In this document: piece by piece, positions 1-64,000 of the stretch
Layout of the letters: each line of letters starts with the position of its first letter
Numbering within the stretch: the stretch's first letter is position 1
Source: Squalus acanthias
Lineage: Eukaryota
Reading direction: 5' to 3'
Assembly: GCA_030390025.1 (NCBI GenBank)
Contig: JASTWF010000034.1
Coordinates: 2,356,001-2,420,000, forward strand
Length of the DNA: 64,000 bases
Made by a program: the position numbers and the translations under genes
Notes under the pieces: model-generated
What the model was told of the DNA's origin: nothing
Seen by the model: only the letters and a program-made list of their open reading frames with translations
Databases searched by the model: none

Positions 1-110
1 TAATCCAGGCAGCCCTGGGAATTAAATTCCTGGACTGAGGTGGGAGCAGTGTAATCTAGGCAGCTATGGGAATGAAATTCCTGGACTGAGGTGCGAGCAG
101 TGTAATCTAG
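1..110. repeat. ~51-bp tandem repeat, 2 copies, cut by window edge
   Basis: TAATCYAGGCAGC...AAATTCCTGGACTGAGGTGSGAGCAGTG occurs twice in tandem. Confidence 0.7.
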
Positions 111-177
111 TCGAGTCCCATCGTTCCATCACTGGGATATTCTCTCAGATCCTGCCATTTAAGACCATTTATTTATT

Positions 178-919
178 GGCCCAGAAATTGATCTCGCTCT
201 GTTCCCGCGGGGGTAAGCCTTCCCCGCGATGTCTCACCTCGCTTATGCTTTTTCAGATCCAGCTCGCACGAACTTGATGTTGCAGACATCAGCTGTGCTG
301 GGCTTGCGTATCCCAGCGGCGTAGTGAATTCGTGCGAGCTGTGGGATCACGTGACTCAGTTAGAACCAATGGCAGCACACCATCTTCCATTCATAAGTCT
401 CACAGCATGGCTGTGAAATCTATGAATCTTACACCCCCCAAAATAACAGCTAAACCTCAATTAAATTTAAAAAAAAACCATCACATTAATAAAATAAGTA
501 TAGTTAATTAAATTAACCATTTTAAATAAAAAATTAAATTTTTGAAAAAATTTAAAATCTTTTAAAAAGTTATAAAAATAAACTTACCTGTCTTTAAAGT
601 CTATAAAAAAGATATACCTGTAAAAAAAAATTCAAAAAAATACTTAATTCACTACTTACCTTCTTAAAAGCGGGTCTTACTCCTCCTTTTTACATTTCCA
701 AAATCTTCCCTACTTACCTGCGCGTCCAAAGCATGAAGTGCACAGCTTGCGCGCAGCCTGTAGCGCGTACGCGATGCACCCAGGCCCCGCCCCCTTTTCA
801 GAAGAGCAAGTGCCGGTTTTCAGCGCATGCGCAGGGCATGCAGAAAACCGGCAATTGGAGTGGGAATACGCGAGAGTACGCAGTGCGTACTCTCGCGTCC
901 CGGGATCAATTTTCGGCCC
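178..919 (+). mobile_element. Non-autonomous DNA transposon (MITE), PIF/Harbinger-like, copy 1
   Basis: Imperfect TIRs GGCCCAGAAATTGATC...GATCAATTTTCGGCCC; ATT on both sides (175-177, 920-922); similar inverted copies at 13615-14354 and 38297-39039. Confidence 0.9.
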
Positions 920-1039
920 ATTATTTTTTAATCCCGATGGCCTGGTATGGAATAAATCAGAGAACTAGTGTGGGGAAATCCATTTTGTCAGTGGTCTAAA
1001 CAGAGTGCTTAGGTTGTGAATTTGGAAAGCTTGGGAATT

Positions 1040-1566
1040 AGTAGCAGAGGGGAAGGAGGAGAGAGCGAGAGGAGCGGCCGGAGATAAAGGTAGGCCAGAG
1101 AACCCGGAGCTGGGAGCGAGTGTAAGGGAGTTCGGTAAGTGACATCAGCACAAGGGAGGACGCTGCAAAGAAAAAATAGTATGTTGATTGTGATTTTTTT
1201 GAAGTCTTGAGTTTAATTCCGTTAAGTTAGTTGGTAGTCCATTAAATAGAGACTTGACAGGGCACCTCGGTGCCGTGGAATGCTCACCTTGTGTCATGCA
1301 TTTAGTGCAGGAGCCCCATGAGTGCATCTCACTCTCGAACCAGTATTCGATGCTTCCTCTGGGGAGTACAGCCAGAGCCAAGTCCACGGCAACACTGTTG
1401 GCTGAGCTGTAGGTGGGAGGGGGGCAGCAAGGTCGGGAAAGCAATAGTGATAGGAGATTCGATGGTTAAAGGAACAGACAGGTGTTTCTCCAGCCACAGA
1501 CGTGACTCCAGGATGATATGTTGCCTCCCTGGTGCCAGGGTCAAGGATGTCACTGAAATAACATAA
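1040..1566 (+). mobile_element. CR1 LINE 5' region / ORF1 (SGNH esterase) fragment
   Basis: Translation IVIGDSMVKGTDRCF...SRMICCLPGARVKDV matches ORF1 of the CR1 elements at 43.8-44.6 kb and 57.2-58.2 kb. Confidence 0.8.
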
Positions 1567-1699
1567 GGGACAGTCTGTGATAGGGTGGAAGGCAGGAGTG
1601 GTTAAATGTTACAAATGGGGATGACAGAATCATCAACAGCTGCCGCCTGACCTGCAGTCAGAGTGGCAGTGGAGCGGAGAATTAAAGTGACAAGCGCTC

Positions 1700-2002
1700 C
1701 ACTCCCACTCTGACCTCTCTGTTCTCGGGCTCTTACAACGTAAGCTCGAGGAACAGCATCACATCTTTCTATTAGGCACTTTACAGCCTTCTGGATTCAA
1801 CATTGAGTTCAACAATTTCAGACCATAACCTCGGCCCCTATGTTTCAGGCGGCAGCTGTTGATGATTCTACCATCCCCATTTGCAACATTGAACCACTCC
1901 TGCCTTCCACCCTATCACAGACCGTTCCTTTTATTATTTCCTCCCCTACACCCTTTCCCTGCCCCTGCATCAGATTTCCAGCATCCGCAGTATTTTGCTA
2001 TT
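1700..2002 (+). mobile_element. Penelope-like element 3' fragment (GIY-YIG C-terminus and tail)
   Basis: Reads RKLEEQHHIFLLGTLQPSGFNIEFNNFRP*, the LQPxGxN end typical of PLE endonucleases; the tail CAGATTTCCAGCATCCGCAGTATTTT recurs near 9355 and 19395. Confidence 0.7.
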
Positions 2003-2019
2003 GCAAGGTCTAAGATAAA

Positions 2020-3000
2020 TGAAAAAGAAAGACTTACATTTATATAGCGCCTTTCACGACCACCAGACGTCTCGAAGCGCTTTACAGCCAATGAATACTT
2101 TTGGAGTGTAGTCACTGTTCTAATGTGAGAAACACGGCAGCTAATTTGTGCACAGCAAGCTCCCAGAAACAGCAACGTGATAATGACCAGATAAACTGTT
2201 TCTGTTATGTTGATTGAGGGATAAATATTGGCCAGAACACCGGGGATAACTCCTCTACTGTTAACATAAGAACATAAGAAATAGGAGCAGGAGTAGGCCA
2301 ATCGGCCCCTCGAGCCTGCTCCGCCATTCAATAAGATCATGGCTGATCTGATCCTAACCGCCAATCTACTATCTACTATCACAGAACCATCTCCTGCATC
2401 TAACAGAATTGCACACACGAAATAGGAGCAGAATCAGGCTACACGGTCCCTGGGCCCGCTCCACTACCCACAGGGCCATGGCCGATACGAACCTAGACTC
2501 ATGTCCAAATTCCTGCCCGCTCCCCGTAACCCTTAATGCCCTTTACTTCTAGGAAACTGTCTATTTCTGTTTTAAATTTATTTAATGATGTAGCTTCTAC
2601 AGCTTTTTGTGGCAGCATATTCCATGGACCTACCACCCTCTGAGTGAAGTAGTTCCTCCTCATCTCAGTTTTGAAAGAGCAGCCTCTTATTCTAAGACTA
2701 TGTCCCCTAGTTCTAGTCTCACCCGTCATCGGGAACATCCTCCCCGCATCCACCCGATCCAACCCCTTCACAATCTTCGAACTTGTGCAATGGGATCTTT
2801 TCCGTCCACCTGAGAGAGCTGACGGGGCCTCGGTTTAACGGCACATCCGAAAGACGGCACCTCCAACAGTGCAGCACTCCCTCATTACTACATGGGAGTG
2901 TCAGTCTAGATTTATGAGCTTAATTCCCTGGAGTGGGCACTTGAACCCACAACCTCTGACTGAGAGGCGAGTGTGCTACCAACTGAGCCACAGCTGACAC
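2020..3000 (-). mobile_element. DeuSINE (SacSINE1/AmnSINE-like), interrupted by a CR1 3' fragment
   Basis: Minus strand has a tRNA-like head (~3000-2930), the Deu-domain-like core GGAGGTGCCGTCTTTCGGATG...TTAAACCGAGGCCCC and tail AAGGCGCTATATAAATG; split at ~2262-2773. Family recognised from memory. Confidence 0.8.
2262..2773 (-). mobile_element. 5'-truncated CR1 LINE (ORF2 C-terminus and 3' UTR)
   Basis: ORF 2499-2771 (GHSLRIRG...RRNYFTQRVV); (TTCTTATG)n tail; nearly identical to 12920-13281. Confidence 0.9.
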
Positions 3001-3009
3001 TGTCAGATG

Positions 3010-6000
3010 GGTTTACAGTGCATGTGTGTAAACGCACGAAGCGTGGTAAATAAGGTGGGTGAGCTGCAGGCGCAAATAACCACATAGGGAAATGATGTTG
3101 TGGCGATAACAAGACCTGGCTCTAAAAAGGGCAGGATTGGGTACTAAATATTCCTAAGTATAAGATATTCGGGAAAGATAGGGAAATAAATAAATTTGGT
3201 AAGTTAGCAGTATTGATAAAGGAGAAAATTAAAGTGCTGGAGAAGAGAGGATGTCTTAGAGGGATAAAGGACAGAATATATTTGGTTAGAGTTAAGGAAC
3301 AATAGAGGTACCAGATGTATTCTATCGGCCACCAACTAGTGGAAAGGAGCAAATCTGCAGGGAAATTAGAGAAGTAGAAGAAATGTAGAGTAGTAATAAT
3401 GGGGGACTTCAGTTATCCTAATATAGACTGGGATAATCATCGTATAAAAGGCAGAGATGGGGAAGAATTTCTGAAGTGAGTTCAAGAGAACTTTCTTGAT
3501 TGGTGCATTTCCGGCCCAAAGAGGAAGGAGGCATTGCTGGATCTGGTTCTGGGGAATGAGGTAGGTCAAGTGGAGAAAGTGTCAGTAAGGGAACATTTAG
3601 GGAACAGTGATCATAGTATCATCAAGTTTAGATTAGCTATGGAAAAGGACAAGGAACAATGTAGAGTGAAAATACTTAATTGGAGGAGGGCCAATTTCAG
3701 TGGGTGGAGAACGGAGTTGGCTTGGGTAAATTGGAATCAAATATTGGCAGGCAAAACAGTCAGAGAACAATGGACCGCCTTTAAAGAAGAGATGATTCGG
3801 GTACAATCGAGGTACACATCCACTATGGGGTTAGGCAGCGCAAACAAAGCCAGAGCTCCCTGGATGACGAAAGAGACAGTGACTGAGAGGAAGCAGGAAA
3901 AGAGGGCGTATGACATATGTCAAGTTGAGAATACAAGTGAGAACCAGGCTGAATACACAAAGTTGAGAGAGGAAGTGTAAAACGAAATAAGACGGGCAAA
4001 CAGAGTATGAGAATACATTGGCAGCTAACAAAAAAATGGAATCCAAACGTCTTCGAAAGGAATATAAATAGTAAACGGGCAGTAAGAGGAGGGGTGGGGC
4101 TGATTAAGGGCCTAAAAGGAGACCAATGAATGGAGGCGGTGGGCATGGTCGAGATATTAAATTAATACTTGGTATCTGTCTTTACCAAGGAAGGAGCTGC
4201 TGCCAAAGTTATAGTGAAAGAGGAGGTAGTTGAGATACTGGATGGACTAAAACTTGATAAAGACGAGGTACTAGAAAGGCTGGCTGTACTTAAAGTAGAT
4301 AAGTCACCAGGAGCGGATGGGATGCTTCCTAGGATGCTGAGGGAGGTAAGGGTAGAAATTGCGGAGGTACTGTCCATACTCTTCCAATCTTCTTTAGATA
4401 CAGTGTGGTGCCAGAGAACTGGAGAATTGCAACTGTTACAGCCTTGTTCAAAACGGGTGTAAGGATAAACCCAGCAACTGTAAGGCAACCAGTTGAACCT
4501 TGCTGGTTAGGAAGGTTTGAGAAACTATAATCTGGGACAAAATTAACAGGCACTTAGACAAGTGTGGATTAATTAAGGAAAGCCAGCACGGATTTGTCAA
4601 AGGGAAATCGTATTTTAACTAACTTGTCGTGTTTATTGATGATTCAATAGGGAAGGTTGATGGGGTCAATGCGGTTGATGTGGTGTACATGGACTTCAAA
4701 AAGACGTTGATAAAGTGCCACATAACAGGCTTGCCAGCAAAGCTGAAGCCCATGGAATAAAAGAGATTGGCGAAGTGACAGGAAACAGAGAGTAGCGGTG
4801 AACGGTTGTTTTCCGGAATGGAAGAAGTGTTAGGGAGAAATTATTTCACTCCAGTCTGTTTATAGGTAAAAGCAAGAAACAGTTTATTTAATATTCAGAG
4901 ATCCCTGGGAGAAGTGTCACAGAATCTTGCTCGGTCTGATGACTTCAACTTCTCGACCTCTCGTTGTCAATGACAACCTTTTATTGAAGAGTTGTCCAAT
5001 CACATAGTTACAAAATATCACATGATTACAAGTTTGTCAATTTCAAACTTAAACAGCTTACAATTAATTCGTTATATTCTAAACAATTTATATCAGTTCA
5101 AGCTAAATCATTAATTCGTTATATTTTAATTCGTTATACTCTTATCTCTGTCAGTTACAAACTAAAGCATTAATGACGTATATATGCAGTCTGCTTGGAG
5201 GCCCTGTGTCTGGGTTTTTACAGTCTTTTCATTGTGTTATGACCTTGGGTGTTGCTAAGTATCACAACGCTCAACCAGGCCTTATCTCCCACCTGGGAGG
5301 TTTCATACAGAAGACGAAAAATTATTATTTTAATTTAACGTGAGTTCATATTAACTCTTTCACTCCCATTAACTCTTTTCACTCCCCTACAAAGGTACAC
5401 AGTGGTGTTCCCCAGGGGTTGGTACTAGGACCACTGCTTTTCTTGATATATATTAATGATTTGGACTTGGGGGTAAAGGGCACAATTTCGAAATTTGCAG
5501 ATGAAACAAAACTTGGAAGTATAGTGAACAGTGTGGAGGATAGTGATGGACTTGAAGAGGATATAGACATGCTGGTGGAATGGGCGGACACGTGGCAGAT
5601 GACATTTAACGCAGAAACGTATGAAATGATACAATTTGATAGGTAGAATGAGGAGAGACAATATAAAGTAAAGGGTACAATTCTAAAAGGGGTGCATGAA
5701 CAGAGAGACCTGGGGTATATGTGCACACATCGTTGAAGTTTGCAGGGCAGGTTGAGAAAACAGTTAAAAAAGCATACAGGATCCTGGGCTTCATAAATAG
5801 AGGCATAGAGTACAGAAACAAGCAAGTTATGATGAACCTGTATAAAACACTGGTTCAGCCTCAACTGGGGTATTATGTACGATTCTGGGCACCGCACTTT
5901 AGGAAGGATTTGAATGATTAGAGCGGGTGCAGGAAGGATTTACAAGAATGATTCCAGTGATTAGGGACTTCAGCTATGTGGATAGACTGGAGAAACTGGG

Positions 6001-6150
6001 GTTGTTATCCTTAGAGCAGAGGAGGTTGAGAGGAGATGTGATAGAGCTGTTCAAAATCATGAGGGCTCTGGACAGAGTAGATAGAGAGAAACTGTTCCCA
6101 TTGGTGGAAAGGTCGCTAATCAGAGGACACAGATTTAAGGTGATTGGCAG
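3010..6150 (+). mobile_element. Decayed CR1 ORF2 (APE + RT), interrupted by a solo LTR
   Basis: Fragments LDLVLGNE...GNSDH, KSPGADGM, PQGLVLGPLLFLIYINDL, SKFADETK in order, with stops and frameshifts. Confidence 0.9.
4828..5391 (-). mobile_element. Solo LTR (564 bp) inserted in CR1 RT region
   Basis: Termini TGTTAGGG...CCCCTACA (TG..CA, short inverted ends); CR1 resumes on both sides; AAG shared by both flanks (imperfect TSD); minus-strand AATAAA near 4885 suggests orientation. Confidence 0.7.
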
Positions 6151-9023
6151 AATGTTAGGGTCTGTGAGGGCGAATCTCCTAGACCCAGCGGGCTGCAGCA
6201 ATGCCATGTGGGTACGGTAAGCAGGTGCGCGAGGTCTGCTGCACAGCACTTGGATGAGGAACTCGATATCGCGGCCATGAATACCCAAGCCTTGAGCATG
6301 AACACTGAGCTGATGGGTGCAATGGCAAGTGTGCTTGACAGCATGGATACAATGGCTAGGAGCGTGGAGGAGTCCGCCGCTAGCACAGCTTTCATCTGTG
6401 TGCAAGCCCTTGTACCCATCCTTGCCTCATTGCAGAGGATGGTTGAATTGCAGGGAGACCATGGTGAACCAGAGCCGTGTGTAATGCGTGAGGTGGCATG
6501 ATCCATTGCAGCACAGGCCGACGCAACGCAATGGCTTAGTGCTGCAATTCAGTCATTGGATGGTGCCATCCAGTCTCAGACTGCTGTCATGCCGTCTCAG
6601 ATTGATGTCACGCAAGCATGAGTACTGCCATCCTCGCAGGGTCACCCACAGTCCCTCAGGGATCTCACGGTGCCGCAGCAGGCCAGCAATCTGTGCTCGA
6701 GCTGATTGCTCCAGATGCTGAGGTTCTGCCCCGGAGGAGTGGCAGCATTTCAGTCGAACAGAAAGGTGCTGTCCCATCTCAAGATGACAGCATTCCTGTC
6801 CCACCAACGCCACTACCCCATTGCACTTGGCATGGTCTGCAACACAGCCAGCCCAGACTGCTGCCGCCCATACAGAGTTGGTGCAGTCAGCAGCCCGGCT
6901 CTCTAGGCCCAGAGCTGATCGAGGGCGTCCTTCAAGGCAATCTCTAGATCAAGCATTCAGCAGCCTTCCGCCAGCCTTGCTGCAGCCAGTGGGGCCACAT
7001 TACAGAGGAGCAGTAGGGTGGGAAGGGGGGATATGCGGAGGGGGTGGAGGTCACCCTCGAAGTCCCAAAAGTAGAATCTGTAAATAAATCGGGGGAATGT
7101 TTGTGGGAAAGTTTGAGGTTGTTATCATATTTGTTGACTGTTTTGCCATTTGGCTCCATGTTGTGAGAACGAGTTTTGTTCGTTCATGAATTGTTGGGTT
7201 TGTTTCTAATTGTTTGTCCTGATCAAATGGCACAGATTTTGTAATATAAATATTTTTTTAAATTCTAACTTTAAATCTTTCCTGATTTGAATCATTGCAG
7301 CTTAGGCCGGCAACAGGGTGTGCGGGATGCTTTCAGTGATGTGCTTCTTCATCCCAGAAGCTATCTTCTCAGTAAGGGATTAGAATCGGTGTCTTATCAG
7401 CCATTCACGGTCGGCCCTTGCAATGGCAACATTGTGCATCTCCCTCCCACCGTGGTGCTGCTGATCCTCCTCTTCATCCTCCTCCTCATCCTCTTCCTCA
7501 GGTGGTGCACCAATCCCTGGTGGCAATAGCTGGGCCCTCATGATTGCAATGTTATGAAGCATGTAGCACACAACAATCAAGAGGGAGACTTGCTCGGGAT
7601 AGTACTGCAGGGCTCCCTCTGAGTGGTCCAGACACCGGAACCGTTGTTTCAAGTCACCGGTCGTGTGCTCTGAGGTTCCTGGTGGCGCTATGGCTCTCAT
7701 TGTATTGCTGCTCGGCAGGGGTGTTGGGTTTATGGAGCGGTGTCATCAGCCAGATTCAGAGTGGATAACCCTTGTCCCCGAGGAGCCATCCATTAGGTTG
7801 ATGCGGTGGTTGGAAGAGGTCTGCGACACCGGTCTGCCGCAGGATAAAAGTATCGTAGCTGCTGCCAGGATAGCGGGCATTGACGGCAAGGATGAGCTGA
7901 CTGTGGTCACACACCCACTGGACATTCAGAGCGTGGCTGCCCTTGTAGTTTCGGAACACCTCTGCATTGTCATGAGTTGCCCCACAATGCCACATGCGTG
8001 CTGTCAATGGCGCCCTGAACCATGGGGAAGCCCACTATTCTCGCACAGCCACATGCGCGTTTGTGCTGTTTGTCCCGGGTCATGGGGAGAGATGTACTGG
8101 CGTCTCCTCTTATACAAAGCCTTTGTCACCTCCTGGATGCAACAATGAACAGCGAACTGGGAGATATTCACTATGTCCCCAGTAGAAGTCTGAAAGGGAC
8201 CGCTGACTTAGAAATTCAGAGCCACTTTCACCCTCACTGCCACCGACAGTGACGTCCTGGTCCTGAACTGAGGCTGCAGATCTGGTCGCAGGAGGTGGCA
8301 GAGCACAGTGACCACCTCCTTGCTGATGCACAGTCTTTGGAAACACTGCTCCTCAGAAACATGGATATAGGAGGAGAATTGCTCCCGGAATACCCTGGGA
8401 GGATAAGGTCTCCTGTGCAGAGGCCTGTTGGCCCTCCTCCCTCTGGCAATGTTTGCAACTGTCTCTCTGCGCCTCTACAGTCTCTGAAGGTGAAGCTGGA
8501 CAATGCAGAAGCCCCGAGTTAGTGCAGCCCCCATCGAAGCTTCCATATATCGTTAGAAGGAAGTTGAAATAAAAATGAACCTCCAAAGTTGTTCTCAGGA
8601 CCCAAAACTCTTTCGGTCAGCGTCGAATCTCTCCAGACGTCTGTCTCCCTCTCAACCTGTGTGTACCAAAAATTTTGCAGACAAGAAAAGGCAGGAAGCG
8701 GCCGCCTTTAAATAGCGCTCCCCCAGCTCCTTCCTGACTTGAAAACGTTCCCCTCTACCTGTCGTTCCTAGCGGCAGGCGGAAAGGCAGGGGACGTGACT
8801 CAATATCCGGTCCGGGGTGCTACCGGGGCGTTCCACTCTCGTATGATGTCACGATCTGCGGGCGCAAGAGACTGTGGCGGCATTCTTTAGCGCCGCTGCA
8901 AAACGACTGGTCTATTTCGCGAGTGGCGCTAAAATAGCCGTGCTCGGGCGCTAAGTATCGAGCACACCGTTAGCGCCCCTGAAAGCGCTAAGGGGAGGCG
9001 CAAACTAACCGGCTTTTTCCCCG
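6150..9023. mobile_element. Decayed, left-truncated PIF/Harbinger DNA transposon
   Basis: HARBI1-like transposase remnants on the minus strand; convergent + strand coding-like remnants at 6208-7030 where the Myb/SANT partner gene usually lies (not recognised by motif); GC-rich subterminal region ending ~9023. Confidence 0.75.
7380..8490 (-). pseudogene. Harbinger DDE transposase (HARBI1-like), frameshifted
   Basis: Motifs FRNYKGSHALNVQWVCD, NARYPGSSYD, WLLGDKGYPL, LKQRFRCLD, VVCYMLHNIA and an acidic tail, split over ORFs 7756-8007 and 7380-7700; 5' boundary approximate. Confidence 0.85.
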
Positions 9024-9249
9024 CATGTTTAACTGTGTTTCTCTCTTTCTCGTTCCCCATCCCATCCGCGCTGCTGTCAGCTATTGATTCTGATCGTGAT
9101 ATTGTGTAACCAAGATTCAAATGTTCTATATTCAACTCAAGTAAATTTATTGGAAGTGACTCTTGATTTAACGAATTTCAGTCTGCTACCGACACTGAAC
9201 ATTAGTATCAGGTCAGAAGAATGTTGTCTTGGTTTAGGAGACTTTTCAC

Positions 9250-9392
9250 CTAATGGCGAAAGGCCATCGACCTGAAACGTTAACTCTATTTCTCTCTCTC
9301 TCCACAGATGCTGCCTGACCCGCTGAGTATTTCCACCATTTTCTGTTTTCATTTCAGATTTCCAGTATCCGCAGTATTTTTCTTTTGTTTTC
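9250..9392 (+). mobile_element. Penelope-like terminal repeat fragment
   Basis: GAAAGGCCATCGACCTGAAACGTTAACTC...CCACAGATGCTGCCTGACC; same motif near 19300 (+) and 22170, 31360, 39050 (-). Confidence 0.65.
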
Positions 9393-10700
9393 ACCTAATG
9401 CTCGGTATGGTTACTTACAGAGTCACAGGAACAAATCCTGGCAGATCACATCCACATCATTAAATGTCTGAAATATCCGCTAATCATTCAGTTCCAGTCA
9501 GTGTCTCCTTTCCCACCCTCTCCAGTTCTGCATTATTGGCACTGCTTCTGGTGGTTAAAGTAGGATGACAAGGATAATTTACATTGTCACAAAACGTTCA
9601 TTCAGCCAGATTTCAATACATTTCTTTCTGATCATTGTACTGAATTTACAATTGGATCCCATGCCCGTCTGTCACAGTACAGTGGATCTGTAAGTGAGAC
9701 CCAGAGTGATTCTCTATTGCCTCCTGCTGTACTTCAGGATAAACAATCCCCGCTGATTGTAACTGAAGTACTGAGGATAAGAAAATCCTTTGATATCTTC
9801 TCGTCTAATATTCTCTGCAGAAGTTGGAAACAACAGGTGAAAAAGTACAAGGATAAATCTCTTCCATTTGAGTTCAGATACTTTTCAACAGCATTTGGTG
9901 GCACTTTGCCTGTGGGCTAAGTCGTCTGATTCCGATGCTAATAAATGCATTTAGTGGGACATTACCTGGTCAATCATCACTATTTACTTTAATTCAGAGT
10001 CCATTATTTGCAATGTTCCTTGCAAATCTTCCTTTCAATGAGTTAGAATTTGTGTATTTCAACAAAAATGCAGTAAACTCAATCTCCAAAACATATCTGA
10101 TAGCCCAGTTATCTTTATAACTGCAGTGCACTTGTATTTATTATCTTAGCATTGTCATATTACATCCGTACTTTCATATACAATTGCCTGTAATTATTGC
10201 ATGCCAAGGTTGCAGTTTCTGTATTTTGCTGTTGCATTCATTTTCAGTTCTAAATAGAATGGATATTCTGACTTGGAGCAGGCATCCAAGCCGGATTTCC
10301 CCCTCCCTAACACAGGGGCACAGAAGCGAACTGCACCGCTCCAAATGCTGACTGATCCCGGGACACGAAGGCTTCCTGAGAGGGTCTGGTCCTTTGTGTC
10401 CCTGGTACCTCGGGCGGTGCTTTTGTCTGCTGGGCTAAATGTAGATCGATCATTTAATCTCTCCTTGATCAAACATCTGCTACTTTCATGTTGTATTTAT
10501 TCCCATTTCATTTATTGATTCCACAATGTATTCCCGATTATTCTTGCAATACGCCCTGTATTCAGCTCCACAGGTAAAAGGATTAGATAATATCATCAAT
10601 GTCGGTAATGAGTTGCAGATTTCACCCCGAATTCCCTCAAACTGCTGCTTTTGCTCCCAGCCTGATGAATAATTTCCCTGTTTATTTCCCTTCCACACAG

Positions 10701-11602
10701 TTAACTTAGTGACGATAGGGATCCTGTCGCGGGGAAAGTGCGGTCTCTCCAAATGTGTCACTCGCTACCTGGTGGCAATGGCAGCGGCGGATCTACTGGT
10801 CATTATCCTCGACCTGATATTGAGGCACATTCCGATTGTTTATGGGGAACAGTTTGATTTCTTGCGGTCGATCCCCGTGTGTAATATCCACGCCGTCCTG
10901 CTGTTCGCAGCCACAGACTGTTCTGTCTGGTTCACCGTCACTTTCACCTTTGATCGATTTGTGGCCATTTGTTGCCAGAAGCTGAAAACTAAATATTGCA
11001 CCGAGAAAATGGCGGCTGTGGTTCTGGGAACAGTGACTGTGCTGAGCGGTTTAAAGAACATCATCTGGTATTTTATGTTCACAGGTCAGTATGGGCTTGG
11101 GAACATCCCCTGGTTTTGTGATGTCACAGACGATGTTCGTTATTCACGGGTCTGGGGAATAATTGAGCTCCTTCATTATATTCTCACCCCGTGTGTCCCA
11201 TTTGTTGTGATTCTGCTGCTCAATGCTATCACCGTCAGACACATTTTAGTGGCCAGCAGAGCCCGCAGGAGACTCCGGGGACCCAGCAGTGGGGAGAGTC
11301 CCAGAGACCCAGAGATGGAGAGCCGCAGGAAATCCATCATTTTACTGCTTGTTATCTCCGGCAATTTCATCCTGTTATGGGCCGTGTTTATGGTGTATTC
11401 TACATGGGGCCGGATGTGGTGGTTGGGGTATGATTCTGTACTTTTACCTGGTTATGTAATGAAACTGGGATTTGGGCTGCAGCTGCTGAGTTGCTGCACA
11501 AACACTGGGATTTACGCCGTGACCCAGACTAAGTTCAGAGAGCAGTTGAAGAATGTGGGGAAATATCCCTTTACTCTGATTGTAAAATTCATTAAAGAAT
11601 AA
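10701..11602 (+). CDS. Class A GPCR, GPR139/GPR142-like (probable G-protein coupled receptor 139-like); main 3' coding exon
   Basis: Uninterrupted frame covering end of TM1 to TM7: NLVTIGIL, MAAADLLV (TM2), CNIH and FTFDRFVAIC (TM3), TPCVPF (TM5), SGNFILLW (TM6), SCCTNTGIY (TM7); stop at 11600-11602; pyrimidine tract and acceptor TTTCCCTTCCACACAG ending 10700 (phase 1). The GTG start in the ORF track is probably not the true start. Confidence 0.92.
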
Positions 11603-11667
11603 TAAGAGGCGGAGAATTTGCAGACTGAGAGTTGGGAGTTCACAAGGCCTCGTTTGGTGGCGTGCCG

Positions 11668-12735
11668 GACAAAGATGGCAGCTCTGGGGCTCCGCACAAA
11701 GATGGCGGCTCTGGGGCTCCGCACAAAGATGGCGGCACCGGCGCCCAGCACAAAGATGGCGGCTCCTGGAGCACCGCACAACAATGGCGGCTCTGGGGCT
11801 CCGCACAAAGATGGCGGCTCTGGGGCCCCCGACAAAAATGGCGGCTCCGCGGCCCCGCACAACAATGGCGGCCTCTCCGGGGCTCCACATAAAAATGGCG
11901 GCTGTGGTTACTGCACAAAAATGGCGGATCCGCGGCCCCGCACAAAGTTGGCGGCTCCGGGGCCCCGCACAAAGATGGCGCCTCTGGTGCTCAGCACAAA
12001 GATGGTGGCTCCGGGGCACAGCACAAAAATGGCGGCTCCGGGGCCCAGCACAAAGATGGCGCCTCTGGGGCTCAGCACAAAGATGGCGGCTCCGGGGCCC
12101 CGCATAAAGATGGCGGCTCTGGTTACTGAACAAAATTGGCGGCTCTGGGGCTCCGCACAAATATGGCGGCTCTGGGGCCCAGCACAAAGATGGGGGCTCC
12201 GGGGCCCAGCACAACGATGGTGGCTCTGGGGCTCAGCACAAAGATGGCGGCTCCGGGGCACATCACAAAAATGGCGGCTCCGGGGCCCCGCACAAAGATG
12301 GCGGCTCCAGGGCCCCGCACAACAATGGCGGCTCTGGGGCCCCGCACAAAAATGGCGGCTCCGGGGCCCGCACAAAGATGGCAGCACTCGCGCCCAGCAG
12401 AAAGATGGCGGCACTGAAGCCCCGCGAAATGATGGTGGCTTTCGCCCATCCCCGCGCCCATCAGAAAGATGGTGGCACTAGTGCACAGCACAAAAATGGC
12501 GGCTCCTTCGCCACACTGAAAGATGCCGACTCTGGAGCCCCGCACAAAGATGGCGGCTCTGGGGCCCGCACAAAGATGGAGGCTCTGTGGCCCCGCACAA
12601 AGATGGCGGCTCTGGGGACCCGCACAAACATGATGGCTCTGGGGCCATGCACAAAGATGGAGGCTCTGGGGCCCTGCACAAGGATGGCGGCTCTGGGGAC
12701 CCGCACAAAGATGGCGGCTCTGGGGCTCCGCACAA
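11668..12735. repeat. 27-bp GC/CpG-rich minisatellite (~39-40 units) with YY1-consensus motif
   Basis: Unit CAAAGATGGCGGCTCTGGGGCTCCGCA and variants; 9-aa periodicity in overlapping ORFs. Confidence 0.95.
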
Positions 12736-12919
12736 GAATTGTGGGTCTGGCGCCCCGCACTAGGATTGCGGCAGTCACTCGCGGTCTTTCCATGGTGGTG
12801 GGAGCAGTTGGAGTCCCGGTTACTGTGAGAGCGGGCGGCGAGGCGGAGCAGCCTGGCCCGGCCCACAGGACCCCGAGCAGCACAGCCCGGGGAGGAGATG
12901 GCCCGGCACCAGGACTTTA

Positions 12920-13281
12920 TTAAGAACATAAGAACATAAGAAATAGGAGCAGGAGTAGGCCAATCGGCCCCTCGAGCCTGCTCCGCCATTCAATAAGATC
13001 ATGGCTGATCTGATCCTAACCGCCAATCTACTATCTATCACAGAACCATCTCCTGCATCTAACAGAATTGCACACACGAAATAGGAGCAGAATCAGGCTA
13101 CACAGTCCCTGGGCCCGCTCCACTACCCACAGGGCCATGACCGATCCGAACCTAGACTCATGTCCAAATTCCTGCCCGCTCCCCGTAACCCTTAATGCCC
13201 TTTACTTCCAGGAAACTGTCTATTTCTGTTTTAAATTTAATTAATGTTGTAGCTTCTACAGCTTTTTGTGGCAGCATATTC
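12920..13281 (-). mobile_element. 5'-truncated CR1 LINE 3' end
   Basis: AAGAACAT tail repeats; near identity to 2262-2622. Confidence 0.9.
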
Positions 13282-13424
13282 GTCATTATAAATCTTTAAA
13301 ATCATTGCACCACTTTACAGATCTTTTATAACCCTTTATAAATCATTATGACTATTAATAAAACATTATGACGCTTTTTTAATCATTATGACACTTAATA
13401 AATCCTTTTTATCTCTAATTCTTG

Positions 13425-14430
13425 GGATGTGGGATTTCTGCCAGACCAGGTAAGGACAGCAGATTTCCTTCCCGAAAGGCCAGTAGTGAACCAGATGGAT
13501 TTTTACGACAATCCGGTACTTTCATGGTCATCATTATTGACAGAAGCATTTCATTCCAGATTTGTTTAATTAATTGAATTTAAATTCCCCCAGCTTTTAG
13601 GGATTTGAATTAATGGGCCAAAAATTGATCCCGCTGCGCGAGAGTACGCAGTGCGTACTCTCGCGTATTCTCTCTCCAATTGCCGGTTTTCTGCATGCAC
13701 TGCGCATGCGCTGAAAACCGGCACTTGGTCTTTGGAAAAGGGGGCAGTTCCTCGGTGCACCGCGTGCGCGCTACAGGCTGCGCGCACGCTGTGCACTTAG
13801 TGCTTTGGACGCGCAGGTAAGGACGGTCGATTTTAGAAACGAAAAAAGGAGTAAGACACACTTTTAACAAGGTAAGTAGTGAATTAAGTATTATTTTGAA
13901 TTTTTTTTAACAGGTATATCTTTTTTAGAGACTTTAAAGACAGGTAAGTTTATTTTTATAACTTTTTAAAAGATTTTAAATTTTTTCAAAAATTTAATTT
14001 TTTATTTAAAATGGCTAATTTATTTAACTATACTTATTTTATTAATGTGATGGTTTTTTTTAAAATTTAATTGAGGTTTAGCTGTTATTTTGGGGGTGTG
14101 TAAGATTCATAGCTTTCACAGCACGTCTGTGAAACTTTTGAATGGAAGATGGTGTGCTGCCATTGGCTCTAACTGAGTCACGTGATCCCACAGCTCGCAC
14201 GAATTCACTACGCCGGTGGGATACGCAAGCACTGCCCAGCTGATGTCTAGAACATCAAGTTCATGCGAGCTGGATCTGAAAAAGCCAACGCGGAGTGAGA
14301 GATCGCGCCTGCTCCTTACCCCCGCGGGAACAGAGCTAAATCAATTTCTGGGCCAATGTCTCTGGATCATTTGTCCAGTCATCTGGTTTAACTAGTCCAG
14401 CAACATAACCACTATGCTACAGTACCCTTC
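13425..14430 (-). mobile_element. tRNA-derived SINE split by MITE copy 2
   Basis: SINE-like body (AGATTTCCTTCCC...GTGAACCAGATGG) to the left and tRNA-like head remnants (GGATTTGAA, ACTAGTCCAG, ACCACTATGCTAC) flanking the MITE. Confidence 0.55.
13615..14354 (-). mobile_element. MITE copy 2 (more diverged)
   Basis: Reverse complement of 178-919; AAT TSD at 13612-13614 and 14355-14357. Confidence 0.92.
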
Positions 14431-14439
14431 AAATATATC

Positions 14440-14600
14440 GCCGGTCTTTCATCGTCACTGGGTCAAAAGCTTGAAAATCCTTCAGTAACAGTATTGTGGG
14501 AGCAACTTCACCACACGGACTGCAGCGGCTCAAGATGAAGGCCCACCATTTTCTCATGGGTAACTAGGGATGGGCAAGTGATACCGGCATTGACAGCGTC
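14440..14600 (+). mobile_element. Old LINE/SINE 3' tail fragment
   Basis: TTCATCGTCACTGGGTCAAAA...CACCACACGGACTGCAGCGG...TAGGGATGGGCAA, recognised from memory as a common shark retroposon tail. Confidence 0.45.
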
Positions 14601-16067
14601 ACCCCTAGACTGATAACTAATACATCGAAATAATAAAATAGGATTAAAATCAATGATTTTATAATTCATTGATTGAAACCAGATGAGGCCTGTGATCAGA
14701 GCGGGGCATCAAGTACGCTAAACAAATTGTCAACACCACTTGGATCTCCAATTCTATCGTTGTATGATTGATGCTACTCACACTTTCCCAATTTCCCAAT
14801 CATTACAAAAGGTGCTTGATAAAGTATCACATATTACCAAAATTGAAGCCCATGGGATTAAAGTGGCAGCGACAACAGTGAGTGGTGTGGGGTGTATCAG
14901 TATGTAAGAGAGAATTACATTGAGGAGTATATCAGAGTGTTACAATGAGTGGTGTGGGGTTTATCAGAGAGTTACAGTGAGGTGTGTGGGGTATATCAGA
15001 GTGTTAAAATGAGGGGTGTGAGGTTTATCAGAGAGTTACAGTGAGGTATGTGGGGTTTATCATAGTGTTACAGTGAGGGGTGTGGGGTGTATCAGAGTGT
15101 TACAGTGAGGGGGTTGGTGTATATCAGAGGGTTACAATGAGGGGTATGGGGTTTATCAGCGTGTTGCAGTGAGGTGTGTGGGGTGTATCAGAGTGTTAGA
15201 ATGAGGGGTGTGGGGTATATCAGTGTGTTACAGTGAGGGGTGTGCAGTATATTAGAGTTTAACAGTGTGGGGGTTGGGGTATATCAGATTAATACAGTGA
15301 GGGTTGTGGGGTTTATCAGCGTGTTGTAGTGAGGTAAATCAGAGAGTTACAGTGAGGTGTGTGGTGTATATCAAAGTGTTACAGTGAGGGGTGTGGGGTT
15401 TATCAGCATGTTGAAGTGAGGTGAGTGGGGTATATCATAGTGTTACCGTAAGCAGTGTGGGGTATATCAGTGTGTTACATTGGTGTTTTTTGTTTATATC
15501 AAAGTGTGACAGCGAGATGTGTGCGGTATATCAGAGCATTACAGTGAGGGGTGTGGGGTATATCAGAGCATTACAGTGAGGGGTGTGGGGTATATTGGTC
15601 TGTTACAGTGAGAGGTTTGTAATATGTAAGAGAGGATTAAAGTAAGGGGTATATCATAGTGGTACAGAGAGGTGTGTGAGGTTGATCAGTGTGTTACTGT
15701 AAGGGATGTGTGGGGTATAGCAGAGTGTTATAGTCAGGGGCGTGGGTTTATATCAGAGTGTTACAGTAAGGGGTGTTGGGTATATAGATATTTACAGTGA
15801 GGGGTGTGTGGGGTATATCAGAATGTTGAAATCAGGGGATTGGGTTTACATCAAAGATCTACCGTGAGGGGTGTGGGGTACATCAGAGTAATACAATGAG
15901 CGGTGTTGGGTATATCAGAGTGTTACAGTGAGAGGTGTAGTGTATAACAGATTGTTACAATCAGGAGTGTGGGTTTATATGAGTGTTTTACATTGAAGGG
16001 TGTCGGGTATATCAGAGTGTTACAGTGAGGGGTGTGGGGTAAAACGGTGTGTTACACTGAGAGGTTT

Positions 16068-16895
16068 AAAACATAAGAACGTAAGAAATAGGAGCAGGAG
16101 TAGGCCATTCGGCCCCTTGAGTCTGCTCCACCATTCAATGACATCATGGCTGATTTTCTGCCTCAATTCCATTCACCGGCCTTATCTCGATATCCCGTGA
16201 TGCCCTTACTAGTCAGAAATCTATCGACTTCTGTTTTGAATATATTCAATGACTGAGCCTCCACAGCCTTCTGGGGTAGAGAATTCCAAAGATTCACCAC
16301 CCTCTGTGTGAAGAAATGTCTTTAGTAGAGTTAGATATATTTCTTAAGGCAAAGGGGATCAAGGGATAGGAAGAGAAGGCAGGGACAGGGTACTGAATTT
16401 GGATGATCAGCCATGATCGCATTAAATGGCGGAGCAGGCTCGAGGGGCCGAATGGCCGAGTCATGCTCCTATCTTCTATGTTTCTATGTTTCTATGCATC
16501 TCATCTCAGTCCTGAATGGCCTACCCTTTATCATAAGTCTGTGGCCCCTGGTTCTAGACTCCCCAACCAAGGGAAACATTCTCCCAGCATCCAACCTATC
16601 AAGCACTGTTTATGCATCAATGAGATCCCCTCTCATTCTTCTGAATTCAAGAGAAGACAGCCCTAGTTTACTTAATCTCTTCTCATATGACAGTCCCGCC
16701 TTTTCAGGAATCAATCTCGTGAACCTTCGTTGCACTCCCTCTACGGCAAGTATATCCTTCCTTAGGTAAGAAAACCAAAATTGTACACAGTACTCCAGGT
16801 GTGGTTTCACCAAGGCCCTATATAAAAGGAGGAAGACTTCTTTACTCCTGTCCTCAAATCTTCTTGTAATGAAGACCAGCATACCATTTGCCTTC
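16068..16895 (-). mobile_element. CR1 3' fragment containing a second, oppositely oriented CR1 3' end (~16322-16497)
   Basis: Minus-strand LYRALVKPHLEYCVQFW; tail at 16068; internal + strand piece ending in (TTCTATGT)n, after which the host element resumes. Confidence 0.85.
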
Positions 16896-16974
16896 CATGG
16901 GGTATGTAAGAGAGTGTTACAATCAGGAGTGTGGGGTATATCAGAGTGTTGCAGTGAGAGGTGTATGGTTTATC

Positions 16975-18083
16975 TGTGAAAGAATAAGCCATATAACCTA
17001 TTCAGAAAAATACAACATTCTATCAAGGAATTCTGGCCTTATTAAAACATGACAAGCTGGGTCTGGAAATCTAGAAACCTAACTATGAAAAAGCTGGCTG
17101 TAGAGATAAGATAGTTGTTGACACTGAGTCAATAACCTTATTGAAACAGAAGGTTTAAGGCTCCGGTTGGCTGACATTTCGGAACAAGACAATGCTTCAC
17201 CCTGGTTAAGGTGTTCTAATTTACACTTCGGAAAGAAGCATAAACATCTGCCTTCGTAAAAGTGACATCAAGTAAAACGCACCTGCCGTTACACCGTTTT
17301 TTATGGAAAATTTAGAAAACCGAGAGAAGAGACATAATTCTGCATTGCTATCAGCTGTCGTGACTGTAAGAATTGTAGGGGTCAGCAGAAAAATGACCAG
17401 AGATAATTAGCTTACATCAGCAGAAAACCTTAAAGGAATTTCCATTGGAAAAGGGTATAAATATTGAACTCTCAAATGGGATAGCAGACTCGCTTTAAAA
17501 GGGCAAGGTGATTCTTGGCTTCAGAGGCGGCTCTGTATGTCTCCAACTCTTTGTACCTCGGTTATCAAAGGTATTTGATTTTGGTGGATCCGGCAGAAAA
17601 CTAAGAACTGTAAAACTGTAGCGAAGTTAGGATTTGAAAGTAAGGTTCGCTGATAATAGAATTGTAAGTTTTCTCTGTTTGGAACTGTTAATGTTGCAAT
17701 TGACTCACCAACTGTAAATTACATGTCGGTTCTTTAATAAATCTATATATTTTTAGAATTCTCTCACATAAGTCTTCTGTATCAAACTCGCGAACTCAAT
17801 CTCTGTACACTCTTTGGTGAGGAGTTGCAGAATTCTGGGGAGTTTTCCGGACCCTCATAATATCCGGAACGTTACAGTCTAGCTAATCTTATTAAAAGGT
17901 CTGGAGGACGGTAACATTTTCAGGTTGTTCCTTTCCTTTAGGGAGTGATAGTCCGGACCTTTAGGCCCAATTAAGCATCTTTAGGATTCGGCTACCTCAA
18001 AGTTTAGTTAAAAGTGAACGTCTGAGGAATATGCCTGATCCGGGGTAGCCCTAAAGGGGCTAGGACTAGTAATTATCCCTTCA
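16975..18083 (+). mobile_element. Solo LTR, 1109 bp (ERV or Gypsy-type)
   Basis: TG...CA termini; exact 4-bp TSD TATC (16971-16974, 18084-18087); TATAAA near 17456; AATAAA near 17736; satellite continues on both sides. Confidence 0.85.
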
Positions 18084-19289
18084 TATCAGCATGTTGCAGT
18101 GAGGTGTATGGGTTAAATCAGAAAGTTATAGTGAGACATGTGGCGTATATGTCAGTGTTACAGTGAGGGGTGTGGGGTTATTCAGATAGTTAAAATGAGT
18201 CGTGTGGGGTATATCAGTGTGTTACAGTGAAGGGTGTGGTTTATTACAGTATTACAGTGAGAGGCGCCGTATGAATCACAGTTTTATAGCGAGGGCTGTG
18301 GGGTATAACAGAGTATTACAGTGAGGGGTGAGAGGTACAGCAAATTGATACAGCGAGGGGTGTGCAGTATATCAGAGTGTTACATTGATGGTTGTTGGGT
18401 ATATCAAAATGTTACAGTGAGGGGTGTTGGTAATATCAGAGGGTTAAAGTGAGGTGAGTGAGGTATATCGGTCTGTTACAGTGAGATGTTTGAGATTAGT
18501 AAGAGAATTTAAGTGAATGATGCGGGGTATATCAGGGGGTTAAAAGGAGGTGAGTGGGGTATATCGGTCTGTTGCTGTGAGAGGTTTGTAATATGTAAGA
18601 GAGGATTAAATTATGGGGTATATCAGAGTGTTAATGATGTGTGTGAGTTATATCTGAGTGTTAAATTGAGGGGTGCGGCGTATATCAGAGTGTTAGCATA
18701 AGGGGTGTGGGGTATATCGGTGTGTTACATGAAGGCATGTGTGGGGTATATCAGAGTGTTTTAATCAGGAGAGTGGGTTTGCATCAGAGTGCTACAGTTA
18801 CGGGTGTGGGGTACATCAGAGTAATACAATGTCCGGTGTTCGGCATATCAGATTGTTACAGTGAGGGGTATGGAGTATATCACAAAGTGTTACAGTGAGG
18901 GGCGTGGGGTATAACGGTGTGTTACAGTAAGATATTTGGGGTATGTAAGAGAGTGTTACAGTCAGGAGTGTGGGCTATATCAGTGTTATAGTGAGGGGTG
19001 TGGTTTATATCAGAGTGTTACAATGAGGGGTTGTGGCGTTTATCAGATTATTATAGTGATTGATGTGGGGTATATCAGTGATACAGTGAGGGGTGTTCAG
19101 TATCTGAATGTTACAGTGAGGTTTGTGGGGTATATCAGAGTGTTAAAGTGAATGGTGTGGGGTATATCAGAGTGTTAAAGTGAATGGTGTGGGGTATATC
19201 AGAGTGGTAAAGTGAATGGTGTGGGGTATATCAGTGTGTTAAGGTATGGTGAGTGGTCCATTACTCTTTATCTAATCCATGGGTACCTG

Positions 19290-19428
19290 CCTGTTCCAAT
19301 GAAAGGTCAACGACCTGAAACGTTAACTATGTTTCTCTCTCCACAGATGCTGCCTGACCTGCTGAGTATTTCCAGCATTTTCTGTTTTTACTTCAGATTT
19401 CCAGCATCCACAGTATTTTTCTTTTGTG
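19290..19428 (+). mobile_element. Penelope-like terminal repeat fragment
   Basis: Same motif as 9250-9392. Confidence 0.65.
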
Positions 19429-19470
19429 CGCCTGCCTGGAATTGTTTGATGGGACAGTATTGAGGGCGCG

Positions 19471-20290
19471 TTAAGAACATAAGAAATAGGAGCAGGAGTC
19501 GGCCATTTGGCCCTTCGAGCCTGCTCCACCATTCAATATGATCATGGCTGTTCTTCAACTCATCTCCACTTTCCTGCACTATCCCCATATCTCTTGATTC
19601 CCTCAATATTCAAAAATCTATCGCTCTGTGTCTTGAATATACTCAATGATTGAGTCTCCACAGTTCTCTGGGCTATAGAATTCCAAGGATTCGCCACCCT
19701 CTGGATGAATACATTTCTCCACATCTCAGTCCTAAATGGCCGACCCCTTATTCTGAGACTGTGACCACTGGTTCTAGACTCCCAGGCCAAGGGAAACAGC
19801 CTACCTGCATCTAACCAGTCAGGCATAGTAAGCATGTTTTATGTTTCAATTAGATCACACATCATTCTTCTAAACTCTAGAGAATATAGGCTTCGTCTAC
19901 TCAATCTCTCCTCATAGTCAATCCCCCCATCCCAGGAACCAGTCTGGTGAACTTTCCTTGTACAAGTATACCCTTCCTTAGGTAAGGAGACCAACACTGT
20001 ACACAGTACTCCAGGTGTGTATCTCACCAGGGACCTATATAATTCCAATAAGACGTCTTTACTTTTGTACTCAAACCCTCTTGTAATGACGGCCAGCATA
20101 CCATTTGCTTTCCTCTTTGATTGCTGTACCTGCAGGTTAAAGTTCACTGATTCGTGTACAAGGACACCCAGGTCCCTCTGAATACCAACATTTCCCAATC
20201 TCTCACCATTTAAAAAATACTCTAGCAGGAAAAATAGAAAAGCAAAGTGGATAACTTCACATTTCTCAGCATTATATTCCATCCACATAT
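19471..20290 (-). mobile_element. Decayed CR1 3' fragment
   Basis: WMEYNAEKCEVIHF, QRDLGVLV, GHSLRIRGRPF and CR1 tail. Confidence 0.9.
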
Positions 20291-20496
20291 TACATCCACG
20301 TAAGTTATTAGAATAGTAATCACAATGCAACCAGACAATCAACAAAAGTAAAGTGATGTAGTTCTTTAATTCGCAGTATTAAAAAGGACTATACAAAATG
20401 GGTATCCGTATTTTCAACTTCAATAACTTCCATGAATAAACGTGGTCTTCTTGAACCAGGACACCGCCCATGTAACAGGTCAGAAATGCAGCATTT

Positions 20497-21455
20497 ATTC
20501 ACAAGTGCAGAAAAACGCATACACAATTTGTGTCACTGAAGTATAAACAAAAAGCAGGAAAAACTGTGATTGAACAGAAATAAACATCTGTCTTTCTTTC
20601 TGGACAGGAGAACCAGTCAGACTGACTGGGAAATGTTTACTCATATGTTGATGTAAATATTTATAATTTACCAATTTCGCTCAGTGTTTTTCTCTCAAAC
20701 ATTCTTCACAATATTATTCCCTGCTCTTATCAAGAAAAATGTTGAATCATTTTAGGTACTTCACAATTAAAAGCGGGGAACAAACTTCATTGTACTCACA
20801 ATTTTTAATCTCCCATATCAAACATTCAATCGAATTGTACGTTATCAGTTTAATCAAAGTATTTTATGTGTCTTTCTCAGTAAACAAATAAAATCGTTTC
20901 CTGCAATGTTTATACATCATTACATTTCTCTTGTTTCTGTTAACACTTCCCTAAATGTTTAAGAGGAAATCTATATTTACCTTATTCCTGTGACTTTTTA
21001 GGACTACAGAACGACAGGCAAAATAAAAGGTTTTGTGTTTTTCCATTTTTTCGTTCTCTTCCTATATGTCATAATGGTATATTTAAAAAAATCATTTAAA
21101 AGTAATATGTAACTCCTACAAATCCTCCCTTGCCCTCCCCCTCCTCAACACCATGGTTGCATGTTTGTGTAAAGCTACTCACTTCACTTGATCGCTCACA
21201 ATCAAAAATTGAGTAAATTCAATTTTAAAACATTTAAGCATTTCAGAACCTCTTTAAAAACGTTTGGACTACAAGACCTGGTTGAAACTTGTTTAGATGA
21301 GGAGGAAATTGACTTTTCCTTCTGTTTCTTCCAAAATCATATTCAAAACTTAGGGGGGAAATGTTTTTAAAACAAATTTATTGTGAAAAGTTCATTAAAA
21401 ATCTCTAAATTCTTTCAAGTCTCATTGCAGCTTTGACAGAAGAAGTTGCTCCAAG
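20497..21455 (-). repeat. Diverged inverted duplicate of 52464-53400 (possible LRR pseudogene remnant)
   Basis: Collinear reverse-complement matches, e.g. CTTGGAGCAACTTCTTCTGTCAAAGCT and GTGAAGTGAGTAGCTTTACACAAACATGCAACCATGGTGTTGAGGAGGGGGAGGGCA. Confidence 0.85.
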
Positions 21456-22117
21456 TTTCTATTTCCCCCTTCAATGCTGTCGTTAAACAAACAACAACAA
21501 AAATAAAATAAAGTCTAATTCCAATCGGAGCTCAAATCAGAAAGTGAGTAACATGGTTAAACTTGCTAAGACGGCGGCGAGGTTATCTCTCCCCAGCCCT
21601 GGCGATGAGTTGGGATCAGTGCTGTACTTGCCCTGGGAGCATTTGATTGGGACAGTGCAGAGAGCTTTAATCTTTATATAACCCGTGCTGTTATTGCCCT
21701 GGGAATGTTTGATGGGACAGTGCAGAGAGCTTTCATCTTTATATAACCCGTGCTGTTATTGCCCTGGGAATGTTAGATGGGACAGTGCAGAGAGCTTTAA
21801 TCTTTATATAACCCGTAATGTTATCGCCCGGGGAATGTTTGATGGGACAGTGCAGAGAGCTTTAATCTTTATATAACCCGGGCTGTTATTGCCCTGGGAA
21901 TGTTTGATGGGACAGTGCAAAGAGCTTTAATCTTTATATAACCCGTGCTGTTATTGCCCGGGCAATGTTTGATGGCACAGTCCAGACGGAGCTTTACTTT
22001 TTATCCCGGATGTTTGGGTATTGGGCCAACCGCCCGCTCCAGCTCACTGTGCGGCCTGTGAATTTAAGTGCGGGGAATCTTACAGATCGCCACGCGGCCA
22101 AGAACCATACAGGAAAC

Positions 22118-22282
22118 ATTGCTCAGCAGGTCAGGCAGCATCTGTGGAGAGAGAAACAGAGTCAATGTTTCAGGTCGATGACCTTTCATCAGAACTGTTA
22201 AATGTTACAGATCTAACAGATTTTAAGCATGTATAGAGGAAGGGAAAGGGGGGATGGGAGGAAAGAACAAAAGGGAAGGTCT
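22118..22282 (-). mobile_element. Penelope-like terminal fragment in the duplicated spacer (copies at ~31310-31474 and ~38250-39157)
   Basis: CTCAGCAGGTCAGGCAGCATCTGTGGAGAGAGAAACAGAGTCAATGTTTCAGGTCGATGACCTTTCATCAGAAC. Confidence 0.7.
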
Positions 22283-25200
22283 GTGCTGTACCTGCCCTGG
22301 GGGTATTTGGTGGGATTGGGTAGCGGGAGCTTTACTCGTGCTGTACTTGCCTTGGAAGAATTTGATGGCACAGTGCCGAAGGAGATTTACCCTATTCCTA
22401 ACAGGTGCTGCACCTGCTGTGGAAATGTTTGATGAGGCAGTGTAGAAGTAGCTTTAACCTGTATCTAACCCATGCTGTACCTGCTCTTGGAGTATTTGAT
22501 GGGGCATGGTAGAAGTAGATTTAACCTGTATCTAACCCATGCTGTACCTGCTCTTGGAGTATTTGATGGGGCAGAGAGCTTTAATCTTTATATAACCCGT
22601 GCTGTTATTGCCCTGGGAATGTTTGATGGGACAGTGCAGAGAGCTTTAATCTTTATGTAACCAGTGCTGTTATTGCCCTGGGAATGTTTGATTGGGACAG
22701 TGCAGAGAGCTTTAATCTTTATATAACCCGTTCTGTTATTGCCCGGGGAATGTTTGATGGGAAAGTGCAGAGAGCTTTAATCTTTATATAAACCGTGCTG
22801 TTATTGCCCGGGGAATGTTTGATGGGACAGTGCAGAGCGCTTTAATCTTTATATAACCCGTGCTGTTATTGCCTTGGGAATGTTTGATGGGACAGTGCAG
22901 AGAGCTTTAATCTTGACATAACCCGTGCTGTTATTGCCCGGGAATGTTTGATGGGACAGTGCAGAGAGCTTTAATCTTTATATAACCCGTGCTGTTATTG
23001 CCCTGGGAATGTTTGATGGGACTGTGCAGACAGCTTTAATCTTATTACAGCCCGTGCTGTTATTGCCCTGGGAATGTTAGATGGGACAGTGCAGTGAGCT
23101 TTAATCTTTATATAACCCGTGCTGTTATTGCCCGGGGAATGTTTGATGGGAAAGTGCAGAGAGCTTTAATCTTTATATAACCCGTGCTGTTATTGCCCTG
23201 GGAATGTTTGATTGGACAGTGCAGAGAGCTTTAATCTTTATATAACCCGTGCTGTTATTGCCCTGGGAATGTTTGAAGGGACAGTGCAGAGAGCTTTAAT
23301 CTTTATATAACCCGAGCTGTTATTGCCCTGGGAATGTTTGATGGGACAGTGCAGAGAGCTTTAATCTTTATATAACCCGTGCTGTTATTGCCCGGGGAAT
23401 GTTTGATGAGACAGTGCAGAGAGCTTTAATCTTTATATAACCCGTGCTGTTACTGCCCTGGGAATGTTTGATGGGACAGTGCAGAGAGCTTTAATCTTTC
23501 TATAAGCCGTGCTGTTATTGCCCGGAGAATGTTTGATGGGACAGTGCAGAGAGCTTTAATCTTTATATAACCCGTGCTGTTATTGCCCTGGGAATGTTTG
23601 ATGGGACAGTGCAGAGAGCTTTAATCTTTATATAACCCGTGCTGTTATTGCCCTGGGAATGTTTGATGCATCTCCGCATAATGTTTGATGGGACAGTGCA
23701 GAGAGCTTTAATCTTTATATAACCCGTGCTGTTATTGCCCTGGGAATGTTTGATTGGGACAGTGCAGAGAGCTTTAATCTTTATATAACCCGTGCTGTTA
23801 TTGCCCGGGGAATGTTTGATGGGACAGTGCAGAGAGCTTTAATCTTTATATAACCCGTGCTGTTATTGCCCTGGGAATGTTTGATGGGACAGTGCAGAGA
23901 GCTTTAATCTTTATATAACCCGTGCTGTTATTGCCCTGGGAATGTTTGATGGGACAGTGCAGAGAGCTTTAATCTTTATATAACCCGTGCTGTTATTGCC
24001 CTGGGAATGTTTGATGGGACAGTGCAGAGAGCTTTAATCTTTATATAACCCGTGCTGTTATTGCCCTGGGAATGTTTGATGGGACAGTGCAGAGAGCTTT
24101 AATCTTTATATAACCCGTGCTGTTATTGCCCTGGGAATGTTTGATGGGACAGTGCAGAGAGCTTTAATCTTTATATAACCCGTGCTGTTATTGCCCTGGG
24201 AATGTTTGATGGGACAGTGCAGAGAGCTTTAATCTTTATATAACCCGTGCTGTTATTGCCCTGGGAATGTTTGATGGGACAGTGCAGAGAGCTTTAATCT
24301 TTATATAACCCGTGCTGTTATTGCCCTGGGAATGTTTGATGGGACAGTGCAGAGAGCTTTAATCTTTATATAACCCGTGCTGTTATTGCCCTGGGAATGT
24401 TTGATGGGACAGTGCAGAGAGCTTTAATCTTTATATAACCCGTGCTGTTATTGCCCTGGGAATGTTTGATGGGACAGTGCAGAGAGCTTTAATCTTTATA
24501 TAACCCGTGCTGTTATTGCCCTGGGAATGTTTGATGGGACAGTGCAGAGAGCTTTAATCTTTATATAACCCGTGCTGTTATTGCCCTGGGAATGTTTGAT
24601 GGGACAGTGCAGAGAGCTTTAATCTTTATATAACCCGTGCTGTTATTGCCCTGGGAATGTTTGATGGGACAGTGCAGAGAGCTTTAATCTTTATATAACC
24701 CGTGCTGTTATTGCCCTGGGAATGTTTGATGGGACAGTGCAGAGAGCTTTAATCTTTATATAACCCGTGCTGTTATTGCCCTGGGAATGTTTGATGGGAC
24801 AGTGCAGAGAGCTTTAATCTTTATATAACCCGTGCTGTTATTGCCCTGGGAATGTTTGATGGGACAGTGCAGAGAGCTTTAATCTTTATATAACCCGTGC
24901 TGTTATTGCCCTGGGAATGTTTGATGGGACAGTGCAGAGAGCTTTAATCTTTATATAACCCGTGCTGTTATTGCCCTGGGAATGTTTGATGGGACAGTGC
25001 AGAGAGCTTTAATCTTTATATAACCCGTGCTGTTATTGCCCTGGGAATGTTTGATGGGACAGTGCAGAGAGCTTTAATCTTTATATAACCCGTGCTGTTA
25101 TTGCCCTGGGAATGTTTGATGGGACAGTGCAGAGAGCTTTAATCTTTATATAACCCGTGCTGTTATTGCCCTGGGAATGTTTGATGGGACAGTGCAGAGA

Positions 25201-28200
25201 GCTTTAATCTTTATATAACCCGTGCTGTTATTGCCCTGGGAATGTTTGATGGGACAGTGCAGAGAGCTTTAATCTTTATATAACCCGTGCTGTTATTGCC
25301 CTGGGAATGTTTGATGGGACAGTGCAGAGAGCTTTAATCTTTATATAACCCGTGCTGTTATTGCCCTGGGAATGTTTGATGGGACAGTGCAGAGAGCTTT
25401 AATCTTTATATAACCCGTGCTGTTATTGCCCTGGGAATGTTTGATGGGACAGTGCAGAGAGCTTTAATCTTTATATAACCCGTGCTGTTATTGCCCTGGG
25501 AATGTTTGATGGGACAGTGCAGAGAGCTTTAATCTTTATATAACCCGTGCTGTTATTGCCCTGGGAGCATTTGATGGGACAGTGCAGAGAGCTTTAATCT
25601 TTATATAACCCGTGCTGTTATTGCCCTGGGAATGTTTGATGGGACAGTGCAGAGAGCTTTAATCTTTATATAACCCGTGCTGTTATTGCCCGGGAATGTT
25701 TGATGGGACAGTGCAGAGAGCTTTAATCTTTATATAACCCGTGCTGTTATTGCCCTGGGAATGTTTGATGGGACAGTGCAGAGAGCTTTAATCTTAAATA
25801 ACCCGTGCTGTTATTGCCCTGGGAATGTTTGATGGGACAGTGCAGAGAGCTTTAATCTTTATATAACCCGTGCTGTTATTGCCCTGGGAATGTTTGATGG
25901 GACAGTGCAGAGAGCTTTAATCTTTATATAACCCGTGCTGTTATTGCCCTGGGAATGTTTGATGGGACAGTGCAGAGAGCTTTAATCTTTATATAACCCG
26001 TGCTGTTATTGCCCTGGGAATGTTTGATGGGACAGTGCAGAGAGCTTTAATCTTTATATAACCCGTGCTGTTATTGCCCTGGGAATGTTTGATGGGACAG
26101 TGCAGAGAGCTTTAATCTTTATATAACCCGTGCTGTTATTGCCCTGGGAATGTTTGATGGGACAGTGCAGAGAGCTTTAATCTTTATATAACCCGTGCTG
26201 TTATTGCCCTGGGAATGTTTGATGGGACAGTGCAGAGAGCTTTAATCTTTATATAACCCGTGCTGTTATTGCCCTGGGAATGTTTGATGGGACAGTGCAG
26301 AGAGCTTTAATCTTTATATAACCCGTGCTGTTATTGCCCTGGGAATGTTTGATGGGACAGTGCAGAGAGCTTTAATCTTTATATAACCCGTGCTGTTATT
26401 GCCCGGGAATGTTTGATGGGACAGTGCAGAGAGCTTTAATCTTTATATAACCCGTGCTGTTATTGCCCTGGGAATGTTTGATGGGACAGTGCAGAGAGCT
26501 TTAATCTTTATATAACCCGTGCTGTTATTGCCCGGGAATGTTTGATGGGACAGTGCAGAGAGCTTTAATCTTTATATAACCCGTGCTGTTATTGCCCGGG
26601 GAATGTTTGATGGGACAGTGCAGAGAGCTTTAATCTTTATATAACCCGTGCTGTTATTGCCCTGGGAATGTTTGATGGGACAGTGCAGAGAGCTTTAATC
26701 TTTATATAACCCGTGCTGTTATTGCCCGGGAATGTTTGATGGGACAGTGCAGAGAGCTTTAATCTTTATATAACCCGTGCTGTTATTGCCCTGGGAATGT
26801 TTGATGGGACAGTGCAGAGAGCTTTAATCTTTATATAACCCGTGCTGTTATTGCCCTGGGAATGTTTGATGGGACAGTGCAGAGAGCTTTAATCTTTATA
26901 TAACCCGTGCTGTTATTGCCCTGGGAATGTTTGATGGGACAGTGCAGAGAGCTTTAATCTTTATATAACCCGTGCTGTTATTGCCCGGGGAATGTTTGAT
27001 GGGACAGTGCAGAGAGCTTTAATCTTTATATAACCCGTGCTGTTATTGCCCGGGGAATGTTTGATGGGACAGTGCAGAGAGCTTTAATCTTTATATAACC
27101 CGTGCTGTTATTGCCCGGGGAATGTTTGATGGGACAGTGCAGAGAGCTTTAATCTTTATATAACCCGTGCTGTTATTGCCCTGGGAATGTTTGATGGGAC
27201 AGTGCAGAGAGCTTTAATCTTTATATAACCCGTGCTGTTATTGCCCGGGGAATGTTTGATGGGACAGTGCAGAGAGCTTTAATCTTTATATAACCCGTGT
27301 TGTTATTGCCCGGGGAATGTTTGATGGGACAGTGCAGAGAGCTTTAATCTTTATATAACCCGTGCTGTTATTGCCCTGGGAATGTTTGATGGGACAGTGC
27401 AGAGATCTTTAATCTTTATATAACCCGTGCTGTTACTGCCCTGGGAATGTTTGATGGGACAGTGCAGAGAGCTTTAATCTTTATATAACCCGTGCTGTTA
27501 CTGCCCTGGGAATGTTTGATGCATCTCCGCATAATGTTTGATGGGACAGTGCAGAGAGCTTTAATCTTTATATAACCCGTGCTGTTATTGCCCTGGGAAT
27601 GTTTGATGGGACAGTGCAGAGAGCTTTAATCTTTATATAACCCGTGCTGTTACTGCCCTGGGAATGTTTGATGCATCTCCGCATAATGTTTGATGGGACA
27701 GTGCAGAGAGCTTTAATCTTTATATAACCCGTGCTGTTATTGCCCTGGGAATGTTTGATGGGACAGTGCAGAGAGCTTTAATCTTTATATAACCCGTGCT
27801 GTTATTGCCCGGGGAATGTTTGATGGGACAGTGCAGAGAGCTTTAATCTTTATATAACCCGTGCTGTTATTGCCCTGGGAATGTTTGATGGGACAGTGCA
27901 GAGAGCTTTAATCTTTATATAACCCGTGCTGTTATTGCCCGGGGAATGTTTGATGGGACAGTGCAGAGAGCTTTAATCTTTATATAACCCGTGCTGTTAT
28001 TGCCCTGGGAATGTTTGATGGGACAGTGCAGAGAGCTTTAATCTTTATATAACCCGTGCTGTTATTGCCCTGGGAATGTTTGATGGGACAGTGCAGAGAG
28101 CTTTAATCTTTATATAACCCGTGCTGTTATTGCCCGGGGAATGTTTGATGGGACAGTGCAGAGAGCTTTAATCTTTATATAACCCGTGCTGTTATTGCCC

Positions 28201-31200
28201 TGGGAATGTTTGATGGGACAGTGCAGAGAGCTTTAATCTTTATATAACCCGTGCTGTTATTGCCCTGGGAATGTTTGATGGGACAGTGCAGAGAGCTTTA
28301 ATCTTTATATAACCCGTGCTGTTATTGCCCTGGGAATGTTTGATTGGGACAGTGCAGAGAGCTTTAATCTTTATATAACCCGTGCTGTTATTGCCCTGGG
28401 AATGTTTGATGGGACAGTGCAGAGAGCTTTAATCTTTATATAACCCGTGCTGTTATTGCCCTGGGAATGTTTGATGGGACAGTGCAGAGAGCTTTAATCT
28501 TTATATAACCCGTGCTGTTATTGCCCTGGGAATGTTTGATGGGACAGTGCAGAGAGCTTTAATCTTTATATAACCCGTGCTGTTATTGCCCGGGGAATGT
28601 TTGATGGGACAGTGCAGAGAGCTTTAATCTTTATATAACCCGTGCTGTTATTGCCCTGGGAATGTTTGATGGGACAGTGCAGAGAGCTTTAATCTTTATA
28701 TAACCCGTGCTGTTATTGCCCTGGGAATGTTTGATTGGGACAGTGCAGAGAGCTTTAATCTTTATATAACCCGTGCTGTTATTGCCCTGGGAATGTTTGA
28801 TGGGACAGTGCAGAGAGCTTTAATCTTTATATAACCCGTGCTGTTATTGACCGTGAATGTTTGATGGGACAGTGCAGAGAGCTTTAATCTTTATATAACC
28901 CGTGCTGTTATTGCCCTGGGAATGTTTGATGGGACAGTGCAGAGAGCTTTAATCTTTATATAACCCGTGCTGTTATTGCCCTGGGAATGTTTGATGGGAC
29001 AGTGCAGAGAGCTTTAATCTTTATATAACCCGTGCTGTTATTGCCCTGGGAATGTTTGATGGGACAGTGCAGAGAGCTTTAATCTTTATATAACCCGTGC
29101 TGTTATTGCCCTGGGAATGTTTGATGGGACAGTGCAGAGAGCTTTAATCTTTATATAACCCGTGCTGTTATTGCCCTGGGAATGTTTGATGGGACAGTGC
29201 AGAGAGCTTTAATCTTTATATAACCCGTGCTGTTATTGCCCTGGGAATGTTTGATGGGACAGTGCAGAGAGCTTTAATCTTTATATAACCCGTGCTGTTA
29301 TTGCCCTGGGAATGTTTGATGGGACAGTGCAGAGAGCTTTAATCTTTATATAACCCGTGCTGTTATTGCCCGGGGAATGTTTGATGGGACAGTGCAGAGA
29401 GCTTTAATCTTTATATAACCCGTGCTGTTATTGCCCTGGGAATGTTTGATGGGACAGTGCAGAGAGCTTTAATCTTTATATAACCCGTGCTGTTATTGCC
29501 CGGGGAATGTTTGATGGGACAGTGCAGAGAGCTTTAATCTTTATATAACCCGTGCTGTTATTGCCCTGGGAATGTTTGATGGGACAGTGCAGAGAGCTTT
29601 AATCTTTATATAACCCGTGCTGTTATTGCCCGGGGAATGTTTGATGGGACAGTGCAGAGAGCTTTAATCTTTATATAACCCGTGCTGTTATTGCCCTGGG
29701 AATGTTTGATGGGACAGTGCAGAGAGCTTTAATCTTTATATAACCCGTGCTGTTATTGCCCGGGGAATGTTTGATGGGACAGTGCAGAGAGCTTTAATCT
29801 TTATATAACCCGTGCTGTTATTGCCCGGGGAATGTTTGATGAGACAGTGCAGAGAGCTTTAATCTTTATATAACCCGTGCTGTTAGTGCCCTGGGAATGT
29901 TTGATGGGACAGTGCAGAGAGCTTTAATCTTTCTATAAGCCGTGCTGTTATTGCCCGGAGAATGTTTGATGGGACAGTGCAGAGAGCTTTAATCTTTATA
30001 TAACCCGTGCTGTTATTGCCCTGGGAATGTTTGATGGGACAGTGCAGAGAGCTTTAATCTTTATATAACCCGTGCTGTTATTGCCCTGGGAATGTTTGAT
30101 GCATCTCCGCATAATGTTTGATGGGACAGTGCAGAGAGCTTTAATCTTTATATAACCCGTGCTGTTATTGCCCTGGGAATGTTTGATGGGACAGTGCAGA
30201 GAGCTTTAATCTTTATATAACCCGTGCTGTTATTGCCCTGGGAATGTTTGATGGGACAGTGCAGAGAGCTTTAATCTTTATATAACCCGTGCTGTTATTG
30301 CCCTGGGAATGTTTGATGGGACAGTGCAGAGAGCTTTAATCTTTATATAACCCGTGCTGTTATTGCCCTGGGAATGTTTGATGGGACAGTGCAGAGAGCT
30401 TTAATCTTTATATAACCCGTGCTGTTATTGCCCTGGGAATGTTTGATGGGACAGTGCAGAGAGCTTTAATCTTGATATAACCCGTGCTGTTATTGCCCTG
30501 GGAGCATTTGATTGGGACAGTGCAGAGAGCTTTAATCTTTATATAACCCGTGCTGTTATTGCCCTGGGAATGTTTGATGGGACAGTGCAGAGAGCTTTAA
30601 TCTTTATATAACCCGTGCTGTTATTGCCCTGGGAATGTTTGATGGGACAGTGCAGAGAGCTTTAATCTTTATATAACCCGTACTGTTATTGCCCTGGGAA
30701 TGTTTGATGGGACAGTGCAGAGAGCTTTAATCTTTATATAACCCGTGCTGTTATTGCACTGGGAGCATTTGATTCGGACAGTGCAGAGAGCTTTAATCTT
30801 TATATAACCCGTGCTGTTATTGCCCTGGAAATGTTTGATGGGACAGTGCAAAGAACTTTATTCTTTATATAACCCGTGCTGTTATTGCCCTGGGAGCATT
30901 TGATTGGGACAGTGCAGAGAGCTTTCATCTTTATATAACCCGTGCTGTTATTGCCCTGGGAATGTTAGATGGGACAGTGCAGAGAGCTTTAATCTTTACA
31001 TAACCCGTAATGTTATTGCCCGGGGAATGTTTGATGGGACAGTGCAGAGAGCTTTAATCTTTATATAACCCGTGCTGTTATTGCCCTGGGAATGTTTGAT
31101 GGGACAGTGCAAAGAGCTTTAATCTTTATATAACCCGTGCTGTTATTGCCCGGGCAATGTTTGATGGCACAGTCCAGACGGAGCTTTACTTTTTATCCCG

Positions 31201-32536
31201 GATGTTTGGGTATTGGGCCAACCGCCCGCTCCAGCTCACTGTGCGGCCTGTGAATTTAAGTGCGGGGAATCTGACAGATCGCCACGCGGCCAAGAACCAT
31301 ACAGGAAACATTGCTCAGCAGGTCAGGCAGCATCTGTGGAGAGAGAAACAGAGTCAATGTTTCAGGTCGATGACCTTTCATCAGAACTGTTAAATGTTAC
31401 AGATCTAACAGATTTTAAACTTGTATAGAGGCAGGGAAAGGGGGGATGGGAGGAAAGAACAAAAGGGAAGGTCTGTGCTGTACCTGCCCTGGGGGTATTT
31501 GGTGGGATTGGGTAGCGGGAGCTTTACTCGTGCTGTACTTGCCTTGGGAGAATTTGATGGCACAGTGCCGAAGGAGATTTACCCTATTCCTGACAGGTGC
31601 TGCACCTGCTGTGGAAATGTTTGATGAGGCAGTGTAGAAGTAGCTTTAACCTGTATCTAACCCATGCTGTACCTGCTCTTGGAGTATTTGATGGGGCATG
31701 GTAGAAGTAGATTTAAACTGTATCTAACCCATGCTGTACCTGCTCTTGGAGTATTTGATGGGGCAGAGAGCTTTAATCTTTATATAACCCGTGCTGTTAT
31801 TGCCCTGGGAATGTTTGATGGGACAGTGCAGAGAGCTTTAATCTTTATGTAACCAGTGCTGTTATTGCCCTGGGAATGTTTGATTGGGACAGTGCAGAGA
31901 GCTTTAATCTTTATATAACCCGTTCTGTTATTGCCCGGGGAATGTTTGATGGGACAGTGCAGAGAGCTTTAATCTTTATATAAACCGTGCTGTTATTGCC
32001 CGGGGAATGTTTGATGGGACTGTGCAGACAGCTTTAATCTTATTACAGCCCGTGCTGTTATTGCCCTGGGAATGTTTGATGGGACAGTGCAGAGAGCTTT
32101 AATCTTTATATAACCCGTGCTGTTATGGCCCGGGGAATGTTTGATGGGAAAGTGCAGAGAGCTTTAATCTTTATATAACCCGTGCGGTTATTGCCCTGGG
32201 GATGTTTGATTGGAGAGTGCAGAGAGCTTTAATCTTTATATAACCCGTGCTGTTATTGCCCTGGGAATGTTTGATGGGACAGTGCAGAGAGCTTTAATCT
32301 TTATATAACCCGTGCTGTTATTGCCCGGGGAATGTTTGATGGGACAGTGCAGAGAGCTTTAATCTTTATATAACCCGTGCTGTTATTGCCCTGGGAATGT
32401 TTGATGGGACAGTGCAGAGAGCTTTAATCTTTATATAACCCGTGCTGTTATTGCCCGGGAATGTTTGATGGGACAGTGCAGAGAGCTTTAATCTTTATAT
32501 AACCCGTGCTGTTATTGCCCTGGGAATGTTTGATGG

Positions 32537-32703
32537 ACAAACTTGAGAGGTCGCACAACACCAGGTTATAGTCCAACAGTTTTATTTGAAATCACAATCT
32601 TTCGGAGCTATCGCTCCTTCCTCAGGTGAAGTAAATTGGATACAGAATCGCCAGAGCATATATAGATGGAAAACAAAGCATGTGTACTTTACAATTGCAG
32701 ACC
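32537..32703 (-). mobile_element. Short Penelope-like insertion with minimal hammerhead motif
   Basis: Flanked by duplicated AATGTTTGATGG (32525-32536, 32704-32715); minus strand has CTGAGGA-AGGAGC-GATA-GCTCC-GAAA followed by AATAAA. Confidence 0.8.
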
Positions 32704-35700
32704 AATGTTTGATGGGACAGTGCAGAGAGCTTTAATCTTTATATAACCCGTGCTGTTATTGCCCTGGGAATGTTTGATGGGACAGTGCAGAGAGCTTTAA
32801 TCTTTATATAACCCGTGCTGTTATTGCCCTGGGAATGTTTGATGGGACAGTGCAGAGAGCTTTAATCTTTATATAACCCGTGCTGTTATTGCCCGGGGAA
32901 TGTTTGATGGGACAGTGCAGAGAGCTTTAATCTTTATATAACCCGTGCTGTTATTGCCCGGGGAATGTTTGATGGGACAGTGCAGAGAGCTTTAATCTTT
33001 ATATAACCCGTGCTGTTATTGCCCTGGGAATGTTTGATGGGACAGTGCAGAGAGCTTTAATCTTTATATAACCCGTGCTGTTATTGCCCTGGGAATGTTT
33101 GATGGGACAGTGCAGAGAGCTTTAATCTTTATATAACCCGTGCTGTTATTGCCCTGGGAATGTTTGATGGGACAGTGCAGAGAGCTTTAATCTTTATATA
33201 ACCCGTGCTGTTATTGCCCTGGGAATGTTTGATGGGACAGTGCAGAGAGCTTTAATCTTTATATAACCCGTGCTGTTATTGCCCTGGGAATGTTTGATGG
33301 GACAGTGCAGAGAGCTTTAATCTTTATATAACCCGTGCTGTTATTGCCCTGGGAATGTTTGATGGGACAGTGCAGAGAGCTTTAATCTTTATATAACCCG
33401 TGCTGTTATTGCCCTGGGAATGTTTGATGGGACAGTGCAGAGAGCTTTAATCTTTATATAACCCGTGCTGTTATTGCCCTGGGAGCATTTGATTGGGACA
33501 GTGCAGAGAGCTTTAATCTTTATATAACCCGTGCTGTTATTGCCCTGGGAATGTTTGATGGGACAGTGCAGAGAGCTTTAATCTTTATATAACCCGTGCT
33601 GTTATTGCCCTGGGAGCATTTGATGGGACAGTGCAGAGAGCTTTAATCTTTATATAACCCGTGCTGTTATTGCCCTGGGAATGTTTGATGGGACAGTGCA
33701 GAGAGCTTTAATCTTTATATAACCCGTGCTGTTATTGCCCTGGGAGATTTGATGGGACAGTGCAGAGAGCTTTAATCTTTATATAACCCGTGCTGTTATT
33801 GCCCTGGGAATGTTTGATGGGACAGTGCAGAGAGCTTTAATCTTTATATAACCCGTGCTGTTATTGCCCTGGGAATGTTTGATGGGACAGTGCAGAGAGC
33901 TTTAATCTTTATATAACCCGTGCTGTTATTGCCCGGGGAATGTTTGATGGGACAGTGCAGAGAGCTTTAATCTTTATATAACCCGTGCTGTTATTGCCCT
34001 GGGAATGTTTGATGGGACAGTGCAGAGAGCTTTAATCTTTATATAACCCGTGCTGTTATTGCCCGGGGAATGTTTGATGGGACAGTGCAGAGAGCTTTAA
34101 TCTTTATATAACCCGTGCTGTTATTGCCCGGGGAATGTTTGATGGGACAGTGCAGAGAGCTTTAATCTTTATATAACCCGTGCTGTTATTGCCCGGGGAA
34201 TGTTTGATGGGACAGTGCAGAGAGCTTTAATCTTTATATAACCCGTGCTGTTATTGCCCGGGAATGTTTGATGGGACAGTGCAGAGAGCTTTAATCTTTA
34301 TATAACCCGTGCTGTTATTGCCCTGGGAATGTTTGATGGGACAGTGCAGAGAGCTTTAATCTTTATATAACCCGTGCTGTTATTGCCCTGGGAATGTTTG
34401 ATGGGACAGTGCAGAGAGCTTTAATCTTTATATAACCCGTGCTGTTATTGCCCGGGGAATGTTTGATGGGACAGTGCAGAGAGCTTTAATCTTTATATAA
34501 CCCGTGCTGTTATTGCCCGGGGAATGTTTGATGGGACAGTGCAGAGAGCTTTAATCTTTATATAACCCGTGCTGTTATTGCCCTGGGAATGTTTGATGGG
34601 ACAGTGCAGAGAGCTTTAATCTTTATATAACCCGTGCTGTTATTGCCCTGGGAATGTTTGATGGGACAGTGCAGAGAGCTTTAATCTTTATATAACCCGT
34701 GCTGTTATTGCCCTGGGAATGTTTGATGGGACAGTGCAGAGAGCTTTAATCTTTATATAACCCGTGCTGTTATTGCCCTGGGAATGTTTGATGGGACAGT
34801 GCAGAGAGCTTTAATCTTTATATAACCCGTGCTGTTATTGCCCTGGGAATGTTTGATGGGACAGTGCAGAGAGCTTTAATCTTTATATAACCCGTGCTGT
34901 TATTGCCCTGGGAATGTTTGATGGGACAGTGCAGAGAGCTTTAATCTTTATATAACCCGTGCTGTTATTGCCCGGGGAATGTTTGATGGGACAGTGCAGA
35001 GAGCTTTAATCTTTATATAACCCGTGCTGTTATTGCCCGGGGAATGTTTGATGGGACAGTGCAGAGAGCTTTAATCTTTATATAACCCGTGCTGTTATTG
35101 CCCGGGGAATGTTTGATGGGACAGTGCAGAGAGCTTTAATCTTTATATAACCCGTGCTGTTATTGCCCTGGGAATGTTTGATGGGACAGTGCAGAGAGCT
35201 TTAATCTTTATATAACCCGTGCTGTTATTGCCCTGGGAATGTTTGATGGGACAGTGCAGAGAGCTTTAATCTTTATATAACCCGTGCTGTTATTGCCCTG
35301 GGAATGTTTGATGGGACAGTGCAGAGAGCTTTAATCTTTATATAACCCGTGCTGTTATTGCCCTGGGAATGTTTGATGGGACAGTGCAGAGAGCTTTAAT
35401 CTTTATATAACCCGTGCTGTTATTGCCCTGGGAATGTTTGATGGGACAGTGCAGAGAGCTTTAATCTTTATATAACCCGTGCTGTTATTGCCCTGGGAAT
35501 GTTTGATGGGACAGTGCAGAGAGCTTTAATCTTTATATAACCCGTGCTGTTATTGCCCGGGGAATGTTTGATGGGACAGTGCAGAGAGCTTTAATCTTTA
35601 TATAACCCGTGCTGTTATTGCCCGGGGAATGTTTGATGGGACAGTGCAGAGAGCTTTAATCTTTATATAACCCGTGCTGTTATTGCCCGGGGAATGTTTG

Positions 35701-38296
35701 ATGGGACAGTGCAGAGAGCTTTAATCTTTATATAACCGTGCTGTTATTGCCCGGGGAATGTTTGATGGGACAGTGCAGAGAGCTTTAATCTTTATATAAC
35801 CCGTGCTGTTATTGCCCTGGGAATGTTTGATGGGACAGTGCAGAGAGCTTTAATCTTTATATAACCCGTGCTGTTATTGCCCTGGGAATGTTTGATGGGA
35901 CAGTGCAGAGAGCTTTAATCTTTATATAACCCGTGCTGTTATTGCCCTGGGAATGTTTGATGGGACAGTGCAGAGAGCTTTAATCTTTATATAACCCGTG
36001 CTGTTATTGCCCTGGGAATGTTTGATGGGACAGTGCAGAGAGCTTTAATCTTTATATAACCCGTGCTGTTATTGCCCTGGAATGTTTGATGGGACAGTGC
36101 AGAGAGCTTTAATCTTTATATAACCCGTGCTGTTATTGCCCAGGGAATGTTTGATGGGACAGTGCAGAGAGCTTTAATCTTTATATAACCCGTGCTGTTA
36201 TTGCCCGGGGAATGTTCGATGGGACAGTGCAGAGAGCTTTAATCTTTATATAACCCGTGCTGTTATTGCCCTGGGAATGTTTGATGGGACAGTGCAGAGA
36301 GCTTTAATCTTAAAAAACCCGTGCTGTTATTGCCCGGGGAATGTTTGTTGGGACAGTGCAGAGAGCTTTAATCTTTATATAACCCGTGCTGTTATTGCCC
36401 GGGGAATGTTTGATGGGACAGTGCAGAGAGCTTTAATCTTTATATAACCCGTGCTGTTATTGCCCGGGGAATGTTTGATGGGACAGTGCAGAGAGCTTTA
36501 ATCTTTATATAACCCGTGCTGTTATTGCCCTGGGAATGTTTGATGGGACAGTGCAGAGAGCTTTAATCTTTATATAACCCGTGCTGTTATTGCCCTGGGA
36601 ATGTTTGATGGGACAGTGCAGAGAGCTTTAATCTTTATATAACCCGTGCTGTTATTGCCCTGGGAATGTTTGATGGGACAGTGCAGAGAGCTTTAATCTT
36701 TATATAACCCGTGCTGTTATTGCCCGGGGAATGTTTGATGGACAGTGCAGAGAGCTTTAATCTTTATACAACCGTGTTGTTATTGCCCGGGGAATGTTTG
36801 ACTGGGACAGTGCAGAGAGCTTTAATCTTTATATAACCCGTGCTGTTATTGCCCGGGGAATGTTTGATGGGACAGTGCAGAGAGCTTTAATCTTTATATA
36901 ACCCGTGCTGTTATTGCCCGGGGAATGTTTGATGGGACAGTGCAGAGAGCTTTAATCTTTATATAACCCGTGCTGTTATTGCCCTGGAAATGTTTGATGG
37001 GACAGTGCAGAGAGCTTTAATCTTTATATAACCCGTGCTGTTATTGCCCGGGAATGTTTGATGGGACAGTGCAGAGAGCTTTAATCTTTATGTAACCCGT
37101 GCTGTTATTGCCCGGGGAATGTTCGATGGGACAGTGCAGAGAGCTTTAATCTTTATATAACCCGTGCTGTTATTGCCCTGGGAATGTTTGATGGGACAGT
37201 GCTGAGAGCTTTAATCTTCATATAACCCGTGCTGTTATTGCCCGGGGAATGTTTGATGGGACAGTGCAGAGAGCTTTAATCTTTATATAACCCGTGCTGT
37301 TATTGCCCGGGGAATGTTTGATGGGACAGTGCAGAGAGCTTTAATCTTTATATAACCCGTGCTGTTATTGCCCGGGGAATGTTTGATGGGACAGTGCAGA
37401 GAGCTTTAATCTTTATATAACCCGTGCTGTTATTGCCCGGGGAATGTTTGATGGGACAGTGCAGAGAGCTTTAATCTTTATATAACCCGTGCTGTTATTG
37501 CCCTGGGAATGTTTGATGGGACAGTGCAGAGAGCTTTAATCTTTATATAACCCGTGCTGTTATTGCCCTGGGAATGTTTGATGGGACAGTGCAGAGAGCT
37601 TTAATCTTTATATAACCCGTGCTGTTATTGCCCGGGGAATGTTTGATGGGACAGTGCAGAGAGCTTTAATCTTTATATAACCCGTGCTGTTATTGCCCGG
37701 GGAATGTTTGATGGGACAGTGCAGAGAGCTTTAATCTTTATATAACCCGTGCTGTTATTGCCCTGGGAATGTTTGATGGGACAGTGCAGAGAGCTTTAAT
37801 CTTTATATAACCCGTGCTGTTATTGCTCTGGGAATGTTTGATGGGACAGTGCAGAGAGCTTTAATCTTTATATAACCCGTGCTGTTATTGCCCTGGGAAT
37901 GTTTGATGGGACAGTGCAGAGAGCTTTAATCTTTATATAACCCGTGCTGTTATTGCCCTGGGAATGTTTGATGGGACAGTGCAGAGAGCTTTAATCTTTA
38001 TATAACCCGTGCTGTTATTGCCCTGGGAATGTTTGATGGGACAGTGCAGAGAGCTTTAATCTTTATATAACCCGTGCTGTTATTGCCCTGGCAATGTTTG
38101 ATGGGACAGTGCAGATGGAGCATTACTTTGCATCCCGGGTGTTTGGGTATTGGGCCCCTTCGCCCGCTCCAGCTCGCTGTGCGGCCTGTGAATTTAAGTG
38201 TGCAGGATCTTACAGATCGCCACGCGGCCCAGAACCTTCCAGGAAACATTTCTCAGCATGTCAGACTGCATCTGTGGAAAGAGAAACAGAGTCAAT

Positions 38297-39039
38297 GGGC
38301 CGAAAATTGATCCCGGGACGCGAGAGTACGCACTGCGTACTCTCGCGTATTCCCACTCCAATTGCCGGTTTTCTGCATGCCCTGCGCATGCGCTGAAAAC
38401 CGGCAATTGCTTTTCTGAAAAGGGGGCGGGTCCTGGGTGCATCGCGTGCGCGCTACAGGCTGCGCGCACGCTGTGCACTTCGTGCTTTGGACGCGCAGGT
38501 CAGTAGGGAAGATTTTGGAAATGTAAAAAGGAGGAGTAAGACCCGCTTTTAAGAAGGTAAGTAGTGAATTAAGTATTTTTTTGAATTTTTTTTTACAGGT
38601 ATATCTTTTTTATAGACTTTAAAGACAGGTAAGTTTATTTTTATAACATTTTAAAAGATTTTAAATTTTTTCAAAAATTTAATTTTTTATTTAAAATGGT
38701 TAATTTAATTAACTATACTTATTTTATTAATGTGATGGTTTTTTTTTAAATTTAATTGAGGTTTAGCTGTTATTTTGGGGGGGTGTAAGATTCATAGATT
38801 TCACGGCAGGTCTGTGAAACTTATGAATGGAAGTTGGTGTGCTGCCATTGGCTCTAACTGAGTCACGTGATCCCACAGCTCGCACGAATTCACTACGCCG
38901 CTGGGATACGCAAGCCCAGCACAGCTGATGTCTGGAACATCAAGTTCGTGCGAGCTGGATCTGAAAAAGCACAAGCGAGGTGAGACAGCGCGGGGAAGGC
39001 TTACCCCCGCGGGAACAGAGCGAGATCAATTTCTGGGCC
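38297..39039 (-). mobile_element. MITE copy 3
   Basis: Very similar to reverse complement of 178-919; flanks AAT/ATT; empty paralogous sites GTC-AAT-GTTTCAGG at ~22161 and ~31353. Confidence 0.93.
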
Positions 39040-39159
39040 ATTGTTTCAGGTCGATGACCTTTCATCAGAACTGGAAATGTTACAGATGTAACAGATTTTA
39101 AGCATGTATAGAGGCAGGGAAAGTGGGGGATGGGAGGAAAGAACAAAAGGGAAGGTCTG

Positions 39160-41115
39160 TGTTGTACCTGCCCTGGGTGTATTTGGTGGGATTGGGTAGC
39201 GGGAGCTTTACTCGTGCTGTACTTGCCTTGGGAGAATTTGATTGCACAGTGCAGAGGGAGATCTACCCTATACCTAACAACTGCTGCAGCTGCTGTGGAA
39301 ATGTTTGATGAGGCAGTGTAGAAGTAGATTTAACCTGTATCTAACCCATGCTCTACCTGCTCTTGGAGTATTTGATGGTGCAGTGTAGAAGTAGATTTAA
39401 CCTGTATCTAACCCAAGCTGTACCTGCTCTTGAAGCATTTGATGGGACAGTGTAGAAGAAGATTTAACCTGTATCTAACCCATGCTGTACCTGCTCTTGG
39501 AGCATTTGATGGGGCAGTGTAGAAGAAGATTTAACCTGTATCTAACCCATGCTGTACCTGCTCTTGGAGTACTGGATGAGGGAGTGTAGAAGTAGATTTA
39601 ACCTGTATCTAACTCATGCTGTACCTGCTCTTGGAGTATTTGATGGGGCAGTGTAGAAGTAGATTTAGCCTGTATCTAACCCATGCTGTACCTGCTCTTG
39701 GAGTATTTGATGAGGCAGTGTAGAAGTATATTTAACCTGTATCTAACTAATGCTGTACCTGCTCTTGGAGTATTTGATGGGAGAGTATAGAAGGAACTTT
39801 AATCTATTACATTACATAGTATTTACAGCACAGAAACAGGCCATTCGGCCCAACACGTCAATGCCGGTGGTTCTGCTCCACACGAGCCTCCTCCCACCCT
39901 ACTTCATCGCACATCCTTCTATTCCTTTCTCCCTCATGTACTGATCCAGCTTCCCCTAAAATGCACTGATGTTATTCGCCTCAACTACTCCATGTGGCAG
40001 CGACTTCCACATTCTCACCACTCGCTGGGTAAAGATGTTTCTCCTGAATTCTTTGTTGGATTTATTAGTGACTATCTTATATTTTTGGCCATTAAATCAT
40101 CAAAGCCCTGTACCTGCCCTGGGAGTGTTTGTTGGGAGCGTGTAGAGGGAGCTTTACTCTGTGTCTAACCTCGTGCTGTACCTGGCCTGGGAGTGTTTGA
40201 TGGGGCAGTGTAGAGGGAGCTTTACTCTGTATCTAACCCGTGCTGTACCTGCCCTGGAAGTGTTTGATGGGACAGTGTAGAGGGGGCTTTACTCTGTATC
40301 TAACCCGTGCTGTACCTGCCCTGGGAGTGTTTGATGGGACAGTGTAGAGGGGGCTTTACTCTGTATCTGACCCGTGCTGTACCTGCTCTGGGAGTGTTAG
40401 ATGGGACAGTGTAGAGGGAGTTTACTCTCTATCTAACCCGTGCTGTACCTGCCCTGGGAGTGTTTGATGGGACAGTGTGGATGGAGCTTTACTCTGTATC
40501 TGACCCGTGCTGTACCTGCCCTGGGAGTGTTTGACGGGACAGTGTAGATGGAGCTTTACTCTGTATCTAACCCGTGCTGTACCTGCCCTGGGACTGTTTG
40601 ATGGAACAGTGTAGAGGGAGCTATACTCTGTATCTAACCCGTGCTGTACCTGCCCTGGGAGTGTTTGATGGACAGTGTCGAGGGAGCTTTACTCTGTATC
40701 TAGCCCATGCTGTACCTGCCCCGGGAGTTTTTGATTGGACAGTGCAGAGGGAGCTTTACTCTGTAACTAACCCATGCTGTACCTGCCCTGGGAGTGTCTG
40801 ATGGGACAGTGTAGAGGGAGCTTTACTCTGTATCTAACCCGTGCTGTACCTGACCTGGGAGTGTTTGATGGGACAGTGCAGAGGGAGCTTTACTCTGTAT
40901 CTAACCCATGCTGTACCTGACCTGGGAGTGTTTCATGGGACAGTGCAGAGGGAGCTTTACTCTGTATCTAACCCGTGCTGTACCTGACCTGGGAGAATTT
41001 GATGGGTCATTGACTCTGTATCCAACCCCTGTTATAGCTGTCCTGGGAGTGTTTGATGGCGCCAGTATAAGACAGCTGTACTCTGTTTCTAACCCGTATT
41101 GTACCTGCCTGTGAG
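39160..41115. repeat. Diverged subfamilies of the 65-bp satellite
   Basis: 39300-39800 variant (GCTCTTGGAGTATTTGATG...AGAAGTAGATTTAACCTGTATCTAACCCAT) and 40110-41110 variant (GCCCTGGGAGTGTTTGATGGGACAGTGTAGAGGGAGCTTTACTCTGTATCTAACCCGT). Confidence 0.9.
39808..40092 (-). mobile_element. CR1-type LINE 3' fragment
   Basis: TACAGCACAGAAACAGGCCATTCGGCCC tail and CCACATTCTCACCACTCGCTGGGT ORF2-end sequence. Confidence 0.7.
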
Positions 41116-41329
41116 TGTAACCCACAGCACCAGCGGCTTTTAAACCCCCTGGCTGTCTTCCGCCCTGCCGTTTATCCCCCCCATCTGTATCTCTAACTCC
41201 CTGATCCCCTTGATCTGCCCGTTTTTATCCCCCCCTGTTAATTCATCCCCTCCGCTGTGTCTAATCACCCAGTTTATCTCCATCACCCCTGTAAAATATC
41301 CCCGCATACGACGCCCTGTGTAATGCCCG

Positions 41330-43140
41330 TGATACTCTCCTCCACACCCCTGTATAATAACTGTGTATAATAGACCCGTGACACCCCCTATAAATTATAC
41401 CGTGACTCCCCCTATAAACTATACGCATGACACCCCCCTGTATACTATACCCGTGACACCCCCCGTATACTATACCCCAGTGTCACTCCATCGTATAATA
41501 TACCCCTCTGACACAACCTCTATACTATACCTGTGACACTCCCCGGTATACTATACCCCTATGATACCAACGCTATACTATACCTGTGACACACCAGTAT
41601 ACTATAGCCGTGACAATCCCCTGTATACTATACCCCCGTGACACCCCCTGTATACTATACCCATGACACCCCCCTGTACTCTATACCCGTGTCACCCCCC
41701 TGTATACTATACCCGTGACACCGCCCTGTATACTATACCCGTGACACCCCCGTGTATACTATGCCCGTGACACCCCCCTAAATACTATACACGTGACCAC
41801 CCCCGTATACTATAGCCCTGTGACACCACCCACGTATATTATACCCGTAACACCCGCCTGTATAATATACCCGTGACACCCCTCTGTAAACTATACCCGT
41901 GACACCCTCCTAAATACTATACCCGAGACAACCCCCGTATACTATAGCCCTGTGACACCACCCATGTATATTATACCCGTAACAATCCCCTGTATACTAT
42001 ACCCGTGACACCCCCATGTATACTACACCCGTGACACGCCACTGCATACTATAACCATGTGACACCACCCTGTATACTACAGCCGTGACAAGCCCTTGTA
42101 TAATATAACCGTGACACGCCCCTGTGACACGCCACTGCATACTATAACCCAGTGACACCCCCTGTATACTACACCCGTGAAACACCCCTGTATACTACAC
42201 ACGTGACTCCCACCTGTACACTATAACCCTGTGAGACTCCCCCTTAATACTATACCCGTGACACCCCCGTACACTATACCGCTGTAACATCCCCCCTGTA
42301 TACTATACCACTGTGACACACCCCTGTAAACTACACCCGTGACAGTCCCCTGTATACTATACCAGTGACACCCCCTGTATACTATACCCCTGTGACACCA
42401 CCCCTGTATACTATACCAGTGACACCCCCAGTATACTATACCCCTGTGACATCACCCCTGTATAATATACACGTGACACTCCCCTGTATACCATAGCAGT
42501 GACACCCCCTGTAGACAATACCCCTGTGACACACCCCTGTATACTATACCCGTGACATCCCCTGTATACAATACCCCTGTGACACATCTCTGTATACTAT
42601 ACCCGTTACACAACCCCTGTATAATATAGCTCTGTGACACCACCCACCTATACTATACCCGTGACACCCCCTGTACACTATACCCGTGGCATGCCACTGT
42701 GTACTATACCCGTGACATTCCACTGTACACTATACCCGTGACACGCAACTGTACACTACACCCGTGACACGCCACTGTATACTATAACCCTGTGACACCC
42801 CCCTGTGTACTACACCCACTGTACATTATAACCCTGTGACACTCCCCCTGTATACTATACCTGTGACACCACCTGTATACTATACCTCTGTGACACCCAC
42901 CCCTGTTTTATTTAATTTTAAATAAAACTGTTGGACTATAACCTGGTGTTGTGCGAGTTCTCATTTTTGTACACCCACCCCTGTATACCATCTCCCAGTG
43001 ACAGTCACCCTGTATACTTTACCACTGTGACACACCTGTCTACTAGACCCCGGCGACACCCCCTGTATCCTATATCCCTGTGACAATCCCCTGTATTGTA
43101 TACACACGTGATACCCACTGTATACTATACCCCTGTGACA
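41330..43140. repeat. Degenerate ~25-28-bp C-rich minisatellite
   Basis: Consensus TATACTATACCCGTGACACCCCCTG; a short Penelope-like tail (AATAAAACTGTTGGACTATAACCTGGTGTTGTG) sits at ~42905-42970. Confidence 0.9.
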
Positions 43141-46100
43141 CGGGAGAGTTCAAAAGCAGCGGGAACAGAGCGAGAGCGCCAAAACCCGGGAGAGTTCAAA
43201 AGCAGCGGGAACAGAGCGAGAGCGCCAAAACCCAGGAGAGTTCAAAACCCAGGAGCAGAGCGAGAGAGCCAAAACCCGGGAGAGTTCAAACCCCGGGAAC
43301 AGAGCGAGAGAGTCCAAACCCGGGAGAGTTCAAAAGTAGCGGGAGCAGAGCGAGAGCGCCAAAACCCGGGAGAGTTCAAAACCCGGGAACAGAGCGAGAG
43401 CGCCAAAACTCGGGAGAGTTCAAAACCCGGCAGACGCTGAGATACAACGGACCGGTGAGTGTAAACAAGTAAAAAGTAATCGAAGTGTGACGTCATCAGA
43501 AAGCAGTTAAGTGATTGGTTGGTCAGTATTTCTCTATTTCTCGCTTTTTTCCCCAAACTTGAGCGTCTAAATTTAAGTGCTTTGATGTAGATTAAAAGAT
43601 ATATGCGTTCCAAATTTTAAAACGAATTAATTAATTGAGTTGGGAGACTAGGCAATGTGTTGTTGTTGTTGCATGTGGGAGCTCGTGGACACCATTGAGT
43701 CCCAGGGCGACCACATCTGCAGCAAATGTTGACTGCTCGATAAACTTCGGCTTCGATTTGAAGAGCTGGAGTCCGAGCTTCAGACACTGCGACACATCAG
43801 GGAGGGGGAGCGTTTCCTGGACACTATGTTCCAGGAGGCAGTCACACCCACTAGAATAATTACTTTCAATTTGGCCCATGGTCAGGGACAGGAGGGTGTG
43901 ACTACAAGCGAGGCAGGTATTGGGTTCCAGGAGGAAGTGGTGGAGGAGCCTCAGCCCTCGGCCTTGTCCTACAGGTGGGAGATTCTTGCTCCCTGTGTGG
44001 ACGAGGCCAGGGACGGCAGGGAGGATGAGCAAACTGACCACAGCACCGTGGTACATGGAGCCATTCAAGTGGGGGGAGCAAAAAGAAATATTGTAGTGAT
44101 TGGTGACAGTATAGTGAGGGGGATAGACACTGTTCTCTGCAGCCGAGAGCGTGAGTCCCGAAGGCTGTGTTGCCTGCCCGGTGCCAGGGTTAAGTACATC
44201 TCCTCTGGGCTGGAGAGACACTTGGAGTGGGAGGGGGAAGATCCAGTTGTCCTGGTCCACGTAGGTACCAATGATATAGGTAGGACAAAGAAAGAGGTTC
44301 TGCTGAGAGAGTATGAGCTGCTAGGGTCTAAATTATAAAGTACAACCACAAAGGTAATAATCTCTGAATTACTACCTGAGCCACGAGCGAATTTGCACAG
44401 GGTAAATAAGATCAGGGAAATGAACGCGTGGCTCAAAGACTGGTGTGGGAGAAATGGGTTTCGATTTGTGGGGCACTGGCATCAGTACTGGGATAAGAGG
44501 GAGCTCTTCCGTTTGGACGGGCTTCACTTGAACCATGCTGGGGCTAGAGTCCTGGCAAATCGAATAACTAGGGCTGTAAACAAAATAGTCGGTGGGAGGA
44601 TCCAGGTGGGCGGGAAAATGAAAAGTCAATGAGAAATGAGAATGCAAAGGAGCAGGCTAGAAATGGGGGAAATAATAACCAGAGTATGACAGGAACATAG
44701 AACATAGAACATAGAACAGTACAGCACAGTTCAGGCCCTTCGGCCCTCGATGTTGTGCCGAGGAAGGGACAGAATGTTTAAAAATAAGAGTGTAACATAA
44801 AAAAGGTCAAAACAAGGAAAAATGGTGAAAAGACAAAGTTAAAAGCTGTATATCTGAATGCTCGCAGCATTCGTAACAATTTAAATGAGTTGACGGCACA
44901 AATAGATACAACTGGGTATGATCTGATGGCCATTGCAGAGACTTGGTTGCAAGGCGACCAGGACTGGGAACTGAATATTCCAGGGTATATGATAATTCGG
45001 AAGGATAGAAAGAAAGGAAAGGGAGGTGGGGTGGCTTTGTTGGTAAACAATGGGATTAGTGCAGTGGTGAGAAGTGATATTGGCTCAGAAGATCAAGATG
45101 TAGAATCGGTTTGGGTGAAGATAAAAAAATTAAGGGGAAAATGTCTCTGGTGGGCGTAATCTTCAGGCCCCCGAACAGTAGCAATGCTGTTGGACAGAGT
45201 ATAAATCTACAAATAATGGAGGCCTGTAAAAATGGTCCGGTAATAATCATGGGTGATTTTAATCTCCATATTGATTGGACAAATCAAATTGGCCATTGAA
45301 GCCTGGAGGAGGAGTTCATAGAGTGTATCCGGGATGTTTTCCGAGAACAGTATGTAATGGCACCAACCAGGGATCAGGCTATCTTGGATCAGGTACTAGG
45401 TAATGAAACAGAATTAATAAATTATCTCATAGTAAAGGATCCTCTAGGAAAGAGTGATCATAGAATGGTTGAATTTGAAATTCCGTTGGAGGGTGAGAAA
45501 GTTGTGTACCACACCAGTGTCCTGATCTTAAACAAAGGCAATTATAATGGCATGAGGGCAGAACTGGCTAAAGCGGACTTGAAAACCAAATTAAAGGGTA
45601 AGAAGGTTGAAATGCAGTGGCGGACATTTAAGGAGATATTTCACAACTCTCAACAAAAATATATTCCACTGAAAAAGAAAGATTTTAAGAGAAGGGAGCA
45701 CCATTCGTGGCAAACTAAGGAAGTAAAGGATGGCATCAAATTGAAAACGAAGGCATAAAATGTTGCCAAGATTGGTGGGAGACCAGAGGATTGGGAAAAT
45801 TTTAAAAACCAACAAAGGATGACTAAAAAAGTAATAAATAGAGAGAAGATGAATTATGAGAGTAAGCTGGCAAGAAACATTAAAACAGATAGTAAGAGCT
45901 TCTACAGGTATATAAAAAGGAAGAGGGTAGCTAAAGTAAACGTTGTTCCCTTAGAGGACGAGACTTGGGAATTAATAATGGGGAACGGGGTAATGGGCGA
46001 GGCTCTGAACAAATATTTTGCATCGCTCTTCACTTTAGAAGACACTCACAACATCCCAATAATGGATAATCAAGGGGCCAAAGGGAGTGGAGAACTAAGG

Positions 46101-47682
46101 ACAATCACTATCACTAAGGAAACAGTACTCGGTAAAATAATGGGACTAAAAGACGACAAGTCCCCTGGAACAGATGACATGCATCCCAGAGTCTTAAAAG
46201 AAGTGGCTGCAGAGATACTGGATGCATTGGTTGCAATATCCCAAAATTTCCTGGACTCTGGAGAGGTCCCAGCGGATTGGAAAACGTCTAATGTAACACC
46301 GCTATTTAAGAAAGTAGGGAGAAGGAAAGCAGGAATCTATAGAACAGTTAGCCTAACATCTGTCGTTGGGAAAATGCTGGAGTTCTTCATTAAGGAAGCA
46401 GTAGCAGGGCATTTAGAAAAATATACTGCAGTCAAAGTTGCTAGAGTTCTTTGAGGATGTAACAAGCAGGGTGGACAAGAGTGAACCAGTATTTGGATTT
46501 CCAGAAGGCATTCGATAAGGTGCCACATAAAAGGTTACTGCAAAAGATAAGAGCTCACGGAGTTGGGGGTAATATATTAGCATGGATAGAGAATTGGCTA
46601 ACTAACAAAAAGCAGAGATTCGGGATAAATAGGTAATTTTCTGGTTGACAAACGGTAACTAGTGGGGTGCCACAAGGATCGGTGCTGGGGCCCCAACTAT
46701 TTATAATCTACATTAATGTCTTGGATGAAGGGATCGAGTGTAACGTAGCCAAGTTTGCGGATGATACAAAGATGAGTGGAAAAACAAGTTGTGCAGAGGA
46801 CTCAATGAATCTGCAAAGGGATATAGACAGGCTAGGTGAGTGGGCAAACATTTGGCAGATGGAGTATAATGTGGGAAAGTGCGAGGTTATCCACTTTGGC
46901 AGGAAAAATAAAAAAACAAACTATTATTTAAATGGAGAGAGTTTACAAAATGCTACAGTTCAGAGGGACCTGGGGGTGCTTGTGCATGAAACACAAAAAG
47001 TTAGCATGCAGCTAGAGCAAGTAATCAAAAAGGCAAATGGAATGTTGGCCTTTATTTCAAGGGGGTTGGAGTATAAAAGCAGGGAAGTCCTGCTACAACT
47101 GTACAAGGTATTGGTGAGACCACACCTTGAGTACTGCGTACAGCTTTGGTCTCCTTATGCAAGGAAGGATATACTTGCATTGGAGGCAGTTCAGAGACGA
47201 TTCACTAGGTTAATTCCAGAGATGAGGGGGTTGACTTATGAGGAAAGGTTGAGCAGGCTGGCCCTATACTGATTGGAATTTAGAAGAATGAGATGTGATC
47301 TTATCGAAACATATATTATACTGAGGGGCTCGACAGGTTAGATGCAGAGAGGATGTTTCCCCTCATGGGGAAACCTGGAACTCGGGGGCACAGTCAAAGA
47401 ATAAAAGGTCGCCCATTTAGAACTGAGATGAGGAGGAATTTCTTCTCTCAGAGGCTCGTAAATCTGTGCAATTCTCTGCCCAAGAGAACTGTGGAGGCTG
47501 GGTCACTAAATACATTTAAAGTGAAGACCGACACATTATTGCAAGATAAGGGAGTGAAGGGTTATGGGGAGCGGGCTGGGAAGTGGCTTTGATCCCATGA
47601 TCAGCCATGATATTATTGAATGGCGGAGCAGGCTCGAGGGGCCAAGTGGCCTATTCCTGCTCCTATTTCTTATGTTTTTCTT
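43141..47682 (+). mobile_element. Apparently full-length but inactivated CR1 LINE
   Basis: Tandem 5' UTR (43141-43430); ORF1 remnants (IVVIGDSIVRG, HVGTND, DGLHLN); ORF2 remnants (YLNARSI, AETWL, MGDFN, KSDH, PQGSVLGP, KFADDTK) with stops and frameshifts; CR1 3' tail. Confidence 0.93.
44696..44760 (-). mobile_element. 65-bp extreme 3' retroposon fragment inside the CR1
   Basis: (CATAGAA)n tail plus AGGCCCTTCGGCCCTCG; flanked by AGGAA direct repeats (44691-44695, 44761-44765). Confidence 0.7.
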
Positions 47683-48859
47683 AGGGTAATCAGAGCTCAG
47701 ATCAATCAAGGCTTTAAACTTTTCGAACAAATTAGATTTATTAACGTTAAAATACAACACGTTTTGCGACAGTGTTCGAACGTTCCCAGGCAAAGCTCTG
47801 AAATTTCCACTCCAACGCCTCTACCATTCGGATATCGCAGCTGCTTAAGTGCAGCGGGGGGGTCAGCTGAAATGTACAATTCGCGGATCCTGCACTGAGT
47901 GTTTAATCTCGGCAATGACCATTTCGCTGGTTTCGTGATATTCAATTTGCTGCAAATTCATTAAATTGAAAAGAGTCGCAGCGATCATTACAATAAACGA
48001 AACCCTCCGATATTGAAGAGTAGTATAACATGTTGAGAACAGTATCCAATATTGTGCAGGATGACGCAAATAAACAGCAGGGATATTGTGTTCTGCTCCC
48101 ACATGACACAGATCAACCTCAGGCTCTGCTGCCTGCCCGCCGGCTGCTGAAAACTTGTCTCCAGATGATAAACTGTTTCTAAACTGGAGCTAAAGATTCA
48201 GGATAGAGCCTAAAAACAGCGGGTGGGATCAAATATATAAAGCAGAAACAGCGTTAAATCACATATATTTCTCAATGTATGAATGTGACACTAAATGTGT
48301 TTAAATATAGTGGGGGGATTTAACACAGATTCGGGGCCAGTGGTTTCCAAGGTGATCTTAGCTGTGGCTCTTTTGCCTCTTTCTCCCTTCCTCCCACACG
48401 CTGCCGGTTTTCAACATTGTATTAAATCTCCTGCTCTGGGCCATTCAGCCCATTTTAATTTATCCCTCCAGAACAACCATAGTCTTCACCCCATTGCTCA
48501 ATCCAGTTGTTTCCTAAATCATTCCGGGGCTTTCACCACCATCTCTGGGCCTGGAGTCCATTGGAAGTATTGATCATTCTCCTGATATCAGTCCGAAATA
48601 GTTCACTTTTCAATTTGAGCTTCTTCCAACTTGTTCCTTCGCCCACAATGTAATTTGAATTATTATTCCGCACAAGTTACTAACTTGTTTATCTGTGTAA
48701 TACCATGTCACAGATGCTTCCATTCTAAGCTGATATGTCCAAGGTGTCGATTTTAACTCCAGCAAGTAAAACCCTCCTTGTTCTACAGGATCAGAGTGTG
48801 TCTGGTGCTGCTGCTCCCTCCTCTGGCCGCTGTATTGCAGCACCTGTTCCCTCTGCTGG

Positions 48860-49838
48860 ATGCTGTCTTGAATATTCGCAACGACTTAGCCTCCACAGCC
48901 CTCTGTAGTAGCGAATTCCAAATATTCACCATCCTCTGAGTTAAGAAATTTCTCCTCTTCTCAGTCCTAAGTGGCCAATCACTTATTCTGAGACTGTGAG
49001 CCCTGGTTCGAGACTCCCCAGCCAGAGGAAACATCCTCCCTGCATCTACCCTGTCAAACCCTGTCAGTATTTTCTATGTTTCAATGCGATCACCTCTCAT
49101 TCTTCTAACATCTAGAAAGTATAGCCCTAGTCTATTCAACCTCTCCTCATAGGACAATCACCGCATCCCAGTAACAATTCTGGTGAACCTTCGTTGCAGT
49201 CCCTGTATGACAAGTATATCCTTCTTTAGGTAAGGAGACCAAAACTGTACACAATACCCCAGGTGTGGTCTCACCAAGGCCCTATATAATTGCAGTAAGA
49301 CGTCTTTACACTTATACTCAAATCCACTTGTAATAAAGGCTAACATACCATTTGTTTTCCTAAGTGCTTGCTCTACCTGCAGGTTAGCTTTCAGTGATCC
49401 GTGTACAAGAACACCCGAATCCCTGTGAACAACAACATTTTCCAATCTCTCTCCAGTTAATAAATACTCTGCTTTTCTATTTTCCTACCAAAGTGGATAA
49501 TTTCACATTTCTCCACATAATAATCGATTTGCCTTGTTCTTGCCCACTCACATCGCCTGTCTATATCCCCTTGAAGCCTCCTTGCATCCACTCACATCCT
49601 GCATTCCCACCCAGCTTTGTATCATCAGCAAACTTGGATACATTACATTTGGTCTCCTCGTCCAAATCAATGATATAAATTGTGAATAGCTGAGGCCCAA
49701 GCACTGATCATTGCGGTACCCCATTAGTTACAGCCTGCCAAACCGAAAATGATCCATTTATTCCTACTCTCTGTTTTGTGTCCGATAGCCAATCCTCAAA
49801 CCATGCTAATATATTACCCCCAGTCCCATGAGCCCTAA
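48860..49838 (-). mobile_element. Decayed CR1 RT / 3' fragment
   Basis: LYRALVRPHLGYCVQFW, KFADDTK and RRNFLTQR on the minus strand. Confidence 0.9.
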
Positions 49839-50112
49839 ACTCCTCGGCCCTTCCGACCTCCTCGACCCTTCTGTATCCCTTGTAGCCCTTTCAATACTTC
49901 TCTCGACCATTATCCACATCTGACCGTCCCTCAACTGCATAAAACCTGTGCTCTTCGTAATGCAGTCTGTGCTTGCAATTTCCAGTACTTCTGATATTGG
50001 GATCGAAACATTTCAGGTGTCTGTCATCACCTCTTTAAGGTTTTTGTTCTTTTACAATCCATCATCACACCATTTGTAGAGTTTTATGATTTATTTTGAT
50101 AAAAAAACCTGC

Positions 50113-50381
50113 ATGGGACAGTGCAGAGGGAGCTTTACTCTGAATCTAACCCGTGCTGGTTCTGCCCTGGGAGTGTTTGATGGGACAGTGTAGAGGGAGC
50201 TTCACTCTGTATCGAACCCGTGCTGTACCTGCCCTGGGAGTGTTGGATGGGGCAGTGTAGAGGGAGCTTTACTCTGTATCTAACCCGTGCTGGATCTGCC
50301 CTGGGAGTGTTTGATGGGACAGTGTAGAGAGAGCTTTACACTGTATCTAACCCGTGCTGGATCTGCCCTGGGAGTGTTTGA
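50113..50381. repeat. 65-bp satellite family, ~4 units, followed by CT-rich low complexity to ~50625
   Basis: Same unit as 40110-41110. Confidence 0.85.
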
Positions 50382-52109
50382 GTGTCTCACTCCCTCTCTC
50401 TCTCCATCTCGTTCCCTCTCTCTCTCCATCTCGTTCCCTCTGTCTTTCTCTTTCTCAATGTCTATCCATCTGTCCCTCTCTTTCGCTGTTTCCTCTCTCT
50501 GCTGCCGTCCATGTCCCCATCTCTCTCTCCCTCATCTTCTCTTCTGCCAACACGCTATCTCTGTCCCTACTTCTCTCCTTCTCCCTGTCCACCTTTCTTT
50601 TTTACTCTCTCCCTCTCTCTCTGTTCCAACTATATTTTTTTCTTGATTGAAAAGTACCCAGAAGTATTTCAGCCTGACTGTTTAAAATAACAACAATAAA
50701 TCACTTTTTTGTGACTTTTTTATATCTTAAATATAGGGCTCCGAATTTTTTGGCTATATCTAGTTTCCCTATCTGAAAGATTTGAGTGCTTAACATTGAA
50801 TTGGATGTGGGTACAGAGACTGTTTCAGATATTCCTGCATTGTGGAACGGTGTGAGATCTTTGCAGATGCAGGAAATGGGATTGTTGAAAGGAGATGTGG
50901 ATTTTGTTTGGTTGAATAAGCTGAGAATTAGATCTTGTCTGACTAACTTCAAACTCTTCAAACACATGAAGGAACTAGAGATGGGGGCAATGCACAAACC
51001 TGAGACCCCAGACAAGGGCCGAAGGAAGGTTTGTTAACAGATTAACCATTCTCCAGGCTGATAGTTTCGGGGTGATGTCATTCTGGAGGCCTGGGTAAAC
51101 ATACAGAAAGCAGGAGTTCAAACCCTGGGCTGTTGTCAATTTGAATTCTGTTCTTTTGAAATAAAATAAATCTGGAATAAAACAAATGTCTCTGATTCTA
51201 TGAATGTACCAATCTCATTCACAGGTCGGCACTTGAGAACGTCGATTAGTTCTGGAGGTCACACCAGTGACGCATTCCTGCAGCACCAAAACATAAATAC
51301 ACTAGACCACAATGAGAGGCCATTTTGTAACAGGCATTCGCTGGAAATTCACAAACAGGCATATTTTAATTTTAAATTTAAATTTGAGGGATTTTTTTTG
51401 GAGGACGGGGGCAATATATATTTAAGGATTTCTGAATATGAAGTTGGGTTAAGAGACATTAGCAAAGCCCTAAAAAGGAACCCGTTATCCTCCACGGACG
51501 TTTAAGTGGCGGATTGATCCAGTATTATCACACGTTCGGTGTAATTGGGTCATAGGTTTAAATCTGCATTAATTCTTTTAAAAAAATAAGGCATCAGCCG
51601 ACTTAAAAATAAATATTAAATTAACCGTGTGCATTGCAGAGCACGTGGTGAGTGAGCATTGAACTATTTCCTGGTCACAGATATCAAGTTTTGAAATATT
51701 GGCTATATTTTTGGTGGTTGGAGAGAAAAAGGCAAAAAAAGGCATCAAATTAAAGCTGTTTATTTTGATGCTGATCACAATAACTGGCCTGTTGCCGGGT
51801 TTGGGGTTGGGGTGAAAAGACGTGGCCTTCTTCCCCTGGCCATGCTTCCCCTCCACACCCAAAAAGCCCTCCATCCAAACATCGGGGTTTAAATCTCACC
51901 GCCAACGCTGGGCTTTGGGCCAGAGACACAGGCAGAGATAAAGTCTTCCAGTGGGCAGGGCCTCGGGGCTGTGGGGGGAAAATGGAGCCCCAGGAGCCCT
52001 AGATCAAGAGCCGTGCCCCCAGGGGTCAGCTCACCCACACAGTCGCCGAGGCCCGGCGTGTGAGGTAGTTTTAATAAAAAATCCAGATTGGATTAGATCA
52101 ACATAAAGG

Positions 52110-52463
52110 ACTGTTTGGAAATAGCTTTAATCTCTATCTAAACCGTGATGTGTCTGCCCTGTGAATGTTTGATGAGGCGGTGTAGAGGGATCTCTAATTT
52201 GATCTAAGCGGTGCTGTAGCTACCCTGGGAGCTTTTGCTCGGGCAGTGCAGAGGGAAATTTATGCTGTATGTAAGCTGAGCTGTAGCTGACCTGGCAGAA
52301 TTTGATGGAACAGTGCAAATGGAACTTAAATCTGTATCAAACCCGTGCTGTACCTTCCAGCGAGTGTTCGATGGGGCACTTTAGAGGGAGCTTTATCTGT
52401 ATCTAACCCGTGCTGTATCTGTCCTGGGAGTGTTTGACGTGATATTGTATAGGTAGATTTACT
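52110..52463. repeat. 65-bp satellite family, degenerate units
   Basis: TTTGATG...GTGTAGAGGGA...TGTATCTAACCCGTGCTGTA periodicity. Confidence 0.75.
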
Positions 52464-54238
52464 CTTGGAGCAACTTCTTCTGTCAAAGCTTCAATGAGAC
52501 TTGAAGGAATTTAAAGATTTTTAATGAACAATTCACAAAAAATTAGTGTTAAAAATACTTTTTCCCCCTAAGTTTCGAATATGATTTTGGAAGTAGCTGA
52601 AGCAAAAGTCAATTTTCCCCTCACCGAAACAAGTTTCAAACAGGTCTTGAAGTCCAAACGCTTTTAAAGAGTCTCTGAATGCTTAAAATGTTTTATAAGT
52701 TAAATTCCTCAATATTTGATTTTGAGTGATCGAGTGAAGTGAGTAGCTTTACACAAACATGCAACCATGGTGTTGAGGAGGGGGAGGGCAGGGGAGGATT
52801 TCTAGGAGTTACATATTATATTTTAATGAATTTAAAAAAAATACCTTTAAGACATTTAGGAAGAGAACCAAAAAAGGGGACAAACACAAACCATTTTATT
52901 TTGTCTGTCGTTCTATAGTCCTAACAAATCGCAGGAATAATGTAAATATAGATTTACTCTTAAACATTGATTGGATTGTTAATAGAAACAAGAATTATGT
53001 AATGATGTATAAGAATTGCAGGAAGCTACTTTAGAAGAAACCACACTTTGTTTATTGAGAAAGATACATAAAATACTTGGATTAAACTGATAACGTACAA
53101 TTCGATTTGGTTTGAATGTTTTAAATAGGAGATTATAAAAATTGTGAGTAGAATGAAGTTTTTTTCCCGCTTTTAATTGCGAAGTATCTAAAATAATTCA
53201 ACACTCCTCGTGAAAAGAGCAGGGATTAAAATTGTGGAGAATGTTACGTCAACATATGAGTAAACATGTCCAGGTCAGTCTGGCTGGTTCTGCTGTTCAG
53301 GAAGAAAGACAAATGTTTATTTCTGTTAAGTCATAGCTGTTCCTGCTCTTTGTTTATAATTAAGTGACACAAATTCTGTGTATATCTGTAATTTGTGAAT
53401 TAACAACAATAAATCACAATTCTGTGTCTTTTTATGTCTTAAATGATTCAATTTGTGGCTCGGAATCTGGCTGGTAAATCTAATTTCTTTACTAAAACAT
53501 TTGAATGTTTAAAGTTGATCTAGGATATGGGATTCAAAGGCAGTTTCTGACATTCCTGCATTGTGGAACAGTTTGACATCTTTGCAGAGGCAAGAAATGG
53601 CATTGTTGAATAGAGGTGCAGATTTTGCCCAGGGCAGCACCCTGGCCAGGGACATGCTTTTCCTGATCTGTTGCATCGTGTGTAGATCAGAAACAGGTTA
53701 AGGTGTTCACAGTAAAACCCCAAGACAATGAAATGGTTAAACAATGCCTGGTCAACGCGAGAGACTTCAAGCACAGGAGATGGCGGAATATACAAAACCC
53801 AAGGTTCCCAGATCAGATGATGCGGCAGGTGTTGGCACACATTATAGTTCTGCATCTCTTGTGTCTTTGGAGCAGCTTCTGTTTAACTTTAAACTGTCTC
53901 TCTCAAATAATAGGCCTGAGAGAGATCCTGAGAGATATTGAGAACAGACATTCTGAGAGTTTAAAAGAGAGAGGTGTAGAGATTTCAAGAAATACAAAAT
54001 TATCAATTAATAAAGGAAAGGTACAGAGAGATGCAGAAATATAATGCGAGATCGATATACACAGAGGCACATCGAGAGAGAGGTCCAGAGATATAAAGAA
54101 AACTGTAGAGATACAGAGATATAATGAAAAGCATTAGAGATAGAAACATAGAAACATAGAAAATAGGTACAGGAGTAGACCATTCGGTCCTTCGAGCCTG
54201 CACCGCCATTCAATGCGTTCATGGCTGAACATGCTACC

Positions 54239-57175
54239 TCAGTACCCCATTCCTGCTTTCTCGCCATACCCCTTGATCCCCCTAGTTGTGAGTGTTATAT
54301 CTAACTCCCTCTGGAATATATTTAGCGAACTGGCCTCAACAACCTTCTGTGGAAGAGAATTCCATAGATTCACCACTCTCTGGGTGAAGAAGTTCCTCCT
54401 CAGCTCAGTCTTAAATGGCTTCCCCTTAATCCTTAGACTGTGACCCCTGGTTCTAGTTTTCCCTAACATTGGGAACATTCTGCCCGCATCTAATTTGTCT
54501 AAACCAGTCAGGATTTTAAATGTCTCTATAAGATCCCCCCTCATTCTTCTGAACTCCAGAGGATACAAGTTCAGTTGACCCAATCTTTCTTGATATGTCA
54601 GTCCGGCCATCCCAGGAATCAATCTAGTGAACCTTCGCTGCACTCCCTCAATAGCAAGAATGTCCTTCCTTAAGTTAGGAGACCAAAACTGCGCACAATA
54701 CTCCAGGTGTGGCCTCACCAAGGCCCTGTACAACTGCAGCATCACCTCCCTACTCCTGTACTCCAATCCCCTTGCTATGAAGGCCATCATTCCGTTTGCT
54801 TTCTTGACTGCCTGCTGCACTTGCATTCCCACCTTCAGTGACTGATGTACCATGACGCCCAGGTCTCGTTGCACCTCCCCTTTCCCTAATCTGCCACCAT
54901 TCAGGTAATAGTCCGCCTCTCTATTTTCACCACCAAAGTGGATAACCTCACATTTATCCACATTGTACTTCATCTGCCATACATTTGCCCATTCACCCAA
55001 CCTGTCCAAGTCACTCTGTAGCCTCCTAGCATCTTCCTCATTGTTCACACTGCCTCCCAATTTAGTGTCATCCGCAAATTTGGAGATATTACATTTAATC
55101 CCTTCGTCCAAATCATTAATATATAATGTAAACAGCTGGGGTCCCAGCACCGAACCCTGCGGTACCCCGCTGGTCACTGCCTGCCATTCTGAAAAGTACG
55201 CATTTACTCCTACTCTTTGTTTCCTGTGTGCCAACCAGTTCTCAATCCACGTCAACACATTACCCCCAATTCCATGTGCTTTAACTTTGCTCACCAATCT
55301 CTTGTGTGGGACCTTGTCGAAGGCCTTCTGAAAGTCCAAATACACCACATCTACTGCTTCCCCCCTGTCCACCCTATTGGAAACATCCTCAAAAAATTCC
55401 AGAAGATTTGTCAAGCATGATTTCCCTTTCACAAATCCATGCTGACTTGGACCTATCATGTCGCCACTTTCCAAATGGTCTGTTATGACATCTTTAATAA
55501 TTGCTTCCATCATTTTACCCACGACCGATGTCAGGCTGACCGGTCTATAATTCCCTGCTTTCTCCCTCTCTCCTTTTTTAAAAAGAGGGGTTACATTGGC
55601 CACCCTCCACTCCATCGGAACTGATCCAGAGTCTAAGGAATGTTGGAAAATGATCGTCAATGCATCCACTATTTCCAAGGCCACCTCCTTAAGTACTCTG
55701 GGATGCAGACCATCAGGCCCCGGGGATTTTTCAGCCTTAAGTCCCATCAATTTCCCCAATACCTTTTCCCGACTAATAAGGATTTCCCTCAGCTCCTCCC
55801 TCTTACCAGATCCTCTGACCCCTTTTATTTCCGGCAGGTTGTGTGTGTCCTCCACAGTAAACACCGAACCAAAGTACTTGTTCAATTGATCAGCCATTTC
55901 CTTGTTCCCCATTACGACTTGCCCTGTTTCCGACTGCAGGGGACCTACGTTTGTTTTTACTAACCTCTTTCTTTTTACATATTTATAGAAACATTTGCAG
56001 TCCATTTTAATGTTCTCTGCAAGCTTCCTTTCATATTTTATTTTCCCTGCCCTGATCAAACCCTTCGTCCTCCTTTGCTGAGTTTTGAAGTTCTCCCAGT
56101 CCCCGGGTTTGCTGCTACTTCTGGCCAATTTGTATGCAACTTCCTTGGTTTTAATACTATCCCTGATTTCCCTTGTTAACCATGGTTGAGCCACCTTCCC
56201 TTTTTTATTTTTACGCCAGACCGGGATGTACAATTGTTGTAGTTCATCCATGCGATCTCTAAATGTCTGCCATTGCCGTTCCACTGATAGCCCCTTAAAT
56301 ATCGCTTGCCAATTTAACCTCGCCAATTCACGCCTCATACCATCAAAGTTGCCCTTATTTAAGTTCTGGACCATGGTCTGTGACTTAACTGTTTCCTTCT
56401 CCATCCTAATGTAGAACTCCACCATACTATGGTCACTCTTCCCCAGGGGGCCTCGTACCACAAGATTGCTGATTAGTCCTTCCTCATTACACAACACCCA
56501 GTCCAGGATGGCCTCCCCTCGAGTTGGTTCCTCAACATATTGGTTTAGGAAACCATCCCTTAAACACTCCAGGAAATCCTCCTCCACCGTATTGCTTCCA
56601 GTTTGAGTAGCCCAATCTATATGCATATTAAAGTCACCCATGATAACTGCCGTGCCTTTTTTGCACGCACCTCTGATTTCCTGTTTCATACCCTCCCTCA
56701 CCTCACCACTGCTGTTTGGAGGTCTGTACACAACTCCCACTAACGTTTTCTGCCCTTTGGTGTTCTGCAGCTCAACCCATATTGATTCCACATCCTCCAA
56801 GCTGATGTCCTTCCTAGCTATTGCATTAATCTCCTCTTTAACCAGCAATGCTACCCCACCCCCTTTTCCTTTTATTCTATCCTTTCTGAATGTTGAATAC
56901 CCCTGGATGTTCAGTTCCCAGCCTTGATTGTTCTGGAGCCACGTCTCTGTAATCCCAATCACATCGTATCCGTTAACATCTATTTGCACAGTCAATTCAT
57001 CCACCTTATTACGGATACTCCTTGCATTAAGACACAGAGCCTTTAGGCTTATTTTATTAACATCCTTTGTCCTTTTAGACTTATGATTTAGTATGGCCCT
57101 TTGTGTTTCTTGCCTTTGTTTACTCGGCCTTCCCCTATTGTTTCTCACCCTTCTAACATTTGTTTCTGACTGCAT
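54239..57175 (-). CDS. CR1 ORF2: AP endonuclease + reverse transcriptase (978 aa)
   Basis: LNARS, ITETW, MGDFN, KSDH (APE); KSPGPDG, YRPVSLTS, QHGF, LDFQKAFD, GVPQGSVLGP, KFADD (RT); no stops. Confidence 0.95.
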   Translation of the reverse strand: MQSETNVRRVRNNRGRPSKQRQETQRAILNHKSKRTKDVNKISLKALCLNARSIRNKVDELTVQIDVNGYDVIGITETWLQNNQGWELNIQGYSTFRKDRIKGKGGGVALLVKEEINAIARKDISLEDVESIWVELQNTKGQKTLVGVVYRPPNSSGEVREGMKQEIRGACKKGTAVIMGDFNMHIDWATQTGSNTVEEDFLECLRDGFLNQYVEEPTRGEAILDWVLCNEEGLISNLVVRGPLGKSDHSMVEFYIRMEKETVKSQTMVQNLNKGNFDGMRRELARLNWQAIFKGLSVERQWQTFRDRMDELQQLYIPVWRKNKKGKVAQPWLTREIRDSIKTKEVAYKLARSSSKPGDWENFKTQQRRTKGLIRAGKIKYERKLAENIKMDCKCFYKYVKRKRLVKTNVGPLQSETGQVVMGNKEMADQLNKYFGSVFTVEDTHNLPEIKGVRGSGKREELREILISREKVLGKLMGLKAEKSPGPDGLHPRVLKEVALEIVDALTIIFQHSLDSGSVPMEWRVANVTPLFKKGEREKAGNYRPVSLTSVVGKMMEAIIKDVITDHLESGDMIGPSQHGFVKGKSCLTNLLEFFEDVSNRVDRGEAVDVVYLDFQKAFDKVPHKRLVSKVKAHGIGGNVLTWIENWLAHRKQRVGVNAYFSEWQAVTSGVPQGSVLGPQLFTLYINDLDEGIKCNISKFADDTKLGGSVNNEEDARRLQSDLDRLGEWANVWQMKYNVDKCEVIHFGGENREADYYLNGGRLGKGEVQRDLGVMVHQSLKVGMQVQQAVKKANGMMAFIARGLEYRSREVMLQLYRALVRPHLEYCAQFWSPNLRKDILAIEGVQRRFTRLIPGMAGLTYQERLGQLNLYPLEFRRMRGDLIETFKILTGLDKLDAGRMFPMLGKTRTRGHSLRIKGKPFKTELRRNFFTQRVVNLWNSLPQKVVEASSLNIFQRELDITLTTRGIKGYGEKAGMGY

Positions 57176-57222
57176 ATTACTTCCCCCTGTTTCGCTACAT
57201 AGGTTCCCCTTCCCCTGCCATA

Positions 57223-58168
57223 TTAGTTTAAATCCTCCCGAACTGCTTTAGCCAATATTACCCCGAGGACATCGGTTCCAGTCCTGCCCAAGTGCAGACC
57301 GTCCCTTTTGTACAGGTCCCACTTCCCCCAGAACTGGTTCCAATGCCTCAGGAATTTGAATCCCTCCCTCCTGCACCACTGCTCAAGCCACGTATTCAAT
57401 CTCACTATCCTGTTCTCTCTATTCTGATTAGCTCGTGGCCCTGGTAGCAATCCAGAGATTACTACCTTAGAGGTCCTACTTTTTAATTTAGCTCCTAGCT
57501 CCCTAAATTCTGCTTGTAGGACCTCTTCCCGCTTTTTACCTATATCGTTGGTACTTACATGCACCACGACAGCTGGCTGTTCACCCTCCCTCTTCAGAAT
57601 GTTCTGCAGCCGCTCCGAGACATCCTTGACCCTTGCACCAGGGAGGCAACATACCATCCTGGAATCTCGATTGCGGCCACAGAAACTCCTGTCTATTCCC
57701 CTTACAATTGAGTCCCCTATCACTATAGCCCTACCACTCTTTTTTCCCGCCCTGCTGTGCAGCAGAGCCAGCCATGGTGCCATGAAACTGGCTGCTGGTG
57801 CCTTCCCCTGGTAGGCCATCTCCCCCAACAGTATCCAAAGCGGCATACCTGTTTTGGAGGGAGATGACCACAGGAGACTCCTGCACTACCTTCCTGATAT
57901 TGCCCTGCTTCTTGGTCACCCATACACTGTCTGTCCTAGCCTTTACCTGCGGTGTGGACAACTCACTAAATGAGCGATTCACCGAGTTCTCGGCATCGTG
58001 CATGCTCCAGAGTGAGTCCACCCGCAGCTCCAGCACCGCCATGCGGGCTGTCAGGAGCTGCAGCTGGACACACTTCCCGCGCACGTAGTTGTCAGGGACA
58101 CTGGAAGTGTCCCTGGTTTCCCACATGGCACAGGAGGAGCATGAAACGGGTCCGAGACTTCCTGTCAT
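57223..58168 (-). pseudogene. CR1 ORF1 (zinc-finger-like N-terminus + SGNH esterase), single frameshift at ~57740-57745
   Basis: ORF 57731-58168 (CSSC...RGKC) and 57223-57846 (GDSIVRG, STND, DGLHL) join if one A is removed from GGG-AAAAAA-GAG. Confidence 0.85.
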
Positions 58169-58453
58169 GACTTAACCCTTATGTTACTTTATTACTAAAA
58201 TTTAAACTTATTTATCTTAGGTCCAGGAGTTAAGTCCCTGAAAACAAAATATAAAATCGAACCTACCTTTTAAATTCCCTCTACCCCTAAAGGTTAGAGG
58301 AGGTGGGAGGGTGGGAGTCACTACTAGTGTAGTGTCTCGGGTTTAGCAACCGCTCCACCTATATACGGGTACCAATGATTTGGCCCCGCCCCCTGCCTTT
58401 GAAAAAGCCCGCGAAGCTCTTACCCCGCTGGGGAAAAAGGCCACGTAGGTGAG

Positions 58454-58826
58454 TTTATTGACTCACCTCAGGCCTCTGCCGCTCCAACCAGGTCCCCTCC
58501 TCCTTCCCCGCTGCCGACCGCTCTGTGGGAGAGAGAAAGAAAGAAAGGCTCCTCCTCCCCCGCTGTCGACGCTGATGTGAGGCCTACCTGAGCCTCGGGC
58601 CGTCCCTTTATTGACTCACCTCAGGCCTCTGCCGCTCCAACCAGGTCCGCTCCTCCTTCCCCGCTGCCGACCGCTCTGTGGGAGAGAGAAAGAAAGAAAG
58701 GCTCCTCCTCCCCCGCTGTCGACGCTGGTCTGAGGCCTACCTGAGCCTCGGGCCGTCCCTTTATTGACTCACCTCAGGCCTCTGCCGCTCCAACCAGGTC
58801 CGCTCCTCCTTTCCCGCTGCCGACCG
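58454..58826. repeat. 153-bp tandem monomers (~2.4 copies) in CR1 5' UTR
   Basis: TTTATTGACTCACCTCAGGCC recurs at 58454, 58607 and 58760. Confidence 0.9.
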
Positions 58827-59119
58827 GACATGAGTCTTTGTACAGCCTGCGTGTGTGTCCCAGAATGTAACGCAGGGACCCTCACCGCCTTTCTCTCCAA
58901 ATTTAAAGAAAACATCTTTCATACTCCTATTTCATCACTCCCAAATTCCCATAGAACCAGTGAGAGAAACTGAGGACCAGAAAGCCGACAGTGAGAAATA
59001 CAAAGACAGAGATCAGTAAGAAAATTAGAAAGATATATTGAGAGATTAAGGTGCAGAAAGAGATTAAAGGACGGATGGAGAGAGAGAGGTACAGAGAATG
59101 ATGGAGATATAAAGATAAC

Positions 59120-59360
59120 AATAGTGAGCGATTAAAATCGGGGATGCGCAAGAGGCCAGAATTGGAGGAGCGCAGAGCTCTCAAAGGGCTGTCGGAATGG
59201 AGTAGGTCACAGCGATAGTGAGGCGCAAGGTGAATATTAAAATTGAAGCATTGCCAGACCGGGAGTCAATGTAGGTGAGTGAGCAAAGGGGTGATGGGTG
59301 AAAGTGACTTTTTGCGATTTCGGAGTAACAAAGGCATGGATGAGGGTTTCAGCAGCTCAC
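59120..59360 (-). mobile_element. Old L2/CR1-clade LINE fragment
   Basis: Minus-strand RALRSSNSGLLRIP resembles the L2-type ORF2 C-terminal RxLRS motif. Confidence 0.45.
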
Positions 59361-59384
59361 TCTGTAATTTCACATCAATCACTC

Positions 59385-59880
59385 GCTGGCGGGTACGGCA
59401 CTGGTTCGATACAGAGTAAAGCTAATATTACACTGTCCCATCAACACTCACTAGGCCGGTACCGCATTGTGAGAGACAGGTTAATGCTCTCACAATGCTA
59501 CCCATAAAACACCAGCTGGGCAAGTACATCACAGGTTAGATACAGATTAATGCTCCCTCTACACTATCCCATCAACACTCCCAGGGCAGGTACAGCACGG
59601 GTTAGATACAGAGTAATGCTCCCTCGACACTGTCCCATCAAGCACTCAAGGGCAGCTACAGCACAGGTTCGATATAGATTAATGCTCCCTCTACAATGTC
59701 CCATCAAACACTCCCAGGGCAGGTACAGCACTGGTACGTACAGAGTAAAGCTCCCTCTACACTGTCCCATCAAGCACCCAAGGGCAGGTACAGCACGGGT
59801 TAGATACAGAGTAAAGCTCCCTTTACACTGTCCGATCAAACACTCACTGTGTCTGTACAGCATTGTGAGATACAGGTTAA
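59385..59880. repeat. 65-bp satellite family, reverse orientation
   Basis: CACTGTCCCATCAAACACTCCCAGGGCAGGTACAGCACGGGTTAGATACAGAG units. Confidence 0.85.
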
Positions 59881-61078
59881 TGTGTCTCTGCTGGTGTGGA
59901 GTAGGAATCTGTATCAAGTGATCCTGTGTACAGTGTGTCTCTCCCAGTGTGGAGTCGGACTCAGTAACAAGTGTCCCTATGTTCAGTGTGTGTACTCTCC
60001 CAGTGTGGAGTCGGACTCTGTCAAAAGTGTGCCTGTGTTCAGTGTGTGTATCTGCTGGTGTGGAGTCGGTCTCTGTAACAAGTAGAAACATAGAAACATA
60101 GAAAAAAGGAGTAGGAGTAGGCCATTCGAGGCTGCACCACCATTCAATATGATCATGGCTGATCCTCTATTTCAATACCATATTCCCGCTCTCTTCCCTT
60201 ACCCCTTGATGCCTTTGTTGTCTAAAAATCTATCTATCTCCTTCTTAAATATATTCAGTGAATGGGCCTCCACAGCCCTCTGTGGTGGAGAATTTCACAG
60301 GTTCAGCACCCTCTGAGTGAAGACATTTCGCCTCATCTCAGTCCTTAATGTCCTAGCCCGTATCCTGAGACTGTGACCCCACGTTCTAGACCCCCGCGCC
60401 AGGGGAAACCTCCTCCCTGCATCCAGTCTGACAAGCCATGTCAGAATTTTACACATTTCAATGAGATCCCCACTCAGTCTTCTAAATACTAGTGAATGCA
60501 GTCCTAGTCGACACAATCTCTCCTCATACCACTGTCCTGGCATCCCAGGGATCAGGCTGGTGAATCCTCGCTGCACTCCCTCTTTGGTATATCCTTTCTT
60601 AGGTAAGGAGACCAAAAGTGCACACAGTACTCCAGGTGTGGTCTCACCAAGGCCAGGTATATCTGTAGTAAGACTTACTTGCTCATGTATTCAAATCCTC
60701 TTGCAATGAAGGCCAACATACCATTTGCCTTCCTAACTGCTTGCTGCACCTGCATGTTTGCTTTCAGTGACTGGTGTACAAAGATACCCAGGTCCCTTTG
60801 TACATCAACATTTCCCAATCTATCAGCATTTATATAATACTCTACCTTTCTGTTTTTCCTACCGAAGTGGATAACTTCACATTTATCCACGTTATACGGC
60901 ATCTGCCATGTATTTGCCCACTCACTCAACTTTTCTAACTCTCCTTGAAGACTCTTTGCATCCTCCTCACAACTCACAATCCCACCTAGTTTCGTGTTGT
61001 CAGCAAACATGTGTCCCTGTGCACAGCGTGTGTCTCTGCTGGTGTGGAGTCGGACTTTGTAACAAGTGTCCCTGTGTG
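59881..61078. repeat. ~58-60-bp tandem repeat split by a CR1 insertion
   Basis: GTGTGGAGTCGGACTCTGTAACAAGTG units at 59881-60083 and 61010-61078. Confidence 0.7.
60084..61009 (-). mobile_element. 5'-truncated decayed CR1
   Basis: FADNTKLGG, WQMPYNVDKCEVIHFG and (TTTCTATG)n tail. Confidence 0.9.
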
Positions 61079-61359
61079 AGGGAACTTAAACACAATCCGT
61101 GCTGTAACTGCCCTGGGAATGTTTGAGGAGACAGTGTGGAGGGAGCTTTAACCTGTCCGTTTCTGCTCTGTGAGTGTTTTATGGGGGGTTTAAAGAGAGC
61201 TTTATTGCATCGATCCTGTGCTGCATCTGCCCTCGGATTGTTTGATGGGACAGTGTATTGGAACTATATTCTGTATCTAACCAGTTGGCTTGCAGCCCTA
61301 GGTGTGTTTGATGGGACTGTGTATGGGGACCTTTACCATGTTTCTAATCCGTGCTGTAT

Positions 61360-62592
61360 AGAAAGAGGCAGATGCAGAGAGAGAGAGAGACGAAGATACA
61401 GAGAGAGAGAGATGCACACAGAGAGAGATACAGAGAGAGGGGGTCAGATACACAGAGAGAGAGAGAGAGAGACAGATACAGAGAGAGAGACTGATACAGA
61501 GAGGGAGACAGATACAGAGAGAGAGACAGATACAAAGCGAGAGAGAGAGAGACAGAGAGAGATAGAGGGACAGAGATAGAGAGAGGGACAGAGAGAGAGA
61601 GAAACAGAGAGAGAGAGATACACAGAGAAAGAGATATAGAGAGAGGGAGACAGATACATAGAGAGAGAGAGACAGATACAGAGAGAGGCTGATACAGAGA
61701 GGGAGACAGATACAGAGATAGAGGCACAGAGAGATAGAGAGGTACAGAAATAGAGAGATACAGAGAGAGAGAGAGAGATACAAAGAGAGAGAGAGAGAGA
61801 TACAGAGAGAGCGAGAGATAAAGAGAGAGGGAAAGAAACAGAGAGAGAGAGATACAGAGAGATAGAGACAGAGAGAAATAGAAATAGAGATATAAAGACA
61901 GAGAGAGATAGAGAGTTACAGAGAGAGATAGAGAGAGAGATACATAGAGAGACAGAGGTACAGAGAGATAGAGAGATTTACAGAGAGAGAGATACAGAGA
62001 GAGAGACAGAGAGAAGGAGACAGAGAAAGATAGAGAGACAGATAGAGAGACAGAGCGAGACAGAGATATAGAGCGAGATACAGTGAGAGAGATACAGAGA
62101 GGGAGATACAGTGAGAGAGAGATACAGAGAGAGAGATACAGAGAGAGATAGAGAGAGAGATACAGAGAAAGAGACAGAGAGAGAGAGAGAGATGCGAGAG
62201 AGAGGCGGAGAGAGAGAGAAAGAGAGAGACATGTATACAGAGATAAAGGGAGAGATACAGAGAGAGAGAGAGATAGAGAGAGAGAGAGAAAGAGATACAG
62301 AGAGAGAGAGAGATAGAGAGATACAGAGAGAGATAAAGACAGAGATACAGGGAGAGAGAGATAGAGATACAGAGAGAGAGATACAGAGAGAGAAACGTAC
62401 AGAGAGACAGAGATACAGAGAGTGAGAGACAGAGAGAGAGATACAGAGAGAGAGAGAGAGCGATACAATGAGAGAGACGGAGAGAGGGAGAAAGATACAG
62501 AGAGAGAGAGATACAGAGAGAGAGATACAGAGAGAAAGAGACAGAGAGAGGGAGAGATATCCAGAGAGAGAGAGATACAGAGAGTGTTATAC

Positions 62593-62625
<33 letters not shown>

Positions 62626-63252
62626 CAGAGAGAGAGTGTTACAGAGAGAGAGATACAGAGATAGATAGAGAGAGAGAGAGTTACAGAGAGAGAGATACAC
62701 AGAGAGATACAGAGAGAGAGATACAGAGAGAGATGAGAGAGATACAGAGAGAGATGAGACAGATATAGATACAGAGAGATAGAGAGATACAGAGAGAGAA
62801 ATACAGAGAGAGATACAGAGACAGAGAGATACAGAGAGAGAGATACAGAGAGAGAGGGAGATACAGAGAGAGAGAGAGAGAGAGAGACAGCGAGAGAGAT
62901 ACAGAGAGAGAGATACAAAGTGAGAAAGCGAGAGATACAGAGAGAGAAAGAGAGAGAGATACACAAAGAGAGAGGGAGAGAGAGAGATACAGAGAGCGAG
63001 AGACAGAGAGAGAGAGAGACAGATATACACACAGAGAGAGACAGATATACACACAGAGAGACCGAGTGATACAGAGAGCGAGAGATACACAGAGAGAGAG
63101 ATACACATAGAGAGATGCACAGCGACAGAGATAGAAATATACAGAGAGAGAGAGTGATACAAGGAGAGAGGGGGATACAGGGAGAGAGGGGGGTTCAGAG
63201 AGAGAGAGAGAGAGAGATACAGACAGAGCGAGACAGAGAGAGAGACAGATAC
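61360..63252. repeat. ~1.9 kb imperfect (GA)n/GATACA polypurine microsatellite
   Basis: Seen directly. Confidence 0.97.
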
Positions 63253-63353
63253 AGGATTATAAAGGGTCATTTTCAAAAGAATGCTTTCAGCAGTCTTCTG
63301 TCTGTTTTACTCAAATTATTTGAACTGTCTTAATGAGTTGTTACTTTCTGTAG

Positions 63354-63404
63354 GACCTGCACTTTCCTCTCCCGCTACAGAGAATCCAACGACAGGAACA
63401 TCAG
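63354..63404 (+). CDS. Candidate 51-bp symmetric phase-1 exon (Pro/Thr/Ser-rich stalk-like peptide)
   Basis: TTACTTTCTGTAG acceptor, CAG|GTGAGA donor; reads PALSSPATENPTTGTS. Confidence 0.3.
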
Positions 63405-63621
63405 GTGAGACCTATCTCTCCTGAAATCCCTATTTCCTGTTTGTTTCTTGCTGTCTCTTAGCTAATTACAGCTGCAGAGAGCAGAGTGAAAAGGCTAGGG
63501 GATTTGCAGTGAACAGGGCATTGTTTTTCATTCACAGACTGTACCCAGAGCAAGTGTGTGTAAGTGTGAATAATAAAGTGAGCAGAATAGGACCTGTTTG
63601 ATGGGACAGTGTGGAGGGAAC

Positions 63622-63810
63622 TCCTTATCTAAGGAAGGAAATACTTGCCTTAGGGCCTGTGCAACGAAGGTTCACTAGAATGATCCCTGGGACGAAATGG
63701 TTGTCCTATGAGGAGGGATTGAGTAGAATGGGCCTATAATCTCTTGAGTTTAGAAGAATGAGAGTTGATCTCATTGAAACATGTAAGATTCTGAGTGCGA
63801 TTCACAGGGT
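63622..63810 (+). mobile_element. CR1 ORF2 C-terminal fragment
   Basis: CCTTATCTAAGGAAGG...CAACGAAGGTTCACTAG...GAGTTTAGAAGAATGAGA. Confidence 0.8.
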
Positions 63811-64000
63811 TTTTCAGCATGGGTTAGATACTGTGAGTCAATCAGCAATGGCCACTCAGAGTTCTTGGACAAGACACAAACAGACAGCAGCCAGTATGTT
63901 TGAGCAATGGATCAGATTCATTAAGTTAACAGCGTAATATACTTAACATTAGGCGATAGTAACCAATAGCTCGCAGCCCTTGGTTTCTGCAGCCCTTCGG

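Follow-up and report, generated by a model that had tools for sequence, protein, structure and literature searches.

Receptor exon and surrounding features

The window (the whole stretch of DNA that was analysed, 64,000 nucleotides in length) contains one large coding exon of a shark GPR139-like receptor of the rhodopsin family (10701..11602, forward strand), which extends from TM1 to the stop codon and is open for 299 codons. The exon matches Pfam 7tm_1 (E 7e-19) and is preceded by an AG acceptor at 10699-10700. A total of 2594 homologues were found, the best 120 of which are all 'probable GPR139' models from three sharks (56-81% identity). No second receptor exon was found within the window, and neither strand of the window matched an HMM that represents the first-exon ends in 91 of the 120 homologues; with no first exon in the 10.7 kb upstream, the exon must either follow an intron of over 10.7 kb (long and repeat-filled) or be an orphan. 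A stretch ahead of the exon (9741-9845) matches, at 60% over 35 residues and with E 1e-7, the mis-spliced tail of P0120, a receptor model from Pristiophorus, which points to an intron stretch common to different species.

The exon is followed by a spacer of 65 bp (11603..11667, forward strand), the proximal half of which is common to many receptor paralogues, then by an array of 27-bp units, and then by a GC-rich, non-repetitive tail (12785..12919; about 67% GC) with no Rfam match at E 0.1; no Rfam family was matched anywhere in 9000-14500. The GC-rich block is bounded by a young interspersed repeat on the reverse strand (12920..13281), which is 97.5% identical over 360 bp to positions 2263-2622, is present in shorter copies elsewhere in the window, and is presumably a CR1/SINE-type 3' tail.

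Other tandem arrays make up about 42% of the window. One of these, at 41364-42817, consists of about 55 units of 26 bp, with no receptor exon found nearby, and a 16-kb satellite with a 65-bp unit (22339-38115; 98-99% homogeneous) contains several interruptions by one and the same short variant with an 87-bp period. On the reverse strand, a frame open for 978 codons (54239-57175), with ORF1-like frames upstream, reads as what we take to be a CR1-type LINE endonuclease and reverse transcriptase.

Structure of the 27-bp array

Tandem Repeats Finder assigned a 27-bp period with 40.7 copies and 74% matches to positions 11665-12772. Division into units from 11668 yielded 41 head-to-tail units, 39 good and two degenerate. 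The first-pass annotation had described a tandem array just downstream of the receptor, with up to about 40 YY1-consensus sites and a start about 65 bp past the stop codon; the array and its start are confirmed: 65 bases separate the stop codon (11600-11602) from unit 1. Units 1-39 (11668..12730, forward strand) have the consensus CACAAAGATGGCGGCTCTGGGGCCCCG, from which they diverge by 12.8% on average, and carry a YY1-type site in columns 5-13 that is intact in 22 of the 39. The two degenerate end units obtained by the unit division (12731..12784, forward strand, end approximate) have no YY1 site.

Among the 41 aligned units, 40 are distinct from one another, and no higher-order period was found in the array when looked for. 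All seven indels in units 1-39 fall in columns 15-23, in or beside the G/C run, and none within columns 5-13; six units measure 26, 28 or 37 bp. The distinct units, the lack of a higher-order period and the indels at the G/C run fit a drifting minisatellite, and the array shows the features typical of GC-rich minisatellites: a unit length between 10 and 100 bp, head-to-tail order, variation among the units and short indels. No special folding of the DNA was detected for four units (z -0.95).

As 27 is divisible by three, the array might encode a protein repeat of nine residues, either separately or joined to the C-terminus of the receptor. A frame of 268 codons that opens with ATG (11675-12481) lies in the receptor's frame, and the third-position columns of one reading frame vary more than the others (0.185 vs about 0.10). 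However, two stops separate the receptor from this frame, the six units of aberrant length shift it, and it has neither a Pfam match nor a homologue among 8000 candidates. A search of 1.84 billion representatives gave 43 matches (the top 10 looked up, all 43 scanned with Pfam), and the matches listed are unrelated nine-residue repeats; of 162 receptor models from cartilaginous fish, none extends into the repeat. The coding reading was rejected for its stops, its frame shifts, the lack of homologues and the lack of such models, and we consider it extremely improbable.

YY1-type sites in the array

The motif named in the first-pass annotation is indeed a YY1 consensus: the unit fits the published site CGCCATNTT as well as the Peg3 site GGCGCCATCTT, and the sites share a single orientation. 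Its frequency had been overstated, since AA(G/A)ATGGCGGC, which was said to occur in most units, is exact in only 18 of the 41 (12 with G, 6 with A). The site CGCCATNTT is present in 22 of the 41 units, all on the forward strand and none on the reverse strand, AANATGG is found in 29, and the lenient ECMFinder rule (one mismatch allowed outside CCAT) accepts 33. Only one YY1-type site lies elsewhere in the window beyond the array, and this is within the receptor exon. In units 1-39, AANATGGCG is broken in 17; the breaks lie mostly in column 12, with 8 units, and in column 6, with 6 units.

The number of motifs in the array is explained by the copying of one unit. When the unit was shuffled 400,000 times, AANATGGCG appeared in 0.04% of the shuffles and the 11-mer in 0.003% (a post hoc figure), and the rarity of the 11-bp match suggests that the founder may derive from a YY1-bearing promoter or element; the figure is weakened by the many minisatellite families in a genome and the many known motifs that are tested. 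In the available text of PMC1904287, which names no shark, the YY1 zinc fingers are described as nearly invariant across vertebrates and their binding as methylation-sensitive. Given these near-invariant fingers and the fit of the unit to the YY1 site, binding of YY1 to unmethylated units is plausible, and we predict that such units would probably bind it.

The sites could form a selected YY1 module of the receptor subfamily that recruits YY1 when unmethylated and tunes or restricts the expression of the paralogues, be it as an enhancer on the 3' side, as an anchor of loops or as a silencer of the Polycomb type. The 22 same-strand sites, with none on the opposite strand, speak for such a module, and the 17 broken sites of 39 against it; on all the evidence, including that given below, we regard it as unlikely.

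Conservation of the YY1 core

The YY1 core had been described as seeming to vary less than the other columns of the unit. Identity to the consensus is 0.90 over the 11 core columns vs 0.835 elsewhere (column permutation, p 0.078), and for the eight columns specified by CGCCATNTT it is 0.936 vs 0.845 in units 1-39 (raw p 0.037). The direction of the trend was thus as described, but the eight-column contrast lost significance in a parsimony count of changes on the unit tree (p 0.067) and in a permutation within base class (p 0.11). In the four control arrays of the window, A columns were more constant than G columns, and T columns more constant than C columns, in four of four each.

At single columns the pattern is mixed. 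Columns 4, 5, 9 and 10 are invariant in the 39 units, column 7, the free position of the YY1 motif, is the most variable column of the core, and the indels spare columns 5-13; this trend towards YY1 counts against a plain minisatellite. The specified columns 6 and 12 are just 0.85 and 0.79 constant, which places them with the more variable columns. Of all 11-column windows of the unit, the best begins at column 1 and not at the YY1 core. The first unit division had been anchored on columns 1-17; an anchor-free wrap-around alignment gave identical column values. For the four control arrays in the window, the best-window excess was 0.05-0.07 vs 0.08 for the 27-bp array, and in none of the five arrays was the best of all windows significant. 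The direction of the trend is real, but its strength does not suffice to demonstrate selection: the somewhat higher conservation of the critical columns is a weak point in favour of a selected module, against which stands its lack of significance by parsimony or base matching.

CpG content and decay

The array has a GC content of 64% and contains 73-75 CpGs. The first-pass annotation called it CpG-rich, which holds relative to the window (observed/expected ratio 0.66 vs 0.47) but not relative to the adjoining exon (0.64). CpG transitions in the array occur at 1.5 times the non-CpG rate when pooled, and are higher per column (5, 2, 4 and 2 vs a median of 1; p 0.045); a pooled ratio of just 1.5 does not demonstrate strong decay through methylation. 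Local controls gave ratios of 1.5 (three copies of a 750-bp element) and 2.4 (the 26-bp array). The 750-bp element, the three copies of which (175-926, 13612-14365 and 38294-39050) are about 90% identical, has a CpG ratio of 1.14, shows little decay of its CpGs and contains palindromic motifs that resemble TGCGCATGCGC.

Copies of the unit in other contigs and link to the receptors

Across 12 of the 14 runs, the share of the words of 11603-12919 was 0.50-0.71 in organism A (two samples, one of which is possibly the window's own source; X1-X5) and 0.20 or less in the others, with 0.06-0.13 in runs X7, X8, X9 and X11. Four of the 14 runs were aligned to 10603-11803, a region that comprises the exon, the spacer and units 1-5 and ends ahead of units 6-41, the tail and the right junction. 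The 27-bp unit was found in contigs of organisms A, B and E. A fit to two places of the aligned stretch was seen for 508 of 7951 aligned records from organism A (run X2), for 106 of 1628 from organism B (X6) and for 111 of 2058 from organism E (X10). Loose ends yield the unit in each of the three runs, and in X2 those of 38-70 records run on as further units. Several variant units in the contigs are missing from the window's 41 units, as compared by eye. The unit consensus keeps the YY1 site in organisms A and B, whereas the consensus of six loose ends in organism E does not.

In X2, the depths on the first units add up to more than 120,000, whereas each listed joint has 53-227; although the sum cannot be read as a copy number, it requires many more arrays than one 1.1-kb locus. 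The many unit variants in organism A, together with the unit in two other organisms, indicate a repeat family common to related sharks, and related arrays beyond the locus, as known from minisatellites, are represented by hundreds of contigs of organism A and also in organisms B and E. These other arrays could all lie behind receptors, which would count against a plain minisatellite. The unit pattern had no match in metagenome and viral contigs, in which the receptor was likewise confirmed in none of 69 and none of 10 candidate stretches.

The clearest link to the receptors is provided by an X2 contig (depth 27) that differs from the window at nine listed places in 11635-11668. All nine differences put the end of the contig at 11718, and its other end lies at least 83 bases left of 11635; the common end at 11718 implies that the contig passes from the end of the exon to the units without loss of register. 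It appears to be a diverged paralogue with a spacer of equal length, followed by the first two units; its final 50 bases would be units, judging from an alignment that extends across mismatches. The apparent presence of the same exon-spacer-array junction in a diverged paralogue argues for some link of the array to the receptor family, and the junction appears to be present at two loci at least, the second seen in one contig. As to the question raised in the first-pass annotation, whether other GPR139-like paralogues have the same 3' array, one contig points to a second such paralogue. Contigs of X6 cover the distal spacer with mostly window-like letters, and no bridge with 31 bases on both sides was found among them. 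The X2 contig in register and the coverage of the distal spacer in X6 also speak for a selected module.

Under an 80% cut-off and a record filter, the depth in X2 is about 6,650 at the stop codon but just 137 at position 11635 of the spacer, and no more than 27 remains at 11651-11659; the corresponding values in X6 are 359, 40 and 24, and in X10 the depth drops from 401 to 0. As contigs break at branch points, and given the cut-off and the filter, this fall does not show paralogues that lack the array. The ratios of unit depth to exon-peak depth (1.3, 3.8 and 8.5 for X2, X6 and X10, respectively) are not copy numbers.

Some paralogues also differ from the window's copy in their polyadenylation signal. 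In four paralogue contigs of X10 an AATAAA is positioned right after the stop codon, and a G-to-A change at 11608, which is part of this AATAAA, is found in nearly all of the X2 depth at the site. The window's copy has no AATAAA after its stop codon (11601-11609), and the next one on the forward strand is at 13357, so that its transcript could run through the array. In paralogues with an AATAAA after the stop codon, we infer that an array at the equivalent place would fall beyond the end of the mRNA.

Four Heterodontus receptor models (P0037, P0049, P0088 and P0107) have read-through tails such as YHGD, PVTMET and PWRQ. Back-translation of these tails would give GC-rich sequence that resembles GC-box and RFX X-box motifs, which hints that the 3' flanks of the GPR139-like family in other sharks may carry other motif-rich repeats.

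No literature on the 27-bp repeat or on a GPR139-like expansion in sharks was found in searches of a collection with few subscription journals. Simple tandem repeats are described as abundant on small shark chromosomes in the main text of PMC10620051; neither this main text nor that of bioRxiv 10.1101/2025.06.08.657570, the gene groups of which are given in its supplement, uses 'GPR' as a name for the GPR139-like family.

Origin of the array

The array and the GC-rich tail could stem from a mobile element whose promoter-like end they form, or from a CpG island of which a fragment was captured; the YY1 sites in the tandem monomers would then belong to that element, which would have been inserted after an ancestral copy of the receptor. 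The GC-rich block (11603-12919) has sharp edges against its AT-rich flanks, the unit exists in many variants in three organisms, and repeats are known to carry YY1 motifs in fish (bioRxiv 10.1101/2022.09.29.510218, as far as its available text describes). On the other hand, the tail and the array have no second copy in the window, there is no ORF with real homologues, and neither a target-site duplication nor a terminal repeat was noticed by eye; such an insertion is rather improbable.

The unit could also have been born from the receptor's own exon by local duplication and then been amplified. Unit 9 (11892-11909) shares an exact 18-mer with the exon (11006-11023), whereas no other match of the array to the remainder of the window reaches 12 bases, and none of 3000 simulated exons gave an 18-mer. 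The consensus unit, however, fits the exon at just 15 of 20 positions, which is no better than at background sites. The ATG in the exon is a minority allele, with T in 69, M in 7 and an unmatched pattern in 44 of the 120 homologues, and position 11010 is C in nearly all aligned contigs. An origin in the exon is therefore very improbable, and later local exchange or chance fits the shared 18-mer better.

The origin we favour, and hold to be probable, is a neutral 27-bp shark minisatellite with a YY1 motif in its founder, co-inherited with some of the receptor duplicates. The minisatellite, which apparently has not been described so far, carries the YY1 motif in about half of its units. The founder unit of this GC-rich family would have happened to hold a YY1 consensus, and slippage and unequal exchange would have enlarged the array and would keep its units similar, so that one motif could become about 40 same-strand copies without selection on each. 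The array would have come to lie behind an ancestor of this receptor lineage, would have been in place by the time of at least one duplication of the gene and would then have been carried along, a timing suggested by the one paralogue contig. Judging from mammalian data, an unmethylated array would probably bind YY1 and could affect the local chromatin; the analysis gave no sign that YY1 binding would be the reason for the persistence of the array.

Comparison with known YY1 clusters

Like the Peg3 cluster (and those of Nespas and Xist), the array combines several YY1 sites of the same orientation, tandem repeats and CpG-rich DNA. As far as the available texts go, the Peg3 cluster has about 10 YY1 sites over 2.5 kb, in first-intron repeats at a germline DMR (PMC4196374), clusters of its type have 4-10 same-orientation sites (PMC5526879), and their imperfect sites arise through CpG change (PMC4196374, PMC5526879). 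A genome-wide search for such YY1 clusters covered the 5 kb around start sites (PMC2665242, in its available part). Peg3 lies beside a promoter and its sites are kept across mammals while the surroundings diverge; the shark array has about 40 units in 1.1 kb, lies 3' of a last exon, belongs to a repeat family and is known from sequence alone.

By the ECMFinder rule for Peg3-type clusters, i.e. three or more same-orientation CGCCATNTT sites per 500 bp, the array has the motif and the orientation. It has not the position (promoter or first intron, within 5 kb of a start site), although an unannotated start may exist nearby, and with this failure it is not classed as a Peg3-type element. For a selected module, these comparisons cut both ways. 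Mutation of the Peg3 sites changed transcript levels, which provides a mammalian precedent, but left methylation and imprinting undisturbed (PMC5526879); an earlier knockdown study had tied YY1 to Peg3 methylation (PMC2761279; both in their available parts). Peg3-type clusters consist of few sites in otherwise diverged sequence and not of 40 near-identical units (PMC5526879, PMC2665242, in the parts available). The location of the array also counts against a module, since it follows the last exon and any first exon is over 10.7 kb away.

YY1-binding tandem repeats, i.e. D4Z4, DXZ4 and Xist repeat F, are a further precedent for a module; the available text of PMC3465993 describes D4Z4 and DXZ4 as YY1-bound, with a chromatin state set by copy number or allele. 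Both are GC-rich tandem arrays like that of the shark, but their units are kilobases long (3.3 kb for D4Z4, according to the available part of PMC4278900) in contrast to 27 bp, and their binding has been shown, whereas that of the shark array is predicted. The X chromosome of Poecilia picta provides a fish example of repeat expansion that multiplies YY1 motifs; its elements are dispersed and linked to sex-specific hypomethylation (bioRxiv 10.1101/2022.09.29.510218, in its available part), whereas the shark array is a tandem minisatellite.

Implications

A methylation-sensitive, looping or monoallelic control element, as had been proposed for the array, is not supported: base matching left the core contrast at p 0.11, 17 of 39 sites are broken, the unit belongs to a repeat family, and the position is 3' of the gene. 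To our knowledge, parental imprinting is not known in sharks, which also counts against a selected module. In its most far-reaching form, the proposal would make the dense 3' YY1 array of a GPR139-like subfamily a methylation-gated loop anchor or silencer that helps to choose the paralogue or the allele to be expressed, i.e. a Peg3-like YY1 cluster of minisatellite origin in animals in which imprinting is not known; this we consider distinctly doubtful.

As a neutral minisatellite, the array is of little importance, being one of many tandem arrays in the window. It may nevertheless serve as a natural test of the co-option of dense, repeat-borne YY1 motifs, because paralogues with and without the array could be compared within one genome. 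If co-option were true, it would bear on the regulation of a very large family of shark receptors, and on why imprinting control regions hold multiple YY1 sites.
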